Shown here: one piece after another, positions 1 through 64,000 of the stretch
Position numbering within the stretch: the first letter of the stretch is position 1
Layout: the number at the start of each line of letters is the position of its first letter
Source of the DNA: Haliotis cracherodii
Lineage: Eukaryota
Length of the DNA stretch: 64,000 nt
Assembly (NCBI RefSeq): GCF_022045235.1
Contig: NW_027266265.1
Coordinates: 34,720,001-34,784,000, forward strand
Direction of reading: 5' to 3'
Position numbers and translations under genes: made by a program
The notes under the pieces: generated by a model
What the model saw: the letters and a program-made list of their open reading frames with translations, nothing else
Told to the model about the DNA's origin: nothing
Databases searched by the model: none

Positions 1-191
1 GATGAAAACTCTCTATGGTGTTAACACAATCTGTCTGCACCAACAACTCCACCAAACAGGCACTGGAATTACACTCCGCCATGTGATCAACACCCTGTTA
101 TACAGTCAGTTCCAATAATCTGCTTCTTTGCTGTATTTCCTCTCTGGATGACAAGGGTCACAATGATGAATATGCTTTAAACTGCCAGGTC

Positions 192-3100
192 TCAGATTGT
201 ATCAAATCTGAAACAGATGAAACAGTGTCAAACAAAAAAATACAGATTGTTTTTCCTTAGAAGGCACTTTGGACAAGTACTCAGTAGCCCACACTTCACT
301 TCAAAAATGAAGATGGACAAGCTTTAAAAAACTGTCACTGCTGACTGGTACAAACAATAAAGAAGTTTTTATCCTTAGTTACAAACAATAAAAAAGTTGT
401 CATCCATAGTAACAAACAATAAACACATTGTTTTCCAGTTACGAACAATAAAGAAGTCGTTATCCATAGTTGTAAACAATAAACACATTATCATCCCTAG
501 TTACAAACAATAAAGTCATTATCCATAGTTACAAACAATAAACAAGTTATCCATATAGTTACATGCAGAGTTGCGTCCCTTAGGCACACCAGGAAACTAT
601 GATTGTGGGTTCGAATACGGGTTCACCCTGATTATCTTTATGTTTCTTGGTTTGTCAGCACCTAACGCATACTCATGGTTTTACCCAAGAAGTAAATCAT
701 CTCTAATAACAAGCATACGTTACTGAGAACCAATTCTAACCAGGAATCTCTCTGGGACTCCCCCGACCTGCATTTGTTTTTATCACCTTGGGAATCTGTT
801 ATAATCCGAATGCACCCTACCTCTTCCCTTCCTTGTCCGCAAACTGTTTGATGGACTTCACAGAGGGTGCTCTTCCCAGAAGCTCCAGCACTCGGAGGAA
901 GGCAAAGGCCAGGAACATTGTCAGTCTGTGTTTAACATTCTCCGTGTGGACACGGATGTCGAACACACACCTCTCCCACCATGCCCTTAGGTGCCCGGTA
1001 ATGTTTAGACCTCCTGCCAGCTGCCGAGCTGTTCCTGATATGGCACTACAACAAAATCAAATTTAGGAGCCGTCTTAAAATCTGAGCGAAAATGACATAA
1101 ATAAGGAGGGCATGTTGACAATGTTCACTTCATGCACTAAAATGAGATTAATCAACTGGGAATAGTGATCACATGCAAAGCTGCATCAGTTGCTTTTTTA
1201 ATTAACTGCTTTATGGATCAGCAGCCATAAAAATCAAGAAAGTAGAAAAAAGTATAATACTCAATAATAATAATCAACATGATTAAGATGTTTTTTCTAA
1301 CTGCCAAGTCTGAAAACGCCATTTACTATAAAATATATCAGAAATTGTTTTCATGCCTGTCAAGACAAAAGATTGTCATGATCTTGACATTGAAATTTAA
1401 TCCAATTAATTAATTAAATTTTAAAAAAGAGTTGTTGTTTTTCAATACTGACTGACTAGCCATAAGTTATGAAAATGTCACAAACATTTAAAGTGGTTTT
1501 ATTCTTTTTTTTATAGGTGAGTGAGTTGGGTTTAATGCCGCTTTTACAGTATTCCAGTTATATCACGGCGTGTCAGCTTAATGTGGGAGGAAAGCCCGAA
1601 ATGATGCAGGTCTGAAATGTTTACCACTTTGGTGAAACCCATGAGCACAGGTATGGTGCTGACAAACCTGGAAACATAATTGGGGGGAACCGGGATTCAC
1701 AGGTTTCTGGCGTGCCCAAGGGACGCAACTCTGCACAGTGAATCGCGCCTCCAAAGACGACTGGGCCACCCGTGCCCCCCCTTTTGTTTAGGCATTTTTT
1801 ATGTTCAAAATAAGATCAAGTGATCTGGTTGAAGCACACAACATATATACGATACACATACTTTCCATATCGCTCCTACAACAGTGACTACAGTATACAG
1901 ATCCGTCTGAGTGGCCTACCTGCGAGCCATAATGCCATATCTGTCAACAGGGTGGCCATGTTCCCTAGTGATAGCCCTGATGGTGTTCAGGTTCCTGAAA
2001 ACAAACATTCCGAAATACAGCACTATCCCCATCTGTGCAGCAATCAGCATTGCAATGTTTCACAATAAATACCCAGAAAGGCCCCTGACAAAACTTTCAT
2101 TTTGTTTCATTTTGGAAATGTGGTGTAAAGGTCGATGTTCAGACCAGATAAACCAGTGACTGATACCATGAGCAACATCCCACATTATCAGGGTATGATT
2201 ACCACACAAAAGGTACACAAATATACTCACTGCCAAAAGAAACACGAACCATAGAAACATATTGTTTGTTTCTTCTTTGTTGCTTAACGCTGCACTCAGC
2301 AATATTACAGCTATATGACAGCGTCTGTAAATAATCGAGTCTGGACCAGACAATCCAGTGACTGATATCATGAGCATCAATGTCAACAATGTCATTTTGT
2401 CACACAGTTCTCATTCATCGTGATGTCTGTGTACACTGGCATGAGATAATCAAACAACAATGTCATTTTGTCACACAGTCCTCATTCATCGTCATGTCTG
2501 TGTACACTAGCATGAGATAATCAAACAACAATGTCATTTTGTCGCACACTTCTCATTCATCGTCATGTCTGTGTACACTAGCATGAGATAATCAAACAAC
2601 AATGTCATTTTGTCGCACACTTCTCATTCATCATCATGTCTGTGTACACTAGCATGAGATAATCACAAAACAATGTCAGATTGTCACACAGTTCTCATTC
2701 ATCGTCATGTCTGTGTACACTAGCATGAGATAATCACAAAACAATGTCAGATTGTCACACAGTTCTCATTCATCGTCATGTCTGTGTACACTGGCATGAG
2801 ATAATCAAACAACAATGTCATTTTGTCACACAGTTCTCATTCATCGTCATGTCTGTGTACACTGGCATGAGATAATCAAACAACAATGTCATTTTGTCAC
2901 ACAGTTCTCATTCATCGTCATATCTGTGTATACTGTCATGAGATAATCAAACAACAATGTCATTTTGTCACACAGTCCTCATTCATCATCATATCTGTGT
3001 ACCCTGGCATGAGATAATCAAACAACAATGTCATTTTGTCACACAGTTCTCATTCATCGTCATGTCAGGTGAGTAAAGATTTAGTTCTAACATAATTCTT

Positions 3101-6100
3101 GTGGTGAAAGCTAATTATGTGTTTTCACTGTGTGTCAGTATAAATTATTCATAGTATGTTAAAGAGTAATATCCTGACTGAATGTACACAAACCTAGTCC
3201 AAAACTCATCATCAGGGATACAAGAGCTGTCATCAGCAATTGTAACACAGTTTCAACTCGGACAAGTTTATCAAAACATCAGAGCAGACCAACTAGTGGT
3301 TGAAGGTGTGAGCATCACTATACAAATTCTGAGATTAAATGACACACAAGCAGAGACTAACTAGGTCTTCCATGACACTGGACAGTTACAGTACTTTCCA
3401 TACTATGTACCCATTGTATCCATCTGATCCCCACTGTGTCCATCTGTTCCCCATTGTATCCATCTGATCCCCATTGTATCCATCTGATCCCCATTGTATC
3501 CATCTGATCCCCAATGTGTCCATCTGATCCCCATTGTGTCCATCTGATCCCCAGTGTGTCCATCTGATCCCCATTGTGTCCATCAGATCCCTATTGTATC
3601 CATCTGATCCCCATTATGTCTGAATCATATTGTGGCCATTGGATCCCCATTGTGGCTCAATCATATTGGGTCATCTGATCTTCATTACGTCTGAATCACA
3701 GTGTGTCCATTTGATGCCCATTGTGTCTGAATGATCTGACGTCCATCTGATCTCCATTGTGTCCATCTGATCCCCATTGTGTCCATCTGATCTTCATTAT
3801 GTCTGAATCATATTGTGTCCATTTGATGCCCATTGTGTCTGAATGATATGAAGTCCATCTGATCTCCATTGTGTCCATCTGATCTCCATTGTGTCTATTG
3901 GATCCCGTAGAATTCATCTGCTCCCCATTGTGTCCACTGGATCGCTATCCGATCATCAGTGTATCCATCTGAACCCAATTGTGTCCATTGTATCCCATAT
4001 TGTGTTCACATAAAACCAATTGTGTCCATCTGATTCCCATTTCATCTTCCAACGATCATGGACTACTGCAATCTATATTTACTGGTGTGGTTCATTGCTG
4101 CAGACCCTATGACTGCGGAATATGTGTGTCTGTACTTCAAGGTTGCAGATGAGGCAAGAAAATACTGAAGCTTGAGAAGTGTAATACCCAGAAACAAACC
4201 AGAACCATGAATATCAAGCACCAACTCCAAATTCAAAATTGTTTCACCTTTTTCATGATACAACCAGCAAACGGCATTTCCTCATCACATCAACAGCTGT
4301 GCAAAGCATGAACAATTTCTCAACCAGTAAATAGTAACAAAACATCACATTTCCCCTGGGACGTGTGCACAAACATTCATGAAGAAATATTTACGTGGAT
4401 GTGTATATTTCAACTTTCAAAATTAAACCTTTGTGTATGTATTCAAAAACAACACATGTAAAATGCCCCCACAACCACAATGGCTTTAAAGACTGCTTAT
4501 TTAATCCTTAACACACAAACAATTGTTACAAACGATACAAAATCGGTGACATCATTCAGATAGATAATGCAAACCCTGCCCACTATTACCAACCAATCAG
4601 GAAACAGTAAGCTTCTAGTGGCATGGCCTACTATTTAAAGCTTTAGGGAAACAAACACACACAAAATATTGCTTGGTTAATTCACAGAGTCACTTACAAT
4701 TGTTTTATTCCTGCAAAAATAGACAAACCACTTACTGTTTGAGGATACCCACCTGATGAAGCAACAACACACTCTGCAGCATATATTCAACAAGCATTTG
4801 TACACCCACCTTATGACTAACAACAGACTTCGTGGCATACATTTCAGCACAGCCATAATTTTGTCAAAGTGTTGGCCTGCCATCACTCGCATATGTTCCA
4901 AGTCTTTTTCTGTCATTCGACTCGGCAAGTAAAGCGTCTTGCGTGCTATCGGGCGTTGTACCAGAATCTCACAGAAGACACGATGGTCTAAGGAAACAAA
5001 TGTCACCAAGAGATGAGAGAGACGGATACATCAACAGCAGCTTCCTCGAATGAAGAACAAGCCTTTCCACCTACATTTTCGGCCTACTTTTTTTGGCTTT
5101 TACTAACATCACTGACGGACTAAAACATCCTTTCAAAGTGGCCGTAATACAAGAGATAGCGGTGTAGGATTCATTATGCAAGTAATAACAGGTCAGCCTT
5201 TGTTTGCATGCAACCTTATTGATGTTTTAGTACAGGCATTAAACTGCATTAATCTCTCAAGTAGTTAAAGTGTTTAGTTCAAGTTGTTGGAAATAGATAT
5301 GGTTAATATGGTTTCTGTTAGCAAATGAGGGTGAGAGAAAGTACAAATCTCCGCAATATTCCCTCAGGACTAACACGTAACTCTAACATTAAAGAATCTA
5401 GCTAACACAGGACTATCCTTAAACCAAAATGCCAAAAGCAAATCTTGTCTAGTTTTCATGACATACACAAATGATCACAAATGCATTTATGTATGCAAGT
5501 ATTTACTATCTCAGCTGTGTCTACTACTGTCTCACAAAGATGTTTTCACCAGTCAACAGCGTTATGGCTAGCATGCAATAAGGGAACTTCCTTTGCAGAT
5601 TTTTGTTCATCTCAGGGCAATCATGAAATAATATTTTCCAGGTTCTGCAATTAAGGATTTCTCTTTGGAATTAAAACTCTTATGCCCTAACATATTAATA
5701 GTCAGCAGACCTGTGAAGTTCAGTAAGTCTTACATATTTCTGGATATGAACATAATGAACAAGATTAATGCCAGTGTCATTTCTTATTACAACTACCTAC
5801 CCTTAACGCATTTCTCAGACTAATTAGATATTGAATATTCATCATGATTACTAACCTAACTTATCACGCAAATGTCGTTCAATAACAGACAAGGAATGCC
5901 ACCATGGGCCTAACATTGCTTGTCCTTGAGGAGACTCTCAGACAAACTCAGCTCACGACCTTCACAATCATTAAAACAAATGTTCATTCCAAAGCAGGCA
6001 CTTGCAGCAATTAAAGAAGATTAAAGAATAGATCTATTCCAGTCCTTACACCATGCTGAGCAATCATGTTTGGGTTTAAAATAATAAAATATCTAATGCA

Positions 6101-9100
6101 ACATAGCTAACGGGCGCACAGCTAGCGTTTCCTTTCTCATATGTCCTGTAGAAAGATGGCATCCCTTTGGAGTTATAACACATACAGTGTATATTCTTTC
6201 TACTAGTCTTAACTCTGTAAATGGATCACAAACAAATAACCACAGATTAATACTTATGTCAAACGACAGGTAGGGATTTTAGTTCAGCAAATCTGTATGA
6301 TGGATTATTGTCTAGGTGGTTTTGCTTTCATTGGGGCAGTTTTACCAATCTCATTTATCTTAATAAGTCCCCCAGGTAAAACACAACATCATAACATGCG
6401 GACACTATACAACCAGGCCATGTGTGACATGATTACAGGACATAGACGACCGGTCGTAATAACCAGCAGATATAAAACCACCACAAACACTGAGCAAGAG
6501 GAGTGGATAAAGATATGCAAATGCGCAAAAGCTGAGCAATTTTTCAAATTTACAATCAAATTTTGGTAAGCGCTACATCTTTACACTAAAACAAGAAAAG
6601 CATTTTCAAGACTGCCTCCTGTAAGCAATGCCAACCTATGTCCCCCAAGGACTGCCATGAGATACATGCAGGATAGAAGATATCATTTCCAGAGTACATC
6701 AATAATAACTGGCATACCATCCTACTGAATCACATTTATGCATCCCAACACAGCCATAAGCATGCTTACAAAGCAGTTGATATCACAATATTCAGAGTCG
6801 AGAGAGTGCAAACGTGAAACTGCTCAGGAAAGAGTGAGAGAAATGACACAATCAAAAGAGAGAAATTGTTACGACAAATACGTAATAACACCAACCACTG
6901 AAGATATAGAGTGAAGGAAGCCACTCATCAACTAAAACGGAGATTTCCTACCTAAATATCAAAAGAAGACCCTTAGGCATATCTTTCATGACCTGCAAAA
7001 CACGATCATGAATGACTAAGAATTCCTTCTTGAGTTGATCTTGTAACTCTTTGGACATGTTTCTCCACTCTTGACGCGAGAAGGGTTTGGTGCGGAGCAA
7101 AGGCTTGTTCTTCACTCTAACTGGCCGCTGTACAAGCATTATGGCAAATATGTGGAAATCTGAGGAGTAGCAAGGCATTGCAATATTAATGACAGTATCA
7201 AATCTTAATAACAACCTTGTTCCGGTACATTTCTTTATCACCATAGTTACATAACTTCTACTATGTGAGTGAGTATGGTTTTACACCGCTTTTAGCCATA
7301 TTCCAGCAACATCACGGTGGGGGACACCAGAAATGGGCTTCACACATTCTACCCATGTTGGGAATCAAACCAGGGTCTTCGGTGTGGCAATTGAGTGCTT
7401 TAACCACTAGGCTACCCCACCACACTTCTACTAAGTAAAACTACAATTATTTTTTTTTGTCAAATGCCGCACCCCGCAATATCTCAGCCATATGATGACG
7501 GCCTGTAAATAACTGGACAGTCCAGTTGTTGCTTTGTTTTAGCATGCGATCATTACAGGGTGAGAACACTGTTCATTGACTCCAACTATTCAAATAAATT
7601 GGACATATACTTCAAGACAATGTGCAAAATTCTGAACTTAGAAAGGGATATTAAAAGAGATTATGGACCATGCTTCTTTACCAAGATGTATTTAGGGATG
7701 CACGTTATCAAGAGAGCAGGAAAAAAGCATTAGACAGACATATGAGCAGATATCACTTTGTATGGTTTGTTTGTTACAGCTCTGTCACCATGGGCAGATC
7801 AAATTTACACTGTTGAGGAATAGCCAGACTAATTGGAAACCTGTGGGTTATTTCAAGTTTGCACCCGGCCTTTAAAAGTACTCATGAAAAAACATCCATT
7901 TCTACTTAGACAAGACACACCAATAGTAACTGCTGTAATATACTGGTCAAAGTACTCCCTTCTCCTCACCTTCAACACCTAGATTCTGGGAGTATGTTTC
8001 CATGTCTTGTTCGTTCTTCATCACAATGGCTTTATACAGATGGCACAGGGACTCCCTGTGAGAGGGACTGAGGGAGTCGTATAGGCCATGATCTAATAGC
8101 ACCAACTCGGCACCGCCTTGTTTAGACCGCCGCACAAACACGTTTCCAGGGTGTGGGTCAGCATGGACAAAACCGGACAGGAAAATCTGGTCCGAGAAAC
8201 ATTTGACTAGCTTGGTATCTATCTGGAAAACAACATATATGGTCAGTATTGTTGGTAATAAAATGATTGAGTGAGTGAGTATAGATTTATGCCACCTGTT
8301 CATTTGCATGACAAGCGAACACTTTAATCACTTGACTACCCCACTGCCCCAGTCATAAAATGAACTGTGGATATATAATCATTGCCATATGTGTCAAGTC
8401 TTTGTTACTAAAATCAATTTTGTTATCTTGAAAAGCATTCATAATAGACCCCAATAGCCTGTTTGCCAACAACTGGTTCCAACCCTTCATATTGCAACTA
8501 ATAACGCCATTTGTGTGATCAAAAATACTTCACAATTTATGAATATGTTTTGTTCCTCCATCACTTTTGAAAATACATGGACTGTATGTTTTAGTAGTGA
8601 CACATGTCTAATTTCAGTACGCTAATGAAATGAGGTTGTATATAACTAGGAGTGTAACAATATATCAAACTATCAATTTATTGCAATTGTTTGCCCAACG
8701 TTTGTATTACTCAATAGGAATTTATAAAAGTTCATGATATCATTGATAGTCTGCATAAGAGTCGATAGTTTCAAAATTTGCAATTAAAACACTAATTATG
8801 CATCAGAATACTTCAGTTTAGAGTTATTTCCCATTGGTTTGCTAATCGACAGGGAGAGAAAAGGCCTAAAGTGTCAATATTACTTTGATTTCTATTACAT
8901 TGATAATCAACCACTAAAGTTGGTTTAATACTATCGCAAAACTATTGCAATAGTGTGGGGTTCTATTGCAATATAATTGCAATAGTAAAAAAAGCCCAAT
9001 AGTTACCCCTATTAATAACTCATTGAAGTACAAATGAACCCACTAACCTACCATCCTGAGCCATTAAAACAATGTGTAGAGAAGACTGCCACAAGGCTAG

Positions 9101-12100
9101 GGCACATGTTGCACACGATGTCAAGCGAGAAACCTTGCCATTTGTCTAACGTCAGCTGGGCACCCATTGATCTGAACAAAAGCAAGCTGGCCTCTTGTTG
9201 TCACCAGGAACCCATTCCACAAAGCGATAATAGCGTTAAGATGATCGTAACTCATATACCTTAACATAAACTTACAACAATCGTAGTGCTAAGATCACTT
9301 TGTGGAAAGGAGCCCAGGCCTTCGCTAGATTGGTTGGTTAATACAGCGACTACACATCATAGCCGACACATTTATTCACAGGTGAAGAGAAAACAACATA
9401 CCATTCAGTACTGACAATGTATGACTTTAAGCTGACATCGCTTCGATTCAGATTATAATAATATTAATATTTAGCAAGGAATAGCCAGGAATACAAAGAA
9501 GGAGATTCAAAAACTCTACCAAACCTAAGTCATTGGCGTGACAACATAACACATGATCCACTAGGCAACTCAACAATCCCAACATTTCATCACAAAGCTA
9601 TGTGACACAAAGCTTTGTGTCAGGAACAAAATAGAGAATGTGAGTTGAGTTTAACGCCAATTTGAACAGTATTAAAGTTATATCAAGCAAAGAAATCCTG
9701 AAGGGACATAGGTCCTGGAAGTTAGTACTCTGATGAAACCCACCAGCTGTGTGCCGATCTGAATCTATGACCAGCACAGCCAATTTGGGTAAGTTAGTCC
9801 AATGAACAATTCAGGGAATGTCAGTATGGTCAAATGTTCTACTCCCATACAATACCTGTGTGCACGAACATCTGACAACACTGAAGGTTGCGTCAGGTGA
9901 ATTTTTTAATTAGTGTCAAGAATTTTAAATTATCAGTACAACTGAACAAATTATTCAGACAAGCATATCTGTTATCCGTATCTCGAAAATGAACATAATC
10001 AAGAAAATCCAAATGTGAAAATATGCTATTATTTCATTGTTGTAGATATTTTATATCCTGTCATTTTCTATGTCACTCACTGACTGTTTCAAGTCCGTCT
10101 ATGGACGTGTCATCAGACCTTGATGCAAACAAGTACTGTAACGGAGAACAAGAAGAATTGTTTAAACAAACTGTTTATTTACATCTTTCAGTGACAGACC
10201 CAAGTTCTTGATGCCAGCAATGTTGCTGATCTTGCAGCCATCAATGTATTCCGCTGTGAGCACCCGCTAAAAGTAACATAACATATGCATGTTATAGTCA
10301 ACATAGGCAAAGAGCACTTGACATAGAGATACTGTCAATAAAAGTAAGAACCGAGAAACAAACACTTTAAAAAATACTTTCATTTTGACAATGTCTTATT
10401 ATTTCAACTATGTCATTAGTACAATAAGCATATTAGGTTTTCAACTATGAAACTTCCTTCCATGATTTTGAAACCCAGGGCTACAGAAGCTCGTCTTTAT
10501 TAACTGATATAAAAATGAGTGAGTTGAGTTTAACACCGCTTTGTAACATTATTCCAATTATATCATGGCGTGTCAGCTTAATGTGGGAGGAAAGCCCGAA
10601 GTGATGCAGGTCTCAGACGTTTTACCACTTCAGTGAAACCCACGAGCATGGGTATGGTGCTGACAAACCTTGAAACATAATTTGGGCGAACCAGAATTCA
10701 AACCCACAATCATAGTTCTCTTTCAGATTAAATCCTCCTTGGGGCACTTATTGCATTTTCCTGGTTCAAGAAAATCTACATGACATAGTTGTAACCATTT
10801 TCCTTAATAAAATGTTACCACACAAAAAACTTCGTTTTTGTATGATATACGACCACCCTTACGGTGCCTCACCCTCTACGGCGCGTCACGCCAAGGGAAG
10901 CAACTCTCACCCAAATCACTTTCCTTTATGTCATTCGACTGACAAGACGTGTGACCATTCTGAGAAAAGTTTCAAAGTACGAAATCGTGACCTGAGACAG
11001 CATGACTGACCAAACTGTATGTATGGTACATTTATTACCTTGCAAAGGCGTAATACCTCGCATTGTAAAGTTATAAGGTTGTAATTCTCATAGAAGAAAC
11101 GCCACGTGTACGGTGCATAAGAATTCAAATGTCCGTAATGGCGTCCATTGTGCGGTTTCACTGTCTGACACATGTAACCCCAAGGCCAACAAAATGGCTT
11201 GGGGTTTTGTTATATCATACAGTTTTCAACTGCACGTTTTTTCCTTTATAAAACCCAAGGTGATGTACTAGATTATAACTATACTTACCTTTTTTAAGGG
11301 TTTTTTACACCTTAGAGCGTAATACGCCCACTTGGTGTTTTTTTTTTTTTTTTTTAAAAAAACAAAACAAATTTTACTACGGACAATGGCTATTAGTATC
11401 GCGCTACAGTCGCATTATACATTACGCCTTTGCTTCTGTTTTCACAATTGTTAAAAGCACGTATCTTCCGATCTTTATCGCACTGATACACTTTTCCCGC
11501 CCAACCCAACAAGATTTACGGTCTTTTTACAGACCTTCAAACTTTGTACGGGATGCGGGATTAACGTCCCACCCCAAGACCAACATGCATTTTGCCTAAA
11601 GTGCTTGGTGGAGAACGGACACGATGATCAATCATGCCCCACATGCAAGGCTTTTACGCCCAAGACGATGAAAAGGCGGCATGCCGATCTCCTACACTAT
11701 AAAAGCCTACTCGAGGCGGGGGTGGACATTCACTCGAAAAAGGCCATTCCCCCCCCGTCTAAAAAGGGTAAAAATAAACCTAAGGCTAATAAGCCTTCCG
11801 CTACGGTCTCCTCCGCTCCCTCTTCGAGGGCCGGGGGTGAAGGCTCTAGGGTTCCCGAGGTCCCCTTAACTGCACCCTCTTCTGCACCGTCTTTAGCAGA
11901 TATATCTGCTTTGTTTAAGTCGCAGATGGCGTCGATGATGGAGGAGGTCAAGTCTCAGCTCCGAGAGGAGATGCGGGCGGGGCCTTCCTCGTCGTCGGCG
12001 CCGGGCGCGGTTTCGAGGTCTTGTGGAATGCCCGGCGTCGGCCGAGGCAGGCCACTCGACCTCGGGGACGACCCGAGACCGGGCTTCGGCTCCGGCTCGA

Positions 12101-15100
12101 GGTCGCTCCCCAGTGAAGGGGTGGCGAGCGCTGGCTCGTTCACTACCTCCGCACCTTTATTCCTAGCGGGGTCAGACGCCTTCTCCGAGGCCGAGGCTCC
12201 AGCTAGCGGATTTATGGCCCAGAGCCAGGTGGGTTCTCTTGAACCCCCGGCACCTCGGGACCGGGACTCGGCTTCGGGCCGGGGGCAGCCCGGGGATGCG
12301 AAGACCCAGGCCTTCGGGTGTCCTTTTCCTGCCTCGTCCGCTCACTCTCTTGAGGACGAGTCGACTACGGTCGGCTCGGAATCGAGAGAGGAGGAGTGGA
12401 TGGAGGAGGGAGGGGATGACTCGGAGGCTTCGGGAATTTTTTCCATCGCATCCTCGTTGAGGCACGTACGGGACAAGATTGTCCAGGTACTGCCTCAGGT
12501 GGCTGCGCCTATGCCCGAGTCGGATCCAACTGAGTTCCGCCTTCCGGGGGACGCCTTCGCTCCTAGCAAGGCGCCCCAGGTGCGGCTCCGTATCTTGTCC
12601 TCCCTGACACACGAGGTCATCGACCCTCTGCTCTCGGGTGCCCGCAGGAAGTTCGACCTGCCCGAACTTAATAAGCGGTACCCGTTGGCAGAGGACGGTG
12701 ATTTTGAGGTGCCAGTGGTCGACGAGTGCGTTTGGACTTCTGTCACCCTGGGGGGGTCTTCGACCCCCGCCTTGGCTAAGGCCAAGCAGGGCCGGCGATT
12801 GCCCCCCTTTCCCATGTGCGGCGCGGAGTTGAAGGCGGCTTACGTTTGCTTTGAGGAGCAATACCGTAATGCAGGCCAACAGCTTCGCATAGCCGTACAC
12901 TCTGCTTATCTGTCGGCTGTACAGAGAGAGCTAGTGGGAGAGGGGCCGGCCGACTCTTCGGAGTTGGCGGTGCAACTGACGGAGGTCCACAGTCATCTCG
13001 CGCGGGACGCTATTCGTAGCTGTGCTTCGCAGATGATGTGCGCAGTTATGGGCATGCGCAGGCTGTGGATGTCAGTATCCAAGTACTCGACGTCCACACG
13101 CCAGGATCTCCTAGCTTTGCCTTATAAGATGGGTTCTACCCTCTTCCCTGGGGCTCAGCAGGTAGTCCGAGAGGCCGCTCAAATGTATGCCTCCATCAAG
13201 GACTCTAAGGCCTTGTTGGAAATACCTAGCGTTAAACCGCGTAAGCGGGCCTCTCCGCTTGAATCCTCCCACGCTGACGCGCCGGCTCAGAAGTCCGCAC
13301 CTACTTGGAAGCAGCCGCTTCCTACAGGTAAGGGCGCCGGGAGGAGCAAGCGAGGCAGGGGCCGGGGCAAGGCAGCTGGTCGAGGCCAGCAGCCTTTTCG
13401 CGGGGCCGGGAACCCATCGGGTTCCCATTAGCGCCCGAAGCGCCCCGGTTATCGAACTGCTGACAGCCGGGGTCCACTGCCTCAAACCGGATGTCCCCGT
13501 AGGCGGCCGACTGGCTCTATTCCTGAGGGAATGGGAGACAGTCACCTCAAATCCCTGGACCCTGTCCACTCTAAGGGATGGCCACTTGCCTCGGTGGAAA
13601 CATCATCCGCCCCCCTTCTCCGGGATAAAGCACACTCCGGTGCCTGCTACCCGAGAGAAGGCGGAATTCCTCCGTGCCGAGGTCAACGCACTTCTTATGA
13701 AGGCGGCGATCGAATCGGTTCCCGTGGGACAGGAAAGCGAGGGCTTCTACTCGACTTATTTCCTAGTCACCAAAAAAGACGGAGGGTTCAGACCTATTCT
13801 CAATCTGAGAAGGTTGAACAATCATATAGAGGTACCGTCCTTCCGGATGGAGACACTGTGCTCAGTGATCTCCGCGGTCGAGACAGGAGAATGGCTAACG
13901 TCAATAGACCTAAAAGACGCCTATCTCCACGTACCCATACACCCCGAGTTCAAGAAATACCTCAGGTTTTCTTTCGACGGGAGGTGTTATCAGTTCAGGG
14001 TTCTACCATTCGGGATCGCCACGGCCCCGAGGGTGTTCACCAAGCTGATGTTGATTCCGGCCCAAATAGCCAGGTCGAAAGGTCGGCTCTGCCACCCATA
14101 CCTCGACGACTGGTTACTAAGAGCTCTATCGCAATCCCTGAGTCAGATAGCTACACAACAAGTGATAGATATTCTGATCACTCTAGGGTGGATAGTCAAT
14201 CTCAAGAAGTCAGACCTGAGACCTACTCAGAATCTAGTCTTCCTAGGGGCGAATTTCAACACGGTGAGCGGTCTTGTATCACTGTCACAAGATCGCATTA
14301 CCAAGGTCAGAAGCGTTACTACCCAGTTCCTTCTGTCCGCAAGTCACACTGCTCGTACATGGCTCCAGTTACTGGGCAACATGACGGCGACAGTGGATGT
14401 GGTTTGGCGGGCGCGCCTGAGAATGAGACCCATTCAACAAGCGCTCCGTCGACTTTGGGTGAACTCGGAAAATCTCGAGACTGTTCTCGAGACCCCGCAG
14501 TGGCTCATTACACACCTTCAGTGGTGGACCGAGGTCGGGAATCTGTCCCGGGGGCTCCCCCTCGACACTCCCGTTCCGTCTCTCACAGTTCAAACAGACG
14601 CGTCACTCTCCGGCTGGGGAGGCGTTCTGAACGATCACACTGCCTCGGGACTATGGTCCCAGCAGGAGATCAAATTGCATATCAATGTGCTAGAACTGAG
14701 AGCGGTCAGGTTGGTGTTCCAACGCTTCCTGGATCTGCTTCGTGGCCAAGTGGTTCGTCTAGAGATGGACAACCAAACGGCGATGACTTACATCCGGAAG
14801 CAGGGGGGAACGGTGTCTCCGTCGCTTCTCCAAGAGACGTGGCAGTTCCTCCTATGGTGCGACTCACACGATATCAGGGTGCTACCTGTTTATCTCCCGG
14901 GGGTAGACAACGTCCGTGCGGACGCTCTGTCTCGCCGGATCCTCGCTCCTCACGAGTGGAGGCTCGACCCGGGGATATTCGGGATTATCTCCCAATTATA
15001 CGGGTCGTTCCAGGTGGATCTGTTTGCGTCTGGGGTGAACCACCAGACACCAACGTTCTGCTCCCGAGTCCCCGACCCGAGGTCGGTGGCACCGGACGCC

Positions 15101-17793
15101 TTCCAGCTAGATTGGACGGACAGAATTCTGTGGGCATTCCCCCCAGTACCTCTGATCCACAAGGTCCTATCTCAGCTCACCACTCAACCTGCGCGACTAC
15201 TTGTGCTCCTGGCACCTCTTTGGTCGGCGCAGAGTTGGTTTCCAGTAATACTCAGGTTTCTGGCTCAGCCTCCTGTTCTATTACCTTTACGACCGGACCT
15301 ACTATCCCAGAACGGGGCCCTCCACCCGAAATCCCAGGATTCAGTGGGTGGCTTGGCCACTGTCAGGAATCGCCTCCAGAAGAGCGGTATTCCTGCACGA
15401 GTTGCAGACACAATACTGGCTTCGCGGAGGGATTCGACAAACGTTCAGTACGAGGATAGATGGGCCTGCTATGCGCGCTGGTGTGTCGATAGAGGGATTG
15501 CAGATCCCTTTTCTGCAGATCTCGTAGCCGTGCTTGAGTTCCTCCAGTCGCGACTAGATGACGGCCTGGCCGCATCAACAGTCCGGGGGTACTCTACAGC
15601 TATCGCAGCTTTTCACGTCCCTGTCGACGGGGCACTTCTGGGTGCGCACCCATTAGTGCAGCGCTTTTTAGCAGGTGTGGACAGGATCCGACCGCCGGTA
15701 CGGCGGATCAGTCCCCCTTGGGACTTGTCAATCATTCTTGATTGGCTGTCCGGTCCTTCCTTTCGGGATCTGTCGTCTCTCTCTCTTCAGCTGTTGAGCT
15801 GGAAGACGGCGTTCCTTGTGGCGATAACGTCCGGCAGACGGGTAGGCGACATTCATGCAATGTCAGCCGATCCCGAGTTAACTGTCTTCCACCGGGACAG
15901 GGTCAGTATTCGGCTGCCGGATTCTTACCGTCCTAAGGTCGCACACGCCTTCCACGTGACGGCTCCTATTGAGCTACCTGCTCTTTCACAGCCTTCCTCG
16001 TCGGGGACCACTGCAAGACATGCTCATGTCTTGGATGTCCGTAGGACACTCAAGGCCTATATCAGCAGAACTAAGGGTATCCGTAAGGATAATCAACTAT
16101 TTTGCTGTTATGGCGGTAGGAAGGCTGGCTCACCTGCGAGCAAACAAACTATCTCCAGGTGGATAGTCTCTACTATCTGTACTTCGTACACCCTTCAAGG
16201 CAGGGACCCCCCTACCAAGTTGAAGGCTCATTCGGTTAGAGCAGTGGCTACATCACAAGCGTACGCCGCGGCTCTGCCCATTGAGGAGATCTGCTCCGCG
16301 GCTATTTGGAGCCAGCCGAGCACGTTCATCAAACATTACCAACTCGACAAACACTCAAGCGAGCGTGCTCGGTTTGGTCAGTCAGTTCTCCGAACTGGGC
16401 AAAGTTCTAATCTCTAGCCGATTGAGCCTTCGAGATTTTAGATCGCCCGGACCGGTTATACAACTGCTCAGTAACGGTCCGGATTATATCTTCTACGGTC
16501 GATAAATTATCCGTCCTTACTACTCGATAATACTCGTATTGCACAGCACTCCTCAGATCCTCGGAGACCCTCTGGCCTAGCTCAGCGCGGTTATAGTCTC
16601 TCGTGATCAACGCCCCTATATCACTCGTTCAAACAAGTGGGGGGGAGGGTGTTTTGAGTTCTCAAAATATGATCAGCCAAGAATAAAGGCTAATATCATA
16701 GCATATGGTCGACCACGCCCTGTCTCCAGCCCCCGCCTCTCGACGGTGGTGCCTCACGATAAGGTTGGTTCCATTTTATTGAACTCTCAGTTTATTCTCT
16801 GAATATTCAAAATACGATGTATTTATTTCGCTTGTTGCTGACGGATGCCACTTCCTAGATTATCTTTAGGAGTCTGTCTTGATGCAATAAGTGCCCCAAG
16901 GAGGATTTAATCTGAAAGAGAATTTTACAAACCTGTAGAGGTTGTGAATTCTCTGATGAAATCCTCCTTGGGGCACGGCCACCCACCTCCCCACATTCCG
17001 TCAGCATTAGACATATGGAAAGTGATTTGGGTGAGAGTTGCTTCCCTTGGCGTGACGCGCCGTAGAGGGTGAGGCACCGTAAGGGTGGTCGTATATCATA
17101 CAAAAACGAAGTTTTTTGTGTGGTAACATTTTATTAAGGAAAATGGTTACAACTATGTCATGTAGATTTTCTTGAACCAGGAAAATGCAATAAGTGCCCC
17201 AAGGAGGATTTCATCAGAGAATTCACAACCTCTACAGGTTTGTAAAAGTTTCTGGCATGCCCAAGGGATGCAACTCTGCACAGCAAATCATGGCGCCTTA
17301 GACGACTGGGCCACCCATGCCCACCACTAACCCAGAATCCTAATGGGCCAGCTGAAGGTTCACCATGTTAAATAACACAACAGCAGAGCATTCTACTATT
17401 CCTTTCACAGTTGTGGACATGCTTCACTAAACACACCAACACAGATCACCTACCTTACTTGTTTTATCCCAGTGCACCTTGGGGACGTAGACATACTTAA
17501 GATGTTGCAAGTCCTTCTGGCACCTCTCACCATTACCACCCTCATTCACAAAGTCCAGCTCCTGGGCTAATGTCCCCTTCAGATCCTGGAAACATGCATA
17601 AAGGTACAATGATATAGCCATGGTGGCAAGTGGTCCTGTGTACAGCACACTGGTCACAAATCTGACAAAGTTAAGTGACATTTTCAAGAGTCGGTGAATG
17701 AGTGACAGTGTTCAGCAGCCTGACTCCTGTGAGTTTCTAGAGATCCAGGCCTGGCAAGAAACTTTGTTCAGAACATGACCCTGTTCCTGTTAT

Positions 17794-17840
<47 letters not shown>

Positions 17841-20800
17841 CGATCATCTGAAAATACTTCTCATACTGTACACAGGGAGTTGAAACATAATATCTTTCTT
17901 ATATTAATCAGTGTATTAAACATACTGTAATACCTTGCGAAGACCATGAAAAGAAATATATACAAGTATTTGTCACAGAGTGACGAAATATCCCCCGCCT
18001 GTACACCATAGTACCAAATATGAAGACAATCCAGCGATTAGTTCTTGAGATATTGTGGCAACACCGTTTTCCAACTCCAAAAACAGATTTGCCTCCTGTG
18101 ACCTTGAAAATGGGGTCAAGGTCAACAAATCTGACAGGTGTATGCGGTGTCTGTATATACACTATAGTTCCAAATATGAAGACAATCCAGCGATTAGTTC
18201 TTGAGATATCGCGGCAACACCGTTTTCTAACTCCAAAAGCAGATTTGCCTGCTGTGACCTTGAAAATGGGATCAAGGTGACCAAAACCGACTGGTGTCTG
18301 CGGAGTCTGTATATACACCATAGTTCCAAATATGAAGACAATCCAGTGTTTAGTTCTTGAGATATCGCGGCAACACCGTTTTCCAACTCTAAAAGCAGAT
18401 TTGTCTGCTGTGACCTTGAAAATGGGATCAAGGTCACCAAAACCGACTGGTGTCTGCGGAGTCTGTATATACACCATAGTTCCAAATATGAAGACATTCC
18501 AGAGATTAGTTCTTGAGATATTGCGGCAACACCGTTTTCCTACTCCAAAAGCAGATATGCCTGCTGTGACCTTGAAAATGGGGTCAAGGTCACCAAAACC
18601 GACTGGTGTCTGCGGAGTCTGTATATACACCATAGTTCCAAATATGAAGACAATCCAGTGTTTAGTTCTTGAGATATCGCGGCAACAAACAGGTGGGACG
18701 TACGGACGGACGTACGGACGGACGGACAGACGGACGTACGGACGGTCGTGAATACTATATCCCCCGCTTCGCGCTTTCGCGCGGCGGGGGATAATAATAA
18801 AGCATTCTCTCTGAATATTTCTTAATATAATTTGTAAGAAATTACTGTTGATATATAAACAATTTTACTCTTACAAAAATAACCAATATTCTAAAATGCT
18901 TTTATCATGATCTTAAGCTGAATCACTTCTGGGCCCGTTCCACAAAGCGATCTTAGCACTAAGATGATCGTAAGTCCCATACTTTAACATAGGTTTAAAA
19001 TCATCGTAGCGCTAAGATCGCTTTGAGGAACGGGGCCCTGATCATTTATTATGTTACTAGGGTTACCTAGATATTGCTATCTTGTTTGTATGTTTTACAC
19101 TACTCTGTGATATTCCGGCTTCATGATGGCAGCCTGTAAATAACTGAGTCCGGGCCAGACAAACCAGTTATTGATATTGAGCACCGACCAGTTATTGATA
19201 TTGAGCACCGACCCAGGCCATCGGGGTGAGGACATGCAATAATCCAAGTTCCCTAGCTTGATCACCCGATCTGTTAAATCGCCTCTTACAACCATCATAG
19301 GTTGTTGGGGAACAATTCTAACCAGGAGTCCCATGACGGAGATATTGAAACCAACATAATATGCTCTCCACATGTCTGTGCTAGCTAGTTACCTGAATGA
19401 CCCAGGCGAAGCCAAACTTTGGGTGAATCCAGCCAATCAGGTGCAACAGGATCTCACATGTTCGAATATCCCCACTGAAGCGGTCACGGAGGTCTATATA
19501 CTGCACCTGGAAAATCACAATGGTATTGCAATGAATACATCATTCTGACTACAATGTGAAGTTCGTCTTGGGTCTGTTTTAAATATTAAGTCTAATAATG
19601 AGCATTAAAGAATAAATGCAATGTGTTTATACTTACCTGACACAACACAATACTTTAGATCCCTACCTTTACAGACAGTATTGGAAAAGACAGACAGTTG
19701 AACCCTGTTGAATAACCACAGGCCTAAGAATTCCAAATGGGAGCACTCTCCACTTAAAGTGCCGGTCCCGTGAGAAGAGCCGGAGGAGCTGCATGGATGG
19801 TCGAGGCGGGATGTCGGCAACTAACTGGTTATGTGGCAGGAGAATCCTCATCGGCATCAAGGACCATAGGTCCATCTATGGGAATATGTCTTGTCCTGGC
19901 GAAGTGCAGGGCTGATGATCATTAACCTCAGTGGCATGTCCGCTGGGATCAGGGGTCGAACTGGAGGCACTTCAACAAAGTCAGGAATGAAGTCATCATC
20001 AAAGAAACGGCGATCTCGGTGGCAAAAGTGATCGAAGCAAGGCGGCAGACTGGGGCCTCGTGCCTGGTGGTGAAGTCATACCCTGGTGCTAGTCTCTGGA
20101 GGAGCGAGGCGCATCAGAGGTCCCGAGATACCAGTGTTGGAGGAGGTGTGGCAATGGTCAGGCCACTGTCTACATGCTGGCGACCATAGGAAACTGCTGG
20201 TGATGGCTCTAGAGGGAGACGTCAGGGCGGCCTTCAGGCTATCTCGATCGGCAACAGGATCCAGTAGACAGGCAGTAGGAATTTCTCAGAAGGGGCACAG
20301 GAGAGGTGATCAGGAGACTCAGGGTGCTGACAACCTTTCCCAGTCAGAGAGGTGAGTTCTGGCAACCCACAGCTTACAGAACTTGTGGGAGGTGTCATGG
20401 CAGTCTTCAGGGGCTTTCGATCGGGAACAGGATCCAGCAGGCCGGTGGGATGACATCTCAGAAGAGGCACATGGTGTCACCCGAGTAGCAATCCTCTGAG
20501 GCAATGGCACCAATGTGGAGGTATTCATTGAGGTTGTCGTGGGTAGTAAAGGTAATGTCTCTGACAGAGGAGAATACAAAATGGCAACCTTGGCGCGAAA
20601 AATATGCTTAGGTACATGGTTGACGTTTTCCGTGAAACTAACAGCAAAAAGCAGAAATATACCACCTAGAAGCAGAATATATGTCTGAAGAAATATATAC
20701 TCAAGGAAAACCATTGAAACCCCTGTCAGGAAACGACCTAAAAGTATCAGAGGAAATCTTAGTTCACTGTAAGGTAGTCTGTCGTGTAGGCAGACAGAGC

Positions 20801-23800
20801 AGAATAATAGGGAGTACGGGCCGAGGTGGGTAACTCTGGAGTAACAGGGTAAGGGCTATAGTGTTTCAACTGTCTCTCTGTTCCAGTACGGTCTGTTTGT
20901 AAAGGTAGAGAAGCTAAAGAACTGTGCAGCATCAGGTACAGTAAAACTTAATATTTAATATAGTATATTAACATTACTTAGAAATGACTACTTGACAATT
21001 ATATTTGGTACCAAGTCTGATAATGCAAATGTAATGCACACAGTGCTGAGAAAACAAACAATATTACTTCAATGTTAATCATGTAAATAACAATTCTAAA
21101 ACAGTTAATATTTTTTAATCTTATTCCACACCCTCTATACACTCCCTAAAACACGACTGTGCCATGCTGACAGCCTGAATAAACAAACATTGTCTGCCTG
21201 CACCATGTGCACAAGCCATGCCTAGTAAAGTCCGTGATTTGGGAAACACAAATTCCGAAACAAAATTATGAGCTAATTTACTTTTTGAGTCAAGCCTATA
21301 TTTAGAACCGTTATATTACATCTAAAACATTATTTAATTTTTTTTAAATCTCTAAATGCTTACTGGTACTCATTTTGGGAAAAACCCAACAGAGTGATGA
21401 ATAGATAGGTAAAAAATATTGGTTACCAATGAAAAATGTAATAACCCAATTAAAATAGAAACCTTCGAGTAAAAACTCAATTGCTCAAAAAGTTATCTGG
21501 AGCTCTGGATGAACTGCACATGCTCTCCTTTTCGTAGTAAATGCACCACAACACATGCACTACACCGCGTTCTGTGACTTTATCCACTAGTCAGAAGCCG
21601 GAGTTCATTAAAATTATGTTCAGTCTCAAAAGCATGGTAAGCTCAGGTAAATAATAGCAGGGGTAGAAACTAACAGTTTTAGTCCAGTAGTCCTTATAAG
21701 TATAACACATAACAAAACGCATATAAATGGCAAATTTCTACTACCGGTAGTCCTTATAATACCTTAACTATTGGGCACTTTTGCAAGGACTACAAGACTA
21801 GTGCTAATTTCCAATGCTGAATAGCCCACATAACATTACTAAATTCTACTAAAAATTATGCTAAGAGCCAAGTTCAGGGTAGCAGTCGCAAGGGTTTTGG
21901 CACAGACAGAACACATGAAGCTACAACTGCCTTCCAACCTTCCAACCCTGTTGCTGACTGCAGAGATAATACAGATCCAAAGTTCAGCCCAGAGTTCAGT
22001 CATCCTGAACCTTGCATGATCTCAACCCTTGCCTAGCACACACAGTGAACATGCCCCTATACACTGAATACATGGTAACTACTCCATCGTGTGGTTTACC
22101 TTCACAGCTACCCTTTCTCCCTCATGGGTGACAGCACGATGGACTTGAGCGAGACTGGCAGCAGCGATTGGTTCCTCCTCAAACTCAGAGAACATTTCCT
22201 TTGGAGTCTTTCCAAAATCTTCTAAAAATAGTTGTTGGACCTGTAGTTGGGATACAGTGAGTTCATAAACATAGTAAAACACAACAGAGGTCAAACCAAA
22301 ATACAAAAATGATCGGAATAATTCTTACACATGAATGAGTTTAGTTTAACACCACTTTGAACAGTATCTCAGTTATATCACGTCACGCAGCTTCATGTAG
22401 CATGTGTAGCAGTGAGTGAGTGAGTGAGTCGGCTTGATGTGGGAGGAAAGCCGGAAGTGATGCAGGTCTCTGACGCTTAACATTTTGGTGAAAACCACAA
22501 GCACGAGTATGGTGCTGACAAACCTAGAAACATAATCGGGACAAACCTGGACTCGAACCCATGATTAATGTTTCTGGCTTGCCCAAGGTACGTAACTCTG
22601 CACTTATACTTATAGGAGGAGAGCCTGAAGGGATGCAGATGCTTACCACATCAGTGAAGTGAAACCAACAAGAATGAGTATGGTGGTGACAAACCTAGAA
22701 ATGTGGGTAAACCTGATTTGAACCCAGAATCTTAGATTTCCGGTCAGCGTAAGAGATGCAATACTGCAGGGCATGATCTAGTGAGTGAGTGATATCTTAA
22801 AGTCACATCGGCAGTATTTCAGCTACATTGTGACTATGAAAGGTTGTACATAGTAAATAAATACAATAACTACACTTATCACCAATTTGATGGCTTAATT
22901 AGAATGTTCACACTGAGATAGAATTTTGATCATCTACCCACATCAACGATATGTCGTCATTCTCATTCCTCTTCCAGACTATCACCTACCTCATGTGGTC
23001 CACGTGCCAGCGCCTTATCTTGCAGAGCAACCAACACATCAACATATTCTCGAGGTAGGATGTGGTTCAGAGATACAAGACCCTGTCCAAGTTTTATATA
23101 CAACCCTCCATTCTGCAAGCAGCCAAGCAACATCCTCTCAGCTGCCCGCCGATGACATCCTTTGATCGTTCGATCATATTCCTCTCCATCCTCATCAAGG
23201 TTCCATAGAGACCATTTGTAGTCCAGAGAGATTAAAGTACCAATCACTAGAGACCTAAAATCACACATGATCATACTTATAAATATTTACTGCTAAAACA
23301 TTTGTCATGTTCACCGGATCTGACCTGATACATGTTACAATATGAGATTGAGTCTTGCTAAGCTTTGTTCCGGGTTAGAATTGGTCAACTTTTGCTTGTC
23401 GTACTAAAGTACTAAGTACTAAGTCAGCTAAACAGATTGGGTGCACAGGCCATTATAAAGCTGGAACATTGATGAGTGTTTAACAACATACAAACATATA
23501 ATGTACACTCACAAGTCTGAAAAATTATCCGTAAGGTTCACTCGGAATTTTCAGACACGAGCCCTTTATGTGAAAATTCCAAATATTCCAGAGGTACACC
23601 CACACTTGCCCATATAGCACAATGTTAAAATGCCCCATTGTATTTGAAATGTGGGCCTTTTTTCAAATTTAGGGGCTAGAAGCACAAGGCCCCATCCTAG
23701 AATTATCCCTGGGGTCACCCCAGTATGTTCAACAATGGAGCCCTAGTGCAGACTCAGAGGTTAAATAGGTCCCCTTTCCATCTCATATAAGTCAGATGTT

Positions 23801-25177
23801 TTACTGTTCCATCTCTGCTTGAAGACACCTCCATTGGCGTGGACTTTCTAATCAGCATGATCAGCCAAAACAGTGCCAAGGCTTCTAAATTCTCAGTAGT
23901 AAACAAGTTTAATCCAGGAAATTTGAATGTGAGTGAGTATGGTTTTACGCCGCATTTAACAATACTCCAGCAATATTATGGCGGGGGACACCAGAAATGG
24001 GCTTCACACATTGTACCCATGTCGGGAATCAAAACTGGCTCTTTGGTGTGATGAGCGAACGTTTTAACCACTAGCCTACCCAACCGTCCCTTTGAATGTG
24101 AAAAAAGCCATGCTGTATTACATCGTCTTGGATGTTTTACACATCCTATCATCTTGAGTTTCAATGGAATGTACAGGTTTATAGTTTCTGTGGCGTTTTT
24201 CTTCATGTTCTTTGGCAGTGATCAAATTTCCCTGTCAAGGTGGTTACGAATCAAAACTGAAAAACTGTTTATAGAAGGTAAGATGAAATGGGGTTTAACG
24301 CCGCGTCCAAGATTTTTGCACTTATATAACGACGTGCATGCACGTTTATGTATAGTGATGTGCATGCATGTGTGTGTTTGTGGCTGCTTGTACTAACTAG
24401 CAGTTTAACATGAACATCCCACTTAGACTCCAAGCCAACCAGTCCTTGTTTTGGACCCTTGTTGCCAAGCGCCAGAAAGGGTAAAACAAGTACCATCTTT
24501 TAACGTCTTTTCATATGACGGGGCTGGGAATGGAACCCCAGACCTTCCGCTCTATGGACGGACGCTCTACCACAAGAGAATTCTTAATAGAAAACAGACA
24601 TCTCATGCAGAGAGGTACCGTTTCAGAAATTATCTAATTTTAATTATAGGTCCCCTCCACTCAGTTATTTTTTATATTATAAGTCGACTAAACTTTTAGA
24701 AAGGTGCTGAATGTTCACTGGGCATTGAAGATTTCATACCAACAAAAGATAAACATAATATTAATAACATGCAACTTAACTCCAGAATCGCCTAAATCCA
24801 CCAATTGTGACCCGTATTTTCCTCCGGTCTTTCTCCTCCAAATATGCATAATATGTTCCACTCGCTCCTGAACTGATTCCAAGAGTCAATAAAAAACGTT
24901 TTGGCCATTTACGTACTTTTGTAGAAGTGCTAGAAATATTGCTTTTATGACGGAATGGTTTCAAAGATTGCCATAGTGATACTCTAGGATATTTTCTGCA
25001 CAGGCATCTGTTCGTCACTATGCTTGGTTGTGAATGTAGTTGGCTGTGAAATTGATGACCTAGTTTTCTGCTGATGGGCATCAGCCATCTTGAACATACA
25101 GAGGTTGATCTTAGGCTTGTTGCTGCATATGACAGCATGACAGGGATGTTGGAAGCAAAGGTAGTTCTGGACAACAT
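192..25177 (-). CDS. ADCK5: AarF domain-containing kinase 5 (UbiB/ABC1 atypical kinase), multi-exon, ~626 aa with exon 9b or ~636 aa with 9a
   Basis: Phase-consistent exons: 25177-24780, 23254-22990, 22240-22100, 19506-19393, 17585-17454, 10266-10183, 8222-7970, [7159-6952 or 4987-4810], 1994-1920, 1045-821, 207-192. Motifs [60 protein letters not shown] favours ADCK5 over ADCK1. Confidence 0.92.
350..562. repeat. ~30-bp minisatellite
   Basis: Repeated acaaacaataaa...atccatagtt, about 7 degenerate copies. Confidence 0.75.
821..1045 (-). CDS. ADCK5: ADCK5 penultimate (or terminal) coding exon
   Basis: ttgtag acceptor; SAISGTARQ...[15 protein letters not shown]...EGKR; ends AG|GTAG with an in-frame TAG if unspliced. 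Confidence 0.8.
1517..1781 (-). mobile_element. tRNA-derived SINE family A
   Basis: Similar to copies at 22335-22602, 29085-29357, 29755-30037; A/B-box head, (ACTC)n tail. Confidence 0.8.
1920..1994 (-). CDS. ADCK5: ADCK5 exon
   Basis: tttcag/gtaggc boundaries; (R)[24 protein letters not shown]. Confidence 0.88.
2387..3066. repeat. 71-bp tandem repeat, ~9.5 copies
   Basis: Unit caatgtcattttgtcacacagttctcattcatcgtcatgtctgtgtacactggcatgagataatcaaacaa. Confidence 0.92.
3405..4045. repeat. 20-bp minisatellite, degenerating rightwards
   Basis: Unit ccattgtrtccatctgatcc. Confidence 0.88.
4810..4987 (-). CDS. ADCK5: ADCK5 alternative exon 9b (putative mutually exclusive)
   Basis: tttccttag/gtgggt boundaries, 178 nt, phase 1 to 2; [13 protein letters not shown]...[10 protein letters not shown]. 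Confidence 0.82.
6952..7159 (-). CDS. ADCK5: ADCK5 alternative exon 9a (putative mutually exclusive)
   Basis: ctcctcag/gtagga boundaries, 208 nt, phase 1 to 2; [13 protein letters not shown]...[10 protein letters not shown]. Confidence 0.75.
7970..8222 (-). CDS. ADCK5: ADCK5 exon (catalytic loop)
   Basis: ttccag/gtgagg boundaries; [11 protein letters not shown] and LVLLDHGLY; ends phase 1. Confidence 0.92.
10183..10266 (-). CDS. ADCK5: ADCK5 exon
   Basis: ttttag/gtaaat boundaries; [28 protein letters not shown]. Confidence 0.9.
10730..10924 (+). repeat. DIRS left inverted terminal repeat
   Basis: Reverse complement of 17017-17211; no mismatch seen by eye. Confidence 0.93.
11533..13431 (+). 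CDS. DIRS ORF1 gag-like protein with N-terminal Cys/His zinc finger
   Basis: Open frame [17 protein letters not shown], low-complexity middle, basic C-terminus; probable upstream micro-exon 11002-11016. Confidence 0.85.
   Translation, partial: TFKLCTGCGINVPPQDQHAFCLKCLVENGHDDQSCPTCKAFTPKTMKRRHADLLHYKSLLEAGVDIHSKKAIPPPSKKGKNKPKANKPSATVSSAPSSRAGGEGSRVPEVPLTAPSSAPSLADISALFKSQMASMMEEVKSQLREEMRAGPSSSSAPGAVSRSCGMPGVGRGRPLDLGDDPRPGFGSGSRSLPSEGVASAGSFTTSAPLFLAGSDAFSEAEAPASGFMAQSQVGSLEPPAPRDRDSASGRGQPGDAKTQAFGCPFPASSAHSLEDESTTVGSESREEEWMEEGGDDSEASGIFSIASSLRHVRDKIVQVLPQVAAPMPESDPTEFRLPGDAFAPSKAPQVRLRILSSLTHEVIDPLLSGARRKFDLPELNKRYPLAEDGDFEVPVVDECVWTSVTLGGSSTPALAKAKQGRRLPPFPMCGAELKAAYVCFEEQYRNAGQQLRIAVHSAYLSAVQRELVGEGPADSSELAVQLTEVHSHLARDAIRSCASQMMCAVMGMRRLWMSVSKYSTSTRQDLLALPYKMGSTLFPGAQQVVREAAQMYASIKDSKALLEIPSVKPRKRASPLESSHADAPAQKSAPTWKQPLPTGKGAGRSKRGRGRGKAAGRGQQPFRGAGNPSGSH
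13187..16417 (+). CDS. DIRS pol: reverse transcriptase - RNase H - DAM-like methyltransferase, here in frame with the tyrosine recombinase
   Basis: [16 protein letters not shown] (RT); TDAS, HINVLE, DN, ADALSR (RNase H); DLFAS, AFPP (MT); SGRR, HSVR, FIKHY (YR). Confidence 0.93.
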   Translation: MPPSRTLRPCWKYLALNRVSGPLRLNPPTLTRRLRSPHLLGSSRFLQVRAPGGASEAGAGARQLVEASSLFAGPGTHRVPISARSAPVIELLTAGVHCLKPDVPVGGRLALFLREWETVTSNPWTLSTLRDGHLPRWKHHPPPFSGIKHTPVPATREKAEFLRAEVNALLMKAAIESVPVGQESEGFYSTYFLVTKKDGGFRPILNLRRLNNHIEVPSFRMETLCSVISAVETGEWLTSIDLKDAYLHVPIHPEFKKYLRFSFDGRCYQFRVLPFGIATAPRVFTKLMLIPAQIARSKGRLCHPYLDDWLLRALSQSLSQIATQQVIDILITLGWIVNLKKSDLRPTQNLVFLGANFNTVSGLVSLSQDRITKVRSVTTQFLLSASHTARTWLQLLGNMTATVDVVWRARLRMRPIQQALRRLWVNSENLETVLETPQWLITHLQWWTEVGNLSRGLPLDTPVPSLTVQTDASLSGWGGVLNDHTASGLWSQQEIKLHINVLELRAVRLVFQRFLDLLRGQVVRLEMDNQTAMTYIRKQGGTVSPSLLQETWQFLLWCDSHDIRVLPVYLPGVDNVRADALSRRILAPHEWRLDPGIFGIISQLYGSFQVDLFASGVNHQTPTFCSRVPDPRSVAPDAFQLDWTDRILWAFPPVPLIHKVLSQLTTQPARLLVLLAPLWSAQSWFPVILRFLAQPPVLLPLRPDLLSQNGALHPKSQDSVGGLATVRNRLQKSGIPARVADTILASRRDSTNVQYEDRWACYARWCVDRGIADPFSADLVAVLEFLQSRLDDGLAASTVRGYSTAIAAFHVPVDGALLGAHPLVQRFLAGVDRIRPPVRRISPPWDLSIILDWLSGPSFRDLSSLSLQLLSWKTAFLVAITSGRRVGDIHAMSADPELTVFHRDRVSIRLPDSYRPKVAHAFHVTAPIELPALSQPSSSGTTARHAHVLDVRRTLKAYISRTKGIRKDNQLFCCYGGRKAGSPASKQTISRWIVSTICTSYTLQGRDPPTKLKAHSVRAVATSQAYAAALPIEEICSAAIWSQPSTFIKHYQLDKHSSERARFGQSVLRTGQSSNL
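13531..15459 (+). CDS. DIRS ORF3 N-terminal extension overlapping pol (normally continuous with YR)
   Basis: 642-codon open frame overlapping RT in another frame; becomes continuous with YR if one A at 15329-15331 is removed. Confidence 0.7.
   Translation: MGDSHLKSLDPVHSKGWPLASVETSSAPLLRDKAHSGACYPREGGIPPCRGQRTSYEGGDRIGSRGTGKRGLLLDLFPSHQKRRRVQTYSQSEKVEQSYRGTVLPDGDTVLSDLRGRDRRMANVNRPKRRLSPRTHTPRVQEIPQVFFRREVLSVQGSTIRDRHGPEGVHQADVDSGPNSQVERSALPPIPRRLVTKSSIAIPESDSYTTSDRYSDHSRVDSQSQEVRPETYSESSLPRGEFQHGERSCITVTRSHYQGQKRYYPVPSVRKSHCSYMAPVTGQHDGDSGCGLAGAPENETHSTSAPSTLGELGKSRDCSRDPAVAHYTPSVVDRGRESVPGAPPRHSRSVSHSSNRRVTLRLGRRSERSHCLGTMVPAGDQIAYQCARTESGQVGVPTLPGSASWPSGSSRDGQPNGDDLHPEAGGNGVSVASPRDVAVPPMVRLTRYQGATCLSPGGRQRPCGRSVSPDPRSSRVEARPGDIRDYLPIIRVVPGGSVCVWGEPPDTNVLLPSPRPEVGGTGRLPARLDGQNSVGIPPSTSDPQGPISAHHSTCATTCAPGTSLVGAELVSSNTQVSGSASCSITFTTGPTIPERGPPPEIPGFSGWLGHCQESPPEERYSCTSCRHNTGFAEGFDKRSVRG
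16883..16976 (+). repeat. DIRS internal complementary region (ICR)
   Basis: First half complementary to the left end (ttctctttcagattaaatcctcc...), second half to the right extension (...ctctacaggtttgtaaaa). Confidence 0.9.
17017..17211 (-). repeat. DIRS right inverted terminal repeat (followed by right extension to 17247)
   Basis: Reverse complement of 10730-10924. Confidence 0.93.
17454..17585 (-). CDS. ADCK5: ADCK5 exon
   Basis: ttccag/gtaggt boundaries; [16 protein letters not shown]...[12 protein letters not shown]. Confidence 0.9.
17961..18795 (+). mobile_element. HINE/pearl-like non-autonomous element with an internal 156-bp tandem array
   Basis: atatcccccgc near both ends, ~4.4 copies of a 156-bp core, (GGAC)n microsatellite, terminal GC-rich hairpin cccccgc...gcggggg. 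Confidence 0.75.
18931..19037. mobile_element. Palindromic MITE (second copy at 9208-9316)
   Basis: gggcccgttccacaaagcgatcttagc ... gctaagatcgctttgaggaacggggccc. Confidence 0.7.
19393..19506 (-). CDS. ADCK5: ADCK5 exon
   Basis: ttccag/gtaact boundaries; [38 protein letters not shown] (not in ORF track). Confidence 0.9.
19600..20960 (-). mobile_element. Degenerate, internally deleted DIRS-like relic
   Basis: Imperfect inverted termini (ctacctttaca...gacagttgaa), GC-rich core, RT remnant [19 protein letters not shown]. Confidence 0.5.
22100..22240 (-). CDS. ADCK5: ADCK5 exon (AAAS loop, VAVK)
   Basis: ctacag/gtaaac boundaries, 47 codons, [13 protein letters not shown]...VAVK. Confidence 0.92.
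22990..23254 (-). CDS. ADCK5: ADCK5 exon (KxGQ motif)
   Basis: ttttag acceptor, gtaggt donor; [12 protein letters not shown]...[11 protein letters not shown]. Confidence 0.92.
24780..25177 (-). CDS. ADCK5: ADCK5 first coding exon (mitochondrial-targeting-like N-terminus)
   Basis: GCCATG start at 25177, upstream acceptor ttttcag before 25223; Arg/Ser-rich leader ending GGFRRFW, continuous with RSLVIG of the next exon. Confidence 0.8.
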
Positions 25178-28100
25178 GGCGTTCCTTCCTGCTTCTCCTT
25201 ACTTTGCATCGTAGGCCATCAATCTGAAAACAATTATATGAACAAACAGTCATAGCGAGTAATAACACAGTACCTATACCTTGTTTCCTTTAAGAAGGGT
25301 TTTAATTTATTACTCACCCATGAAGAGAAGACCCGTCTAATATCAATACACATTTATAAAACAAATACAAATTTTGTGTTCGCTGTGCCTTAACCTTGGT
25401 ATAATTGAAAATATCTGGATATTTTTATATAGTATGGTGTAGTTTTCTATCAGGAATAAATGTGCAAAATATTTCTTCAATTGGCCTTTGTTTAATGAAG
25501 CACTGACAGTCAGAAATCGTCCACCCTCTTCACAGAGCCTTATGTCCAAACAATTCAGCAGGCTAAAAGTTCAACAGTGTTATATAACACCAAGTATGGA
25601 TGCGACTATATTTTGTCATGGTCATTCCAAAGGTGGCATCAGTATCACGGTGCAACTGTACTCCACATCTACTCTTCTCCGAGATGGATAATCTACTCCT
25701 GATAGACACTACTATTTTGCATACCCTAAGAATGTATCGCAAAACCTGCAATATTATTGACATATTTTACTTGAATTTTCAAGTTGTTTTTTTATAGTTG
25801 CCTATGATCTTTCGCAGGACACAGGAACAAATATGATATACAGAAATTATACAAATACTCACTTTTGCATTAAAAGGTTCAGAGATTCACTAATAAACAA
25901 AACCTTATGTCATTTAGCATATCACACTGCATCTATTAACACCCTTGGACTTTGTGTTGCAAATGAGAGTAACCCTCTTTGCAAAAGGGGGAGGATAATA
26001 AAAATATTGTCCATATGTCAACTGATGCAATCGCATGTCGTGAAATTTTTGTGCTCCGAAAATGCCTAAATGGATTAGCTAGATGCTAATTACAATCAAT
26101 TTTATAACAGATAAACAATCTGCCGCCCATATGAAATCACGCAGTCAACATGACATGATGCAATGGTCCCTCATCAGGTTTCCCTAACCTACACTCAACG
26201 AAGAGTGAAGCTCTGAATGAAGATGTTCCAAACTTGGTAAGGCTAATGTGAACATGTTTTTAAAATCGGCATCTTATAATCATCTCATAGAAAGTTTACC
26301 TTATTGCCAGGTTACACCTTGAGTAAGTCGAATCATGAGCTACAAATGTTGCATTCATATGTCCCCCTTATATCAGTTTGTTGTTTAACACCGAACTCAG
26401 CAATATTCCAGTTATATGACGGCGGTCTGTAAATAATCGAGTCTGGACCAGACAATCCAGTGATTGATATCTTGAGCATCGATTCACGCAATTGGGATCG
26501 ATGACATGCATCAACCAAGTCAGCAAGCCTGACCACCCGATCACTTTAGTTTGCCTTTAACGACAAGCATAGTCACCTTTTACGGCAAGCATGGGTTGCT
26601 GAAGACCTATTCTACCCAGAATCTTCACGGGTCTCATATTAAGGGTGTAATGCTTGATCAAGCTAATAATGCAACATAATTGTCCATGAGTGAATGAGTG
26701 TAGCCTTACCCTGCTTTCAGGAATATTCCATCAATATATCATGGGGAAACATCAGAAACGAGCTCCACACATACCCAAGTGGTGTATCATGCCCAGGTGC
26801 TCGACATTACGAGCGAGAATAGCTCCAAGCACATGTCAAACCATTCAAGATGATAGTCCAAAATAAGCAAGTTTTGAATCCACAAAGAAAAAGCTGATAC
26901 TAGAGCTGGGACGAGACCAAATTCACTACCAGGGTACCCACCCCTCTATTATCCGACACTACCCGAGGTACAAAATGTCCGATTGGGATTAGTTTGACCA
27001 TAGCCAAGGACAGAATGTATGTGGATACATGTATAAAACAATCTGGTCATGCATACACTGATGTTGACTGAAGTTTTATCTTTATTCAAACATAAAAATC
27101 AGAAGGAATGGATGCATAGTCAGAAAGAAATCTGAACATTAGGACTTGTAGTGTAACCATATAGATCTAGTGTCCTAGATCATTTTTGTCATTAAACATC
27201 ATATTACGTGACTAACCATGGGTCTGGGTAGTACTGTGGGTACCCAGATCCTTCTAAGAACCCACCCAAGTCGAGTAGCTGAGTTATGGTTCATATATCA
27301 CATTCATTAATGTTCATTCTCATACATTACAACGCTGACTGATTAATATGGATATCAGAATGAAATCAAAATGACACTTTGACAGGCCAAACAAAATGAC
27401 AGAAAATGTCTGATATCACATTCACTATCAGTACTACTCATTGTCACTAATTATAAAAAGTTAACCGATAAATACTAATACAGGATGACAAATAATAAAG
27501 CATGAATGTATTTCATCATGCAAAGACACCGACGTCAATATGAAACAAACTGACATGTCTTTTTCCCAGCATCATATTGTCAAAATGAATCAATGCCCTT
27601 GACCACTTCTCATTTTTTCTCAGATTTAGATTGTATGTCAGTACTCGAGACCTTTGCTTACGACACGAGTCCGTCTAGTTTCTAAACTCGACCGGTTAGA
27701 GTAGGCCCACCCGAATACCCTTCATAAGGTCAGTGTCCTATCGAAAAGGCCTCAGTGTTCTGTACTCAAAACAATGTCATTTGCAACCAGGAACTGACGT
27801 TATGCACTCTTCCTTTTACTTATGAAATGATCAATTAAATGTGCTAACTTAATGTCAAGCACTGTATAGCAAATGGAACCACGTACCAACTGTGGACACG
27901 GGCTACAACACCGTCTTCTCATAACGCAACATTGTCGTGTTTATCTTCCCACCAAGCGTTGGTCGCTGTGAACTCTAGCGGGTAATACAAAAGACGGAGT
28001 TAGCTGTCATTGAAAACCTGGATCAGGCGTTTCTAAAACGAACTACGAGTAACTATAGTCCCGTGTGTCTAATAATTGTCCAAACTAAATCGTTGAATTA

Positions 28101-29084
28101 ATTTTCTTCCCTATTTTATTGAGTAAACATCAGGTAGACCTGTTCAGAACAAAATCTTATTAATCCTGAAGTTGCTTGTTTGTTTGTTGTTCAACGCCGC
28201 ACTCATCAATAGTCCAGCTATATGACGGCGGTCTGTAAAAATAAACCGAGTCTGGACCAGACAATCCAGTGATTGATATCATGAGCATCGATCAAACGTA
28301 ATTGATATACGATGACATGCAACAACAAAGTCAGCGAGTCTGTTATCACATCAGCCTTCGTTTCTAATCAAAGTGCGGCATAATCACATTGTACCTTTCA
28401 CAAAATATGGACCCATGAAGGCGACTATGCTTGTCGTAAGGGGCGACTAACGGGATCGGGTGGTTAAACCCAACTCACTCACTCACTCACTCACTCACTC
28501 TGAAGTGTGTAACTTCCTTGTCTTCGAAGTATTCACATTGTTTAATTGATATGATAAATGCCATTACATATCACATCGTAAATAAGGCTAATAATGACTT
28601 TCAAAAGAATCCAGAGAAGAAGCGCAAGAACCGGAAAGTCAACTAATAGATAAACAGCGATTTTATGTGCGCATCATATGTAAATTAAAGCGACGAATCT
28701 CATTCCAAATTTCTTGCTAAAAACAGAATTGATTGTACGATTTCGAATATACGTTTGTTTGTTGTTTAACGCCGTACGCAGCAATAATCCAGCTATATAT
28801 ATGTCTCCAGCAACCAATGCTTGCCGTAAAAGGTGACAATGCTTGTCGTAAGAGGCGACTTATTTTTAATAATTTCATTTCAGCATGAAATATCTCAAAC
28901 GATTTCTCAATAGAAGGGAAGCAACTCTTCCGTAACTGCACTTTCCACGAGCAGATGTGTAAATATGTCATTGGATGACTTTTTGTAAAATGCGTCTGTA
29001 GTTGTGAATTTGTTATTATAATGGTTTCAGGTAATGTCGACAAAGTGCCAAACGATCACAACACACAACAACTTTTTATTAGGG

Positions 29085-29357
29085 AGTGAGCTGGCTTTAA
29101 CGCCGCTTTCAACAGTATTCCAGTTATATCACGACGTGTCTGCTTAATGTGTGAGGAAAGCCCAAAGTGATGCAGGTCTCAGACGTGTACCACTTTGGTG
29201 AAACCCACGAGCACAGGTATGGTGCTGACAAACCTAGAAACATAATCGGGGCGAACCGGGATTCGAACCCACATTCATAGGGTTTGGGCGTGCCCACGGG
29301 ACGCAACTCTGCACAGCAAATCGCGGGGCCTTAGACGACTGGGCCACCAGTGCCCCC
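29085..29357 (-). mobile_element. tRNA-derived SINE family A
   Basis: Near-identical to 29755-30037. Confidence 0.8.
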
Positions 29358-29754
29358 AACTTTCTAATAAACAAAATAACTTAAATTACTGACACAGTTT
29401 GTGATTTGTTGTCAAATACGGTCACATGTTATACGTATCGAGGAATGTAAGCAATATCTATCAACTATTAAAATCTAAAACAGACTTCCATAGACATATA
29501 CGGTCTATTTGACACGTGACTGTGCATTCACAAGCTGTGATCTGACCAGCAAACCTTACAACGTTGCAGATCTCCATACAACAACATAACAGAATGTTGG
29601 TAAGAAATGCCTAGCTAGAACTGCTCTAAATATTCCGTCAATAGGAGTAGAGTGGCGAGTAGTTTTATAACACTGTTAAGGTTTCTAAATATCAATTTAA
29701 AAAATGAGATTATCATGTTATTGCGCCGCCATGCTCGGGAGGTACACTAAACAG

Positions 29755-30037
29755 GAGTGAGTGAGTGAGTTGGGTTTAACGCCGCTTTTAACATTATTCC
29801 AGTTATATCACGGCGTGTCAGCTTAATGTGGGAGGAAAGCCTGAAGTGATCCAGGTCTCAGACGTTTACCACTTCGGTGAAACCCACGAGCACGGGTATG
29901 GTGCTGACAAACCAAGAAACATAATCGGGGCGAACCGGGATTCGAACCCTCAATCATAGGTTTCTGGCATGTCCAGGGGACGCAACTCTGCACAGCGAAT
30001 CGCGGCGCCTTAGACGACTGGGCCACCCGTGCCCCCC
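29755..30037 (-). mobile_element. tRNA-derived SINE family A, full length
   Basis: A box TGGCCCAGTCGTCTAAGG, B box GGTTCGAATCC, tail gcggcgttaaacccaactcactcactc. Confidence 0.85.
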
Positions 30038-30860
30038 ACTGAACAGGAGGACAGTCTACTACAGCTTCAGAAGGTACCCTACAACACGAGGAGGCACACT
30101 TCAACCGTAGGAGGTAAACAAGCTCAGAAGGTCTACTTCAACCTCAGAAGACACACAGACCCTTGAAGATTCCGGGGTAGAATAGGTCTTCAGCAACCCA
30201 AGCTTGCCGTTAAAGGCGACTATGATTGTCGTAAGAGGCGACTAACGGTATCGGGTGGTCAGGCTCGCTGACTTGGTTGATGCATGTCATCGTATCCCAA
30301 TTGCGTAGATCGATGGTGATATCAATCATTGGGTTGTCTGGTCCAGATTCGATTATTTACAGACCGCCGTCATATAGCTGGAATATTGCTGAGTGAGGCG
30401 TTAAACCACAAATAATAACAACAACAACAACAACACAGCCATCTCGAAATGTACGCTAAATTCTCATGTAGTACACTACAACGTAGGAGGTAAACAACAT
30501 CAGAAGGTACACTGAAATCTCGGAAGGCACCTCTGAAAATAGTCATCAACCTCATAGGCTACACTGTAATTTAAGAAGGCACACAGCAGTTTCTTAGGGC
30601 TCCCTACAACAACATATGCCACACCAAACTCCTTCCCAGCGCGTGACACCTTCGTTACACTCTCGGTAACATCGCTGCCACCAGTGTGGGCGCGGCCATT
30701 ACAAGAATCTTGAAATTTGCCCTCTAACCCCATGTGTAGTAACGTTTATACTTTTGTTTATGTCTTTGAGAATGCCATCATATTCATTTTGAAAAGGTTT
30801 ACGGCTGACCATGTTTTCCAGATGAATATACTTTGTTGTTTTGATAATCAGATTGGTTAG

Positions 30861-31030
30861 AGGGGCGGTCGGGTAGTCTAATGGTTCAAGCGTTCGCTCG
30901 TCACTCCGAAGACCCGGGTTCGATTCCCGACATGGGTACAATGTGTGAAGCCCATTTCTGGTGTCCCGCGCCGTGATATTGCTGGAATATTGCTAAAAGC
31001 GGCGTAAAACCATACTCATTCACTCACTCA
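30861..31030 (+). mobile_element. Short tRNA-derived SINE family B
   Basis: tRNA-like head with GGTTCGATTCCC B box and (ACTC)n tail; other copies at 7265-7422, 23930-24088, 56547-56705 (minus), partial at 48745-48820. Confidence 0.82.
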
Positions 31031-32089
31031 CAGATTGGTTCGAGATTGCAGACTAACGGAAAATCAACCAACTACTCCCTTACATTCTTACTAATTTCAA
31101 TTAAAGATGATAGTTTTAATGAAATAGAAATTCAAATTGACAAACAAACAAACTAATTCATCAGCGGTAAGTGTATTCGCTGTCACGACAGTCGTCACTT
31201 GTTTGTAAACACAACGGTCATTCGGTTGCGAGTTCAACTCCAAGCATGGTTGGGGCCACCTATCACAGTGGGGAGTTTTGACTGCTGGCAGCGATAGTAT
31301 AGAGAGCTCCGCAAACAGACTATCGCCGTGAGGAGCTTGATGCCACACTACAATCTAAGAAGGTGCACTGAAGTCTCTGAGGGGAACTACAATCACGGAT
31401 GTACACACCAACCACGGAGGGTACACATCGACCACTTCAAAAAGTATAACAACGTCAGGGGTACACTTTAACCCATAAGCAGCACTGCAATCTAAGGAGG
31501 TACACTGCAACCTTCGAAAGTACACTGCATTCTCAGGAGGTACACTACAAACATCAACAACCACTTTAGGAGGTGCAGCCACTATATTTCACAAATTACT
31601 TTCAAATATGTTTTGGTAGCTCACATTAGTATTGGACACTGACAGGATGTTTAGGTTTTTTTAACTGTCACTTCCAACAGTTCAGTATCATCTTATGTTG
31701 TGGTCAACTGCATCTGGAACTACTCTGGAACCAGCCAACTTACCATGCTTCTCAATACCCTCGTGGAGGTTCCGGGTTAGACTTCCCAAGCAGCCTATGC
31801 TTGTCACCCCAGATGTTTAAGCATCGGATGATGAATTGGTCAGGCTCAGTGACTGTTGATTGTCAACATACACCGGCGATGTGTATCTTTGTTTATAATA
31901 TTTGGAACTGGTCTGCCTGGTCCAAACTCGATATTTTGTTGGTATCGAATGTAGTTGTTATAGAACAAACGCCGGGGGTATGTTATTGTACTGACAATAT
32001 GCTACTGACTTGTATCTCGGGTAGATCATGTGATAGCAAACAGTTTACCACCACTGTTGGTAATTAATCCTAACCATCTTTGCTTTGCT

Positions 32090-32465
32090 TTCCTTAACCC
32101 ATTCATGTTCCTCATCCCAGCTCGGTCTGGGGAGAAACTTGGCTTCTTGATGGCTGTCTTTGTTTCTCATACAATGTTCCTGAGTCTGATCCACGGCAAC
32201 ATGCCACCGTCCTCGGACAGCACATCCAGGCTCTCTCTGTACCTGTTGATGAACGAGATCCAAGGATTCCTCACCATCTTTGCTTCTATCATTGTGCTCG
32301 TGGTTCATCACCAGAAAGAGGAGGCACAGACCAACACAACATCCTCGGACACAAACCCTCTTCTGGACCGTGCAAGTCCTGTAACTGGGAACGTTTACTT
32401 GACTGTGTATTTTTTGTCATATCTCTGACAAACCTGGAGCCAGCATCTTGATCCTGTTCATTTAG
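32090..32465 (+). pseudogene. 5'-truncated, frameshifted copy of the Cys-loop receptor gene (end of M1 to M4)
   Basis: LNPFMFLIPARSGEKL...HHQKEE homologous to downstream copies; no extracellular domain; frameshift before M4. Confidence 0.88.
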
Positions 32466-33153
32466 AAGATGAAAAGAATTAGGAACGAAAATTAGTTTTG
32501 AGATGCAAAATTAGTACTATTAAATCTACAGGTAAGCTAGTTTTTACATTAAAGACATGGTAAATGTAAATGTTTATCTCCATTCTATCATGAAAACACG
32601 AAACGCTGTCTGATGTTGGAGAAGTCAGTAAGTGAAGCGGTTTTCATTGACCGTATTGTTTTGAGTGCATTGTCGACTACACACCGATAAATGAGGTCTT
32701 CATAGATCGGATGATGAATTGGTCGGGCTCAGCAGCTGTTGATTGTCAACATACACCGGCGATGTGTATCTTTTTCACAACATTAAGAACTGATTTGACT
32801 GGTCCAAACTCGATATTCTGTTGGAATTCGAATGTAGTACGAATACTGTCTTGTATCTCTGGTAGATCATATGATTGCAAACAGTTTACTACCACTGTTG
32901 GTGGTCATTACAACTTTTGCTATAATGGACAATTGTCATGTTTATATACTCAATGTTAAAATACAGCAGTTGGAATTTCCAGTGGTTCACGTGAAAGTTC
33001 CAGGTTCGATTCCTAACATGGGCAAAATGTGTTAAGCCCATTTGTTGTATCTTCCTCTGTGGTATTGCTGGAATATTGCTCAAACTGAAATGACACACCT
33101 CACATTATCAAGAAGATTCTTGAATACACAATGCCATTTAGAAAGTGGTCAAA

Positions 33154-33470
33154 TGTAACAAATGTTATATTTGGGATAACATTTTTTTAGTAAAGTGCAG
33201 ATTCTCGTACTTTTGGGGGGTTGAGTCCCGTCCGGAATTCGAACCCACACTTGCCAATTTACACATGTCAGAGGTGTACTCAAAGTACGTGTTCTTGACT
33301 ACAAGTTGTCGGACTTTCATTTTTTGTGGAAGCCTCGGTGTCTGAGTGGGTAAGAACGCTGACTTTGTGTGCTGGCGATTAGGTGCCTCACTCTGGGACT
33401 CAACCCCCAAAAAGTATGAGAATCTGTACTTTACTAAGAAAGTGTTATCCCAAATATAACATTTGTTACA
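33154..33470. mobile_element. Foldback/MITE with ~75-bp inverted repeats
   Basis: tgtaacaaatgttatatttgggataac...gttgagtccc versus gggactcaac...atttgttaca; absent from the other array spacers. Confidence 0.75.
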
Positions 33471-34150
33471 AAAGAAGATTCTTCTGTGTGAATCTTTATT
33501 ATTGTTGAGTGGATGTTCATGTGCACCTGCACGTTTATATGTCATATGCGTTGGAGACTTTTTACATATTATATTACCATGGATAATTCATTTATTGTGT
33601 TCGCAAAATCGAATGTTTTTACACTGTGATTTTTTGTTTCCTCATGTTGTACATTAGCCAGATTACATATCTGTCCAACACATGCAAACAAATCCAGTAT
33701 ATGCATAGCTGTCATGACAACTCTAAACTCTAAACAATTATAACGATTTTATTAGAAATGCACATGTAACATTTACAAGCGGGTTTCCGAAATGCACTTA
33801 GATGCAAATGACAAAGCAAAATACCCTTCAGATGGATATCGATCGACTGGGACTATCCGTACATAATGCATACAGCATCCGCTTCAAATTCCACTGGGAT
33901 TACTAAAAGTATTTTTCTTCATTCATTAAATCGATTCTGGACAGTTTGTTATGGTTACCATTGACCTAACACGGTTCCAAGGACCTCTCTGTTGTAACAG
34001 TGGTTGTAGAATGGATTATGCCAGTGTTTCAAGGACTATAAAGGACGAGCTTGCCTATTACGCCCAGTCGAATCTGTTACATCGGATTATCGAAACTGGT
34101 TATTCTCTAGCGTTGACACTGTATGTTGTATTGCAGTGAAGTGATTTAAT

Positions 34151-35266
34151 ATGGACCGTTACATGAGAATCGGTATGGTCAGAATATGCCTTCTCCTGTT
34201 TGTATTTATGGGTGCAAAAGCAGATTCAGAAACAAGAAACTCTTTAAGTCATTTGAGGAAGGATCTTCTTGCACAACAAGATAATGCTGTTCCTCCGTTC
34301 AAAGGAAACTCGAAATCAGTAGACGTTTCACTGTCCTTCACCCCGGTCACGATCCTAGACCTGAACTCTGTCACCCAAGTGTTGTCTGTGACTGGATATC
34401 TTAAGTTAAGCTGGCTTGACTCGAGACTCACTTGGAATGTTCACAATCATTCAGATGTCCGATTGATGGAGGTAAGAAGTGGCGACATATGGACACCCAC
34501 TATATCTGTTGGCAACAGTGTATCAGACATGAATCCAGTGGAAACAAAGATACCTATTGTTGTCATGCATTCCGGGTACGTGACATGGCAAGCTGTCGAT
34601 GTTTTCCGGACAGTGTGTAAGATAGACGTTTCACGATTTCCTTTCGACACTCAACACTGTCCCCTGCTCTTCACTCCTCCCTATGGATACACACTTAACA
34701 TTACAATTGATGATGACGATATTCCAGGAAAGAATTTCTTGGGTGAAAGCGGTGAATGGAAAACTCTAAGAGTTTCTGCGCTCCTCTCATTCATAGAAAC
34801 ATTTGAAATTGCCGAATACATGCTCACATTGGAAAGGAAATATGTTTACTATCTCATTAACTTTCTCTTCCCCATGGGCCTCATGTCCATCCTTAACCCA
34901 TTCGTGTTCCTCATCCCAGCTCGGTCTGGGGAGAAACTTGGCTTCTTGATGGCTGTCTTTGTTTCTCATACAATGTTCCTGAGTCTGATCCACGGCAACA
35001 TGCCACCCACCTCGGACAGCACATCCACGCTGTCGCTGTACCTGTTGATGAACGAGATCCAAGGATTCCTCACCATCTTTGCCTCTATCATTGTGCTTGT
35101 GGTTCATCACCAGAAAGAGGAGGCCCAGACCAACACAACATCCTCGGACACAAAACCCTTTTCTGGATCGTGCAAGTCCTGTAACTGGGAACGTTTACTT
35201 GACTGTGTATTTTTTGCCGTATTTTTGACAATAGCTGGTGGCAGCATCTTGATCCTGTTCATTTAG
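34151..35266 (+). CDS. Intronless atypical nAChR-like Cys-loop ligand-gated ion channel subunit, copy 1
   Basis: Signal peptide, IWTP, Cys-loop CKIDVSRFPFDTQHC, four TM segments, GEK cation motif; TATAAA at 34037. Confidence 0.92.
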   Translation: MDRYMRIGMVRICLLLFVFMGAKADSETRNSLSHLRKDLLAQQDNAVPPFKGNSKSVDVSLSFTPVTILDLNSVTQVLSVTGYLKLSWLDSRLTWNVHNHSDVRLMEVRSGDIWTPTISVGNSVSDMNPVETKIPIVVMHSGYVTWQAVDVFRTVCKIDVSRFPFDTQHCPLLFTPPYGYTLNITIDDDDIPGKNFLGESGEWKTLRVSALLSFIETFEIAEYMLTLERKYVYYLINFLFPMGLMSILNPFVFLIPARSGEKLGFLMAVFVSHTMFLSLIHGNMPPTSDSTSTLSLYLLMNEIQGFLTIFASIIVLVVHHQKEEAQTNTTSSDTKPFSGSCKSCNWERLLDCVFFAVFLTIAGGSILILFI

Positions 35267-36855
35267 GGGATAAAAAGAATTAGGAACGGAACACGCATCA
35301 TGATTTTTAAGATGTAACATTTAGCATGAACAATTCTACAGCTAACCTAGTTTTACTTTGAAAACACGATATGTGTATGTTTATCTCCATTCTATCATGC
35401 TAACACAAACGCTGTTTGGTGTTTGTAAAAGGTCTTAGTGAAGCAGTTTGGTTGACCCCAATGTTTGGAGTGGATTGTCCATGAATTAATTAAACACCAA
35501 TTAAATGCTTTTGTTCAAAGGATGGCGATGTATATTGGTTCTACATTTGTATTCTTTGCCAGTAAAGATGATAATCATTGACAGTGTGTGTCACAGCTAC
35601 TTCGTAAGCAAAGTGTGTATCCTTAAAAATTAAGCAAGAATTGCAATGTTGTCCTTAATATTTGCTATTTAGTAACATTCCCTATGCATGTCGCACAAGG
35701 TCTTCGAGAATCAGCTGATGAATTGGTCAGACTCACTGACTGTCGATTGTCAACATACTCCGGCAACGAACTGGTTTGTCTGGTCCAAACTTGACATTTT
35801 GTTGGAATTCGAAAGTAGCTGGAATTCTGCTGAGTGAGGTGTAATAGAACAAACGCCAGGTGTTTGTTATTGTACTGACAATATGTTACTGTCTTGTATC
35901 TTGGGAAGATCTTATGATAGCAAACAGTTTACTACCACTGTTTGTGTCATTACAACTTTGGCTATAATGGACAATTGTCATGTTTACATACTTAATGTAA
36001 ATATACTGCAGTGGGATATTCCAGCTGTTAATGCGATTGCGCGTAATGTCAAAGACTCAGGTTTGATTCCCCACATGGGCACAATGTGTGAAGCCCATTT
36101 CTTTTACCTTCCTCTGTGATATTGCTTGAATGATGGTAAGTGGATAAAATTATTCTCAAACTAAAATAACACACTTCACATTATCAAAAAGATTATCCTA
36201 TGTGAATTTTTATTATTGTTGAGGTGGTGTTCATGTGCACCTGCAAGTTTATATGTCATATGCTTTGGAGACTATTAAACATATCACATTACCATAGATA
36301 GTTCATTTATCGTGTTTCGCAGATTGAATGATTTTACATAGTGATTCTTTGTTCCCTCATGTTGTACATACGTCAGATGACATATATGTCACACATGCAA
36401 ACAAATCCAGTATATGCATAGCTTTCATGACAACTCTAAACTCACAATTATAACGATTTTATCAGAAATACACATGTAACGTTTACAAGCTGTTTTCCCA
36501 AATGTACATAGATGCAAATGACAAAGCAAAATACAGTTTAAATGGATATTGATTGACTTGGACCATCCGTACATAATGTGTACAGCAATCACTGCAGATT
36601 CCACTGGGATAACTTAAAGTATTGCTATACATTCATTTAATTGCTCCTGGACAGTCTGTTATGGTTACCATTGACCAGACATGGTTTAATTGCCCTCTCT
36701 CTCTCTCTCTTGTAACAGTGCCTGTAGCCTGTTTTGTGGCAATGTTTCACGAGGGTTATAAAGGACGAGATGTGCGCACAGTCGAATCTGTTATGCCAGA
36801 TTATTGAAACTGGTTATTCTCTAGCGTTGACACTGTATGTTGTATTGTATTTAAT

Positions 36856-37971
36856 ATGGACCATTTCGTGAGAATCGGTATGGTCAGAATATGCCTTTTC
36901 CTGTTTGTATTTATGGGTGCAAAAGCAGATTCAGAAACAAGAGACTCTTTAAGTCATTTGAGGAAGTATCTTCTTGCACAACAAGATAATGCTGTTCCTC
37001 CGTTCAAAGGAAACTCGAAATCAGTAGACGTTTCACTGTCCTTCACCCCGGTCACGATCCTAGACCTGAACTCTGTCACCCAAGAGTTGACTGTGGCTGG
37101 ATATCTCAGGGTAAGATGGCTTGACTCGAGACTCACTTGGAATGTTCACAATCATTCAGATGTCCGATTGATGGAGGTAAGAAGTGGCGACATATGGACA
37201 CCCACTATATCTGTTGGCAACAGTGTATCAGACATGAATCCAATGGAAACAAAGATACCTATTGTTGTCATGCATTCCGGGTACGTGACATGGCAAGCTG
37301 TCGATGTTTTCCGGACAGTGTGTAAGATAGACGTTTCACGATTTCCTTTCGACACTCAACACTGTCCCCTGCTCTTCACTCCTCCCTATGGATACACACT
37401 TAACATTACAATTGATGACACCGATATTCCAGGAAAGAATGTCTTGGGTGAAAACGGTGAATGGAAAACTCGAAGAGTTTCTGCGCTCCTATCATTAATA
37501 GAAACATTTGAAATTGCCGAATACATGCTCACATTGGAAAGGAAATATGTTTACTATTTCATTAACTTTCTCTTCCCCATGGGCCTCATGTCCATCCTTA
37601 ACCCATTCGTGTTCCTCATCCCAGCTCGGTCTGGGGAGAAACTTGGCTTCTTGATGGCTGTCTTTGTTTCTCATACAATGTTCCTGAGTCTGATCCACGG
37701 CAACATGCCACCCACCTCGGACAGCACATCCACGCTGTCTCTGTACCTGTTGATGAACGAGATCCAAGTATTCCTCACCATCTTTGCCTCTATCATTGTG
37801 CTTGTGGTTCATCACCAGAAAGAGGAGGCCAGAACCAACACAACATCCTCGGACACAAAACCCTTTTCTGGATCGTGCAAGTACTGTAACTGGAAACGTT
37901 TACTTGACTGTGTATTTTTTGCCGTATTTTTGACAATAGCTGGTGGCAGCATCTTGATCCTGTTCATTTAG
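36856..37971 (+). CDS. Intronless atypical nAChR-like Cys-loop subunit, copy 2
   Basis: Near-identical paralog 2705 bp downstream; TATAAA at 36757. Confidence 0.92.
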   Translation: MDHFVRIGMVRICLFLFVFMGAKADSETRDSLSHLRKYLLAQQDNAVPPFKGNSKSVDVSLSFTPVTILDLNSVTQELTVAGYLRVRWLDSRLTWNVHNHSDVRLMEVRSGDIWTPTISVGNSVSDMNPMETKIPIVVMHSGYVTWQAVDVFRTVCKIDVSRFPFDTQHCPLLFTPPYGYTLNITIDDTDIPGKNVLGENGEWKTRRVSALLSLIETFEIAEYMLTLERKYVYYFINFLFPMGLMSILNPFVFLIPARSGEKLGFLMAVFVSHTMFLSLIHGNMPPTSDSTSTLSLYLLMNEIQVFLTIFASIIVLVVHHQKEEARTNTTSSDTKPFSGSCKYCNWKRLLDCVFFAVFLTIAGGSILILFI

Positions 37972-39589
37972 GGGATAAAAAGAATTAGGAACGGAACGCG
38001 CATCATGATTTTTAAGATGTAACATTTAGCATGAACAATTCTACAGCTAACCTAGTTTTGCCTTGAAAACACGATATGTGTATGTTTATCTCCATTCTAT
38101 CATGCTAACACAAACGCTGTTCGGTGTTTGTAAAAGGTCTTAGTGAAGCAGTTTGGTTGACCCCAATGTTTGGAGTGGATTGTCCATGAATTAATTAAAC
38201 ACCAATTAAATGCTTTTGTACAAAGGATGGCGATGTATATTGGTTCTACATTTGTATTCTTTGCCAGTAAAGATGATAATCATTGACAGTGTGTGTCACA
38301 GCTACTTCGTAAGCAAAGTGTGTATCCTTAAAAATTAAGCAAGAATTGCAATGTTGTCCTTAATATTTGCTATTTAGTAATATTCCCTATGCATGTCGCA
38401 CAAGGTCTTCGAGAATCAGCTGATGAATTGGTCAGACTCACTGACTGTCGATTGTCAACATACTCCGGCAACGAACTGGTTTGTCTGGTCCAAACCTGAT
38501 ATTTTGTTGGAATTCGAATGTAGCTGGAATTCTGCTGAGTGAGGTGTAATAGAACAAACGCCAGGTGTTTGTTATTGTACTGACAATATGTTACTGTCTT
38601 GTATCTTGGGAAGATCTTATGATAGCAAACAGTTTACTACCACTGTTTGTGTCATTACAACTTTGGCTATAATGGACAATTGTCATGTTTACATACTTAA
38701 TGTAAATATACTGCAGTGGGATATTCCAGCTGTTAATGCGATTGCGCGTAATGTCAAAGACTCAGGTTTGATTCCCCACATGGGCACAATGTGTGAAGCC
38801 CATTTCTTTTACCTTCCTCTGTGATATTGCTTGAATGATGGTAAGTGGATAAAATTATTCTCAAACTAAAATAACACACTTCACATTATCAAAAAGATTA
38901 TCCTATGTGAATTTTTATTATTGTTGAGGTGGTGTTCATGTGCACCTGCAAGTTTATATGTCATATGCTTTGGAGACAATTAAACATATCACATTACCAT
39001 AGATAGTTCATTTATCGTGTTTCGCAGATTGAATGATTTTACATAGTGATTCTTTGTTCCCTCATGTTGTACATACGTCAGATGACATATATGTCACACA
39101 TGCAAACAAATCCAGTATATGCATAGCTTTCATGACAACTCTAAACTCACAATTATAACGATTTTATCAGAAATACACATGTAACGTTTACAAGCTGTTT
39201 TCCCAAATGTACATAGATGCAAATGACAAAGCAAAATACAGTTTAAATGGATATTGATTGACTTGGACCATCCGTACATAATGTGTACAGCAATCACTGC
39301 AGATTCCACTGGGATAACTTTAAGTATTGCTATACATTCATTTAATTGCTCCTGGACAGTCTGTTATGGTTACCGTTGATCAGACACAGTTTAATTGCTC
39401 CCTCTCTTTTGTAACAGTGCCTGTAGCCTGTTTTGTGGCAATGTTTCACAAGGGTTATAAAGGACGAGATGTGCGCACAGTTTAATCTGTTATGCAGGAG
39501 TAGTGAAACTGTGGTTATTCTCTAGAGTTGACACTGTATGTTGTATTGCAGTTAAGTGATGTAATAGGGACCCTTACGTGAGAATCGGT

Positions 39590-40681
39590 ATGGTCAGAAT
39601 ATGCCTTCTCCTGTTTGTATTTATGGGTGCAAAAGCAGATTCAGAAACAAGAGACTCTTTAAGTCATTTGAGGAAGTATCTTCTTGCACAACAAGATAAT
39701 GCTGTTCCTCCGTTCAAAGGAAACTCGAAATCAGTAGACGTTTCACTGTCCTTCACCCCGGTCACAATCCTAGACCTGAACTCTGTCACCCAAGAGTTGA
39801 CTGTGGCTGGATATCTCAGGGTAAGATGGCGTGACTCGAGACTCACTTGGAATGTTCACAATCATTCAGATGTCCGATTGATGGAGGTAAGAAGTGGCGA
39901 CATATGGACACCCACTATATCTGTTGGCAACAGTGTATCAGACATGAATCCAGTGGAAACAAAGATACCTATTGTTGTCATGCATTCCGGGTACGTGACA
40001 TGGCAAGCTGTCGATGTTTTCCGGACAGTGTGTAAGATAGACGTTTCACGATTTCCTTTCGACACTCAACACTGTCCCCTGCTCTTCACTCCTCCCTATG
40101 GATACACACTTAACATTACAATTGATGACACCGATATTCCAGGAAAGAATTTCTTGGGTGAAAATGGTGAATGGAAAACTCGAAGAGTTTCTGCGTACCT
40201 CTCATTAATAGAAACATTTGAAATTGCCGAATTCATGTTCACATTGGAAAGGAAATATGTTTACTATCTCATTAACTTTCTCTTCCCCATGGGCCTCATG
40301 TCCATCCTTAACCCATTCGTGTTCCTCATCCCAGCTCGGTCTGGGGAGAAACTTGGCTTCTTGATGGCTGTCTTTGTTTCTCATACAATGTTCCTGAGTC
40401 TGATCCACGGCAACATGCCACCCACCTCGGACAGCACATCCAGGCTCTCTCTGTACCTGTTGATGAACGAGATCCAAGGATTCCTCACCATCTTTGCCTC
40501 TATCATTGTGCTCGTGGTTCATCACCAGAAAGAGGAGGCCCAGACCAACACAACATCCTCGGACACAAAACCCTTTTCTGGATCGTGCAAGTCCTGTTAC
40601 TGGGAACGTTTACTTGACTGTGTATTTTTTGCCGTATCTCTGACAATAGCTGGTGGCAGCATCTTGATCCTGTTCATTTAG
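39590..40681 (+). CDS. Intronless atypical nAChR-like Cys-loop subunit, copy 3
   Basis: Upstream ATGs changed (AGG, GTG); ATG of signal peptide MVRICLLLF retained at 39590; TATAAA at 39456. Confidence 0.9.
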   Translation: MVRICLLLFVFMGAKADSETRDSLSHLRKYLLAQQDNAVPPFKGNSKSVDVSLSFTPVTILDLNSVTQELTVAGYLRVRWRDSRLTWNVHNHSDVRLMEVRSGDIWTPTISVGNSVSDMNPVETKIPIVVMHSGYVTWQAVDVFRTVCKIDVSRFPFDTQHCPLLFTPPYGYTLNITIDDTDIPGKNFLGENGEWKTRRVSAYLSLIETFEIAEFMFTLERKYVYYLINFLFPMGLMSILNPFVFLIPARSGEKLGFLMAVFVSHTMFLSLIHGNMPPTSDSTSRLSLYLLMNEIQGFLTIFASIIVLVVHHQKEEAQTNTTSSDTKPFSGSCKSCYWERLLDCVFFAVSLTIAGGSILILFI

Positions 40682-40912
40682 AGGATGAAAAGAATGAGGA
40701 ACGGAACGCGCATCATGAGTTTTAAGATGTAAACTTACTGCTATCAAATCTACAGGTAACCTAGTTTTTACATTAACGACACGGTTAATGTAAATGTTTA
40801 TCTCAGTTCTATCCTAAAAACACGAAACACGATCTGAATTAACTAAGCACCGATTATATGCCCGTAAACAAAGGATAGTGATGTATATGCTTACATGTTG
40901 TTTTTACATATG

Positions 40913-41088
40913 CAGTAAACTACGGTTATAACGAACACGCTTATAACGAACTGACGGATATAACGAACTAACTTTTTTGGTCCCGATTATTTGCTGTAGT
41001 TATGCTGTATATATGCTTATAACGAACTACGGTTATAACGAACTAAAATTAGTAGTCCCTTTGAGTTCGTTATAACCGTAGTTTACTG
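40913..41088. mobile_element. Tc1/mariner-type MITE
   Basis: 24-bp TIR cagtaaactacggttataacgaac, internal ttataacgaac repeats, TA on the right flank. Confidence 0.75.
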
Positions 41089-42243
41089 TAGATTCTTTGC
41101 CCGCGTAGATGCTAATCATTGACATTGTGTATCCCAGCTACTTCGTAAGTCAAATGTGTATCATTAAAAATTATTCAAGCCTTGCAATTTTGTCTCTATT
41201 ATTTGAAATACCTTCTCTCAGTGGATTTCTATCATGTCTTCTGCCAAAATGCATTGCCATACATTCTTTGAATATTGTAGCAACCGCAACTCTGCATTTT
41301 GTAGATTTCATTATTCCAAAATATGTACCGACAATGACTGAGTGAAAAGGCGTACTTTTTTCATAATACACTACACTTATTTTGATAATGAGATATGTCA
41401 CGTTAAATAAAGCTACACTTAATATATTAGAATCAGTTATGTTATTAATTATCGAAAGATAAAACAATATCCCTATCAAAAGAGGAGTAGCATATTAACA
41501 TTCGTGGAGAAGCGGCCGTCAAATCAGAGATGGCTTTAGTGATTTGAAACCGGAGTATTTTCCAAATTCATGGTGAAAAATAGTTCCTGGAATAAGCTTA
41601 TTCAAGTAACTTACTTCTGTATGACTCCTTCGACGACTGTATCGTCATGATCCATATACATTGAATTTAATCATTTTCATTTCATATTTCATGAATGTAC
41701 ATGACTCGTTTGAATTTCTTTGCAATTAAATTGCTGGGCAAAATAAAGTACGTTTGATGGTGTCTTACAATGAAACAAACAAACTGGTTATGGTGATGAA
41801 TTTGATACTGGCTTAATAGTTGTGTATTGGATCTTCAGTTTGCAGTGTTTCGGCGATTGTTTTCAGCCTAATAACGTTTTGAAAATGTTTGTGACCTTGA
41901 GCCAAATCCAACTTTCAAGTGTATAAAATTACCTTGTGCCTTAGATGTGCGTACATCATACGTGAAATACACCCTCACCATGTGTTTTATGTTTCTAAAT
42001 GATATTCAGCATGCGTATATGCATGTATGAATATGAAATCAAATTCATATTCATATTCATACATACATACATACGCATGTGCATATGCATATATACACAC
42101 AAATGCAATATACATATAGATATTACATATAATATAATATACAGTTAAGGATTGACTGTGTATTTGTTTAGGTTCATTGAGGTATGAATCGAAAAACCGA
42201 TGTGCAAACTGTATGAAATGAAGAAAATACACAGTCAATGCTT

Positions 42244-43004
42244 ATAATTAAATTCTACAACGTAAAACATGTTTAATCTACGAAAGTTTAACCAAAAACT
42301 GAAAAAAATTACGAGATTGATAAACATTCCAGGTGTAGGAATACACACCGTGGCGTAACATGAATCAGGTGATCGTTAAATTTATGCACATAACTTGACA
42401 CGCCTACAAAGTCAGTAGCCAATCAACGGAGAGTAGGATCAAATAATGTTCACAGGACCTGTCAATTAAGGCAAGAGGCGAGAACCGGAAGAAATCGGAA
42501 GAAATATGTCCTTGAGAAGGCGGCTGTTTCAAATGACATGGTCAGTTACCGCCAGATTCAAACATTAGTTCCCTGAAAAATGCTAGTAAGAAATGAAACC
42601 CGAAGACATGAAAGTTCTTAAATCGAGGCGAGCGGGAAAAAACAGGCGAGTGAGCCTGCACGTTTGCTGTTTCATTCTTTCTTGGCCTTCGGTTTCAAAG
42701 GGTAGTTTGGACAATGAATATGCATGAATGTCGCTGAATGCCCTGTGCATGACGATACACGTGAGCAGAAAGGGAATTCTCTCAACTGCAATATCATATT
42801 ACAGTCGAGGGAATTCTCTTTCTGCTCACGCGTATCGTCATGCAATTATATTGGGAGTCCCAGACATTCCTGAGTAATAAAAGTAGTGCGCCTCGGTGGG
42901 CGTGTCTTAATTGTTTACATTCGTTGGGAAATGAATGCAATACCACGTGACCAATTCAGCTAATCAGAATGCAGGAATTTAATTGAACAGCGAAAATTTA
43001 ATTA
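42244..43004. mobile_element. Putative non-autonomous DNA element with a long internal palindrome
   Basis: Short inverted ends ataattaaatt/aatttaattat within (CATA/TA)-rich flanks; 49-bp-arm hairpin at 42746-42844. Confidence 0.5.
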
Positions 43005-43964
43005 TATATACATAATTGAACCCATATACATATTCATTTACATATATAATTTCATATACACATTCATATTCATACACATACACTGAACATTGTACTAAAA
43101 GCTCTTTATACATATTCCTGCCAGTGTGCCACGGGTAATTAAAAAATAATTATATAACAGGAAACAGTATTTTTGTCACAGTAAACAGATATCAAGCATA
43201 TTTATTACTTTTGTTTGTATCGGTAAAGCTGACACTCACTCACTCACTCACTCACTCACTCACTCACCCACTCACTCACTCTCCCACTCACTCACCATAT
43301 TGCGTTACAGCTGTGGTTACATCACCTTCTTATGGTGAGAAATAGCTTCTTCTTGGAATGTATCATCATCTTTAAAGTAGTGTTGTGATAAAATGTCACT
43401 AGCGCCCAGCATACCTGCACAAAATACTTTCATCCATTCATGCATACCGGAAACAAATAACATGGGTCGATAACTGCTGACTCAGCACGTCTATAATAAA
43501 GTAAAGATGCTCAGCAAAGAGACAGAAATATCTCACCTGTAGTGACCAGAGGGAAGGCAAAACACACATGACTGAAAAAATGTTTTTGACATGGAGAAGG
43601 ACGTCATCCCGAAGCATTAATGTACACGTTATGGGTCTGGGAAATCATGGTTTGGATGGAAACCTAATTATAAAAATGTTACTCCAACATACTGCATGGT
43701 TAAATATACCTATTGCTTTTTACCGGGGCATGATTTTTTGTGTGAATACTCAAACTGGTTATTCTAGTCATACCTGATAATGTGTACGTGATGTATTCTC
43801 CCATACTCCCCACAGTGACATCCACAATATGAACATTTAAATAAGTAATGACGCTTTGATTGGTAGGTAATCCCGTGAGTATGTAAGGAAAGAAGCCCTC
43901 TGAACCCATTGTCGTAATGCCGTTGGTGTATCATTGCACTCTCCTCCCCATGTTTATCTGGTCC

Positions 43965-44282
43965 ATAATCGATACTTACTTTGATCATAATCGATACTTA
44001 ATTAGGTCATAATCGATACTTACTTAGGTCATAATCAATACTTACTTAGATCATAATCGATACTTACTTTGATCATAATCGATACTTAATTAGGTCGTAA
44101 TCGATACTTACTTAGATCATAATCGATACTTACTTTGATCATAATCGATACTTAATTAGGTCGTAATCGATACTTACTTAGGTCATAATCAATACTTACT
44201 TTGATCATAATCGATACTTAATTAGGTCATAATCGATACTTACTTAGGTCATAATCAATACTTACTTAGATCATAATCGATG
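43965..44282. repeat. 20/21-bp minisatellite, ~15 copies
   Basis: Unit cataatcgatacttacttagg and variants. Confidence 0.9.
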
Positions 44283-46180
44283 ACATCCATACGTGTAATG
44301 CTGCTGTCAGGGTAACGCTCAACCACCGTCAGCAGATCACTGAAGTGGTTATTGATTAACACCCAGCATATCAATTTCCACAAAATTTCATTCACAAGTC
44401 AATTCTGGTTTGAAAAACAATTTGCTAATATCGGAAACAGTCTGTCCGATAAAAGAGAAATGTGAGGGAACATATCCATATATGCTTATTGCAAAAAGGG
44501 TCATGTGGTCAAATGACAAAATAAAATAATACATTATTGTGGGTTTACTAAATCCGCTTTAACCTACGATAAAGTTTCCAAGGAAAAGGTTATATCATTT
44601 GACTCAAGTTGTTTACTAAATGTGTTTTTGCACCACAAGGACACAGTGTGTTGACAACATTTGTCTTCCTACAAAATATGTAAATGTGTGCTCACCAAAC
44701 CACACGAATTCTGTCAATTGGGTTATAACAACATTGGTATTAGGAGTGACAGTGACTTGTGAAGTATCATATCAGTGACATAGTTCTTCGACAAAGCACC
44801 TCAAAGTAATGTAATTTTTTTCCTCTTAAATACTAGAATATTTGAATTGTTTACCGATTCATGTTACTTAACTATTAAGTTTTCAATACAATCAGTATTT
44901 GTTTCGTCTAGCGCGCATTTACACAGTATATTTCGTTCCTTCATGTTGAGAAAAGTAGAATACAAAATATCAGATTTTTATGGTAGTAATTATGTTAATT
45001 GCTTAATGCCTTTCAAAGACCCAGTAATTATGTTATTTTTAATTGTACATCTGGATAGGCTCCCAAAGGATGTGTTTACATTTTCACCTTTTCGCGAACA
45101 CCATCAAAATTTGACAGTGATCATATACACGTGCTTATTAAATAATCGGAATCGTACAATCGTTTTTGCTTTTAGCACATATTTCTTGTCTGCGGTGTCA
45201 GGCAACAAACAAACACTTACTTTTTTTATGCAAATTGTGCGAGTGAGGGGTGTTACCGGTAGGGCAGGATATGTTTGCTCTTTTCGCGAACACCTCGTAT
45301 CATCACTGATTTTCAGTGATACATTCAAATAATTTTTAGAGCTATTTTGCCTTTTACGCCCAAAGGTAGATAATCGAGAGTGAGAATTCTCTGGCGTTAA
45401 TGTTTTATATATATTGTATTATTAACAAAAGGTATTTGCCGCTTTTATGTATAATTGCACCGTTTGGAAAAATAGGTAAATTAGTTGGGAAATCGGCTAA
45501 TCTAGAAAACATTCTTCATGTTTGTCAGAATCACAAATCTGAAACTCATAGCAAACTGAGGTTGTTTGTTGCTGTCAAAAAGTTGTGAGTATATAAGCAA
45601 AAACCCAATTCCTTGGTGTAACTTGGCAATGAAGATCCATTTAAAGTTGCATTGTCATGTTATCTTGTGTTGAGCGTCAAGAGATGGGCGTGGTGAATTG
45701 TTTTGCACCCAAAACACATGAGGTTTTGTTCTCGGGGGGAAAAGACCATTGTCCGAGGACAAACAGGAATTTCATATTTTGAATCGCTTCCTGTTTGGCC
45801 CAGATATAGTTTAGGTTTTACGAACGAATTTGACTAGCTTATCACCCAGAATTATCATAATCCCGTTTTGAATGGGTTCCTATGTTAAGAGGTACACATC
45901 CCCTTGCCAGTCAATGTCAGAAGCGCGGGGCGTGCTGGAAGAAGCAAGAACACAAATATTTGACAAATTGAAGATGGAGGACTTGTTATTTGTTGAGGCT
46001 ATTGTGTTGGCAGGCAAAGTGATCCTCCCTAACTTGGCTCGCGGGGCATGTTTGTTGTCTCAACGTTTCATATTGACTCAAAAAGACTGACATGGGCGGC
46101 GTGAGGAAGGTCGTATTGCACGCAGGTATAAAAGACAAGCACGGACTCAGAACACCACTCTGCAGAACACCTCTATCAAA

Positions 46181-49100
46181 ATGACTCGTGAAACGGCGTT
46201 AGTGCTCTTAAGCATTATAGTTTATGTATCATCTGCGCATAAGGTTGAAAAGGCTGCAGCCATCCCCACAAGATATAACGCATGGGCAGCCGGATCCAAT
46301 AACTGTTCCTGTGCGTCCGATATCACTGCCCTCAAGAGAGAAATCCTCCAGGAAGTTCATCAGCGACAGGAACTCAAGGGTGCTTTGGAGACCTATGTTT
46401 CAGAACTTTATGAACTCAGAGCTTTAGTCACTGCTCTAAAAAATGCAACCAAAGGTAAGTGTTTATTCGGCCATAGGACTGTCAATTTAACACTTTCTAC
46501 TTATTCTTTTAATAAGGGAGGTGGATAGCATATTGGTTATAGCGTTCACTCTTCAATCTGAAGGTCGGGTCCGTTTCACCTTATCTAAAAAGTGCCAATG
46601 AAATAGTTCAAACGCCGTCTACAAGGAGACGTGGCAATCCGATGTGAGGATATATACCGAAACGTCACATCATAATAGAATAAAGAAGTTGTCATTAATA
46701 AAATATCTTGTCTTCACTGTTACTTACCAAATTCTAAAAAAATGACCCATGAAGATCCGGGGTAGAATAGGTCTTCAGCAACCCATGCTTGCCGTAGAAG
46801 GCGACTATGCGTGTCGTAAGAGGCGACTAACGGGATCGGGTGGTCAGGCTCGCTGACTTGGTTGATGCATGTCATCGATCCCAATTGCGTGGATTGATGT
46901 TCATGATGTAAATCACTGTATTGTCTGGTCCAGATTCGATTATTTACAGACCGCCGTCATATAGCTGGAATATTGCTGAGTGCGGCGTTAAACAACAAAC
47001 CAAACAACCAACCAATCTAAAAAATGCCAATCAAACAGTTTATATTGGAAACATCCGACACACTAACCACTTAAGCATACCAGAAGGCATAATTTAGCAT
47101 GGATTATGAATTTCTATATTTAATAAATGTACCAGTTGGTTTTGATTAGTCTCAGACATGTGTTTAGACAAACAGATATTGCTAGGTCAATTACTTCAAA
47201 GAAAAACCGACAAAAAACGGGAACATAAGGTACACGTCAAAATAGAGAATTGCATCGGACATCATCATTATGCAAAGAAATAACATAAGCAGATCAATAT
47301 GCTGAATGCAAAAGACAAACTTTACAATATGCTGAATGCAAAAGACAAACTTTACAACGTATGTTAGTGATCATCTGGCCAGGTTATGCAAGTACTTATC
47401 CTGTGAGCAAGTGGTTATCATGATTATGGCTCAGACAGTGTTTGGAGCATCCCTTTAAATTTAGTTTAATTTGAAAAGAATGAAAACAGTGCATACAACA
47501 CACCCAACGGTATCATTTCTTATTAACCAACTATTGTCTATACAACCTCGTGAATCATAGGATAAGTTTAATGAGCCGCAGTTTGTTGTTCAGAGATTTG
47601 CCTTGATCGTGATTTTTGGTTTGTCAGCGCCATGCCCGTACTGGTGGGTGTCAACCTTTTTAGACCTGCATCATTTTGAACTTTTCTCCCCCAAAGCTGA
47701 CAAGTTGTTGTATAACTGAAATCATGTTCAACAAGGTGTTAGCCCACCTCTTTTTTAAGCCTTACAATATTTGATAAAACGCCTACAAATTGTAAATTTT
47801 GTGGAAACAGCAAAAATATGCATGATTTATTATGAATTTATATCTAGTTCATCAAACAGTTTACTGTGAAAGCCTCCAGAGGTGATATGAAATGGGGTTT
47901 AACAACGTGTTCAACAATAAACACCTCTAGAAACCAGTCTGCAAGAATACACATGATTAATAATGCTTGTTATTTCCCATTGCTCCTCTTTTTGTCAATG
48001 CAGAGATACGTCAGTAGTCTGTAACATATTTGCTGTATTCGATGATAGCCGCACAATTCTTTATACGAGTCGTTCTATCTATTCTATCAGTATGGGTTTT
48101 TTTCTTATACCAGGATGATAAAAAATGGTCACGCTATGAAACTGATTTATTTCAAGGACCCGTGAAGATCCGGTTTATAATGTGTGTTCAGCAACCCATG
48201 CTTTCTTATAAGAGGCGACTTTGCTTGTCGTAAGAGGCGACTAACTGGATCGGGTGGTCAGGCTCGCTGACTTGGTTAATGCATGTCATCGTTTCACAAT
48301 TGCGTAGATCGATGCTCACGATGGCAGTTACTTGATTGTCTGGTCCAGACCGCCGTCATATAGCTGGAATTATGCTGTGAGCGGTGTAAAAACAACAAAC
48401 AAAAATCAAACATACTAACAAGTGTAAATCGGTCTATAAATACAACTGAATGTTATACAAAAGGCGGAACTCTCACCGATGATTAAGGAATTCCTTGTAC
48501 ATAAGAAGATTAGGATTTGTTGATATCTGCGACAAACAGTTCCTTGTATATCTGGCATTCTTAACCTTCTTTATATAATGCTATGGCCATCCGATTAGTC
48601 GCTATGCCAAAAGTGAAAACGAAAAGTATGATTCAAACCATTTAATAAGGGACATTTGTGTCATGGAAGCAGTAACGGTATAAGTATTATAACGTCCATA
48701 TTACAATAGTATTTTCTGCACATTACTACAGCTACACAAATGTTAAGCCCATTTCTGGTGTCCCCCGTCGTGATATTGCTGGAATATTGCTAAAAGCGGC
48801 GTAAAACAATACTCACTCACTATAACTACACATTTTATTTTAGTGGCCCGAGCTACTGCATTGTCCGCTCAGAGAGACCCACCAGCAATCGCCTTCACTG
48901 CCAAGCTGAGCTACAACCGAGAGCTACAACCTCTGGACACCGTCATCTTCGACACAACTATTACCAACAACGGCGAGGGGTACAATTCAGAAACTGGTAA
49001 ATTCACGGCGCCCCTCTCTGGGTCGTACTACTTCTTTGCTACGGTGTTATCCGGCTACAACACCAAAGTGGAAACTGCGGTCATAGTCAATGACAAAGAA

Positions 49101-49277
49101 GTATCCCGAATGTACTCAGGCGCACATGACGCGCATGGATCTGGCAGTAACGCGGCCGTTGTAAACCTCCGCAGTGGTGACAGCGTTTGGATAAGGCTCT
49201 TGTATCAAGGTGGCACTCACGTCCACGGCTTTTACAGCACGTTTTCGGGGTTTATCCTCAATGAGAAGGATCCTTGA
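46181..49277 (+). CDS. Secreted C1q-domain-containing protein (signal peptide, coiled coil, gC1q); exons 46181-46454 and 48844-49277
   Basis: TATAAA at 46127; G|gtaagt and tag|TG phase-1 intron; AFTAKL..VIFD..YNSETGKFTAPLSGSYYF..STFSGF; AATAAA at ~49481. Confidence 0.92.
46744..47030 (+). mobile_element. Non-autonomous retroposon family C (LINE-5'UTR-like head, shared 3' tail, (AAAC)n)
   Basis: Copies at 26375-26633(-), 30160-30425(+), 48157-48400(+), 49890-50137(-) plus fragments; tail ggaatattgctgagtgcggcgttaaac resembles that of families A and B. Confidence 0.8.
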
Positions 49278-52047
49278 AAACTTTGCAAAATAAACTGTGG
49301 TTTTCGTGAACAATATGACATTTCCTTGCAGGGCGAAGAAGCTAGTTCGCGTGTGTGTGCTATCCACGCTCTGGTCCAAGAAGTTTTTGTATTATTTTTT
49401 TTGTATTGTGAGAGTTGAATAGGAACGCCTGTCTCTTAATCTAGACGTGTGTTATGTTGATTATAATGATTTTACAATTTAATAAATATACTTTGATATA
49501 AAAAAAACGTCTTTGTTGTCATGTTATATTTCATTGTCGATATTCTCCAAGTTTTCCTTTATTCGACTCTTACGTTTTTCTAAGGACATTGTATATGGAT
49601 AGTACGGATAAGTTCAGGTATTTTACTTTAGGTTTCAGAATGCATGTATGACATAATATATGTCAGATGTATGCATTGTTGAACACGACGTTACAATGCT
49701 ATCAGCCATTCTCCAATAAAAGGTTTTCACGTGAATCACTTACACCTGTTCATAGTTAGAGACAAGAAGTTTTACTATTGAATGGGTGTAAAATGTTACC
49801 AGTGGATTGATGACATGGTTCTTATTATTCTACTTTTAAGCATTTCAGTGATTCGTTTCTTAAAATGTCAGGTTTGTTTTTTGTTTGTTGGTTTGTTGTT
49901 TAACGCCGCACTCAGCAATATTCCAGCTATGACGGCGATTTGTAACGAATAGAGTCTAGACCATGCTATCCAGTGATTGACATCATGAGCATCGCTCCAC
50001 GCAATTGGGATACGATGACATGCATCAACCAAGCCTGACCACCCGATCCCGTTAGTCGCCTCTTAACCAAGCACAGTCGCCTTTTACAGCAAGCATGGGT
50101 TGCTGAAGATCTATTTTACCCCGAATCTCCACGGGTCTAAAATGTCAGGTAAAGGCAATTGTGAACATTTTAAGCATTTTACATCTTCTGCCCTAAAGTT
50201 CAACAGTCATCTGAAGTACAACCTGTACGGTCGTAGAGATATCGTGGATATCCCAAACCACCTATGTTAAGCACAGTCGTGGAAACCTGTCTCTGACATT
50301 ACTCCCATCAACAGACAAGAGACCAGAATTTTCAGCATCTCTGACGCGTTGTGTCTTAGTAGCATTTATCAATGCTGAGACAACTACAAAACAAATATGG
50401 GCCCAGACTTTACATCTGCGCCAAACTGTGTTGCAAAACGAATATATTTCTTAAAGTTTTCTTTACTTATATTTACATACCGGTTTTATTAGTTTTAACC
50501 AAATCAGTAATGGTGCTCTCGTGTCGCTGGATTTACTGGTTCATCGATCACTTGATTGTATGGGTTTTTTTCAAGCTGACGTCGCATGGCAAGAGTGCTG
50601 CTGTTCAACGTCACGCAATAATTACATTTTTTATGCAGATTGTATGAATGGCGGGTGCTAACGGTAGGGTAGGACTTGTTTACCCTTTTAGCAAACACCT
50701 GGTGTCATCACTGGTTTTCAGTAATCCATTCATTTAATTTCCACACCTATTTGCCCTTTACGCCAAATGGAATCTGTTTTGGAAGCAAATCTGGGTTGGT
50801 TATTCCCTTGCATTTACAATATAAAATTTACAACACAAAGACCTAGTCGGGTGTGTTGCAGTGTGATGAAGGTGCTCGATGTCATCGGCAGAAAAGAGTC
50901 CTGAATGTACATCACCTCGCCATGTCTCAGAACACAAAGGTGTAGCAGTTTGATGAAGGTATCACCGCCCGTCATCAACAGCTTACTCACGGGCTCAGGA
51001 TCACATCTGTACAAATTGTCTCCTGTTTCATAACAAAAACTTCCTCAAACTGCACAGCTCCCTTGTTTGACAGGAATTAACTTAACATCGCTGAGACAAT
51101 TTGCGTGTTTGTTTTGAGGGGCTACTGTTGACGCATGACAAGTTAATGCTGACTTTAACGGTTCAAGCACACGAAGCAAACCGCACTGAACAAGCACGTA
51201 AACACAACAGGACAACAACCGCGGACACGGAGATGGAAGTGGTGTGTAGAATGTACGGCTTATTACGTGTATTATGTCGAGTTGGCCCAGATGATGAAGG
51301 TCGACCAGGGCTTAATATCCCATCGAATATAACACCCACGTGGCATAGACCATAAGGCTTTTTGTACTTGGATCCGGGAATCAGGTCTCACGCTTGTATT
51401 TGAAACAAGCTAATATTTGAAATATTATATTCATTTTAAATAACACCCAAGGCCTAAGTTTATTCCTTATATTCATTTTGGACAGTTATTCTCTTTCGAT
51501 TTCAGAAATACATCTTAAAATGCATAATTCTTTTGAACTCTGATGTAACCATATATTTGGACAATGAATTACACGAACGGAGAAGGCGTTGTTTAGATGT
51601 ATATGTTTTGTGCAGTCTGAACATGTAGATTAATACGCTTTTTTCCATACACTACTTGGAGAAGAAACTACTTGTACATATACTGCATGGACATGAGCAT
51701 TATGGGTTTAAAATCAATTCCAATCAAGGTTCGGACCAATGTATGTATATTGGTATAATGATGTTCTTATATACAGCACATCACAGCTTCAGCCAAACAC
51801 AAACCATCCTTTTTGAGAAACATATCACTTTGGTACAAAATGATGATCTTACATACAGTATATCACAGCTTCAGCCACACACAAACACCCGAGGTACAAT
51901 AGTGCAATGGTGGCATTCTATATTTATCTATACATCCAAAATGTATTGGTTTTGTTCAAATGATATACATTTTATTTTATAATTTCATGAGATGAAGTTT
52001 TGGGATATAATAGATCTCTGGGCATATATATATTGAATCCACATCAC

Positions 52048-52176
52048 NNNNNNNNNNNNNNNNNNNNNNNNNNNNNNNNNNNNNNNNNNNNNNNNNNNNN
52101 NNNNNNNNNNNNNNNNNNNNNNNNNNNNNNNNNNNNNNNNNNNNNNNNNNNNNNNNNNNNNNNNNNNNNNNNNNNN
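52048..52176. other. Assembly gap (Ns) next to (TA)n-rich repeats
   Basis: Run of N. Confidence 0.99.
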
Positions 52177-52238
52177 CTTACTCCACTTATTTAATTATTA
52201 CTATATTGTGCCTGAGAGTTAGAACTTTACTGTGCTTT

Positions 52239-52299
<61 letters not shown>

Positions 52300-53140
52300 C
52301 CACATTTAACATCACCAAATCCACTGATCGTCCAGTATATATATATATATTGAATCCACATTAAACATCACCAAATCCATTGATCGTCCTGTATATATAT
52401 ATATATATATATTGAATCCACATTTAACATCACCAAATCCTAGATCGTCCAGTATCGATTTAAAATTAATAACCCGCTTATGTTTATTACCAGAATTTAC
52501 AACATTTAGTTTCACAAACGATCAATCAGTCTGGCAATCAAAAATATTTCAGAGAAGGTTTCATAAATATATAACGTCGACACCAGAGACGTCAACACCT
52601 CAACGCTGCCTTACTAACCCAAGTCACAACAAAATGTATACACATTTGACTACCAGCTTAGTAACGAAATGTGTGTCACAATTCAAAATAGTTGTACGTG
52701 AGTACTGAGTGGTTGAATGCACTATCCAGGTTTAAGTGCAGTCAGGATTATTTCAGAAATGCTAGTTACGGATTTCTTACGAAGACAACAAACACAAGCA
52801 TTAGGTTACATATTTTATTGATGATTTGTATTCAGCATATAATAATCTATAGTACAGGTTATGATTATGAGTATGATATGATGAGGTAACTGTTCATCAC
52901 AGGTGGTACCCCAATCGACTCTACATGCACTTTCATCAAGTAAGTAATGTGTATGATTCATCGACGGAAGAGTGTATGAATAATCAATCAACATTTGTTG
53001 GATGACACAAATTTGACAAAAAGATGCGTTTGTGTGACGAGATGATACAGATAGCAATGAAAATGTTTGGCAAGGAAACGTTCCAGTTCACGCCATTTTC
53101 AGTCAATTTTTAACCAAGAGCTTCCGCAATCTGACACCAC

Positions 53141-54512
53141 CTATCCAAACAGTGACACGGCATATCCAGAGAATGTGCTCCATTGTCCGTGAACATAATC
53201 CCCGTTGCCGTAGAACAAATTGATTGAAACCTCATCGCCTTGTTTCAAGTTCACGAGAATAGAGTTTGTTCCTGAACCTCTGTTGTTGAAGGAGCCCGAA
53301 TACAACCGTCCCATTTCTGCCCCGTTGACCACAAACATTGTTTCAATGGTGGTGTTATAGCCACTGAGGATGGTGGCGCTGAAATGGTAGACACCGATGG
53401 CAGGTGATGTGAACTTGCCGGTGTAGGGGTCGTATGCACCAGCATTGTTGATGATGATGTCGTCGAAGATTACAGTGTCGACGTCCTTGAGATATGGTCT
53501 GTTGGTGCCAACGCGGGCCGAGAAAGAAATGTCCTGTGATTGTCCAAGAGCTGGTCGAACTGAAAATAGATGAAGGCATAGGACGTTACAGTGAAGCATG
53601 GCACCGAGAATATCCATAATGTAGTCTCGTTATAGTGATAACGTATGTAGCTTCACGGCAGTATAGCGAGCCTATAGAAGATCAGACAATATCAGAAAAT
53701 GAACAAGTCAATATCAGAAAATCCATCAGACAATATCGGAAAATAGGTCAGACAATATCAGAGAATGGATTAGACAATTTCAGAAAATGGATCAGACAAT
53801 ATCAGAAAATGGATTCGACAATATCAGAAAATGGATGAGACAATATCAGAAAATGGATAAGACGATATCAGACAATGGATTAGACAATGTCAGAAAATGG
53901 AGACCATACTAGAAATATGAATTTTAATGTGATAAGTTTACGTTCATAGCAGAGATATTTTATGATTTTGAATTATTTTGTATCGCTTATATTTCAAACG
54001 GTGGCATAATAACGAGGTTAGTGTTAAATTAAGATTCGATGTCGTGAACTTTTTCTGGACGTCATTACTCAGATGCAATGGTGAGCAAGGTACAAATTTA
54101 GGATACTCGAGAATTTTATTTGTTAAAGAAGTTCCTGAACACTGAAATATCTCATAATAAACCAATCATGAACGCCGTAAACTTATATCGGTGGCAAGTA
54201 CTAACGTCCGTTCCTCAACGCCCTCATTCCGTTCTGCATGTTGTATAACTCCGCCGACAGCTCGTCCATTCTGTGCTGAAAACTCTCAAGTCTTCCATGA
54301 GAAAGTCTAAGTTGTTTTTCGAGATGTGAAATTTCCTCCAAACACGAACACACTTCGGTTGTTCCCGCCGTCTGGAAGTTTGAATCCGGCTCCCGAGGGT
54401 TTGTTGTAGTGTCTCGGGAATTTTCGCCATTTGTCGGAAACACGGGCCACAGGGCGGTGGCTATCTGAGCCAAGCACATCCCGAACAGAAGGGCCGATGT
54501 TGTGATAGACAT
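53141..54512 (-). CDS. Secreted C1q-domain-containing protein, paralog; exons 54512-54206 and 53559-53141
   Basis: TATAAA ~70 bp upstream; C|gttagt and ttttcag|TT phase-1 intron; SFSAR..VIFDDIIIN..YDPYTGKFTSP..STFSGY. Confidence 0.92.
53680..53900. repeat. 21-bp minisatellite in the C1q intron
   Basis: Unit gacaatatcagaaaatggatt, ~10 copies. Confidence 0.85.
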
Positions 54513-55777
54513 ATTGCTTTGTGGACTTCTTCACCAAGCAACTTGATTCGTAAATGACTTGAACTCTCCAACACGTCCTTTATAAGCATACCGTTGTCCA
54601 GTCAGGATGCGAAATCTCACGTCTACAATAAACCGACTTAAAGGATTTGCGTTATCTACAACCTTTAATGTACATCTTTAAGTCTTTATCTTCTTTTTTT
54701 CATCTTATAGCTTATCTTCCTTATGGAGAATTTGGTCAACTTCCGAGTTCTCAATGAATGGTAGATTATATTAATTAAGGCACTATAGGCGATTTCTTTG
54801 TGAGGGAAACTTGACTAAGTCTGTGTACTACAAGATTAAGTGACAAAATAGATCCCTTCACAGCGAACTTTAACACGCTAGTCTAAAAACATGTTCGGTT
54901 TGCGCTACACGTATCTGTCACTTCTTACGTGGGTGAATAGACTTTCTATTATCTTGACGTCAGGGTCTGGTTTCATCTGCCACATGAAATAAATTGAATT
55001 GTTTACCACTAGGGAGTATGACAAAATTAGCCTGTACATAAGCACCATGTATATCTAAATGTATAACAAGTGTAACGAGTGCTTGTAAAACGTGTGAATA
55101 GCTGTTGAAATCCAGCAAAAAAATATATCTCACTTACTTATGTTATTGTAGCTGGGTCGTATTTAAACAACTTTGGGTTTATTAAATACTTAACAAATTA
55201 TATTTTGGGACATGATGCATATTAAGGAGCTTCTTTTGGAGTGTGTGTTTACAACCTTCATTCAATTCATTAGCCATGTACATTTTTAACGCATAGGGTT
55301 TCAACATGTTTGTAGGGACCGTTATTACGTATTGTGTATGAAATGGTGGACCATTGGTTTGATCTCTTGATAATGATTTTTGTTTATATGACGGTCAGAA
55401 TAGCAGACTGGATTTATCATTGCGTTCTCACAACTTGGACTGGATTAGTGTTAATTTAGTATAATAAAATGTACATAATTCACGATTTTATATTGAACAA
55501 TAATTTCGAATCCATGCAGCTTGTAATATTTCGGTGCACATTTGCCAAATGGACTGTACGCCGGCTTGGCCAGGTAATTGATCATGAGAAGACAGTGTAC
55601 CCGTTCGACTGGCTCAGTGTGTATTGCACTGATATGTAAATAATGCATATCATATTAAAACAGAACATTTTAACATTCCCCTAAAAATCGCCAAAACGTT
55701 TTAGAATCTGTGCAACTTTTCATGTATTTTCAATAGAGTGACTTAAAGGACTGTGCGCAAATACACACGATTGAACA

Positions 55778-55928
55778 NNNNNNNNNNNNNNNNNNNNNNN
55801 NNNNNNNNNNNNNNNNNNNNNNNNNNNNNNNNNNNNNNNNNNNNNNNNNNNNNNNNNNNNNNNNNNNNNNNNNNNNNNNNNNNNNNNNNNNNNNNNNNNN
55901 NNNNNNNNNNNNNNNNNNNNNNNNNNNN
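55778..55928. other. Assembly gap (Ns)
   Basis: Run of N. Confidence 0.99.
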
Positions 55929-57059
55929 TACATTTGTTTTGCTCATGATCATGGAAAGGCCGGACCCATACATCGTGACAGTCTTACACACGATTGATCA
56001 CATAGGCAAAGACGTCACACAGACACAGTAGACACAAATGATGACAACAACTTTCTACAGAGACGTCGTCATTACAGTAACATTAAGAAGTTGTGTCTAC
56101 TTTGTCATCCGTCAACTTCTAAGAAATGTCTATCAAACAATCCATGACTCAGCCATGCACTGATAAAAAGACGCAATACATACGTGTATATACATGCGAG
56201 AAGATACATGTACATGACAATACATGTATGGATGTAAAGTGGGTACACACACGCAATTGTGCATTCCACGTGAGCATGCTAACAATAACACACCGTATAT
56301 GCATGTAAAAAGGGCACAAACACACGACTGTTCATGTATTCGTTTAAATTCAAATGTCCACGCCGGAGAATACTCAGTCACGGATACAAGCCGAACGAAT
56401 TCCATGGGGAAAATTCAACATCGTGATGACATTATATAAATCGATCACTGAACATAAGTGATGACACCAGGTGATCGCTCAATTGTCCTATTATACCGGT
56501 AGCATCCGCCACTGACACACTTGTAAGGGTGCAAAGTGATTGAGAGAGTGAGTATTGTTTTACGCCGCGTTTAGCAATATTCAACCAATATCACGTCGGG
56601 GGACACCAGAAATAGGCTTCCCACATTGTACCCATTTCAGGAATCGAACCCTGGTCTTTGGCGTGACGAGCCGATGTTTTAACCACAAGGCTTCCCCACC
56701 GCCCCTAAGGTGCAAAGACGGTAAACATACCATACATGCCCCGATGCCAAGAAGGCACGCACGCGCGCATGTACAAACGGTACTCATAACTGAGGGTAAC
56801 TGTATTAATGTGCCTCATGCTGAGAAAACCCACGGACATTACTTTAATTGGGTTCATTGTAAGCAACAATATACCAGTCAGTGTATATTAAACAAATAGG
56901 TCATCTTATCTCCCATGAAATGAAGATATGTTACTGACAGTAAATACATTTTATCATAGATACAGTGTGCGATTAAAGAACACCTCTACATGAGTAGTAA
57001 GGGAGGGCATACATCGACATTTAATTTTTATTTCATGGGCACAGTTTTACATGTAATGA

Positions 57060-57470
57060 ATATCATCAGTTCTACCCGTGAAGAACCTGATATGGCATTG
57101 CTATGGAGAACCGGAAGCATTCCTCCTGATAATACAGTCAGACTTTTATCATCTGTGGGCCAAAGTTCCATGGAAATAAGTACATCAATTTTACCCATAA
57201 AGAACCTGATATGGTATTGGTATGAAGAACAGGGGCCTTCCTCCTGATAATACAGTCAGACTTTTATCATCTGTGGGCCAAAGTTCCATGGTAATAAGTA
57301 CCATCTATTTTACCAATAAAGAACCTGATGTGGTATTGGTATGAAGAACAGGAGCCTTCCTCCTGATAATACAGTCAGACTTTTATCATCTGTGGCCCAT
57401 AGGTCCACGGTATTAAGCACCATCAGTTCTACTCATGAAGAACCTGATATGGCATTGGTATGAAGAATTG
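57060..57470. repeat. ~118-bp tandem repeat, ~3.5 copies
   Basis: cctcctgataatacagtcagacttttatcatctgtgg at 57122, 57240, 57359. Confidence 0.8.
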
Positions 57471-60400
57471 ATACCTCATATCCTCAAGGTATGACAACAA
57501 TCAGCACAGAAGACATCCTGTTTGTAGGCATTAGCACCCACAAGTCGATTCCATTGACAGTGTCGGCGCAGTTTGTCAAAGATATATTCTCACACATCAG
57601 GATGGTCTGGGACGATAATACACGGACATTCCTCAGCAGCACAATAAATATCCTCCCAACTCCTGTACCCTGATACGAAGCGAAAAGCTGCACGTTGTTT
57701 CCGAGTCAACGAAAGTCCCGTTACACTGCACTGGTTAACCTCACCTCAATCGAACAGCATTCAATCTCTTTCAATTCATTTACAATGGCAGAATGAAACA
57801 TATCGTCAAGGTAGATTCGTTGAATCGCAGATTCGTTGTAGCAGTATCCCTCGGGGTATGTGTGGCTTTATGCGTCCCACGTTAGGTTTATACCTCCCCA
57901 TTCTCGTGGTATCAAACCTGAGGCGGGGCTCATAAACCTATTGTCGCATTATTAAAACGAGTGAGGGAAGGTACCATTGTACGCGACCAACCCACACAAC
58001 AACACAAGACCTGAGTGAATAAACAGTCAGTTTATCAGACAGCCACTGAATATTTTATATAATCAGTCAACAACAGAATGCTTTCAATCAATTACTAGTA
58101 TCACAGAATGTTTACAATCAGGTATAGAAGTACATGTACTGTATGCAAAGAGGTGTGGTTAGGTGAATTTGGGTTTCACGTTTTAAGATTATTGCACTCA
58201 TTTAGCGGCGTGCGTGCAGTGGGAGTAGAGGGTGGGGGATGGTGGGGGTGGCTGGTTGTAAGGTCCGGACTGATGCTGATTTATAGTGCTAGCACACTGA
58301 GATACCATGCCGCAGTTTAACATGAATACCCCACTCAGACACAGTATACTGACTTCGAGCCGACCAGTCCTTGTTTTAGCCCCTTGCCTAGCTAGCGCCA
58401 GTCAACAAGTACCATCTTTTAACGTCTTTTGATATGATTCGGCCGGGGATTCAATCCCGATCTTCCACTAGACCACGAAGCGGGCAATATATGCGAAGAT
58501 ACATCCTACATTAGTCACGATACATATTCCACGGTACACAACGTCATACAACAGTTTACATGTGATTGAATATAATATATCCGACACACTCTATAGAATA
58601 CATTGCCCGAGTGGGCATTCACACAAGATACATTCTAGTACAGAGACAATACACATTCCGAGGTAAACAAGGTAACAATGTTAACAGAATTTACATAATC
58701 TATTCACAGCATGATTACAATGGAAATATCTAAAATATACTCAAAAGTAGGTCATTAACAATTACCAAATAAACATGCAGGTATTGCCAAGAGTAATAGC
58801 AGGGAGAATATCTATATAGTGTCCCTGCTAATAGCATATAGTTCAGATTTAACACAGTACAAGATAGTAACGTTTCTTATCTAAGCGAATAAACAGTCGG
58901 TTTATTAGACAGCCACAGAAAGATTTGCGGCTTGGTGTTGATTTAAGCAGGTAGGCTATAGTCTATCGTCTCGCCTGCTTTAAGTGTTTAAGAGGTCGTC
59001 TTCTGCCGTAGAGTTTTGGCTGACCTGTCCTTCCTTGGGACAGTAGGGTACACATGTGAGTTGGGTACACATATCTATTGTGATTTTTAGTAATGATAAA
59101 CAATTCTGTTTTTGTATTAACAAGATTTCTATTTTCGAATTGATATGATTTTTTTTATTTTTAGAAATTGATAAAATTTCTTTTGCTGTTCTGTTTTGCT
59201 GTACGTTCAAGAAGATCACTTTTTTCCGATATATAGTTAGTTTGGGCTTCTCTATTGCATCTCTTGGCTTTAGGCGATCTACGGAATAATATTCCATTAT
59301 TTCACAATTTCAAAGTCTTAATATGTGGTATGTAACGTGATAAAACTTTGTCCATTTTCCCCATGTTAATAGTATGTACGAGCTTACTGAATTATCTTTA
59401 CTACAATCGGTACAATACGTACGTTAACAGAAGAAGGTAGGCATACTCATAACGCGAGATTAACACCAAAGGATAATAAATTGAGTACACGCAAAACGGA
59501 ATTAGTGAAGGGATGGGTTATCTAAGCTTTGTATTGATGAGCAAGTTTCATAGTCACAATTGGGTTATTTACATTGACCAGACATCTGTGTATTTGGAGG
59601 TAGATCTAGAATTAGCACGTTTACAAACGTATTACCCCCTCAGCAGGAAGGAATGTGTTAAAATAAGTTGACAACCGATCTAGAGGGGTATAAAATGTGA
59701 TGTACCCTGTGTGTGAGCCTATGTAACCCGGGCCGTCAGGGGTACACAGGCTCACACACAGGGTAAATCACACTATATGTCCTGAGGGATTGTTTGACAA
59801 CGAGTTTGATTCAGAATGTGACAGACGACGCAAACGAACCGAGTTACTTCCTTTTACCCAATGCATTCGGATAAACATCGGTTGTTCAGCTCAACGATTC
59901 GTATGCGAGATAAGCAAGTTACCTAAGGTGTGTTCCGGATGTTTTCCCTGCGGGGTAAATAAGCGGGTTACATGGAAACTATTTGCCCACTCTTAACCAA
60001 TCAGAAGCTAGTATTTTAATGTAAGATTTAATAAATAGCATTGTTATTGAAGAGCCTCAAGTCTTGAAACAGTTGAAACTTCTGTTACTAATTTGTCCTA
60101 TCGCAAATGAACACGTACATGTTGATCACGTGACCAGCTTTGTTCTCAAGTCCCAACAAGGAAGTGAGACGCCCTCTGCTGTGTGTGTCAAGGTAATTGC
60201 TACAGTGCTACACACTTGCTACAGTGTTGCTCTGCATATATGTAAAACTCTAATGGTAGATTTGTACATCAAAACCGTTAACTATATGATTACAACATTA
60301 AGCGAATAATGTTGATATAATAATGGAGTGGTTATTCTTTCATATTCGAATAGATTTTAATAACGAAAGTAGCCTTACAGATTTCGAAAGCGAAAGTGAT

Positions 60401-60543
60401 GGTTTGGGTTTAGATTAGAAATTAGTTGCCCCAAAATATCCACAGAAATAAATATACAAAGAATGCAATAAATACAATTAGATGTTGATTTTATCCATCA
60501 CAAAAACTCAATTGAACAGGACAGGGGTAATCTCTGTCGTGTA

Positions 60544-60601
60544 GGCACTCGTGAAGAGCAACCTCCTCGTGGTGAGTGCTGGGTAGCGCTAATAGCTCTT
60601 C
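60544..60601 (+). ncRNA. Minimal HDV-like self-cleaving ribozyme at the LINE 5' end
   Basis: P1 GGCACTC/GAGTGCT (G-U first pair), P2 GAAGAGCA/T(A)GCTCTTC, P3 ACC/GGT, L3 TCCTCGT, P1.1 GG, J4/2 GCTAA. Confidence 0.85.
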
Positions 60602-61225
60602 CCCCGTGTGGAACCGGGGCAGAATATTTCCACAGCACCCCATTGCTGGTCGTAAGAGGCGACCAAAGTGGGCAGCCCGTTTGCCGTGGGTTGCGTCCCT
60701 GTGTCGGCGGAGGACGGGAGTCTGGTAGTTGAGGGCACTGGTTCCTGGAACTGTGTTCCTTTGCCCAACACACTACTTCGACCCTTACTTCGCCTAGACG
60801 GGTGGTAAGATGGGCCCGGTCTTATCAATCGGCTGGTCATGCCAGGCCCTGTGCGTAATATTGTATATACACACATGTGTTGTATTTTGATGTATATTTT
60901 GGCCTTGGCCATGCATAAATTGTGTGAATTAACTATTTTGGATTATATAAATTGCCTAGAGTCTTACGCCAGAAGGCGGTGGCTCATGGGCCAATCTGGT
61001 GATGTTGACCTCCGAATAATATATGTCTCCAACTTCTGTCATTGGCGGAACCAGTCTGGCATTGAGTTGGTAGATAAATGTAGCTATTCGCGTCATATTT
61101 GCTGGAGTATAGAACCCCTGTATCCCTGGTGTTTGCATCTTGGATATCCGTTGCAATGTGACACCGTCCTTGTTGACGCTCCATGGCGGGTGGGGAGCGG
61201 GAGTTCTGAACTACTTTCTGTCATC

Positions 61226-62479
61226 ATGTCTCTCCCACAACTTGGTTCCAATAGAAATGAAAAAAAGAGAAGACTAGAAATTGACAATTCAACGGACAGT
61301 GTGTCTCAAAACATAGATTCGTGGTCTAGATTTCTGGTTATTGAGGCCCAGGATCAACTGCCCCTTAAACTCAACCCTTTTGCGATTTCAAAAGCCGTTT
61401 CTGGGATTTGTGGCGAGGTTAAGAATGTCACGCGTCTCCGTGGTGGTTCCCTCTTGGTGGAATGTTTGCGGAGGCAGCAATCTCTTAATCTTTTGTCCAT
61501 TCATGTATTTGCAAATGTTGAGGTTGTTGTGTCCGCACACAGGACATTGAACTCTTGCAGAGGTATAGTTCGCGATAGAGCTCGTTGCCTGGCGGATATG
61601 TCAGAAGATGAAATCACTGCAGAGTTGGAGGATCAGGCTGTCACGGCTGTTAAACGCTTTACCGTGAGGAAAGAGAGTGGCATTCAAAATACAAATACAT
61701 ATATGCTGACTTTTGCACGCTCATCTATTCCCCAATCTATTAAAGCAGGTTATAACAACATCGGAGTGGAGGTGTATGTCCCCAATCCACTCCGATGTTT
61801 CACTTGTCAACACTTTGGACATGGTTCAAAATCATGTCGTAACTCAGTGGTTTGTTCTCGCTGTGGTGGCGATCATGATGGAACCAGTTGTACAAATGCC
61901 GCCAAATGTGCTAACTGTGGCAATGACCATGTCGCCTCATCCAAGTCCTGTCCTGTGTGGCAGACAGAATCTAAAATAATCAAAATTAAATGTGAACAAA
62001 ACATTTCCTACAATGATGCAAAACAACTTGTAAAAAAACAGTCAACATCTCCCTCAACTTTGCATTATTCTGCAGCTGTTTCCTGTACTGTCGCTACTTC
62101 CTCTATTCATTGTCAGACTGATTTGTCTTGGATTATATCTGATCATCCAGTTCCAACCAAATCAGTTACTCCTCCAAAGTCAGTTGAACATCTGCCTAGT
62201 TACTCAATCACTTACTCTACAGCAGAAACTCAGACCAGTAATCAGAATGTGGGTCAATCTGACCCAGCTGTTCCAGCACCAGCCGTTGACATTATACACT
62301 CTTCAAAAAAAGGAAAGAAAAAACTGAACAGAAAAGCTGCCAGGGTACCCTCTCCACCAGAGGTACCAGTTCACAACTCCTTTGAACTTCTGGACATGGA
62401 GGTAACTCCGTCTTTGGAGACCAGCAGGAGTTCCTCTCCCTCACGTTCACGTGGGAGATCACCAATTGAGCCACCATGA
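61226..62479 (+). CDS. LINE ORF1 (gag-like nucleic-acid-binding protein)
   Basis: Likely start MSLPQ at 61226; YVPNPLRCFTCQHFGH, CSRCGGDH, CANCGNDH knuckles. Confidence 0.88.
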   Translation: MSLPQLGSNRNEKKRRLEIDNSTDSVSQNIDSWSRFLVIEAQDQLPLKLNPFAISKAVSGICGEVKNVTRLRGGSLLVECLRRQQSLNLLSIHVFANVEVVVSAHRTLNSCRGIVRDRARCLADMSEDEITAELEDQAVTAVKRFTVRKESGIQNTNTYMLTFARSSIPQSIKAGYNNIGVEVYVPNPLRCFTCQHFGHGSKSCRNSVVCSRCGGDHDGTSCTNAAKCANCGNDHVASSKSCPVWQTESKIIKIKCEQNISYNDAKQLVKKQSTSPSTLHYSAAVSCTVATSSIHCQTDLSWIISDHPVPTKSVTPPKSVEHLPSYSITYSTAETQTSNQNVGQSDPAVPAPAVDIIHSSKKGKKKLNRKAARVPSPPEVPVHNSFELLDMEVTPSLETSRSSSPSRSRGRSPIEPP

Positions 62480-64000
62480 CTCAATCATCATATTTAATTC
62501 AATGGAACTGTAGAGGACTTAGGAATAATTATAATGATTTACAACTCTTAATCCAGGATTTTAAACCATCTGCATTATGTTTACAAGAAACATATTATAA
62601 AGACACTGACAAATTTGATATTAGAGGTTATACCTCATACAATTTCTTTTCACCTCCAGGTGCTAAAGCCACTGGAGGTTCTTCAATTTTAATGAAAAAC
62701 GACGTCATCCATAGCCCCGTTCAACTTACTACTCCGCTTCAAGCTGTTGCAGTCCGTGTAACTTTGCACATAGTTTTTACTTTGTGCTCGTTATATATTC
62801 CACCATCTACTTCTCTCCGACAGTCTGAACTTCAAGCTCTCTATGATCAACTCCCCAAGCCCTGTGTTATAATGGGTGATCTCAATGGACACAATCCACT
62901 TTGGGGTAGTGTTCAGACAAATAATAAGGGGAAGCTTTTGGAAGACTTCATTTCAAACAATGACTTATGTATTTTTAATGATGGTTCAAACACATATCTC
63001 CATCCCGGTACAGGTACTTACTCTGCACTGGATTTATCAGTTACAGGTTCTGCTTTATTAAACGAATTTGAATGGTCTGTCCATGAAGACCTATGTGGCA
63101 GTGATCATTTTCCAACCATTTTAAAACCTGTCTTACCTTCAGATGTTCCTCCTTCAACAAGATGGAACTTCAATAAGGCCAACTGGCCTTTGTTTGAAAT
63201 GCTTGCATCCACTAAATTAAAACCTGATCTGTTTCTTGAAGCTACTGATCCTGTGCAATTATTTTCTGATGAATTAAACAAATTAGCAGATGAATGTATT
63301 CCTAAGTCCTCTACAAATCCACATATCCGTAAACCATGGTTCAATAATGACTGCAAACAAGCTAGGAAGGCACGGAAAAAGGCTGAACACTATTTCCGTC
63401 GCCATCCCATGGTCCATAATTTAAATAAATATAAAATCTTAAATGCTAAAGCCAGGCGTACGTTTAAACAAAATAAACGGCAATCTTGGCAACATTATGT
63501 TTCCAAGATAAACTCGCGAACGCCCATGTCCAAGGTATGGAACATGATACAAAAAATTAAAGGTAAGGGTTCTAAATGTAGCGTCCACCATCTTAAGAAT
63601 GGGGATGAACTACTAACTAATAAATCGGATATTGCAAATAAACTAGGTGAAACGTTAGCTAAACATTCTTCTTCCTCAAATTATGTCCCTCAATTCCAAA
63701 AATTTCAAAAACAGCAGGAACAGAAAACTATACATTTTAAATCGGATAATGGGGAAGATTATAATGAAATATTTTCGATCCATGAACTTCATACCGCTCT
63801 TGGACAAGCTCATGATACTGCTACAGGAGCTGATAATGTACACTATCAACTCCTAAAGCACTTACCAGAACCGTGTTTAGAAACCCTTTTGTTGATTTTT
63901 GATGATATATGGACAACAGGTAAGTTTCCTTCTTCCTGGCGTGATGCCATAGTAATACCCATACCGAAACCTGGACGGGATCACAGTGATCCCTCAAATT
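62476..64000 (+). CDS. LINE ORF2, partial: APE endonuclease and start of RT
   Basis: ATG overlaps the ORF1 stop (ATGA); IQWNCRGL, LQET, MGDLNGHNPLWG, SDHFP, PWFNNDCK, IPKPG; no stop seen. Confidence 0.92.
   Translation, partial: MTQSSYLIQWNCRGLRNNYNDLQLLIQDFKPSALCLQETYYKDTDKFDIRGYTSYNFFSPPGAKATGGSSILMKNDVIHSPVQLTTPLQAVAVRVTLHIVFTLCSLYIPPSTSLRQSELQALYDQLPKPCVIMGDLNGHNPLWGSVQTNNKGKLLEDFISNNDLCIFNDGSNTYLHPGTGTYSALDLSVTGSALLNEFEWSVHEDLCGSDHFPTILKPVLPSDVPPSTRWNFNKANWPLFEMLASTKLKPDLFLEATDPVQLFSDELNKLADECIPKSSTNPHIRKPWFNNDCKQARKARKKAEHYFRRHPMVHNLNKYKILNAKARRTFKQNKRQSWQHYVSKINSRTPMSKVWNMIQKIKGKGSKCSVHHLKNGDELLTNKSDIANKLGETLAKHSSSSNYVPQFQKFQKQQEQKTIHFKSDNGEDYNEIFSIHELHTALGQAHDTATGADNVHYQLLKHLPEPCLETLLLIFDDIWTTGKFPSSWRDAIVIPIPKPGRDHSDPSN

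Follow-up and report, generated by a model that had tools for sequence, protein, structure and literature searches.

The window analysed here, a 64,000-nucleotide stretch of Haliotis cracherodii DNA, contains the gene ADCK5, within which two homologous exons of unequal length stand in tandem. The locus raises the questions of whether the gene yields two proteins through a choice between these exons, how old that choice is, and what it changes in a protein of a little-explored family: a 2025 review (PMC12193262) describes ADCK isoforms other than ADCK3 as poorly understood and the mechanisms of the UbiB family as largely undefined. Here, we describe the pair—exon 8A and exon 8B, or simply A and B—and argue, with considerable confidence, that its members are old either-or exons that likely give two working proteins, in which swapped C-lobe helices are predicted to alter the handling of lipids or quinones.

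A tandem exon pair in ADCK5

The coding span of ADCK5 occupies positions 192..25177 on the minus strand (as do all features below) and comprises 11 coding exons. Exons 1–6 (25177-24780, 23254-22990, 22240-22100, 19506-19393, 17585-17454 and 10266-10183) and exon 7 (8222-7970) are followed by A or B, which together represent coding exon 8, and by exons 9–11 (1994-1920, 1045-821 and 207-192). The first donor of this gene model is not GT. The spliced A isoform matches the RefSeq protein XP_071092066.1 of H. cracherodii (P0009) with 0 mismatches, and the spliced B isoform differs from H. rufescens X2 at three residues. The Pfam domain ABC1 covers residues 210-454 (E 1.8e-78), and both isoforms contain the KxGQ motif, the catalytic loop and the DFG-like motif DHG. 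In a quick tree of the protein backbone, from which the swapped segment had been removed, the abalone protein clusters with proteins named ADCK5 and the branching follows animal groups.

Exon 8A (6952..7159; 208 nt, 70 residues including junction codons) is bordered by CAG and GTAGGA, and exon 8B (4810..4987; 178 nt, 60 residues including junction codons) by TAG and GTGGGT. Both lengths are 1 modulo 3, and the same frame is open in both, running from phase 1 to phase 2. The constitutive exon upstream (exon 7, 7970..8222), home to the catalytic motifs HADPHPGN and DHG, ends in phase 1, and the constitutive exon downstream (exon 9, 1920..1994) starts in phase 2 and completes a conserved Arg codon, so that either A alone or B alone leaves the frame open between them. 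Inclusion of both exons and skipping of both lead to stops, which lie 459 and 292 nt ahead of the last junction, respectively; the product with both exons ends at a TGA (4969..4971) five codons into B, composed of the wobble T of a Cys codon and the GA of a Glu codon. The homology of the two exons is evident from a global BLOSUM62 score of 66, compared with 5000 shuffles whose scores average -3 and peak at 33.5. A and B are thus tandem duplicated homologous exons, only one of which can be included if the reading frame is to be kept.

This much had been proposed in a sequence-only reading of the window, and its description of homologous, open, canonically spliced and strongly diverged exons (70 versus 60 residues), whose joint inclusion or joint skipping breaks the frame, proved exact down to the coordinates. 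The same holds for its remark that no SINE lies between the exons: contig depth is about 8 from 4970 to 6845, with no high-copy repeat between A and B, and a SINE with a contig depth above 100,000 sits at about 7265-7400, upstream of A. No third copy of the exon occurs in the 64-kb window. An origin as a paralogue or retrocopy was considered and rejected, as searches that scored the best candidates gave a single genomic match each for A, for B and for the intronic arm of the RNA duplex described below. Exclusion by steric hindrance or by U12/U2 incompatibility was likewise set aside: the intron between A and B measures 1964 nt in abalone and 147–325 nt in three metagenome contigs that carry the same pair (L026, L027 and L028), and all are GT-AG.

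Evidence for use of both exons

Database models attest both forms. The A form is annotated in H. rufescens (X1) and in H. cracherodii, where it is the only annotated form, and the B form in H. rufescens (X2) and H. rubra. In all, 14 species (12 molluscs, Owenia and Tubulanus) have both A-only and B-only protein models, which differ little or not at all beyond the segment; the comparison involved 16 pairs in which the segment could be located, 15 of them from a single species each, and concerns database models rather than peptides. The aligned flanks of such pairs are identical in 12 of the 14 species and differ by two or three residues in the remaining two, while the A and B segments share only 15–22 of about 60 residues.

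Contigs assembled from sequencing runs, which we presume to be RNA, agree with these models as far as exon boundaries (not junction letters) are concerned. Exon-sized contigs that break at splice sites were found in all four runs examined out of 22 listed, none of them recorded as RNA, with A-sized contigs in runs X1, X3 and X8 and B-sized contigs in X3 and X10. Contigs end exactly at 7970 in three of the four runs, and in the fourth continue for 28 letters unlike the intron; exon contigs show 0–1 differences, compared with about 2.6% in the intron. Run X1 looks A-only, X10 B-only, and X3 and X8 mixed, in runs that differ in organism, are of low depth, and do not allow the isoforms to be ranked by depth.

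The proposal of two isoforms with different C-lobe segments is therefore borne out by species pairs, tandem loci, contig boundaries in four runs and the folded models presented below. Mutual exclusivity held less strictly. The either-or models of 14 species speak for it, but double-inclusion products are also annotated in H. rufescens (P0010, RefSeq X3) and Owenia (P0114), both ending five codons into B, at the same place as in L026–L028; RefSeq models, it should be added, are automated predictions. We consider it probable that exclusion is policed mainly by the frame, with mRNAs that include both exons or skip both being removed by nonsense-mediated decay. On selection for the early stop itself, the TGT codon that creates the stop is uninformative: all four loci with A have it, and so do 17 of 23 loci from a lineage without detected A.

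Both exons are maintained

The contigs L026, L027 and L028 each carry A (232 nt) followed by B (178 nt) with AG/GT borders, and the order of phases, 1 to 2, is the same in the window and in all three of these loci. Between L026 and L027, pN is 0.044 and pS 0.46 for exon A, and pN is 0 and pS 0.31 for exon B; both exons are under purifying selection among the three contigs. Exon A is the faster-evolving of the two (mean identity 0.41, versus 0.59 for B, across nine species), and all nine contigs that span the interval in one contig lineage are without A, a loss which indicates that A is dispensable for some animals. Only B is found in Drosophila models, in the tapeworm model P0289, and in all eight cephalopod-cluster proteins that cover the segment. 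Residues R522, N523 and N525 are invariant across 54 B-type proteins.

The faster evolution of A and its loss in some lineages, together with the annotated early-stop products P0010 and P0114, could suggest that A is mainly a poison exon or a decaying relic and that B alone makes a working protein. We regard this as highly improbable: A is open and of near-fixed length in four phyla, its pN is far below its pS, its segment is modelled with pLDDT 70–88, and it is the sole annotated form in H. cracherodii, the form of a Caligus transcript and the apparent main form in run X1.

Age and origin of the pair

The sequence-only reading had taken the divergence of the exons to imply an old, maintained duplication and had looked to related species for conservation of A. 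A is present in other molluscs and beyond, and the duplication appears much older than was proposed; A/B pairs occur in 14 species, both exons are under purifying selection, and A and B form two separate clades. The pair is not specific to molluscs but is found also in an annelid and a nemertean and, judging from sequence, likely in arthropods. A single gene model of the cricket Gryllus (P0168) contains an A-type segment followed by a B-type segment, and the thrips Megalurothrips and a transcript of the copepod Caligus are A-type. Against a hidden Markov model (HMM) built from lophotrochozoan A segments only, the five arthropod A-types (5/5) score 32–52 bits, versus 9–23 bits on B.

In a segment tree under LG+G4, for which 63 of 83 segments were retained after removal of near-duplicates and distant outgroups, the A-types of lophotrochozoans group with those of arthropods in a single clade (100/99). 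The clade is recovered also under a mixture model applied to 47 rows, which included the 78-residue A exons of L026 and L028. B is the ancestral-like form and A the derived one. The segment of Acanthaster, a deuterostome, reaches a score of 38 for A but only 12.5 for B, and falls on a long branch outside the A clade.

A competing account holds that lophotrochozoans and arthropods duplicated the exon separately and that the likeness of their A-types reflects convergence combined with long-branch attraction. Convergent tandem-exon events are common (PMC9741552), the branch leading to the A clade is long (1.06–1.41) in an alignment of 70 columns, A measures about 80 residues in arthropods and 70 in molluscs, and a first approximately unbiased (AU) test did not reject arthropod A and B as one clade (p=0.061). 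The same grouping was, however, rejected under the mixture model (p=0.017), in which the 78-residue exons of L026 and L028 bridge both lengths, and the corresponding grouping of lophotrochozoan A and B is rejected at p=0.002. The order A then B is common to cricket, abalone and L026–L028, and a His-x-Arg motif and the loss of a Glu are common to A-types. We consequently judge separate origins unlikely, and a single origin in early protostomes, followed by losses of A, quite probable. The pair then likely arose before molluscs, annelids and arthropods diverged; from animal phylogeny, its age would exceed 500 million years.

What the swap is predicted to change

Predicted models of both isoforms superpose on COQ8A (7udp), with Z 29.4, rmsd 3.6 and 362 aligned residues for B and Z 25.6, rmsd 3.4 and 343 aligned residues for A; the UbiB fold is thus predicted to be intact in either form. 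B retains an ancestral Glu and a Phe-Asp, and A, which lacks the Glu, has acquired His and Arg on its last helix: Glu is present in 31 of 31 B segments and 0 of 25 A segments, and the Phe of 31 of 31 B segments is replaced by His in 19 of 25 A segments. A furthermore adds an aromatic-rich insert of 10–20 residues with a short extra helix, predicted at residues 491-496.

COQ8 is 18–20% identical to ADCK5, and the sequence alignment between them ends just before the exon, with K378 of COQ8B aligning three residues ahead of it. According to a 2026 preprint on COQ8 (bioRxiv 10.64898/2026.02.03.703536), C-lobe helices gate the quinone head-group pocket, and 123 residues separate the catalytic Asp from a conserved Arg. 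The corresponding distance in isoform B is 122 residues, which places V396, R431, H443 and R444 within the stretch equivalent to the exon; because the COQ8 alignment stops before the exon, this mapping proceeds by residue count and alignment ends rather than residue by residue. Pocket residue Y355 maps to a constitutive exon, outside the swap. On this basis, the exon may correspond to helix 14 and the first half of helix 15 of COQ8, and the swap may change cargo selectivity or gating while sparing the ATP site, a reading to which we give a little less than an even chance. The swapped helices would then lead isoforms A and B to handle lipids or quinones differently.

Alternatively, the swap could alter a surface that meets membranes or partners, the longer, more basic and aromatic loop of A retargeting ADCK5 and the cargo pocket being unaffected. 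The difference between the exons is mostly the insert, with its predicted helix, and lophotrochozoan A segments carry a mean net charge of +5.0 versus +2.0 for B and 9.3 versus 3.9 aromatic residues. The charge gap is missing in arthropods (+1.6 versus +1.2), and the steadiest differences between the classes, those at the Glu and Phe positions, lie on core helices. We accordingly hold a surface effect to be a real possibility, if somewhat less probable than an effect on the pocket.

Control of exon choice

The docking/selector pairing that had been suggested as worth seeking in the introns was recovered in part: a strong long-range RNA duplex is predicted, but one of its arms (7094..7131, containing GAAGAA) is part of exon A, not of an intron. 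The other arm (5034..5071) is intronic, 47–84 nt upstream of the acceptor of exon B. The duplex comprises 16 perfect pairs, or 19 when one G-U is allowed, together with a helix of 8 bp, and its energy is -51 to -53 kcal/mol, compared with a median of -22 (sd 4.8) across 1364 overlapping intron windows; 16 perfect pairs were reached by one of 300 dinucleotide shuffles. It is absent from L026–L028, where the best windows do not outperform shuffles (37, 9 and 13 of 60). Competition of one docking arm for both exons was not found: the arm pairs with B at -34 kcal/mol via scattered short helices, and is not the best window for B. A conserved stem around B was also tried and rejected; among 23 loci tested, stems of 9–11 bp occur in L026 and L027 (2 and 11 of 300 shuffles), and both L028 (61 of 300) and the window (183 of 300) lack one.

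Exon choice in abalone could be biased by this duplex, a proposal we rate as just short of evenly balanced. Formation of the duplex would hide GAAGAA in A and loop out the donor of A, favouring B, and rapid splicing, completed ahead of transcription of the second arm, would favour A.

A link to rhodoquinone?

COQ2 exons of 131 and 134 nt likewise stand in tandem in the same abalone genome, and carry Leu/Ser versus Phe/Ala residues. These residue pairs in coq-2 exons have been tied to rhodoquinone, the makers of which are named as nematodes, flatworms, molluscs and annelids only (PMC7434440). The ADCK5 pair might, accordingly, act as a rhodoquinone/ubiquinone switch beside coq-2, with A serving rhodoquinone or its precursors in low oxygen and B serving ubiquinone. 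Consistent with such a switch, A is widespread in molluscs and present in an annelid, both being rhodoquinone-making groups; the COQ2 pair carries the rhodoquinone-tied residues; the swapped exon maps, by count, to the head-group pocket; the yeast relative Cqd2 moves CoQ, according to bioRxiv 10.1101/2020.12.09.418202; and the cephalopod-cluster proteins are uniformly B. Yet cricket, thrips and copepods have A-types, and PMC7434440 names no arthropod makers; the tapeworm model is B-type; and 'ADCK' is absent from the main text of a rhodoquinone-enzyme screen and from the 12 of its 18 supplement files that were searched. In a literature search for rhodoquinone in arthropods, none of the 15 papers listed used that word. 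We consider the switch distinctly improbable.

The boldest form of this idea would cast ADCK5 as a quinone or lipid chaperone with a pocket switchable by splicing since early protostomes, A (in which His and Arg stand in place of the ancestral Phe, and the ancestral Glu is missing) carrying rhodoquinone or amino precursors, unlike B, co-regulated with coq-2 through an exon–intron RNA duplex, and overlooked since flies and vertebrates kept B only. It is offered as a long shot.

Comparison with known systems

Three published systems invite comparison. Tandem duplicated exon substitutions, and above all the protostome-wide Ca-alpha1T/cca-1 event (Martinez-Gomez et al. 2022, PMC9741552), resemble ADCK5 in that homologous tandem exons serve as alternatives, the isoforms are identical except for one region, and the event is very old and kept in arthropods and molluscs. 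ADCK5 differs in being a mitochondrial UbiB kinase-like protein, in having copies that are 10–20 residues apart in length and about 31% identical, and in the absence of the event from Drosophila models; 'ADCK' does not appear in the main text or one short supplement file of that paper. Exons 6a/6e of coq-2 (Tan et al. 2020, PMC7434440) are likewise either-or exons near the ligand site of a quinone-pathway protein, found in molluscs and annelids, one copy being ancestral-like and the other derived; they are, however, of equal length and confined to rhodoquinone makers, whereas the ADCK5 exons differ in length and A-types extend to arthropods. In ATE1 (exons 7a/7b) and Dscam, as predicted for ADCK5, an element between duplicated exons pairs with the first exon, and in ATE1 this pairing represses exon 7a (PMC7797038); unlike these, the ADCK5 duplex has one wholly exonic arm, and a competing partner at exon B was not found.

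Among relatives, COQ8A, COQ8B and yeast Cqd2 share with ADCK5 the UbiB fold (Z 25–29) and the catalytic motifs, and COQ8 also has its conserved C-lobe Arg as far from the catalytic Asp as ADCK5 does; identity is 18–20%, and an exon swap of these helices is not reported there, as far as the portions of those sources at hand extend.

Implications

The sequence-only reading had known of no such switch in ADCK5. A search of papers outside subscription, short of large supplement tables, returned no published account of the pair, and to that extent the statement stands; both isoforms are, however, already present in RefSeq automated models.

An either-or swap in predicted cargo-gating helices would provide a ready-made pair of proteins with which to find the ligand of ADCK5, and the abalone duplex may offer a simple handle on exon choice. 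The event adds a rare, apparently protostome-wide case of tandem exons among mitochondrial genes, and it suggests a testable connection with low-oxygen quinone chemistry in molluscs and annelids.

Exon pair and reading frame

ADCK5 is encoded on the minus strand in 11 coding exons, and its exons 8A (A; 7159–6952, 208 nt) and 8B (B; 4987–4810, 178 nt) lie exactly where the sequence-only reading had placed them, each with AG/GT ends, phase 1 on entry, phase 2 on exit and a single match in the genome. The homology proposed for them is borne out by a peptide alignment score of 66, against a maximum of 33.5 in 5000 shuffles. Spliced to the upstream (8222–7970) and downstream (1994–1920) flanking exons, A alone or B alone gives an open frame, and the A isoform is identical to RefSeq XP_071092066.1 (Haliotis cracherodii). 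Including both exons (A+B), or neither, breaks the frame, as had been claimed, the stops lying 459 and 292 nt before the final junction. Under the 50-nt rule, premature stops that far upstream would mark targets of nonsense-mediated decay.

Other features of the gene were recorded in passing. The donor after coding exon 1 (24780–24774, minus strand) reads TTAAGT, not GTAAGT, and is the sole exon 1 boundary yielding the RefSeq protein; possible explanations are a rare non-canonical site, an allelic variant and an error in the assembly. A possible 13-nt microexon (~4710–4698, minus strand), 100 nt downstream of B, has an acceptor rich in pyrimidines and the donor GTAAGT; its inclusion would be frameshifting, and none of the four sequencing runs compared has a contig break there. 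The intron downstream of B also contains two tandem repeat arrays (~2400–3060 and 3400–3960; units of ~61 and 20 nt, by eye). Antisense to ADCK5, between coding exons 5 and 6, lies a retroelement (~10700–17250) with long, overlapping plus-strand frames (11455–13431, 13166–16417 and 13432–15459), inverted terminal repeats of ~200 nt, a reverse transcriptase domain (E 6e-19) and weak Dam and LAP2alpha matches; presumably it is DIRS-like.

Use of the two exons

Both isoforms are already present in automated annotation: RefSeq isoforms X1, X2 and X3 of H. rufescens are A (636 aa), B (626 aa) and an A+B product (537 aa). Among the 118 proteins found by a search with the exon region, 14 species have both A and B models (Haliotis rufescens, Patella, Aplysia, Biomphalaria, Pomacea, Littorina, Mizuhopecten, Ylistrum, two Crassostrea, Saccostrea, Mya, the annelid Owenia and the nemertean Tubulanus). 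Flanks are identical over all aligned residues in 12 of the 14 and differ by 2–3 residues in two; the A and B segments share 15–22 of ~60 residues. The brachiopod Lingula has A-type models. Mutual exclusivity, as first proposed, stands in part: models are either-or in these 14 species, but A+B models in H. rufescens and Owenia (P0114, an additional model) indicate that exclusion leaks.

Contigs, tentatively taken to be RNA, were compared for 4 of 22 runs and break at ADCK5 splice sites. Depths, which cannot rank isoforms, are 27.5 for B (4809–4989) and 17.3 for A (6951–7159 plus 29 further letters) as separate contigs in run X3, where the upstream exon stops at 7970 with depth 43.1, against ~8.5 for intron contigs; in run X1 they are 14.4 for a separate A contig and 15.4 for the upstream exon, and a single contig spans the intron into B, unbroken at its acceptor. 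In run X10 a separate B contig is extended by 26 letters at the 3' end, and another contig crosses the A donor unbroken; in run X8 an A contig carries 27 extra letters and depth rises over B. Indirectly, from such contigs, we read the runs as A-mainly, B-mainly and mixed samples. Exon contigs differ from the window at 0–1 positions, versus ~2.6% in the intron.

Exclusion forced by spacing or splice-site type is ruled out (the intron is 1964 nt, and all sites are GT-AG). The longest inverted repeat in 4100–7970 pairs exon A (7131–7094) with the intron 47–84 nt before the B acceptor, through 16 perfect pairs, or 19 if one G-U is allowed (16 were reached by 1 of 300 shuffles), plus an 8-bp helix, at −53 kcal/mol versus a median of −22; the arm is single-copy in the genome. 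In human ATE1, pairing of the inter-exon intron with the region of the first exon is reported to repress that exon (PMC7797038); the abalone inter-exon intron is likewise predicted to pair with the first exon and would, as in ATE1, favour B. The suggested docking/selector search thus yielded a strong predicted duplex, but no competing partner at exon B and no abalone-type duplex in L026–L028, three metagenome contigs with tandem A and B; on this evidence the duplex may add a lineage-specific bias to frame policing. A different stem, of 9–11 bp and with a core common to both loci, lies around exon B in L026 (1254–1267 with 1508–1521) and similarly in L027; it is absent from L028 and the window.

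Age and origin

The metagenome scan found 29 loci with exon B, on contigs most like lophotrochozoan proteins; 16 end short of the upstream exon and one is intronless. On L026–L028 the upstream exon is followed by A (232 nt) and B (178 nt) in tandem; phases and an early A+B stop are as in abalone, and pN is far below pS in both exons. Nine loci of another lineage (animal contigs L004, L006, L007, L011 and L018–L022) span the interval, one with an intron of only 262 nt, and lack A; this lineage has lost it. An additional intron interrupts its upstream exon, and that of L028, after the HADPHPGN motif.

Among arthropods, a Gryllus model (P0168) has an A-type followed by a B-type segment; the A-type is also found in Megalurothrips and a Caligus transcript, the B-type in Hetaerina X2, two beetles, a tick and Drosophila (in D. 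melanogaster, isoforms A and B are one and the same protein). Five arthropod A segments, two of them from unnamed proteins grouping with Caligus, score 32–52 bits on an HMM of exclusively lophotrochozoan A sequences, versus 9–23 on B. All A segments form one clade (100/99) in both trees, and the earlier claim of an old, maintained duplication is upheld. A first test did not reject an independent duplication in arthropods (p=0.061); a test with a mixture model and bridging contigs did (p=0.017). Because the alignment spans 70 columns and A sits on a long branch, we rate a single protostome origin as probable and no higher. The single segment found in other animals is B-like; among these are unnamed proteins that we take to be vertebrate ADCK5. 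A evolves faster than B (mean identity 0.41 versus 0.59, nine species). The starfish Acanthaster has an ADCK5-like protein (P0132/P0276) whose 71-residue segment leans weakly towards A rather than B, and a 97-residue segment of an unnamed protein (P0122) joins the A clade.

Predicted effect on the protein

Both folds are predicted confidently (mean pLDDT 80 and 83) and match COQ8A; the proposal of two isoforms with different C-lobe segments is supported. The exon extends from ~40 residues past the DHG motif to an invariant Arg and, in the predicted models, encodes a short helix, a loop and a long helix preceding a Met-Pro turn; the A model has an extra short helix at 491–496. In COQ8, ATP hydrolysis is reported to shift helices 14 and 15, opening a C-lobe quinone head-group pocket lined by R431, H443, V396 and Y355, with R444 relaying the change (10.64898/2026.02.03.703536). 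The 9TVK numbering in our alignment matches that preprint (D321, D340, Y355). K378 aligns three residues before the exon, from catalytic Asp to Arg there are 123 residues in COQ8 as against 122 in isoform B, and offset 89, at which the structural alignment ends, places R522 on COQ8A R611; by count, therefore, V396, R431, H443 and R444 fall within the exon-equivalent stretch and Y355 in a constant exon. The class differences sit on the helices so mapped: a Glu (31/31 B, 0/25 A), a Phe in 31/31 B that is His in 19/25 A, and, two places on, an Arg in 21/25 A. Yeast Cqd2, a putative ADCK1/5 orthologue, is reported to move CoQ out of the inner membrane (10.1101/2020.12.09.418202).

Relation to known exon switches

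Molluscs and annelids are described as switching between ubiquinone and rhodoquinone through either-or coq-2 exons, with Leu/Ser versus Phe/Ala positions tied to rhodoquinone versus ubiquinone synthesis (PMC7434440). In abalone COQ2, two homologous exons in tandem, 131 and 134 nt long (G000:C56:66966555–66966425 and 66962459–66962326; L037, L038), have these residues, and ADCK5 likely handles quinones; that the ADCK5 pair is a second, parallel quinone switch is nevertheless improbable, since arthropods have A-types and a tapeworm model is B-type. As the sequence-only reading had supposed, our literature search found no account of the ADCK5 event, which subscription journals or large supplementary tables, outside its scope, could list. 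Ancient tandem-exon substitution is already known, a likewise protostome-wide case being described in a calcium channel (PMC9741552). The ADCK5 pair is thus real, old and apparently undescribed, an event of a kind itself known.

Follow-up and report, generated by a model that had tools for sequence, protein, structure and literature searches.

A tandem cluster of nicotinic receptor-like Cys-loop genes that have lost the canonical acetylcholine-contact residues in the abalone Haliotis cracherodii

Organization of the tandem array

The window, i.e. the whole stretch of DNA analysed, comprises 64,000 nucleotides of the genome of the black abalone, Haliotis cracherodii (GCF_022045235.1, NW_027266265.1:34720001-34784000). 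Positions 32087-40681 carry three intact single-ORF Cys-loop receptor genes and the truncated, frameshifted relic of a fourth, arranged head to tail with start-to-start distances of 2799, 2705, and 2710 bp. ORFs, Pfam matches, and spacing thereby confirm an earlier reading made from the sequence only, which had described a tandem array of three intact genes and a relic at intervals of about 2.7 kb. The ORFs of copies 1, 2, and 3 span 34151-35266, 36856-37971, and 39578-40681, respectively, all on the plus strand, and encode 371, 371, and about 363 amino acids. RefSeq already names the array genes "neuronal acetylcholine receptor subunit alpha-7-like". An assembly artefact was considered but rejected in view of the lack of N runs within 31-42 kb and of the 2-3% coding differences between copies, which form a patchwork.

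The relic (32087-32465, plus strand), identified by tblastn, alignment, and Pfam, corresponds to the 3' third of a gene copy, spanning codons 246-371 (the end of M1, M2, M3, the loop, and M4), and in Pfam it matches Neur_chan_memb only. Its frameshift lies near 32353-32359, and tblastn identities in the two frames are 93% and 81%. A blastn search of unit 2 against the window locates a spacer remnant of the relic unit at 31794-32058 (plus strand; matching unit positions 415-676), and because this spacer sequence sits just upstream of the relic, which lacks a promoter, a signal peptide, and the entire extracellular domain, we conclude that about 1.65 kb of the unit has been deleted. At its other end the array runs out in a partial spacer 3' of copy 3 (40683-41205, plus strand, blastn).

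Copy 1, for which the AlphaFold2 model was calculated, retains an older loop-D sequence that it has in common with the paralog L004. Copy 2 carries seven copy-specific amino-acid changes, and alignment of the leaders reveals a 9-bp deletion just upstream of its ATG. In copy 3, the same alignment indicates that the ancestral start codon (39566-39568, plus strand) has changed from ATG to AGG. Translation must therefore begin at the first remaining in-frame ATG (39590-40681, plus strand, 363 amino acids, signal peptide kept), unless the spliced RefSeq model of this copy (XP_071091311.1) holds. In that model the start codon is supplied by a 38-nt mini-exon (38393-38430, plus strand) that is followed by a GT donor and has a twin at 35688-35725, while the AG acceptor used is made by the ATG to AGG change itself. 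The single-exon structure previously proposed for all copies is thus secure for the first two but uncertain for copy 3, which is 96% identical to its H. rufescens ortholog (XP_048253777.1).

Several putative regulatory elements were identified by sequence match. A TATAAA box precedes the start codon of copy 1 by 114 bp (34037-34042, plus strand) and is conserved in all three units (36757-36762 and 39456-39461 in the others), and two ATTAAA poly(A)-signal-like hexamers occur 223 and 234 bp past the copy 1 stop (35489-35505, plus strand), with the same pair after copy 2 (38194-38210). The TTGCAG upstream of the ATG was considered as the splice acceptor of a 5'-UTR intron; given that TATAAA is conserved 99-114 bp upstream of the ATG, a local promoter appears at least as likely.

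Receptor architecture and phylogenetic placement

All three copies match Neur_chan_LBD (E about 1e-31) and Neur_chan_memb (E about 1e-13) above the curated Pfam cut-offs. Residues were mapped using an alignment with human alpha7 and a 134-sequence alignment of the nearest relatives. The Cys-loop (C156-x13-C170) with its FPFD motif is present, both cysteines being invariant in the 134 relatives, and the pre-M1 Arg is retained. As the sequence-only reading had noted, a GEK cation motif follows: SGEK at 259-262 places Glu at -1' (Glu in 130 of 134 relatives), the signature of cation selectivity as opposed to PAR, and suggests a cation-selective pore. At the binding site, Trp149 of loop B (alpha7 numbering) is replaced by Pro177, Tyr93 of loop A by Gly121, Trp55 of loop D by Tyr83, and Tyr188 and Tyr195 of loop C by Ile215 and Phe218, such that all five residues of the ACh aromatic box are changed or deleted. 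The vicinal CC, absent from 133 of the 134 nearest relatives, has been deleted along with four to six neighbouring residues, leaving a loop C (beta9-beta10 turn) only two residues long, and the M3-M4 linker comprises about 27 amino acids. The missing loop-B Trp, the short loop C without CC, and the short M3-M4 loop (about 30 amino acids by the earlier estimate) were thus correctly recognised, and so was the class: tandem, intronless receptor genes of the nAChR branch, in which every canonical ACh-contact residue is gone. With these contacts lost, ordinary ACh binding by the array subunits is unlikely.

The AlphaFold2 model obtained with the 134-row alignment (pLDDT 91.3, pTM 0.81) predicts a beta-sandwich extracellular domain and helices at 231-254, 261-283, 293-330, and 346-370, and its top Foldseek matches are nAChR subunits (TM 0.72-0.82); a model built from an 8-row alignment (pLDDT 35) was discarded. 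Complex prediction with two copies of residues 25-371 scored 0.02, which speaks neither for nor against a complex; it is homology that suggests assembly into pentamers.

Sequence searches place the array within a large family. The proteins match 359 PDB sequences, the best being alpha7 (7.7e-41), and human alpha7 scores 143 bits vs 107 bits for octopus CRT1. Scoring of the H. cracherodii genome gave at least 150 single-frame ligand-binding domains (456 candidates), spread over many arrays, and at least 110 full-length single-ORF paralogs (314 candidates); all 29 paralog loci examined carry complete ORFs of 353-443 amino acids. Among 1.84 billion representatives, identity above 50% was found only in an H. 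asinina cluster, and a word-indexed protein search returned 15-16 matches, the named ones nearly all from Haliotis, whether with a single query or with the 134-row profile. No Logan run-assembly source was found for the array proteins, unlike their oyster relatives, which counts weakly against the explanation preferred below.

In a tree from which cephalopod chemotactile receptor (CR) sequences were left out, so that these may yet be a deep sister group, nested clades of 4, 6, 16, 25, and 45 rows received SH-aLRT support of 97, 100, 99, 96, and 99%, and the array nests in a Haliotis-only clade with 99% support. To our knowledge, neither this subfamily nor the conversion mosaic described below has been described individually. 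In the enclosing 45-row clade all named members are gastropods and no sequence has the loop-B Trp; lack of this Trp and of CC, a short intracellular loop, and intronless tandem genes are traits of the entire clade. Tandem nAChR expansions without introns have been on record for molluscs since 2019, and the traits cited for the array are hallmarks of the lophotrochozoan nAChR expansion (PMC6896357). The CR clade as published consists mostly of cephalopod sequences (PMC13174522). Accordingly, the CR traits of the array (intronless, tandem, ACh-binding residues lost) are not CR-specific, since the wider expansion has them too. The resemblance to chemotactile receptors noted earlier therefore holds for gross traits common to both, but not for a specific link, given that alpha7 outscores CRT1 and that the named members of the clade are gastropod.

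Family turnover and candidate roles

Long-standing purifying selection at the family level is clear: dN/dS against L004 is 0.37-0.42 overall, and in the segment of loop E and the Cys-loop dS is 1.07 and dN 0.11. Synonymous divergence is mosaic, with dS about 0.1 in codons 25-136 and 211-320 and 0.9 to saturated elsewhere (Fisher p = 6e-17), and within the array spacer and CDS divergence are discordant. The family grows through tandem duplications, accompanied by deletion and by gene conversion of segments, the last of which spares the central binding loops. As to individual copies, the lost start codon of copy 3 and the dead fourth copy imply that some may be drifting, a point against the explanation preferred below.

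On balance we regard it as probable, if only by a little, that the genes encode nicotinic-branch Cys-loop subunits of a cation-selective, pentameric channel in which canonical ACh binding has been lost, and that they form a young, still-rearranging tandem cluster belonging to the published molluscan intronless nAChR-like expansion rather than to the cephalopod CR family. Each subunit would form pentamers, with itself or with close paralogs, and a ligand other than ACh, proposed because the contact residues are lost, would gate the channel at the intersubunit pocket in its remodelled, lid-less form. Specificity for ligand or partner may be determined by those segments that are paralog-specific (loops D, E, B, and F), and the clade-wide Val that replaces the Leu gate at 9' may ease channel opening.

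A chemosensory or taste-by-touch role, as the sequence-only reading had proposed, is possible but unsupported. It would make the genes contact or distance chemoreceptors for external cues (food, settlement, conspecific signals), expressed in tentacles, epipodium, osphradium, or larval sensory cells as independently derived CR analogues, and from the comparisons made here we judge this rather unlikely. The gross CR-like traits (tandem genes without introns, a lost ACh box, a short intracellular loop) agree with it, but they recur throughout the 45-row clade, including many genes of the H. cracherodii genome, and in bivalve genes. A 2026 preprint proposes divergent gastropod nAChR clades as ionotropic chemoreceptors (PMC13174522). 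The bivalve genes show expression in gill, gonad, and embryos, as well as responses to stress and to infection (PMC6896357). Differences between copies lean towards the binding loops, which hold 12 of the 21 variable extracellular positions vs 7.5 expected (p = 0.036), five of the changes being clustered in loop D, and the sparing of the central binding loops by conversion is as expected if distinct specificities are maintained; however, the enrichment is marginal, and the same loops also make subunit interfaces. Nor is the putative pocket, which by alpha7 mapping has Lys or Arg at position 85 together with Thr and Gln, obviously hydrophobic, and CRT1 is a weaker match than alpha7. An extended form of this idea, in which the Haliotis-only subfamily, perhaps the whole Trp-less 9'-Val clade, would be an ionotropic chemoreceptor repertoire that arose from the same nAChR stock independently of cephalopod CRs, conversion homogenising the channel core but not the binding loops and so leaving every paralog a ligand specificity of its own (e.g. 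for algal, biofilm, or settlement cues), we consider unlikely.

The interface position of the variable loops, which also decides partner choice, would also suit non-binding accessory or structural subunits that co-assemble with ligand-binding partners, be they canonical alpha-type nAChR subunits or other members of the family, and modulate the channel much as vertebrate beta, delta, or alpha5 subunits do. The absence of CC and the degenerate principal face, the retention of an aromatic as Tyr83 in loop D and as Phe218 in place of Tyr195, and the extreme conservation of M1-M3 and the pore across the Haliotis clade are compatible with such a role. Residue loss nevertheless exceeds that of vertebrate non-alpha subunits, which generally retain the loop-B Trp; a large share of the paralogs in the genome appears to lack the same residues, too many for a few canonical alpha subunits; and CC occurs in only one of the 134 nearest relatives. 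We hold an accessory role to be quite unlikely. Less probable still is that the extra copies are redundant young duplicates becoming pseudogenes, with at most one functional. Among the three copies dN/dS is 0.8-1.3, from few changes; the leader lesions of copies 2 and 3, the decayed fourth copy, and the single protein that H. rufescens contributes to the 90% cluster would fit such decay, as would the finding that no or low expression is commoner among intron-poor mollusc nAChRs (PMC6896357). Against this, none of the three ORFs contains a stop or an indel, while in its spacers unit 1 differs from units 2 and 3 by 11-24% substitutions and numerous indels; conservation of the TATA box and leader blocks and the strong constraint at the family level point the same way. 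It is important to note that at 2-3% divergence an intact ORF and a dN/dS near 1 are both poorly informative.

The array is ordinary, one small cluster among hundreds of such genes in an already described mollusc-wide expansion. Its value lies mainly in being a cleanly resolved example of how that expansion grows, by duplication, deletion, start-codon loss, and loop-sparing segmental conversion, and its three natural variants, nearly identical and distinguished mostly by loops D, F, and C, would be convenient for de-orphanisation. Few receptors are known for the chemical cues on which abalone settlement, feeding, and spawning depend; a chemosensory role, if true, would represent a second, independent recruitment of nicotinic receptors to chemosensation and a good case of convergent receptor evolution.

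Comparison with known receptor systems

The closest likeness is to the nAChR-like genes that have expanded, without introns, in molluscs and annelids (Jiao et al. 2019, PMC6896357; MolluscaGenes clades, PMC13174522). These have the same LBD plus TM architecture and intronless coding region, form tandem arrays through lineage-specific duplication in which some members have degenerated, and encode a GEK-type cationic pore with the principal ACh-binding residues lost. Those surveys took in bivalve, Lottia, Aplysia, and Octopus genomes and transcriptomes, whereas the array subfamily is Haliotis-only (above 50% identity). Cephalopod CRs (octopus CRT1, PDB 8EIS and 9E6B; squid CRB1) have in common with the array the nAChR-derived pentameric channel fold, the short intracellular loop, intronless tandem genes, and loss of ACh-binding residues. 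The CRT1 match (E = 6e-30 over residues 35-318) falls below that of alpha7 in bit score, however, and the array nests in clades whose named members are gastropods; for CRs, expression in sensory organs and gating by hydrophobic ligands have been demonstrated.

Vertebrate alpha7 (PDB 7KOO, 9VIQ) is the best sequence match and has the same fold (TM-score 0.72-0.79, 25-27% identity), the Cys-loop FPFD, SGEK, and the M2-M3 PxTSD motif. The array differs in lacking introns, the aromatic box, and CC, in a loop C shorter by about 6 residues, in the changes 9' Leu to Val and 20' Glu to Gly, and in an intracellular domain of about 27 vs about 130 amino acids. Alpo4, an orphan receptor of Alvinella pompejana (PDB 8BX5; PMC10338036) that matches the array query at 1.2e-26, is likewise a lophotrochozoan nAChR-like protein without the CC tip and responds to neither ACh nor serotonin (PMC10338036), but it keeps aromatic residues, including the loop-B Trp, that the abalone genes do not.

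Organization of the array and its surroundings

Three intact nicotinic-receptor-like genes (copies 1, 2, and 3) and a broken fourth and 5'-most copy (the relic) lie head-to-tail on the + strand between 31.8 and 41.2 kb of the window, in units of approximately 2.7 kb whose starts are 2799, 2705, and 2710 bp apart. The + strand open reading frames of the intact copies (34151-35266, 36856-37971, and 39578-40681) are uninterrupted, and all three encode Pfam Neur_chan_LBD and Neur_chan_memb domains scoring well above curated cut-offs. The relic (32087-32465, + strand) comprises codons 246-371 only and carries a frameshift near 32353-32359. Given that the spacer directly adjoins it, approximately 1.65 kb of its unit, comprising the promoter, signal peptide, and entire extracellular domain, has been deleted; no N runs occur across the array region. 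Sequence matches to TATAAA are found 99-114 bp 5' of the start in each unit, and to ATTAAA approximately 230 bp 3' of the stop in copies 1 and 2.

In copy 3 the ancestral start codon has mutated from ATG to AGG (39566-39568), and an in-frame ATG at 39590 retains a normal signal peptide. The RefSeq model instead places a 38-nt mini-exon upstream (38393-38430), spliced to an AG acceptor that is itself the product of this mutation. The resulting protein, XP_071091311.1 (neuronal acetylcholine receptor subunit alpha-7-like [Haliotis cracherodii]), equals copy 3 plus the modelled N-terminal extension, and exact-sequence look-up places it and the window proteins on one 59.5-Mb contig. The array genes are thus already annotated in RefSeq, under a generic name. 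The mini-exon segment has a twin before copy 2 (35688-35725, + strand as well); each encodes a 12-residue N-terminal peptide from a start codon, followed by a GT donor, and RefSeq predicts the segment at 38393-38430 as exon 1 of copy 3.

Elsewhere in the window, a direct repeat pair of 281 nt (29081-29361 and 29760-30040; 90% identity, 679 bp apart) lies 5' of the array. A GC-rich block at 11605-16417 (+ strand; 56-60% versus approximately 40% around it) contains long overlapping open reading frames, one with a reverse-transcriptase domain (6e-19), and is a retroelement. On the - strand, a 158-aa open reading frame with a clear C1q domain (53141-53617; Pfam 2.2e-21) is flanked by N runs at 52048-52176 and 55778-55928; C1q-domain genes are another family with known expansion in molluscs.

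Binding-site residues, fold, and family relationships

Residue states were mapped on human alpha7 and on a 134-row alignment of the array proteins with their relatives. The array genes retain the Cys-loop (C156-x13-C170, with FPFD), the pre-M1 Arg229, the M2-M3 motif, and the -1' Glu of SGEK. Alpha7 Trp55 (loop D), Tyr93 (loop A), Trp149 (loop B), and Tyr188 and Tyr195 (loop C) correspond to Tyr83, Gly121, Pro177, Ile215, and Phe218, respectively. The loop C CC pair is deleted together with about four adjacent residues, leaving a two-residue turn in the beta9-beta10 hairpin, M2 9' Leu is Val, M2 20' Glu is Gly, and the M3-M4 linker is approximately 27 residues long. The sequence-only reading, which had proposed a tandem array of intronless Cys-loop receptors that do not bind acetylcholine (ACh) and resemble cephalopod chemotactile receptors (CRs), is therefore confirmed in its observation and correct in every residue-level claim; with the aromatic residues replaced and the CC pair deleted, loss of the ACh site holds.

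Its interpretation is only partly supported, the putative sensory role and the kinship with CRs not having been upheld. The closest solved relative is the human alpha7 nAChR (7.7e-41, 143 bits), other nicotinic subunits also ranking at the top, whereas the octopus receptor CRT1 matches more weakly (6e-30, 107 bits), followed by Alpo4 of Alvinella pompejana and 5-HT3A. An AlphaFold2 model built on the 134-row alignment (pLDDT 91.3, pTM 0.81) has a beta-sandwich extracellular domain and four transmembrane helices, and its top Foldseek matches are all nAChR subunits. Trees were inferred using FastTree (134 rows) and IQ-TREE PMSF (53 rows), on rows that include no cephalopod CR sequence, and the nested clades holding the array have gastropod named members only: Haliotis in those of 4 rows (the three copies and H. 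rufescens; SH-aLRT 97), 6 rows (100), 16 rows (99), and 25 rows (96), and also Gigantopelta, Babylonia, and Littorina in that of 45 rows (99). Since the 45-row clade throughout lacks the loop B Trp and has Val at M2 9', and the CC pair occurs in 1 of the 134 nearest relatives, these "CR-like" traits belong to the clade and not to the array itself.

Identity to copy 3 is 96% in the H. rufescens ortholog XP_048253777.1; a paralog 1.35 Mb from the array (L004, XP_071086983.1) shows 79% identity and an H. asinina protein 72%. Within its own genome the array is not very special. Searching all six frames with copy 1 gave at least 110 scored matches (314 candidates); almost every one covers the full length within a single open frame, and they are spread over many tandem arrays. 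The Pfam LBD model scored at least 150 (456 candidates), and all 29 loci examined contain complete open reading frames of 353-443 aa. Far larger arrays of single-frame Cys-loop receptor genes, with 6 to more than 15 copies, are located on contigs C56 (12.05-12.16 Mb), C5 (35.50-35.79 Mb), C12 (71.84-71.90 Mb), and C23 (12.18-12.28 and 68.10-68.28 Mb). Searched exhaustively with HMMER, 1.84 billion representatives yielded 8490 relatives, with only an H. asinina cluster above 50% identity. Many top matches of this search are 600-1469 aa long with two to six receptor stretches; these are probably gene models spanning several tandem intronless copies, and published "LBD-NTM-LBD-NTM" architectures may in part be such merged models.

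Mosaic divergence and selection

Comparison of the array with L004 (C2:33403003-33404088) gives an overall dN/dS of 0.37-0.42 and a strongly mosaic synonymous divergence. Values of dS are approximately 0.1 in codons 25-136 and 211-320; in the signal peptide, in M4, and in codons 137-210, which hold loop E, the Cys-loop, loop B, and loop F, they run from 0.9 to saturation (16/157 versus 50/80 synonymous sites; Fisher p = 6e-17). Coding segments of L004 range from 1% to 39% nucleotide divergence against 34151-40681 of the window. This pattern points to long-range gene conversion over 1.35 Mb, and segmental conversion between paralogs that spared the central binding loops is its simplest reading. 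Within the array, unit 1 differs from units 2 and 3 by 11-24% in spacers and 2-4% in coding regions, whereas the spacers of units 2 and 3 are almost the same (approximately 1% apart) and their coding regions are 2.4% apart, a discordance that suggests conversion or unequal exchange.

Candidate function and comparison with known receptors

We favour, with modest confidence, the reading that the array genes encode subunits of cation-selective pentameric channels that a non-ACh ligand would gate, and belong to the gastropod arm of a known expansion. That they are redundant duplicates adrift is improbable. In the old segment of codons 137-170, dS of 1.07 versus dN of 0.11 against L004 is direct evidence that the protein has been under long purifying selection. 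The three copies compared with one another give dN/dS of 0.8-1.3, with few changes. Of 21 variable extracellular positions, 12 fall in binding loops (7.5 expected, p = 0.036; 10 of 18, p = 0.066, for the three copies alone), a pattern that at such low divergence is compatible with relaxed constraint. Loop D holds five of the changes; copy 1 has the state of L004 and H. asinina, and the H. rufescens ortholog shares derived residues with copies 2 and 3. Because these loops form both ligand pocket and subunit interface, the pattern fits both ligand tuning and partner tuning. Accessory subunits acting within heteromers are a doubtful alternative, a little less so than drift, and external chemosensation, a predicted role and live sub-hypothesis, is somewhat likelier than either, if still unlikely.

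Molluscs and annelids have been described as carrying massive nAChR expansions (Jiao et al. 2019, PMC6896357): bivalves have 99-217 genes, Lottia 64, and Aplysia 127. The expanded genes are mostly intronless or intron-poor, occur in tandem arrays in which some members have degenerated, and have often lost ACh-binding residues; their expression is very variable, with gill, gonad, and embryos as well as responses to stress and infection represented, and silence is more frequent among the intron-poor genes (PMC6896357). The MolluscaGenes preprint (PMC13174522) resolved 15 clades, with CRs forming a predominantly cephalopod clade and a "CR-like" clade present in gastropods, bivalves, and chitons. 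It explicitly puts forward an ionotropic chemoreceptor role as a possibility for divergent gastropod clades whose binding residues are altered, and suggests in situ hybridisation and oocyte recording as tests; the chemosensory idea is therefore a published, still hypothetical one. Alpo4, a lophotrochozoan orphan receptor with a solved structure, is of the same general kind as the array genes (PMC10338036).

Follow-up and report, generated by a model that had tools for sequence, protein, structure and literature searches.

Organization of the Gene Array

The window, meaning the whole 64,000-nt stretch that was analyzed, lies on contig NW_027266265.1 of the Haliotis cracherodii assembly GCF_022045235.1 (positions 34,720,001-34,784,000, forward strand) and contains three intronless Cys-loop open reading frames in tandem, designated copies 1-3 (Table 1). 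Translation of copy 1 is likely to begin at its second ATG (34175), because the first ATG is replaced by AGG in copy 3 and in contigs of runs X1 and X5. Copy 2 carries 10 private codon changes, nine of them replacements, which are scattered along the gene, and the protein nearest to copy 3 was P0018 of Haliotis rufescens. A fourth copy, copy 0, which had been overlooked in an earlier note on this DNA, is broken, with no extracellular domain and a reading frame that is disrupted ahead of M4.

Table 1. Coordinates of features in the array, numbered from the first base of the window
Feature	Position	Strand	Description
Copy 0	32087..32465	+	3'-only, M1 to M4 region; PF02932, E 6e-10
Older spacer	32466..34150	.	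Homologous to spacers A and B
Copy 1	34151..35266	+	Intronless non-alpha nAChR-like subunit, 371 codons
Tract A, copy 1 codons 33-131	34247..34543	+	DNA near-identical to inverted paralog d4 (pS 0.055)
beta2/loop D island of copy 1, codons 77-89	34379..34417	+	Ancestral-type V77, S79, K85
Second, looser difference patch, copy 1 codons 188-225	34712..34825	+	Loop F, beta9, beta10
Tract B, copy 1 codons 216-322	34796..35116	+	beta10 to M3; DNA near-identical to d4 (pS 0.05-0.09) and copy 0
Spacer A	35267..36855	.	One product of the youngest duplication
Copy 2	36856..37971	+	Chimera: copy-3-like to about codon 206-214, then copy-1-like
beta2 island of copy 2	37084..37122	+	Copy-3 type, but L89
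Inferred unequal-crossover zone in copy 2	37472..37522	.	Max-chi break
Spacer B	37972..39565	.	Twin of spacer A
Copy 3	39590..40681	+	Intronless subunit, 363 codons from its own ATG
beta2 island of copy 3	39794..39832	+	E77, T79, A81, R85, R87, R89

Family Identity and Predicted Fold

The presence of PF02931 and PF02932, a Cys-X13-Cys loop in which C131 and C145 are conserved, and four transmembrane helices places the copies, as judged from sequence and modeling, among the Cys-loop pentameric ligand-gated channels. The fold model was a monomer with a pLDDT of 82.5 (an earlier model with a pLDDT of 44.5 was discarded as unusable), and its TM-scores of 0.76-0.87 against nAChR chains are consistent with the same fold class. 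The best match of copy 1 among PDB sequences was the human alpha7 nAChR (E 8e-41), with which it has in common the Cys loop and a GEK motif before M2. This motif, present as ARSGEKLG in all copies, by itself suggests a cation-type pore common to them. By contrast, Y92 and W54 of alpha7 are replaced by G121 and Y83 in copy 1, no loop B tryptophan corresponds to W148, the intracellular loop is short, and loop C is shortened to what in the predicted fold is a 2-residue turn without vicinal cysteines. These cysteines were absent from copy 1 and from 89 of the 89 paralogs examined, and the aromatic box expected of an alpha-type subunit (Y92, W148, Y187, Y194, and W54) was not kept in copy 1. Among the three copies, just one of 17 canonical pocket positions differs (K85R). 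In the fold model, predicted strand E52-64 corresponds to codons 77-89 and coincides with the island of differences described below, codons 206, 211, and 214 fall on strand beta9, and codons 223 and 225 fall on beta10.

With its single-exon reading frames, tandem arrangement, and lineage-specific paralogs (110 or more matches in the genome), the locus is a new member of the molluscan intronless nAChR-like expansion. Expanded intronless nAChR genes in molluscs were described by Jiao et al. (2019, PMC6896357), and in the available text of that paper they resemble the present genes in being single-exon, tandem, and lineage-specific, in having ligand-binding and transmembrane domains, and in mostly missing the principal acetylcholine residues. 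Haliotis, gene conversion, positive selection, mosaic genes, and a divergence island are absent from its main text.

Origin of Copy 2 and Age of the Duplicates

Spacers A and B had been described as almost identical, which is accurate for their cores (11 differences in 1394 bases) but not for their last ~190 bases, which are far more divergent. Both near-identical spacers were generated by the latest unequal crossover; for that reason, they cannot date the extracellular domain of copy 1. Spacer identity was accordingly rejected as a clock, since the flanks, which do date copies 1 and 3, are far more divergent (15-16% upstream and 20% downstream); the last 680 bases of the older spacer differ by 15-16% from the sequence upstream of copies 2 and 3. 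The yardstick against which the earlier note had set the loop changes is thus the youngest duplication in the array, and the same caution applies to spacers as gene clocks in other tandem arrays of this kind.

Sites uniting copy 2 with copy 3 outnumbered those uniting it with copy 1 by 94:12 upstream of the genes and by 16:6 in codons 1-214, whereas the ratio was 1:8 in codons 215-371 and 1:26 downstream. A max-chi break in copy 2 fell at 34767-34781 on copy-1 numbering (p = 0.0005 by permutation), and one more copy-3-like site at codon 214 indicates a broader crossover zone. The data fit a scheme in which copies 1 and 3 would be old duplicates, with flanks 15-20% apart, and a later crossover near codons 206-222 would have generated copy 2 and duplicated the spacer in the same event.

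Homogenization and Probable Exchange with a Distant Paralog

The coding regions of copies 1 and 3 are only ~3% different despite flanks that are 15-20% diverged, which indicates that the genes were homogenized; coding pS among the copies was 0.02-0.03, compared with 0.15-0.20 in the flanks. A run of 297 bases over loops A, E, and B and the Cys loop is identical in copies 1 and 3. The near-invariance of M1-M2 pointed out previously was confirmed, silent sites included, but is not special, as these 297 extracellular bases are equally identical. Old duplicates with silent sites homogenized around a short divergent patch constitute a divergence island, and this is the pattern of the locus.

Exchange also appears to have involved d4, an inverted paralog 1.35 Mb from the array. 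Between copy 1 and d4, codons 1-32 and 132-215 had a pS of 0.55-0.59, compared with 0.055 in codons 33-131 and 0.094 in codons 216-322, and no flank shared with d4 was detected beyond short dispersed repeats. Within beta2, d4 agrees with copy 1 over codons 77-81 and with copies 2 and 3 at codons 84, 86, and 87, including a silent site. Species-specific sharing was observed at codons 84-87 and 323-334, for which the data from the second species are protein only. No amino-acid site grouped the paralogs by species; therefore, most of the d4 conversion may represent one or two old events, with the island as a gap between tracts. The mosaic genes would be accounted for by unequal crossover together with recurrent gene conversion, the latter wiping out most coding differences between copies 1 and 3, silent ones included, and acting also over the two tracts shared with d4. 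That conversion was the homogenizing mechanism is held with high confidence.

Divergence of the beta2 Strand

In codons 77-87, a recount of copy 1 against copy 2 reproduced the six non-synonymous changes and one synonymous change reported earlier (VLSVTGYLKLS to ELTVAGYLRVR). The reported clustering of paralog differences was likewise above chance in a 33-base scan (7 of 30 differences inside 33 bases, p about 0.002-0.003), although windows of 60 bases gave a weaker signal (p = 0.06 for copies 1 and 2 and 0.016 for copies 1 and 3). Relative to 86 flanking codons, amino-acid differences were concentrated in the 13 beta2 codons in the pairs copy 1-copy 3 (7/13 versus 1/86), copy 3-d4 (5/13 versus 2/86), and two H. 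rufescens paralogs (4/13 versus 1/86), so that the beta2 island of divergence is present in another abalone species as well. The flanking codons are not intrinsically frozen, because 23 of the 86 differ at the amino-acid level from Haliotis asinina.

The changed beta2 codons comprised six of seven outward-facing positions but one of six inward-facing positions (p = 0.025, with one silent change), as assigned by alignment to alpha7 and from the monomer model, not a pentamer. Neutral simulations of this pattern gave a joint P of ≤0.0085 at every depth tried, for a window that was picked after inspection of the data. Import of loop D as a single deep tract from the d4 lineage was considered and rejected, given that at such a depth ~5 silent changes would be expected and a count of one or fewer has P = 0.009. 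The type E77/T79/R85/V86/R87 occurs already in H. rufescens, and H. asinina and the d paralog carry sequences resembling the copy-1 type; the variants are therefore old. Codon 85 was also a top site in the independent cluster C5 (posterior 1.0).

Tests of Selection

The earlier note had proposed diversifying selection on ligand specificity across loops D, F, and C. When these loops were pooled, however, silent changes climbed with replacements (pS 0.105 and pN 0.138, P = 0.45, versus 0.021 and 0.015 in the rest of the gene). Such proportional synonymous change, which the note had named as evidence against its own proposal, was largely what the pooled loops contained, whereas beta2 carried a single silent change. 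For loop D alone, seven non-synonymous changes and one synonymous change were not significant (P = 0.32), and codons 186-215, from loop F to beta9, gave a pN of 0.101 against a pS of 0.096. Of the residue pairs cited in support, those in loop F (DDDD/DDTD and NFLGES/NVLGEN) are present, F196V being private to copy 2, but those assigned to loop C compare copies 1 and 3 rather than copy 2, at codons on beta9 and beta10.

No direct dN/dS test at the locus was significant (loop D P = 0.32-0.41). Seven of 13 site-model runs were nominally significant, but only one, cluster C5 of this genome (2dL 33.1, or 21.1 with block trees), exceeded the maximum 2dL of 14.0 from a recombination null that was simulated on C5 only. 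The focal 2dL decreased from 8.6 to 3.0 once the chimera, copy 2, was removed and lay inside this null. As more than half of the null simulations (12 of 22) were significant at the nominal 5% level, recombination inflates dN/dS scans on the molluscan intronless nAChR-like family, which calls for caution in their use.

In the focal group, omega was 3.3 for outward beta2 codons (interval 0.5 to over 5) and 0.32 for the canonical pocket set, the latter reflecting purifying selection. The mean values in the other 14 clusters, 0.81 for outward beta2 and 0.85 for pocket codons, are compatible with relaxed constraint. For the pocket set fixed from alpha7, omega was not significantly above 1 (1.26, p = 0.28, in one estimate and 0.85 in another); family-wide, pocket codons are near neutrality (omega 0.85-1.26). 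Selection at the locus is plausible.

DISCUSSION

On balance, we favor a reading in which the three tandem genes are mosaics formed by unequal crossover and conversion and the beta2 island was probably kept by selection from being overwritten. This retention step, taken separately, is somewhat better than an even bet. Selection acting on beta2 as retention against gene conversion, rather than as a recent burst in three loops, is plausible; what survives of the original proposal of diversifying selection is the beta2 strand alone, with its excess of outward changes.

The principal alternative, which we regard as possible but clearly less likely, is that beta2 and codons 188-225 are neutral leftovers, namely gaps between conversion tracts in which outward replacements accumulated where only the core is constrained. 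In these patches, silent divergence too is five times that of the rest of the gene, and the loop pS of 0.10 is close to the flank divergence. Also consistent with neutrality are the family-wide beta2 omega of 0.81 for outward and 0.21 for inward codons, the omega over 28 pairs of 0.8-1.2 for loops C, D, and F, compared with 0.6-0.8 in the signal region and intracellular loop, and the lack of amino-acid sites that group paralogs by species. Against it, changes at six of seven outward codons with one silent change are improbable even at an omega of 1, three pairs of loci, drawn from two species, all set these 13 codons apart, and segments of beta2 have apparently been exchanged, yet two types persist.

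Recent duplication followed by rapid positive selection in loops D, F, and C for ligand specificity, as originally suggested, is improbable. The clustering is real, octopus chemotactile receptors have selected pocket sites according to the available text of PMC11526382, and the C5 site-model signal stands above its null. However, the timing is already contradicted by variants that are old, being found in H. rufescens, the d paralog, and H. asinina, and the spacers give no date for them; moreover, silent and replacement change are similar from loop F to beta9, and copies 1 and 3 have the same loops A, B, and E.

Least likely, by a small step, is an assembly artefact (for example, two haplotypes joined) in one portion of the array, probably copy 2: the 10 private codon changes of copy 2 are found in none of the 40 of 48 matches listed (runs X1, X5, X19, and X20), and no listed piece spans the whole stretch, but the contigs drop variants, which makes this absence uninformative, the private change F235 recurs in H. 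rufescens P0002, run X5 yielded, over 34684-34822, a copy-1 type contig with 0 differences alongside a copy-3-like one with 9, so that the two main types are real, and comparisons among copy 1, copy 3, and d4 are unaffected.

On beta2, the changes sit on the face predicted to point toward the neighboring subunit and the pocket, and the copy-3 type would have gained E77 and arginines at codons 85 and 87, with that at codon 89 in copy 3 only. The altered charge of this complementary face could allow a different non-acetylcholine ligand or partner subunit to be accepted while the pore is shared, an effect on ligand or partner choice that is predicted from the model and sequence. With subunits near-identical save for 13 complementary-face codons, the locus is a natural experiment, and a small swap panel could show whether ligand or partner choice depends on the beta2 strand.

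In the available text of PMC3924837, a peak of divergence amid conversion is described as a mark of selection, and the primate red/green opsins treated there resemble this locus in being old duplicates with homogenized sequence and a short island retained at a functionally placed site. Judged by its sequence pattern, beta2 is an opsin-like divergence island. Unlike in the opsins, as far as that text extends, conversion at this locus lies within a single exon and additionally involves an inverted paralog 1.35 Mb away. A literature search mostly outside the subscription journals listed no paper that treats selection or gene conversion in the intronless nAChRs of abalone or molluscs.

The cephalopod chemotactile receptors CRT1 and CRB1 are, in the available parts of a review (PMC11526382) and a preprint (PMC13174522), likewise intronless and nAChR-derived, with a remodeled acetylcholine pocket and variation concentrated at pocket-facing sites. 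The present locus differs in being known from sequence and in that an omega above 1 is not established; bit scores of copy 1 favored alpha7 (143) over CRT1 and the octopus receptors (107). That abalone possess a chemosensory Cys-loop family of their own as a parallel to the octopus receptors, with beta2 as a swappable specificity cassette, is offered as a speculative idea of low probability, in which gene conversion would maintain the common pore module while beta2 is swapped. Tyr83-x-Arg85 is spaced like F65/R67, the pair in loop D of GABA-A that grips the carboxylate of GABA (PMC13335744, available text). Given this likeness, receptors of the arginine-rich type could respond to anionic cues. 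Abalone larvae have a GABA-like settlement cue, and this is possibly what such receptors would sense.

The Tandem nAChR-like Genes and Their Predicted Fold

Three intronless nAChR-like genes (copies 1, 2 and 3) are arranged with a period of ~2.7 kb, and all three ORFs matched Neur_chan_LBD and Neur_chan_memb. The closest named relatives are Haliotis proteins, and at least 110 matches were present in the same genome (110 scored, of 314 candidates). This fits the published account of intronless nAChR genes expanded in tandem arrays in molluscs (PMC6896357).

A model predicted from a 96-sequence alignment (pLDDT 82.5) adopted the nAChR fold, with strands β2 (which carries loop D) at codons 77-89, β9 at 203-215 and β10 at 218-229 (copy-1 numbering). 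Relative to human α7, the copies retain the Cys loop and GEK motif, but the loop A tyrosine is replaced by Gly121 and the loop D tryptophan by Tyr83, the loop B tryptophan is absent, and loop C is short and lacks vicinal cysteines; by this comparison with α7 they failed as acetylcholine-binding α subunits. Codon 200 is Ser in copy 1 and the Asn of an NGEW motif in copies 2 and 3, in the distant inverted paralog d4 and in 69 of 89 paralogs.

Features of the window (window coordinates) and paralogs elsewhere in the genome
Feature	Position	Strand or orientation	Remark
ABC1/ADCK atypical kinase gene exons	~7900-25200	minus	PF03109
DIRS-type retrotransposon	10723-17218		
Broken copy	32087-32465		3' part only
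~35-base element just 5' of copy 1	34083-34117		highly repeated in genome (very high contig depth, loose ends)
Copy 1	34151-35266		single-exon ORF
Codon 200 of copy 1	34748-34750		
Copy 2	36856-37971		single-exon ORF
Copy 3	39590-40681		single-exon ORF
Secreted coiled-coil and C1q-domain gene pieces	46181-54512	both	PF00386 at 53141-53617
N stretches	52048-52176, 55778-55928		far from array
546-codon ORF	60839-62479		
d4, single paralog	1.35 Mb away, same contig	inverted	
C5 tandem cluster, at least 15 paralogs	G000 35.60-35.79 Mb		L029-L035, L037-L044

Copies Are Old and Homogenised

For loop D of copies 1 and 2 the earlier note had counted six replacements and a single silent difference, and exactly these were found at codons 77-87. 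In a 33-base scan, differences were clustered for copy 1 against copy 2 (p = 0.002) and against copy 3 (p = 0.004), with no cluster between copies 2 and 3. The other changes quoted for the loops are present, but some of them contrast copies 1 and 3. The pair EYML/EFMF, placed in loop C, sits on β10. Copies 1 and 3 are identical over 297 bases spanning loops A, E and B and the Cys loop, so that three of the six binding loops carry no difference between them. The near-invariance of M1-M2 extends to silent sites.

The near-identical spacers taken as a yardstick are the wrong clock: these twins (11 differences in 1394 bases) are a freshly duplicated piece, and copies 1 and 3 are dated by flanks that diverge by 15-16% upstream and 20% downstream. 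Against this 15-20%, coding silent divergence (pS) among the copies is only 0.02-0.03; the genes are old and homogenised. In loops D, F and C together, pS was 0.105 and replacement divergence (pN) 0.138 (P = 0.45), as against 0.021 and 0.015 in the remainder, and these loops can be seen as spots where difference escaped erasure.

Sites joining copies 2 and 3 against copy 1 predominate both in the upstream flank (94:12) and over codons 1-214 (16:6), whereas past codon 214 copy 2 sides with copy 1 (1:8 in the rest of the gene, 1:26 downstream; permutation p = 0.0005 for the switch). Copy 2 is therefore a chimera, as would be expected if copies 3 and 1 had undergone unequal crossover. Over positions 34684-34822, sequencing run X5 had a contig of the copy-1 type as well as one resembling copy 3, and the contigs listed for run X1 were of the copy-3 type only. 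One copy-3 change is missing from the X5 variant, which carries additional ones, and the types are therefore polymorphic mosaics; the private changes of copy 2 were absent among the contigs listed, which is uninformative either way.

Probable Exchange with a Distant Paralog

Between copy 1 and d4, silent divergence reached 0.55-0.59 over codons 1-32 and over codons 132-215, and 0.36 beyond codon 322, but fell to 0.055 in codons 33-131 (first tract) and 0.094 in codons 216-322 (second tract). No flank is common to d4 and the array except short dispersed repeats, and no extra copy lies within ~10 kb either side of d4. Since H. rufescens proteins display the same two-tract pattern and, inside the tracts, H. 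asinina is unlike either paralog, the exchange appears to postdate the split from H. asinina.

In several of 17 other paralog clusters tabulated, silent divergence was lower over β10-M3 than in the extracellular domain, most clearly in C56, C9, C5 and C2b; this was not seen in C27, C3, C2a and C23b. In C56 (L026, L027, L068, L069) and C9 (L025, L036) it was 0.01-0.14 over β10-M3 and 0.3-0.8 in the extracellular domain, which suggests that homogenisation of the pore module is a recurrent event among these genes. The literature searched, supplements aside, yielded no report of conversion within the molluscan intronless nAChR family.

A Divergence Island in β2

Copies 1 and 3 differ at seven of 13 β2 residues and at one of 86 in the surrounding first tract. 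The corresponding counts were 5 v 2 (copy 3 and d4), 4 v 1 (the two paralogs of H. rufescens) and 3 v 1 (the d orthologs), comparisons that have a common history and are not independent. Within β2, codons 77-81 of d4 agree with copy 1 and its codons 84, 86 and 87 with copies 2 and 3, and H. rufescens d has K85 and S87, as in copy 1; these mixed matches suggest that bits of β2 were exchanged.

Between copies 1 and 3, six of seven odd β2 codons are changed against one of six even codons (p = 0.025), a pattern weaker for copies 1 and 2 (odd codons, 5/7). By alignment the odd codons lie on the face of α7 W54 and Q56, the established complementary side of the pocket. In simulations with neutral outward codons at six depths, the joint probability of six replacements and no more than one silent change was ≤0.0085, a result that, with ~ten strands allowed for, is no more than suggestive. 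A divergence peak under conversion is described as a sign of selection (PMC3924837), and the β2 island works like the opsin divergence peak.

The array is best read as a conversion mosaic with a retained β2 island. Whether selection retained the island is about evenly balanced, and an effect on ligand specificity is putative, the same face also touching the neighbouring subunit. The proposal of diversifying selection on ligand specificity over-read a real pattern, in a known family with a known evolutionary signature. The abalone genes resemble octopus chemotactile receptors, in which selected sites are concentrated in the pocket (PMC11526382); a chemotactile role for the abalone genes is putative at most. 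A 2026 preprint (PMC13174522) has already put forward divergent nAChR clades of gastropods as candidates for chemosensory function. The locus is a usable test system.

Family-wide Tests of Selection

Of the 106 other matches, 86 were fetched. With the focal genes excluded, 28 independent pairs sharing 85% identity or more gave dN/dS (ω) values of 0.8-1.2 for loops C, D and F and 0.44-0.74 for loops A, B and E. Outside these loops ω was 0.40-0.47 for the remaining extracellular domain, 0.21-0.24 for M1-M3 and 0.63-0.74 for the intracellular loop. For a pocket set defined by α7, ω was 1.26 (p = 0.28 against 1). On trees of 14 clusters the pocket set gave 0.85, and β2 gave 0.81 outward and 0.21 inward; in the focal group these were 0.32 for the pocket set and 3.3, not significant, for outward β2.

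Of 13 site-model runs (M8 v M8a, own code), 7 reached nominal significance, but so did 12 of 22 neutral simulations built on block-wise trees, with likelihood-ratio statistics (2ΔL) up to 14.0. C5 alone exceeded this maximum (33.1; 21.1 with block trees), in a run of 12 of the 15 C5 genes that were fetched, after removal of three near-twins. Its sites comprise 85, 145, 147, 192 and 216, which lie near the pocket, and eight more elsewhere. Mapping to distant clusters relied on an alignment at 25-30% identity, and within loops B, C and F this mapping is uncertain. A study of selection would do better to target C5 than the focal locus.

Other Features of the Window

The 546-codon ORF, which had no Pfam match, resembles the first ORF of a LINE-type element. 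The DIRS-type retrotransposon lies inside an intron of the ABC1/ADCK gene; it has inverted terminal repeats of ~210 bases (98% identical) and a LAP2α-like gag ORF, and its RT ORF is accompanied by overlapping frames and a weak Dam-like match.

Follow-up and report, generated by a model that had tools for sequence, protein, structure and literature searches.

A predicted double-pseudoknot RNA domain in Haliotis retroelements and in virus records as a possible cap substitute

Related RNA modules and the published LP head

How promoterless or capless LINE and SINE RNAs obtain a defined, stable and translatable 5' end is open for most clades. The modules described at such ends include the HDV-like ribozymes of LINEs and the Pr77 of L1Tc/NARTc (PMC5786205; PMC3383444). 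These are short 5' modules, common to autonomous and non-autonomous elements, and they set the 5' end. The six ribozyme-bearing LINE clades quoted by Kojima 2018, in the available part of the text, do not include I/Nimb (PMC5786205). A further module is the head of the LP-SINEs, which in the available parts of Matetovici 2016 are described as tRNA-less or tRNA-fused and as 255 bp long in Haliotis (PMC4758252). This LINE-derived (Nimb-type) head of ~70 bp is common to Nimb-17_LMi, I-3_DR and RTE-9_CPB, whose 5' ends it forms. It was named LP ('LINE promoter') and its promoter role was proposed as a guess. The word 'pseudoknot' occurs 0 times in the main text, and the available portions mention no viral occurrence (PMC4758252).

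Two kinds of viral RNA elements are also comparable. The TSS of TCV contains two stacked pseudoknots, H4a/psi3 and H4b/psi2, plus the hairpin H5, with the pseudoknots at its bounds (PMC5336357, Le et al. 2017). It is a ribosome-binding 3' CITE in the 3' UTR of an uncapped, non-polyadenylated tombusvirid. The TSS region acts in replication and is also required by a non-translated satellite RNA (PMC5336357). The xrRNAs are compact pseudoknotted elements in viral 3' UTRs, as the domain described here is predicted to be in its RNA-virus carriers (PMC8632102, PMC12397905, PMC10520033), and are found, among others, in tombus-like and dsRNA viruses (PMC10520033). Class 3 xrRNA halts Xrn1 at the base of its P1 (PMC12397905), whereas plain frameshift pseudoknots do not stall Xrn1 (PMC10321173). 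The literature searched yielded no xrRNA in retrotransposons. To our knowledge, the TSS is not known from retrotransposons either.

The window analysed here is a stretch of 64,000 nucleotides (G000:C2:34720001-34784000) within the 1.18-Gb genome of Haliotis cracherodii. A full-length LINE of ~6.2 kb starts at 60544 on the forward strand. Its 5' UTR carries the domain just behind a ribozyme of the HDV-like kind, in the place given in the first-pass annotation (Table 1), which is unlike the account in the available parts of Matetovici 2016. The 2016 publication of the sequence domain and a resistance to 5' exonucleases were both absent from that annotation.

By the alignment in the supplement of Matetovici 2016, the domain is the LP head. 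Both AGAAT and the hairpin occur in the scallop LP heads of the available supplement, and a reading by eye places these heads on all five helices of the model presented below, with a different P2 sequence (PMC4758252). The SINE family type and the 70-bp sequence domain are already published. New here are the double-pseudoknot model, the location of the domain downstream of the HDV-like ribozyme of an I-group LINE, and the occurrence in RNA and DNA viruses; none of them was found in Rfam 15 or the open literature, and subscription papers, Repbase, Dfam, figures and bioRxiv supplements may describe the motif. No Rfam 15 family matches the domain, at the gathering score or in E-value scans. The 15-nt hairpin string gave 0 main texts in a literature full-text search and is absent from the Kojima 2018 supplement.

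Table 1. Features of the window and, in the last rows, viral records carrying the domain.
Feature	Position	Strand	Remarks
LINE target-site duplication, 12 bp	60532..60543	+	second copy ~6.2 kb downstream, after (CTCA)n tail, outside the window
HDV-like ribozyme	60544..60601	+	Rfam RF02682 match; helices visible in the sequence
Domain (LP head), five helices in a predicted double pseudoknot	60601..60672	+	covariation
Pseudoknot 1, H-type	60602..60633	+	P1 60602-06/60615-19; P2 60608-13/60628-33
Pseudoknot 2	60634..60672	+	P3 60634-36/60645-47; P4 = loop 60639-44 x 60667-72
LINE ORF1	61226..62479	+	Cys-His knuckles
LINE ORF2, 5' part	62476..64000	+	endonuclease, RT, RNase H; full frame continues past the window
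Family-C SINE	46744..47015	+	domain head with duplicated hairpin, body, LINE-like tail, (CAA)-type repeats, TSD
Family-C SINE copy	30158..30430	+
Family-C SINE copy, decayed	48157..48420	+
Family-C SINE copy	26376..26633	-
Family-C SINE copy	49875..50137	-
Viral record L174			toti-type RdRp
Viral records L176, L177, L193			tombus-type RdRp genomes (RdRP_3)
Viral record L172 (near-identical L166)			tetravirus-type capsid segment
Viral record L356			S-domain capsid record; long ORF matched nothing; second, truncated domain copy in tandem
DNA virus L173, 212 kb, AT-rich	2954-3026		intergenic gap, two ORFs after the NAD-dependent ligase gene

The predicted fold

The domain is predicted to be a conserved RNA made of two pseudoknots and an invariant hairpin, in the order 5'-P1-U-P2-P1'-AGAAU-P2'-P3-P4-P3'-P5-UAA-P4'. 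In pseudoknot 1 the first loop is the single base U60607 and the second holds the invariant AGAAU (60621-25). A one-base loop and a stem of 6-7 bp belong to the classical H-type pseudoknot, as in this first half of the fold. The hairpin P5 (60649-53/60659-63) is inserted within pseudoknot 2, between the P4 strands.

The main alignment contains 18 copies (12 retroelement-type, 6 viral), aligned by sequence only, with 24 invariant columns. That the domain is a conserved RNA structure, as annotated at first, is borne out: none of 500 shuffles reached the score of the whole structure. For P1, P2 and P5 together 95.7% of the cells pair (score 0.467; 0/500 shuffles as high). The stem GTGGAA (60608-13)/TTCCAC (60628-33), which is P2, and the hairpin core (60649-63) are present as annotated. 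P2 carries two-sided changes at all six of its pairs, so the compensatory nature of this stem stands; the register that set TGAAGA of family C against GTGGAA was off by one base. The pairing drawn at first between the loop GGGG and a downstream CCCC can be drawn in the window copy, and does not hold in the alignment: 60.7% of the cells pair against a shuffle mean of 60.6%, with 296/500 shuffles as high (18 rows), and the energy swap test gives 1103/20000 in 24 rows and 10887/20000 in the 10 non-viral rows. A pseudoknot does exist, and in fact two, with other partners: the G-run pairs with the 5' C-run as P1, and the linker pairs behind the hairpin as P4. The earlier stem and hairpin are kept, and P3, which had been missed, is added.

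P1 is 96% paired (3/500 shuffles as high, 18 rows), with a swap between G-C and C-G in four rows. P3, a 3-bp helix right after P2, was found unprompted by RNAalifold and shows 13 double changes (0/500 shuffles as high). With P3 formed, the C-rich linker becomes a loop, whose partner in P4 is the strand 3' of the hairpin. In a held-out set of 14 rows no partner swap of 20000 was as good for either P3 or P4; in 9 less related rows, 4/20000 were as good for P3 and 1/20000 for P4. Two further rows, missed by the pattern, were dropped from these sets. In the energy swap test on the 10 non-viral rows alone, P1 is modest (629/20000) and the linker pairing P4 is not significant (2187/20000); the support for both therefore comes from the wider and the held-out sets. 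P4 is also weak or absent in three of the six viral rows of alignment A2. P5 never varies in sequence, and its pairing is consequently plausible and draws no support from covariation.

The rows are related by descent, and the shuffle and swap counts are not to be read as probabilities. P1/P2 pairing was one criterion in choosing the intact copies (72 of the 141 matches qualified), which favours these two helices. No such selection acted on P3 and P4; the bases of P4 are those of the pseudoknot drawn at first. In 106 unselected, model-fitted metagenome matches, P2, P3 and P5 are kept, with 91% paired. A pairing of the 5' C-run with the 3' G-run was rejected because it fails the swap test (12473/20000), though single-sequence folding of SINE C prefers it. 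In the families L142, L113, L144 and L184, insertions of 10 to ~60 nt lie between P1' and AGAAU, and this loop is thus not length-constrained.

The helix order can be compared with those of the described systems. As in the TSS, two pseudoknotted hairpins are combined with a third hairpin. In the TSS, going by the fragment ends, psi2 presumably links the loop of H4b with bases 3' of H5. On the other hand, the TSS, in the parts of the source available, measures ~100 nt and has a large H5 and an upstream A5 run, whereas the domain measures ~72 nt and carries an invariant hairpin of 4-5 bp; it has neither the size nor the large H5 of the TSS. Class 1 xrRNA also has five helices and two pseudoknots in the available text (PMC8632102). 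Its three-way junction with two hairpins inside P1 and its base triple are not found in the domain, where P2 closes before P3 begins. The class 3 pairing of an apical loop with the 3' end and the T-loop L2B are not found either, since the first loop of the domain pairs with the 5' strand. The coremin sequence, as given in the available part of PMC10520033, is absent. The domain also differs in helix order from the HDV-like ribozyme, behind which it sits. We class the domain as a new structured-RNA family, the action of which is likely that of an xrRNA or a 3' CITE.

Carriers among viruses and retroelements

A landmark pattern search returned at least 123 metagenome, 17 viral and 10 prokaryote-genome stretches. 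With the covariance model, seven of the 17 viral records and one from another search score 45-76 bits; the best other score is 27 bits (others scanned, one locus per group of similar matches). Of these eight viral true copies, the model was trained on six, one of which is almost duplicated by a seventh. The remaining 10 viral pattern matches are due to chance (at most 27 bits among those scanned), and relaxed viral patterns gave no new true copy. In all six distinct RNA-virus-type records the domain lies on the coding strand, ~4-200 nt past the last stop codon, and ends 17-122 nt before the end of the record. In the DNA virus, the length of which presumably fits an invertebrate iridovirus, the P2 of the domain resembles that of family C.

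That toti-, tombus- and tetra-type virus records and a large DNA virus all carry this fold speaks for a host-facing RNA module, one that passes between retroelements and viruses. The domain could instead be a signal to which the polymerase or the ORF1 protein of the element itself binds, acting in RNP assembly or in second-strand or minus-strand initiation. Its place near the RNA termini of both retroelements and viruses agrees with such a signal, as does the action of the TSS region in replication (PMC5336357). This explanation is nevertheless quite improbable, as the same invariant bases occur in I-group and RTE LINEs, in toti-, tombus- and tetra-type viruses and in a DNA virus, the polymerases of which are unrelated; a common host target is simpler.

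No match was found among 50,697 phage records or among 72,556 plasmids. Across 185,579 prokaryote genomes there are only 10 pattern matches, of which seven score as the domain. One of these (L187), in a record titled as the genome of a bivalve gill symbiont, carries an animal-type LINE 5' UTR and ORF1 at 1870-2120, and this retroelement is likely host contamination; the other six are presumably contamination as well. L187 and the window LINE have a common UTR stretch behind the domain, and the window ORF1 and the ORF in L187 are 41% identical over 282 aligned positions. Upstream of its domain L187 has ~110 nt of unexplained paired sequence, in which no ribozyme family of Rfam was matched.

The window LINE has the layout of the I group: ORF1 with knuckles, ORF2 with endonuclease, RT and RNase H, and a short-repeat tail (CTCA)n. 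From this layout we infer that it belongs to Nimb. The ORF2 frame runs uninterrupted for 1232 aa from stop to stop. ORF1 matches no Pfam family at E 0.001; in the window copy its frame reaches, without a stop, 129 codons further upstream than the likely start, to an ATG at 60839. Across LINE subfamilies the first 310-460 nt, which comprise the ribozyme, the domain and the following UTR, are mostly 86-97% alike, against 70-83% further downstream (L286-L315, L002-L030 vs L031). This suggests strong selection or an exchange of 5' UTRs. A higher contig depth over the LINE 5' UTR, observed in four contig sets, is explained by the subfamilies that share this UTR. The LINE copies cluster densely at G000:C2:20.9-21.75 Mb and C3:30.0-31.0 Mb, and many lie within another copy of this LINE, their ribozyme immediately preceded by ORF2 sequence (loci L286, L295, L302, L309 and L016). 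The clustering and nesting may reflect nested self-insertion or a preferred chromosomal region.

The ribozyme of the window LINE is a true HDV-like module. It matches Rfam RF02682 with 27.5 bits (E 0.0024), under the gathering score, and has a P1 (60544-50/60574-80) that begins with a G-U pair, a P2 (60553-59/60595-601), a P3 (60561-63/60571-73) with its L3 and a J4/2 cytosine, C60589, as the candidate catalytic base; the element starts at G+1. In this I-group LINE the ribozyme has almost no P4. The predicted cleavage site coincides with the LINE 5' end. Among the first 30 of 436 pattern matches, which were chosen via the downstream domain alone, 28 copies start exactly at 60544, the predicted cleavage G, two within 3 nt of it and none at the domain. 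RNA with a 5'-OH survives RppH/Xrn1 treatment (PMC8782182), which fits LINE copies that start at the ribozyme.

The family-C SINE starts differently. All five heads named in the first-pass annotation exist (46744, 30158/30160 and 48157 on the + strand; 26633 and 50137 on the - strand), and the hairpin is duplicated in each of them. The elements of this SINE family measure ~255 bp, show TSDs and end in a (CAA)-type tail; a strict pattern gives 2171 matches against 0 in the control. With the LP-SINEs it has in common the Nimb-type head in place of a tRNA, the TSDs, the tandem-repeat tail and the length; family C is thus presumably Hdi_LP, an assignment made from these features. No tRNA and no A/B box was found in it. 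The tail resembles that of the window LINE at 26 of 34 core bases (score 66; best of 1000 shuffles 58), whereas the body has no likeness above shuffles to the rest of the LINE 5' UTR. The partner of this bipartite element is therefore probably another, related LINE and not the window LINE. The description of a non-tRNA bipartite retroposon, with a LINE-type head and a LINE-like tail, is in this way upheld. Subfamilies C and D have a common body and are set apart by a double compensation in P2, and the non-coding SINE RNA itself consequently likely needs the fold.

In a small family of four copies (L112, L131, L134, L101) the domain is joined straight onto the 5' side of a tRNA-like head that contains an A-box-like stretch, as in the described scallop MESC SINEs; ARAGORN found no tRNA in it. 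Besides the duplication of the hairpin only in family C, whole-domain tandem copies occur in the retroelements L075 (1371-1515), L205 and L227.

The starts of the non-autonomous elements are exact. In SINE C (30 copies), in metagenome families of 25 and 17 copies and in one of 5, the agreement between copies starts at the first base of the P1 strand and is at background one base earlier. A TSD was found in 11 of 27 SINE C heads examined, and in nine of these it places the start within 2 nt of the first P1 base. The element spans obtained in this way measure mostly 235-254 bp (270-272 in two). The first base is mostly a purine (G 18/24, A 12/16 and G 14/16).

Such exact, mostly purine starts, together with the many invariant bases, could also arise if the domain were itself a self-cleaving ribozyme, one of an undescribed class, with its cut just 5' of P1 as in the HDV-like ribozymes and without activity in the window LINE. 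The domain forms the 5' ends of Nimb-17_LMi, I-3_DR and RTE-9_CPB (PMC4758252), and UTR ribozymes can occur in linear RNA viruses (PMC13725137). We regard a ribozyme as improbable, because no LINE copy of 30 starts at P1 despite an intact domain, cleavage in a viral 3' UTR would separate the genes from the 3' end, the base ahead of P1 is unconstrained among the viral copies and no Rfam ribozyme matches the domain. It is scarcely credible that the domain is solely an internal DNA promoter, the role proposed by Matetovici 2016 (PMC4758252) and also listed in the first-pass annotation. The position at the element starts and the purine first base agree with a promoter, but the base pairs covary as in an RNA, RNA viruses without a DNA stage carry the domain and the LINE copies start 58 nt upstream of it. 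By analogy with the Pr77 of L1Tc, a promoter may overlap an RNA function.

A possible cap substitute on uncapped RNAs

Whatever the domain does has to operate on RNA, and to do so in viruses that lack a DNA stage, in SINEs that code for nothing and downstream of a ribozyme. The reading tentatively preferred here, with a chance that we put slightly short of even, is that the domain is a cap substitute on uncapped RNAs, which would stall 5'-to-3' decay of the Xrn1/Xrn2 type at its first helix, with or without a role in translation. The weights given to this and to the other readings are judgement, not computed. In SINEs without a promoter or ribozyme of their own, the decay of a read-through transcript would stop at P1; the remaining RNA would begin exactly where the element does, and a LINE protein would then copy it via the LINE-like tail. 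In the window LINE, the HDV-like ribozyme likely would cut upstream first and leave a 5'-OH end. Behind it, the domain could be a second barrier or could perform the second job of a cap, the recruitment of ribosomes. In viruses, what the domain would protect is a short RNA at the 3' end.

An exonuclease block accounts for exact starts that need neither promoter nor cleavage, for the place in the 3' UTR, for the tandem copy and for a range confined to eukaryotes. The start of SINE C exactly at P1, with no tRNA or A/B box, counts for the stall. Other observations count against it. None of the 30 LINE copies starts at P1, and they consequently bear no trace of trimming; in that family the domain looks redundant with the ribozyme. 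The viral domain ends 17-122 nt from the end of the record, so that the stretch protected would hardly exceed the domain itself. The 24 invariant columns suggest recognition by a host machine more than a mechanical block, the purine starts also fit transcription starts or ribozyme cuts, and the helix order is unlike that of any xrRNA class compared.

Several of these points are better accommodated by the main rival, in which the domain would be a translation element only, a compact analogue of the TCV TSS that binds ribosomes or an initiation factor; a cap-independent translation element was already proposed in the first-pass annotation. Such an element would drive the cap-independent translation of the ribozyme-cut LINE RNA and of uncapped viral RNA, and would bring the SINE RNA to the ribosomes that make ORF2. 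Alu RNA reaches ribosomes through SRP9/14. The place behind the ribozyme, the invariant bases and the short viral products are explained better in this way than by a decay stall. The helix layout is that of the TSS, the region of which a non-translated satellite RNA also needs (PMC5336357). Three virus records, of the tombus type (RdRP_3), have the domain near their 3' end. Behind the ribozyme of the LINE it is retained in subfamilies that are only 70-83% alike downstream, 11 ATGs lie between the domain and the likely ORF1 start at 61226, and an invariant hairpin suits a contact with a protein or the ribosome. On the other hand, translation alone leaves the exact P1 starts of the non-coding families unexplained. 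The domain is also smaller than the TSS and has a shorter hairpin, its likeness to the TSS is one of layout, and P4 is weak or absent in half of the viral rows. A role in translation only is for these reasons somewhat unlikely.

The decay-stall and the ribosome-binding readings may both hold, as a cap does both jobs. The full combination, in which a fold unlike those described would be exchanged between retrotransposons and eukaryotic viruses and would both block Xrn1 at its first helix and recruit ribosomes, is in our judgement unlikely. Should it hold, this would be the first class of exoribonuclease-resistant RNA that animal genomes encode, and SINEs could exist without promoter and without ribozyme. 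The five-helix model supplies natural compensatory variants. A small RNA that stabilises 5' ends would also be relevant to all-RNA gene insertion, in which the donor's 5' stability appears to be limiting (PMC12222951).

The surroundings of the LINE offer some minor observations. A RING and B-box (TRIM-like) gene lies in pieces after the LINE 3' end, just right of the window (L031:7260-9211). Within the window, a tandem repeat with a period of ~2.7 kb occupies 32091-40828 in about three copies that are 87-95% alike. The self-comparison of the window also shows minisatellites at 2384-3066 (~71 bp), 18002-18687 (~156 bp), 43960-44281 (~22 bp), 53679-53901 (period ~22 bp) and 57047-57467 (~119 bp).
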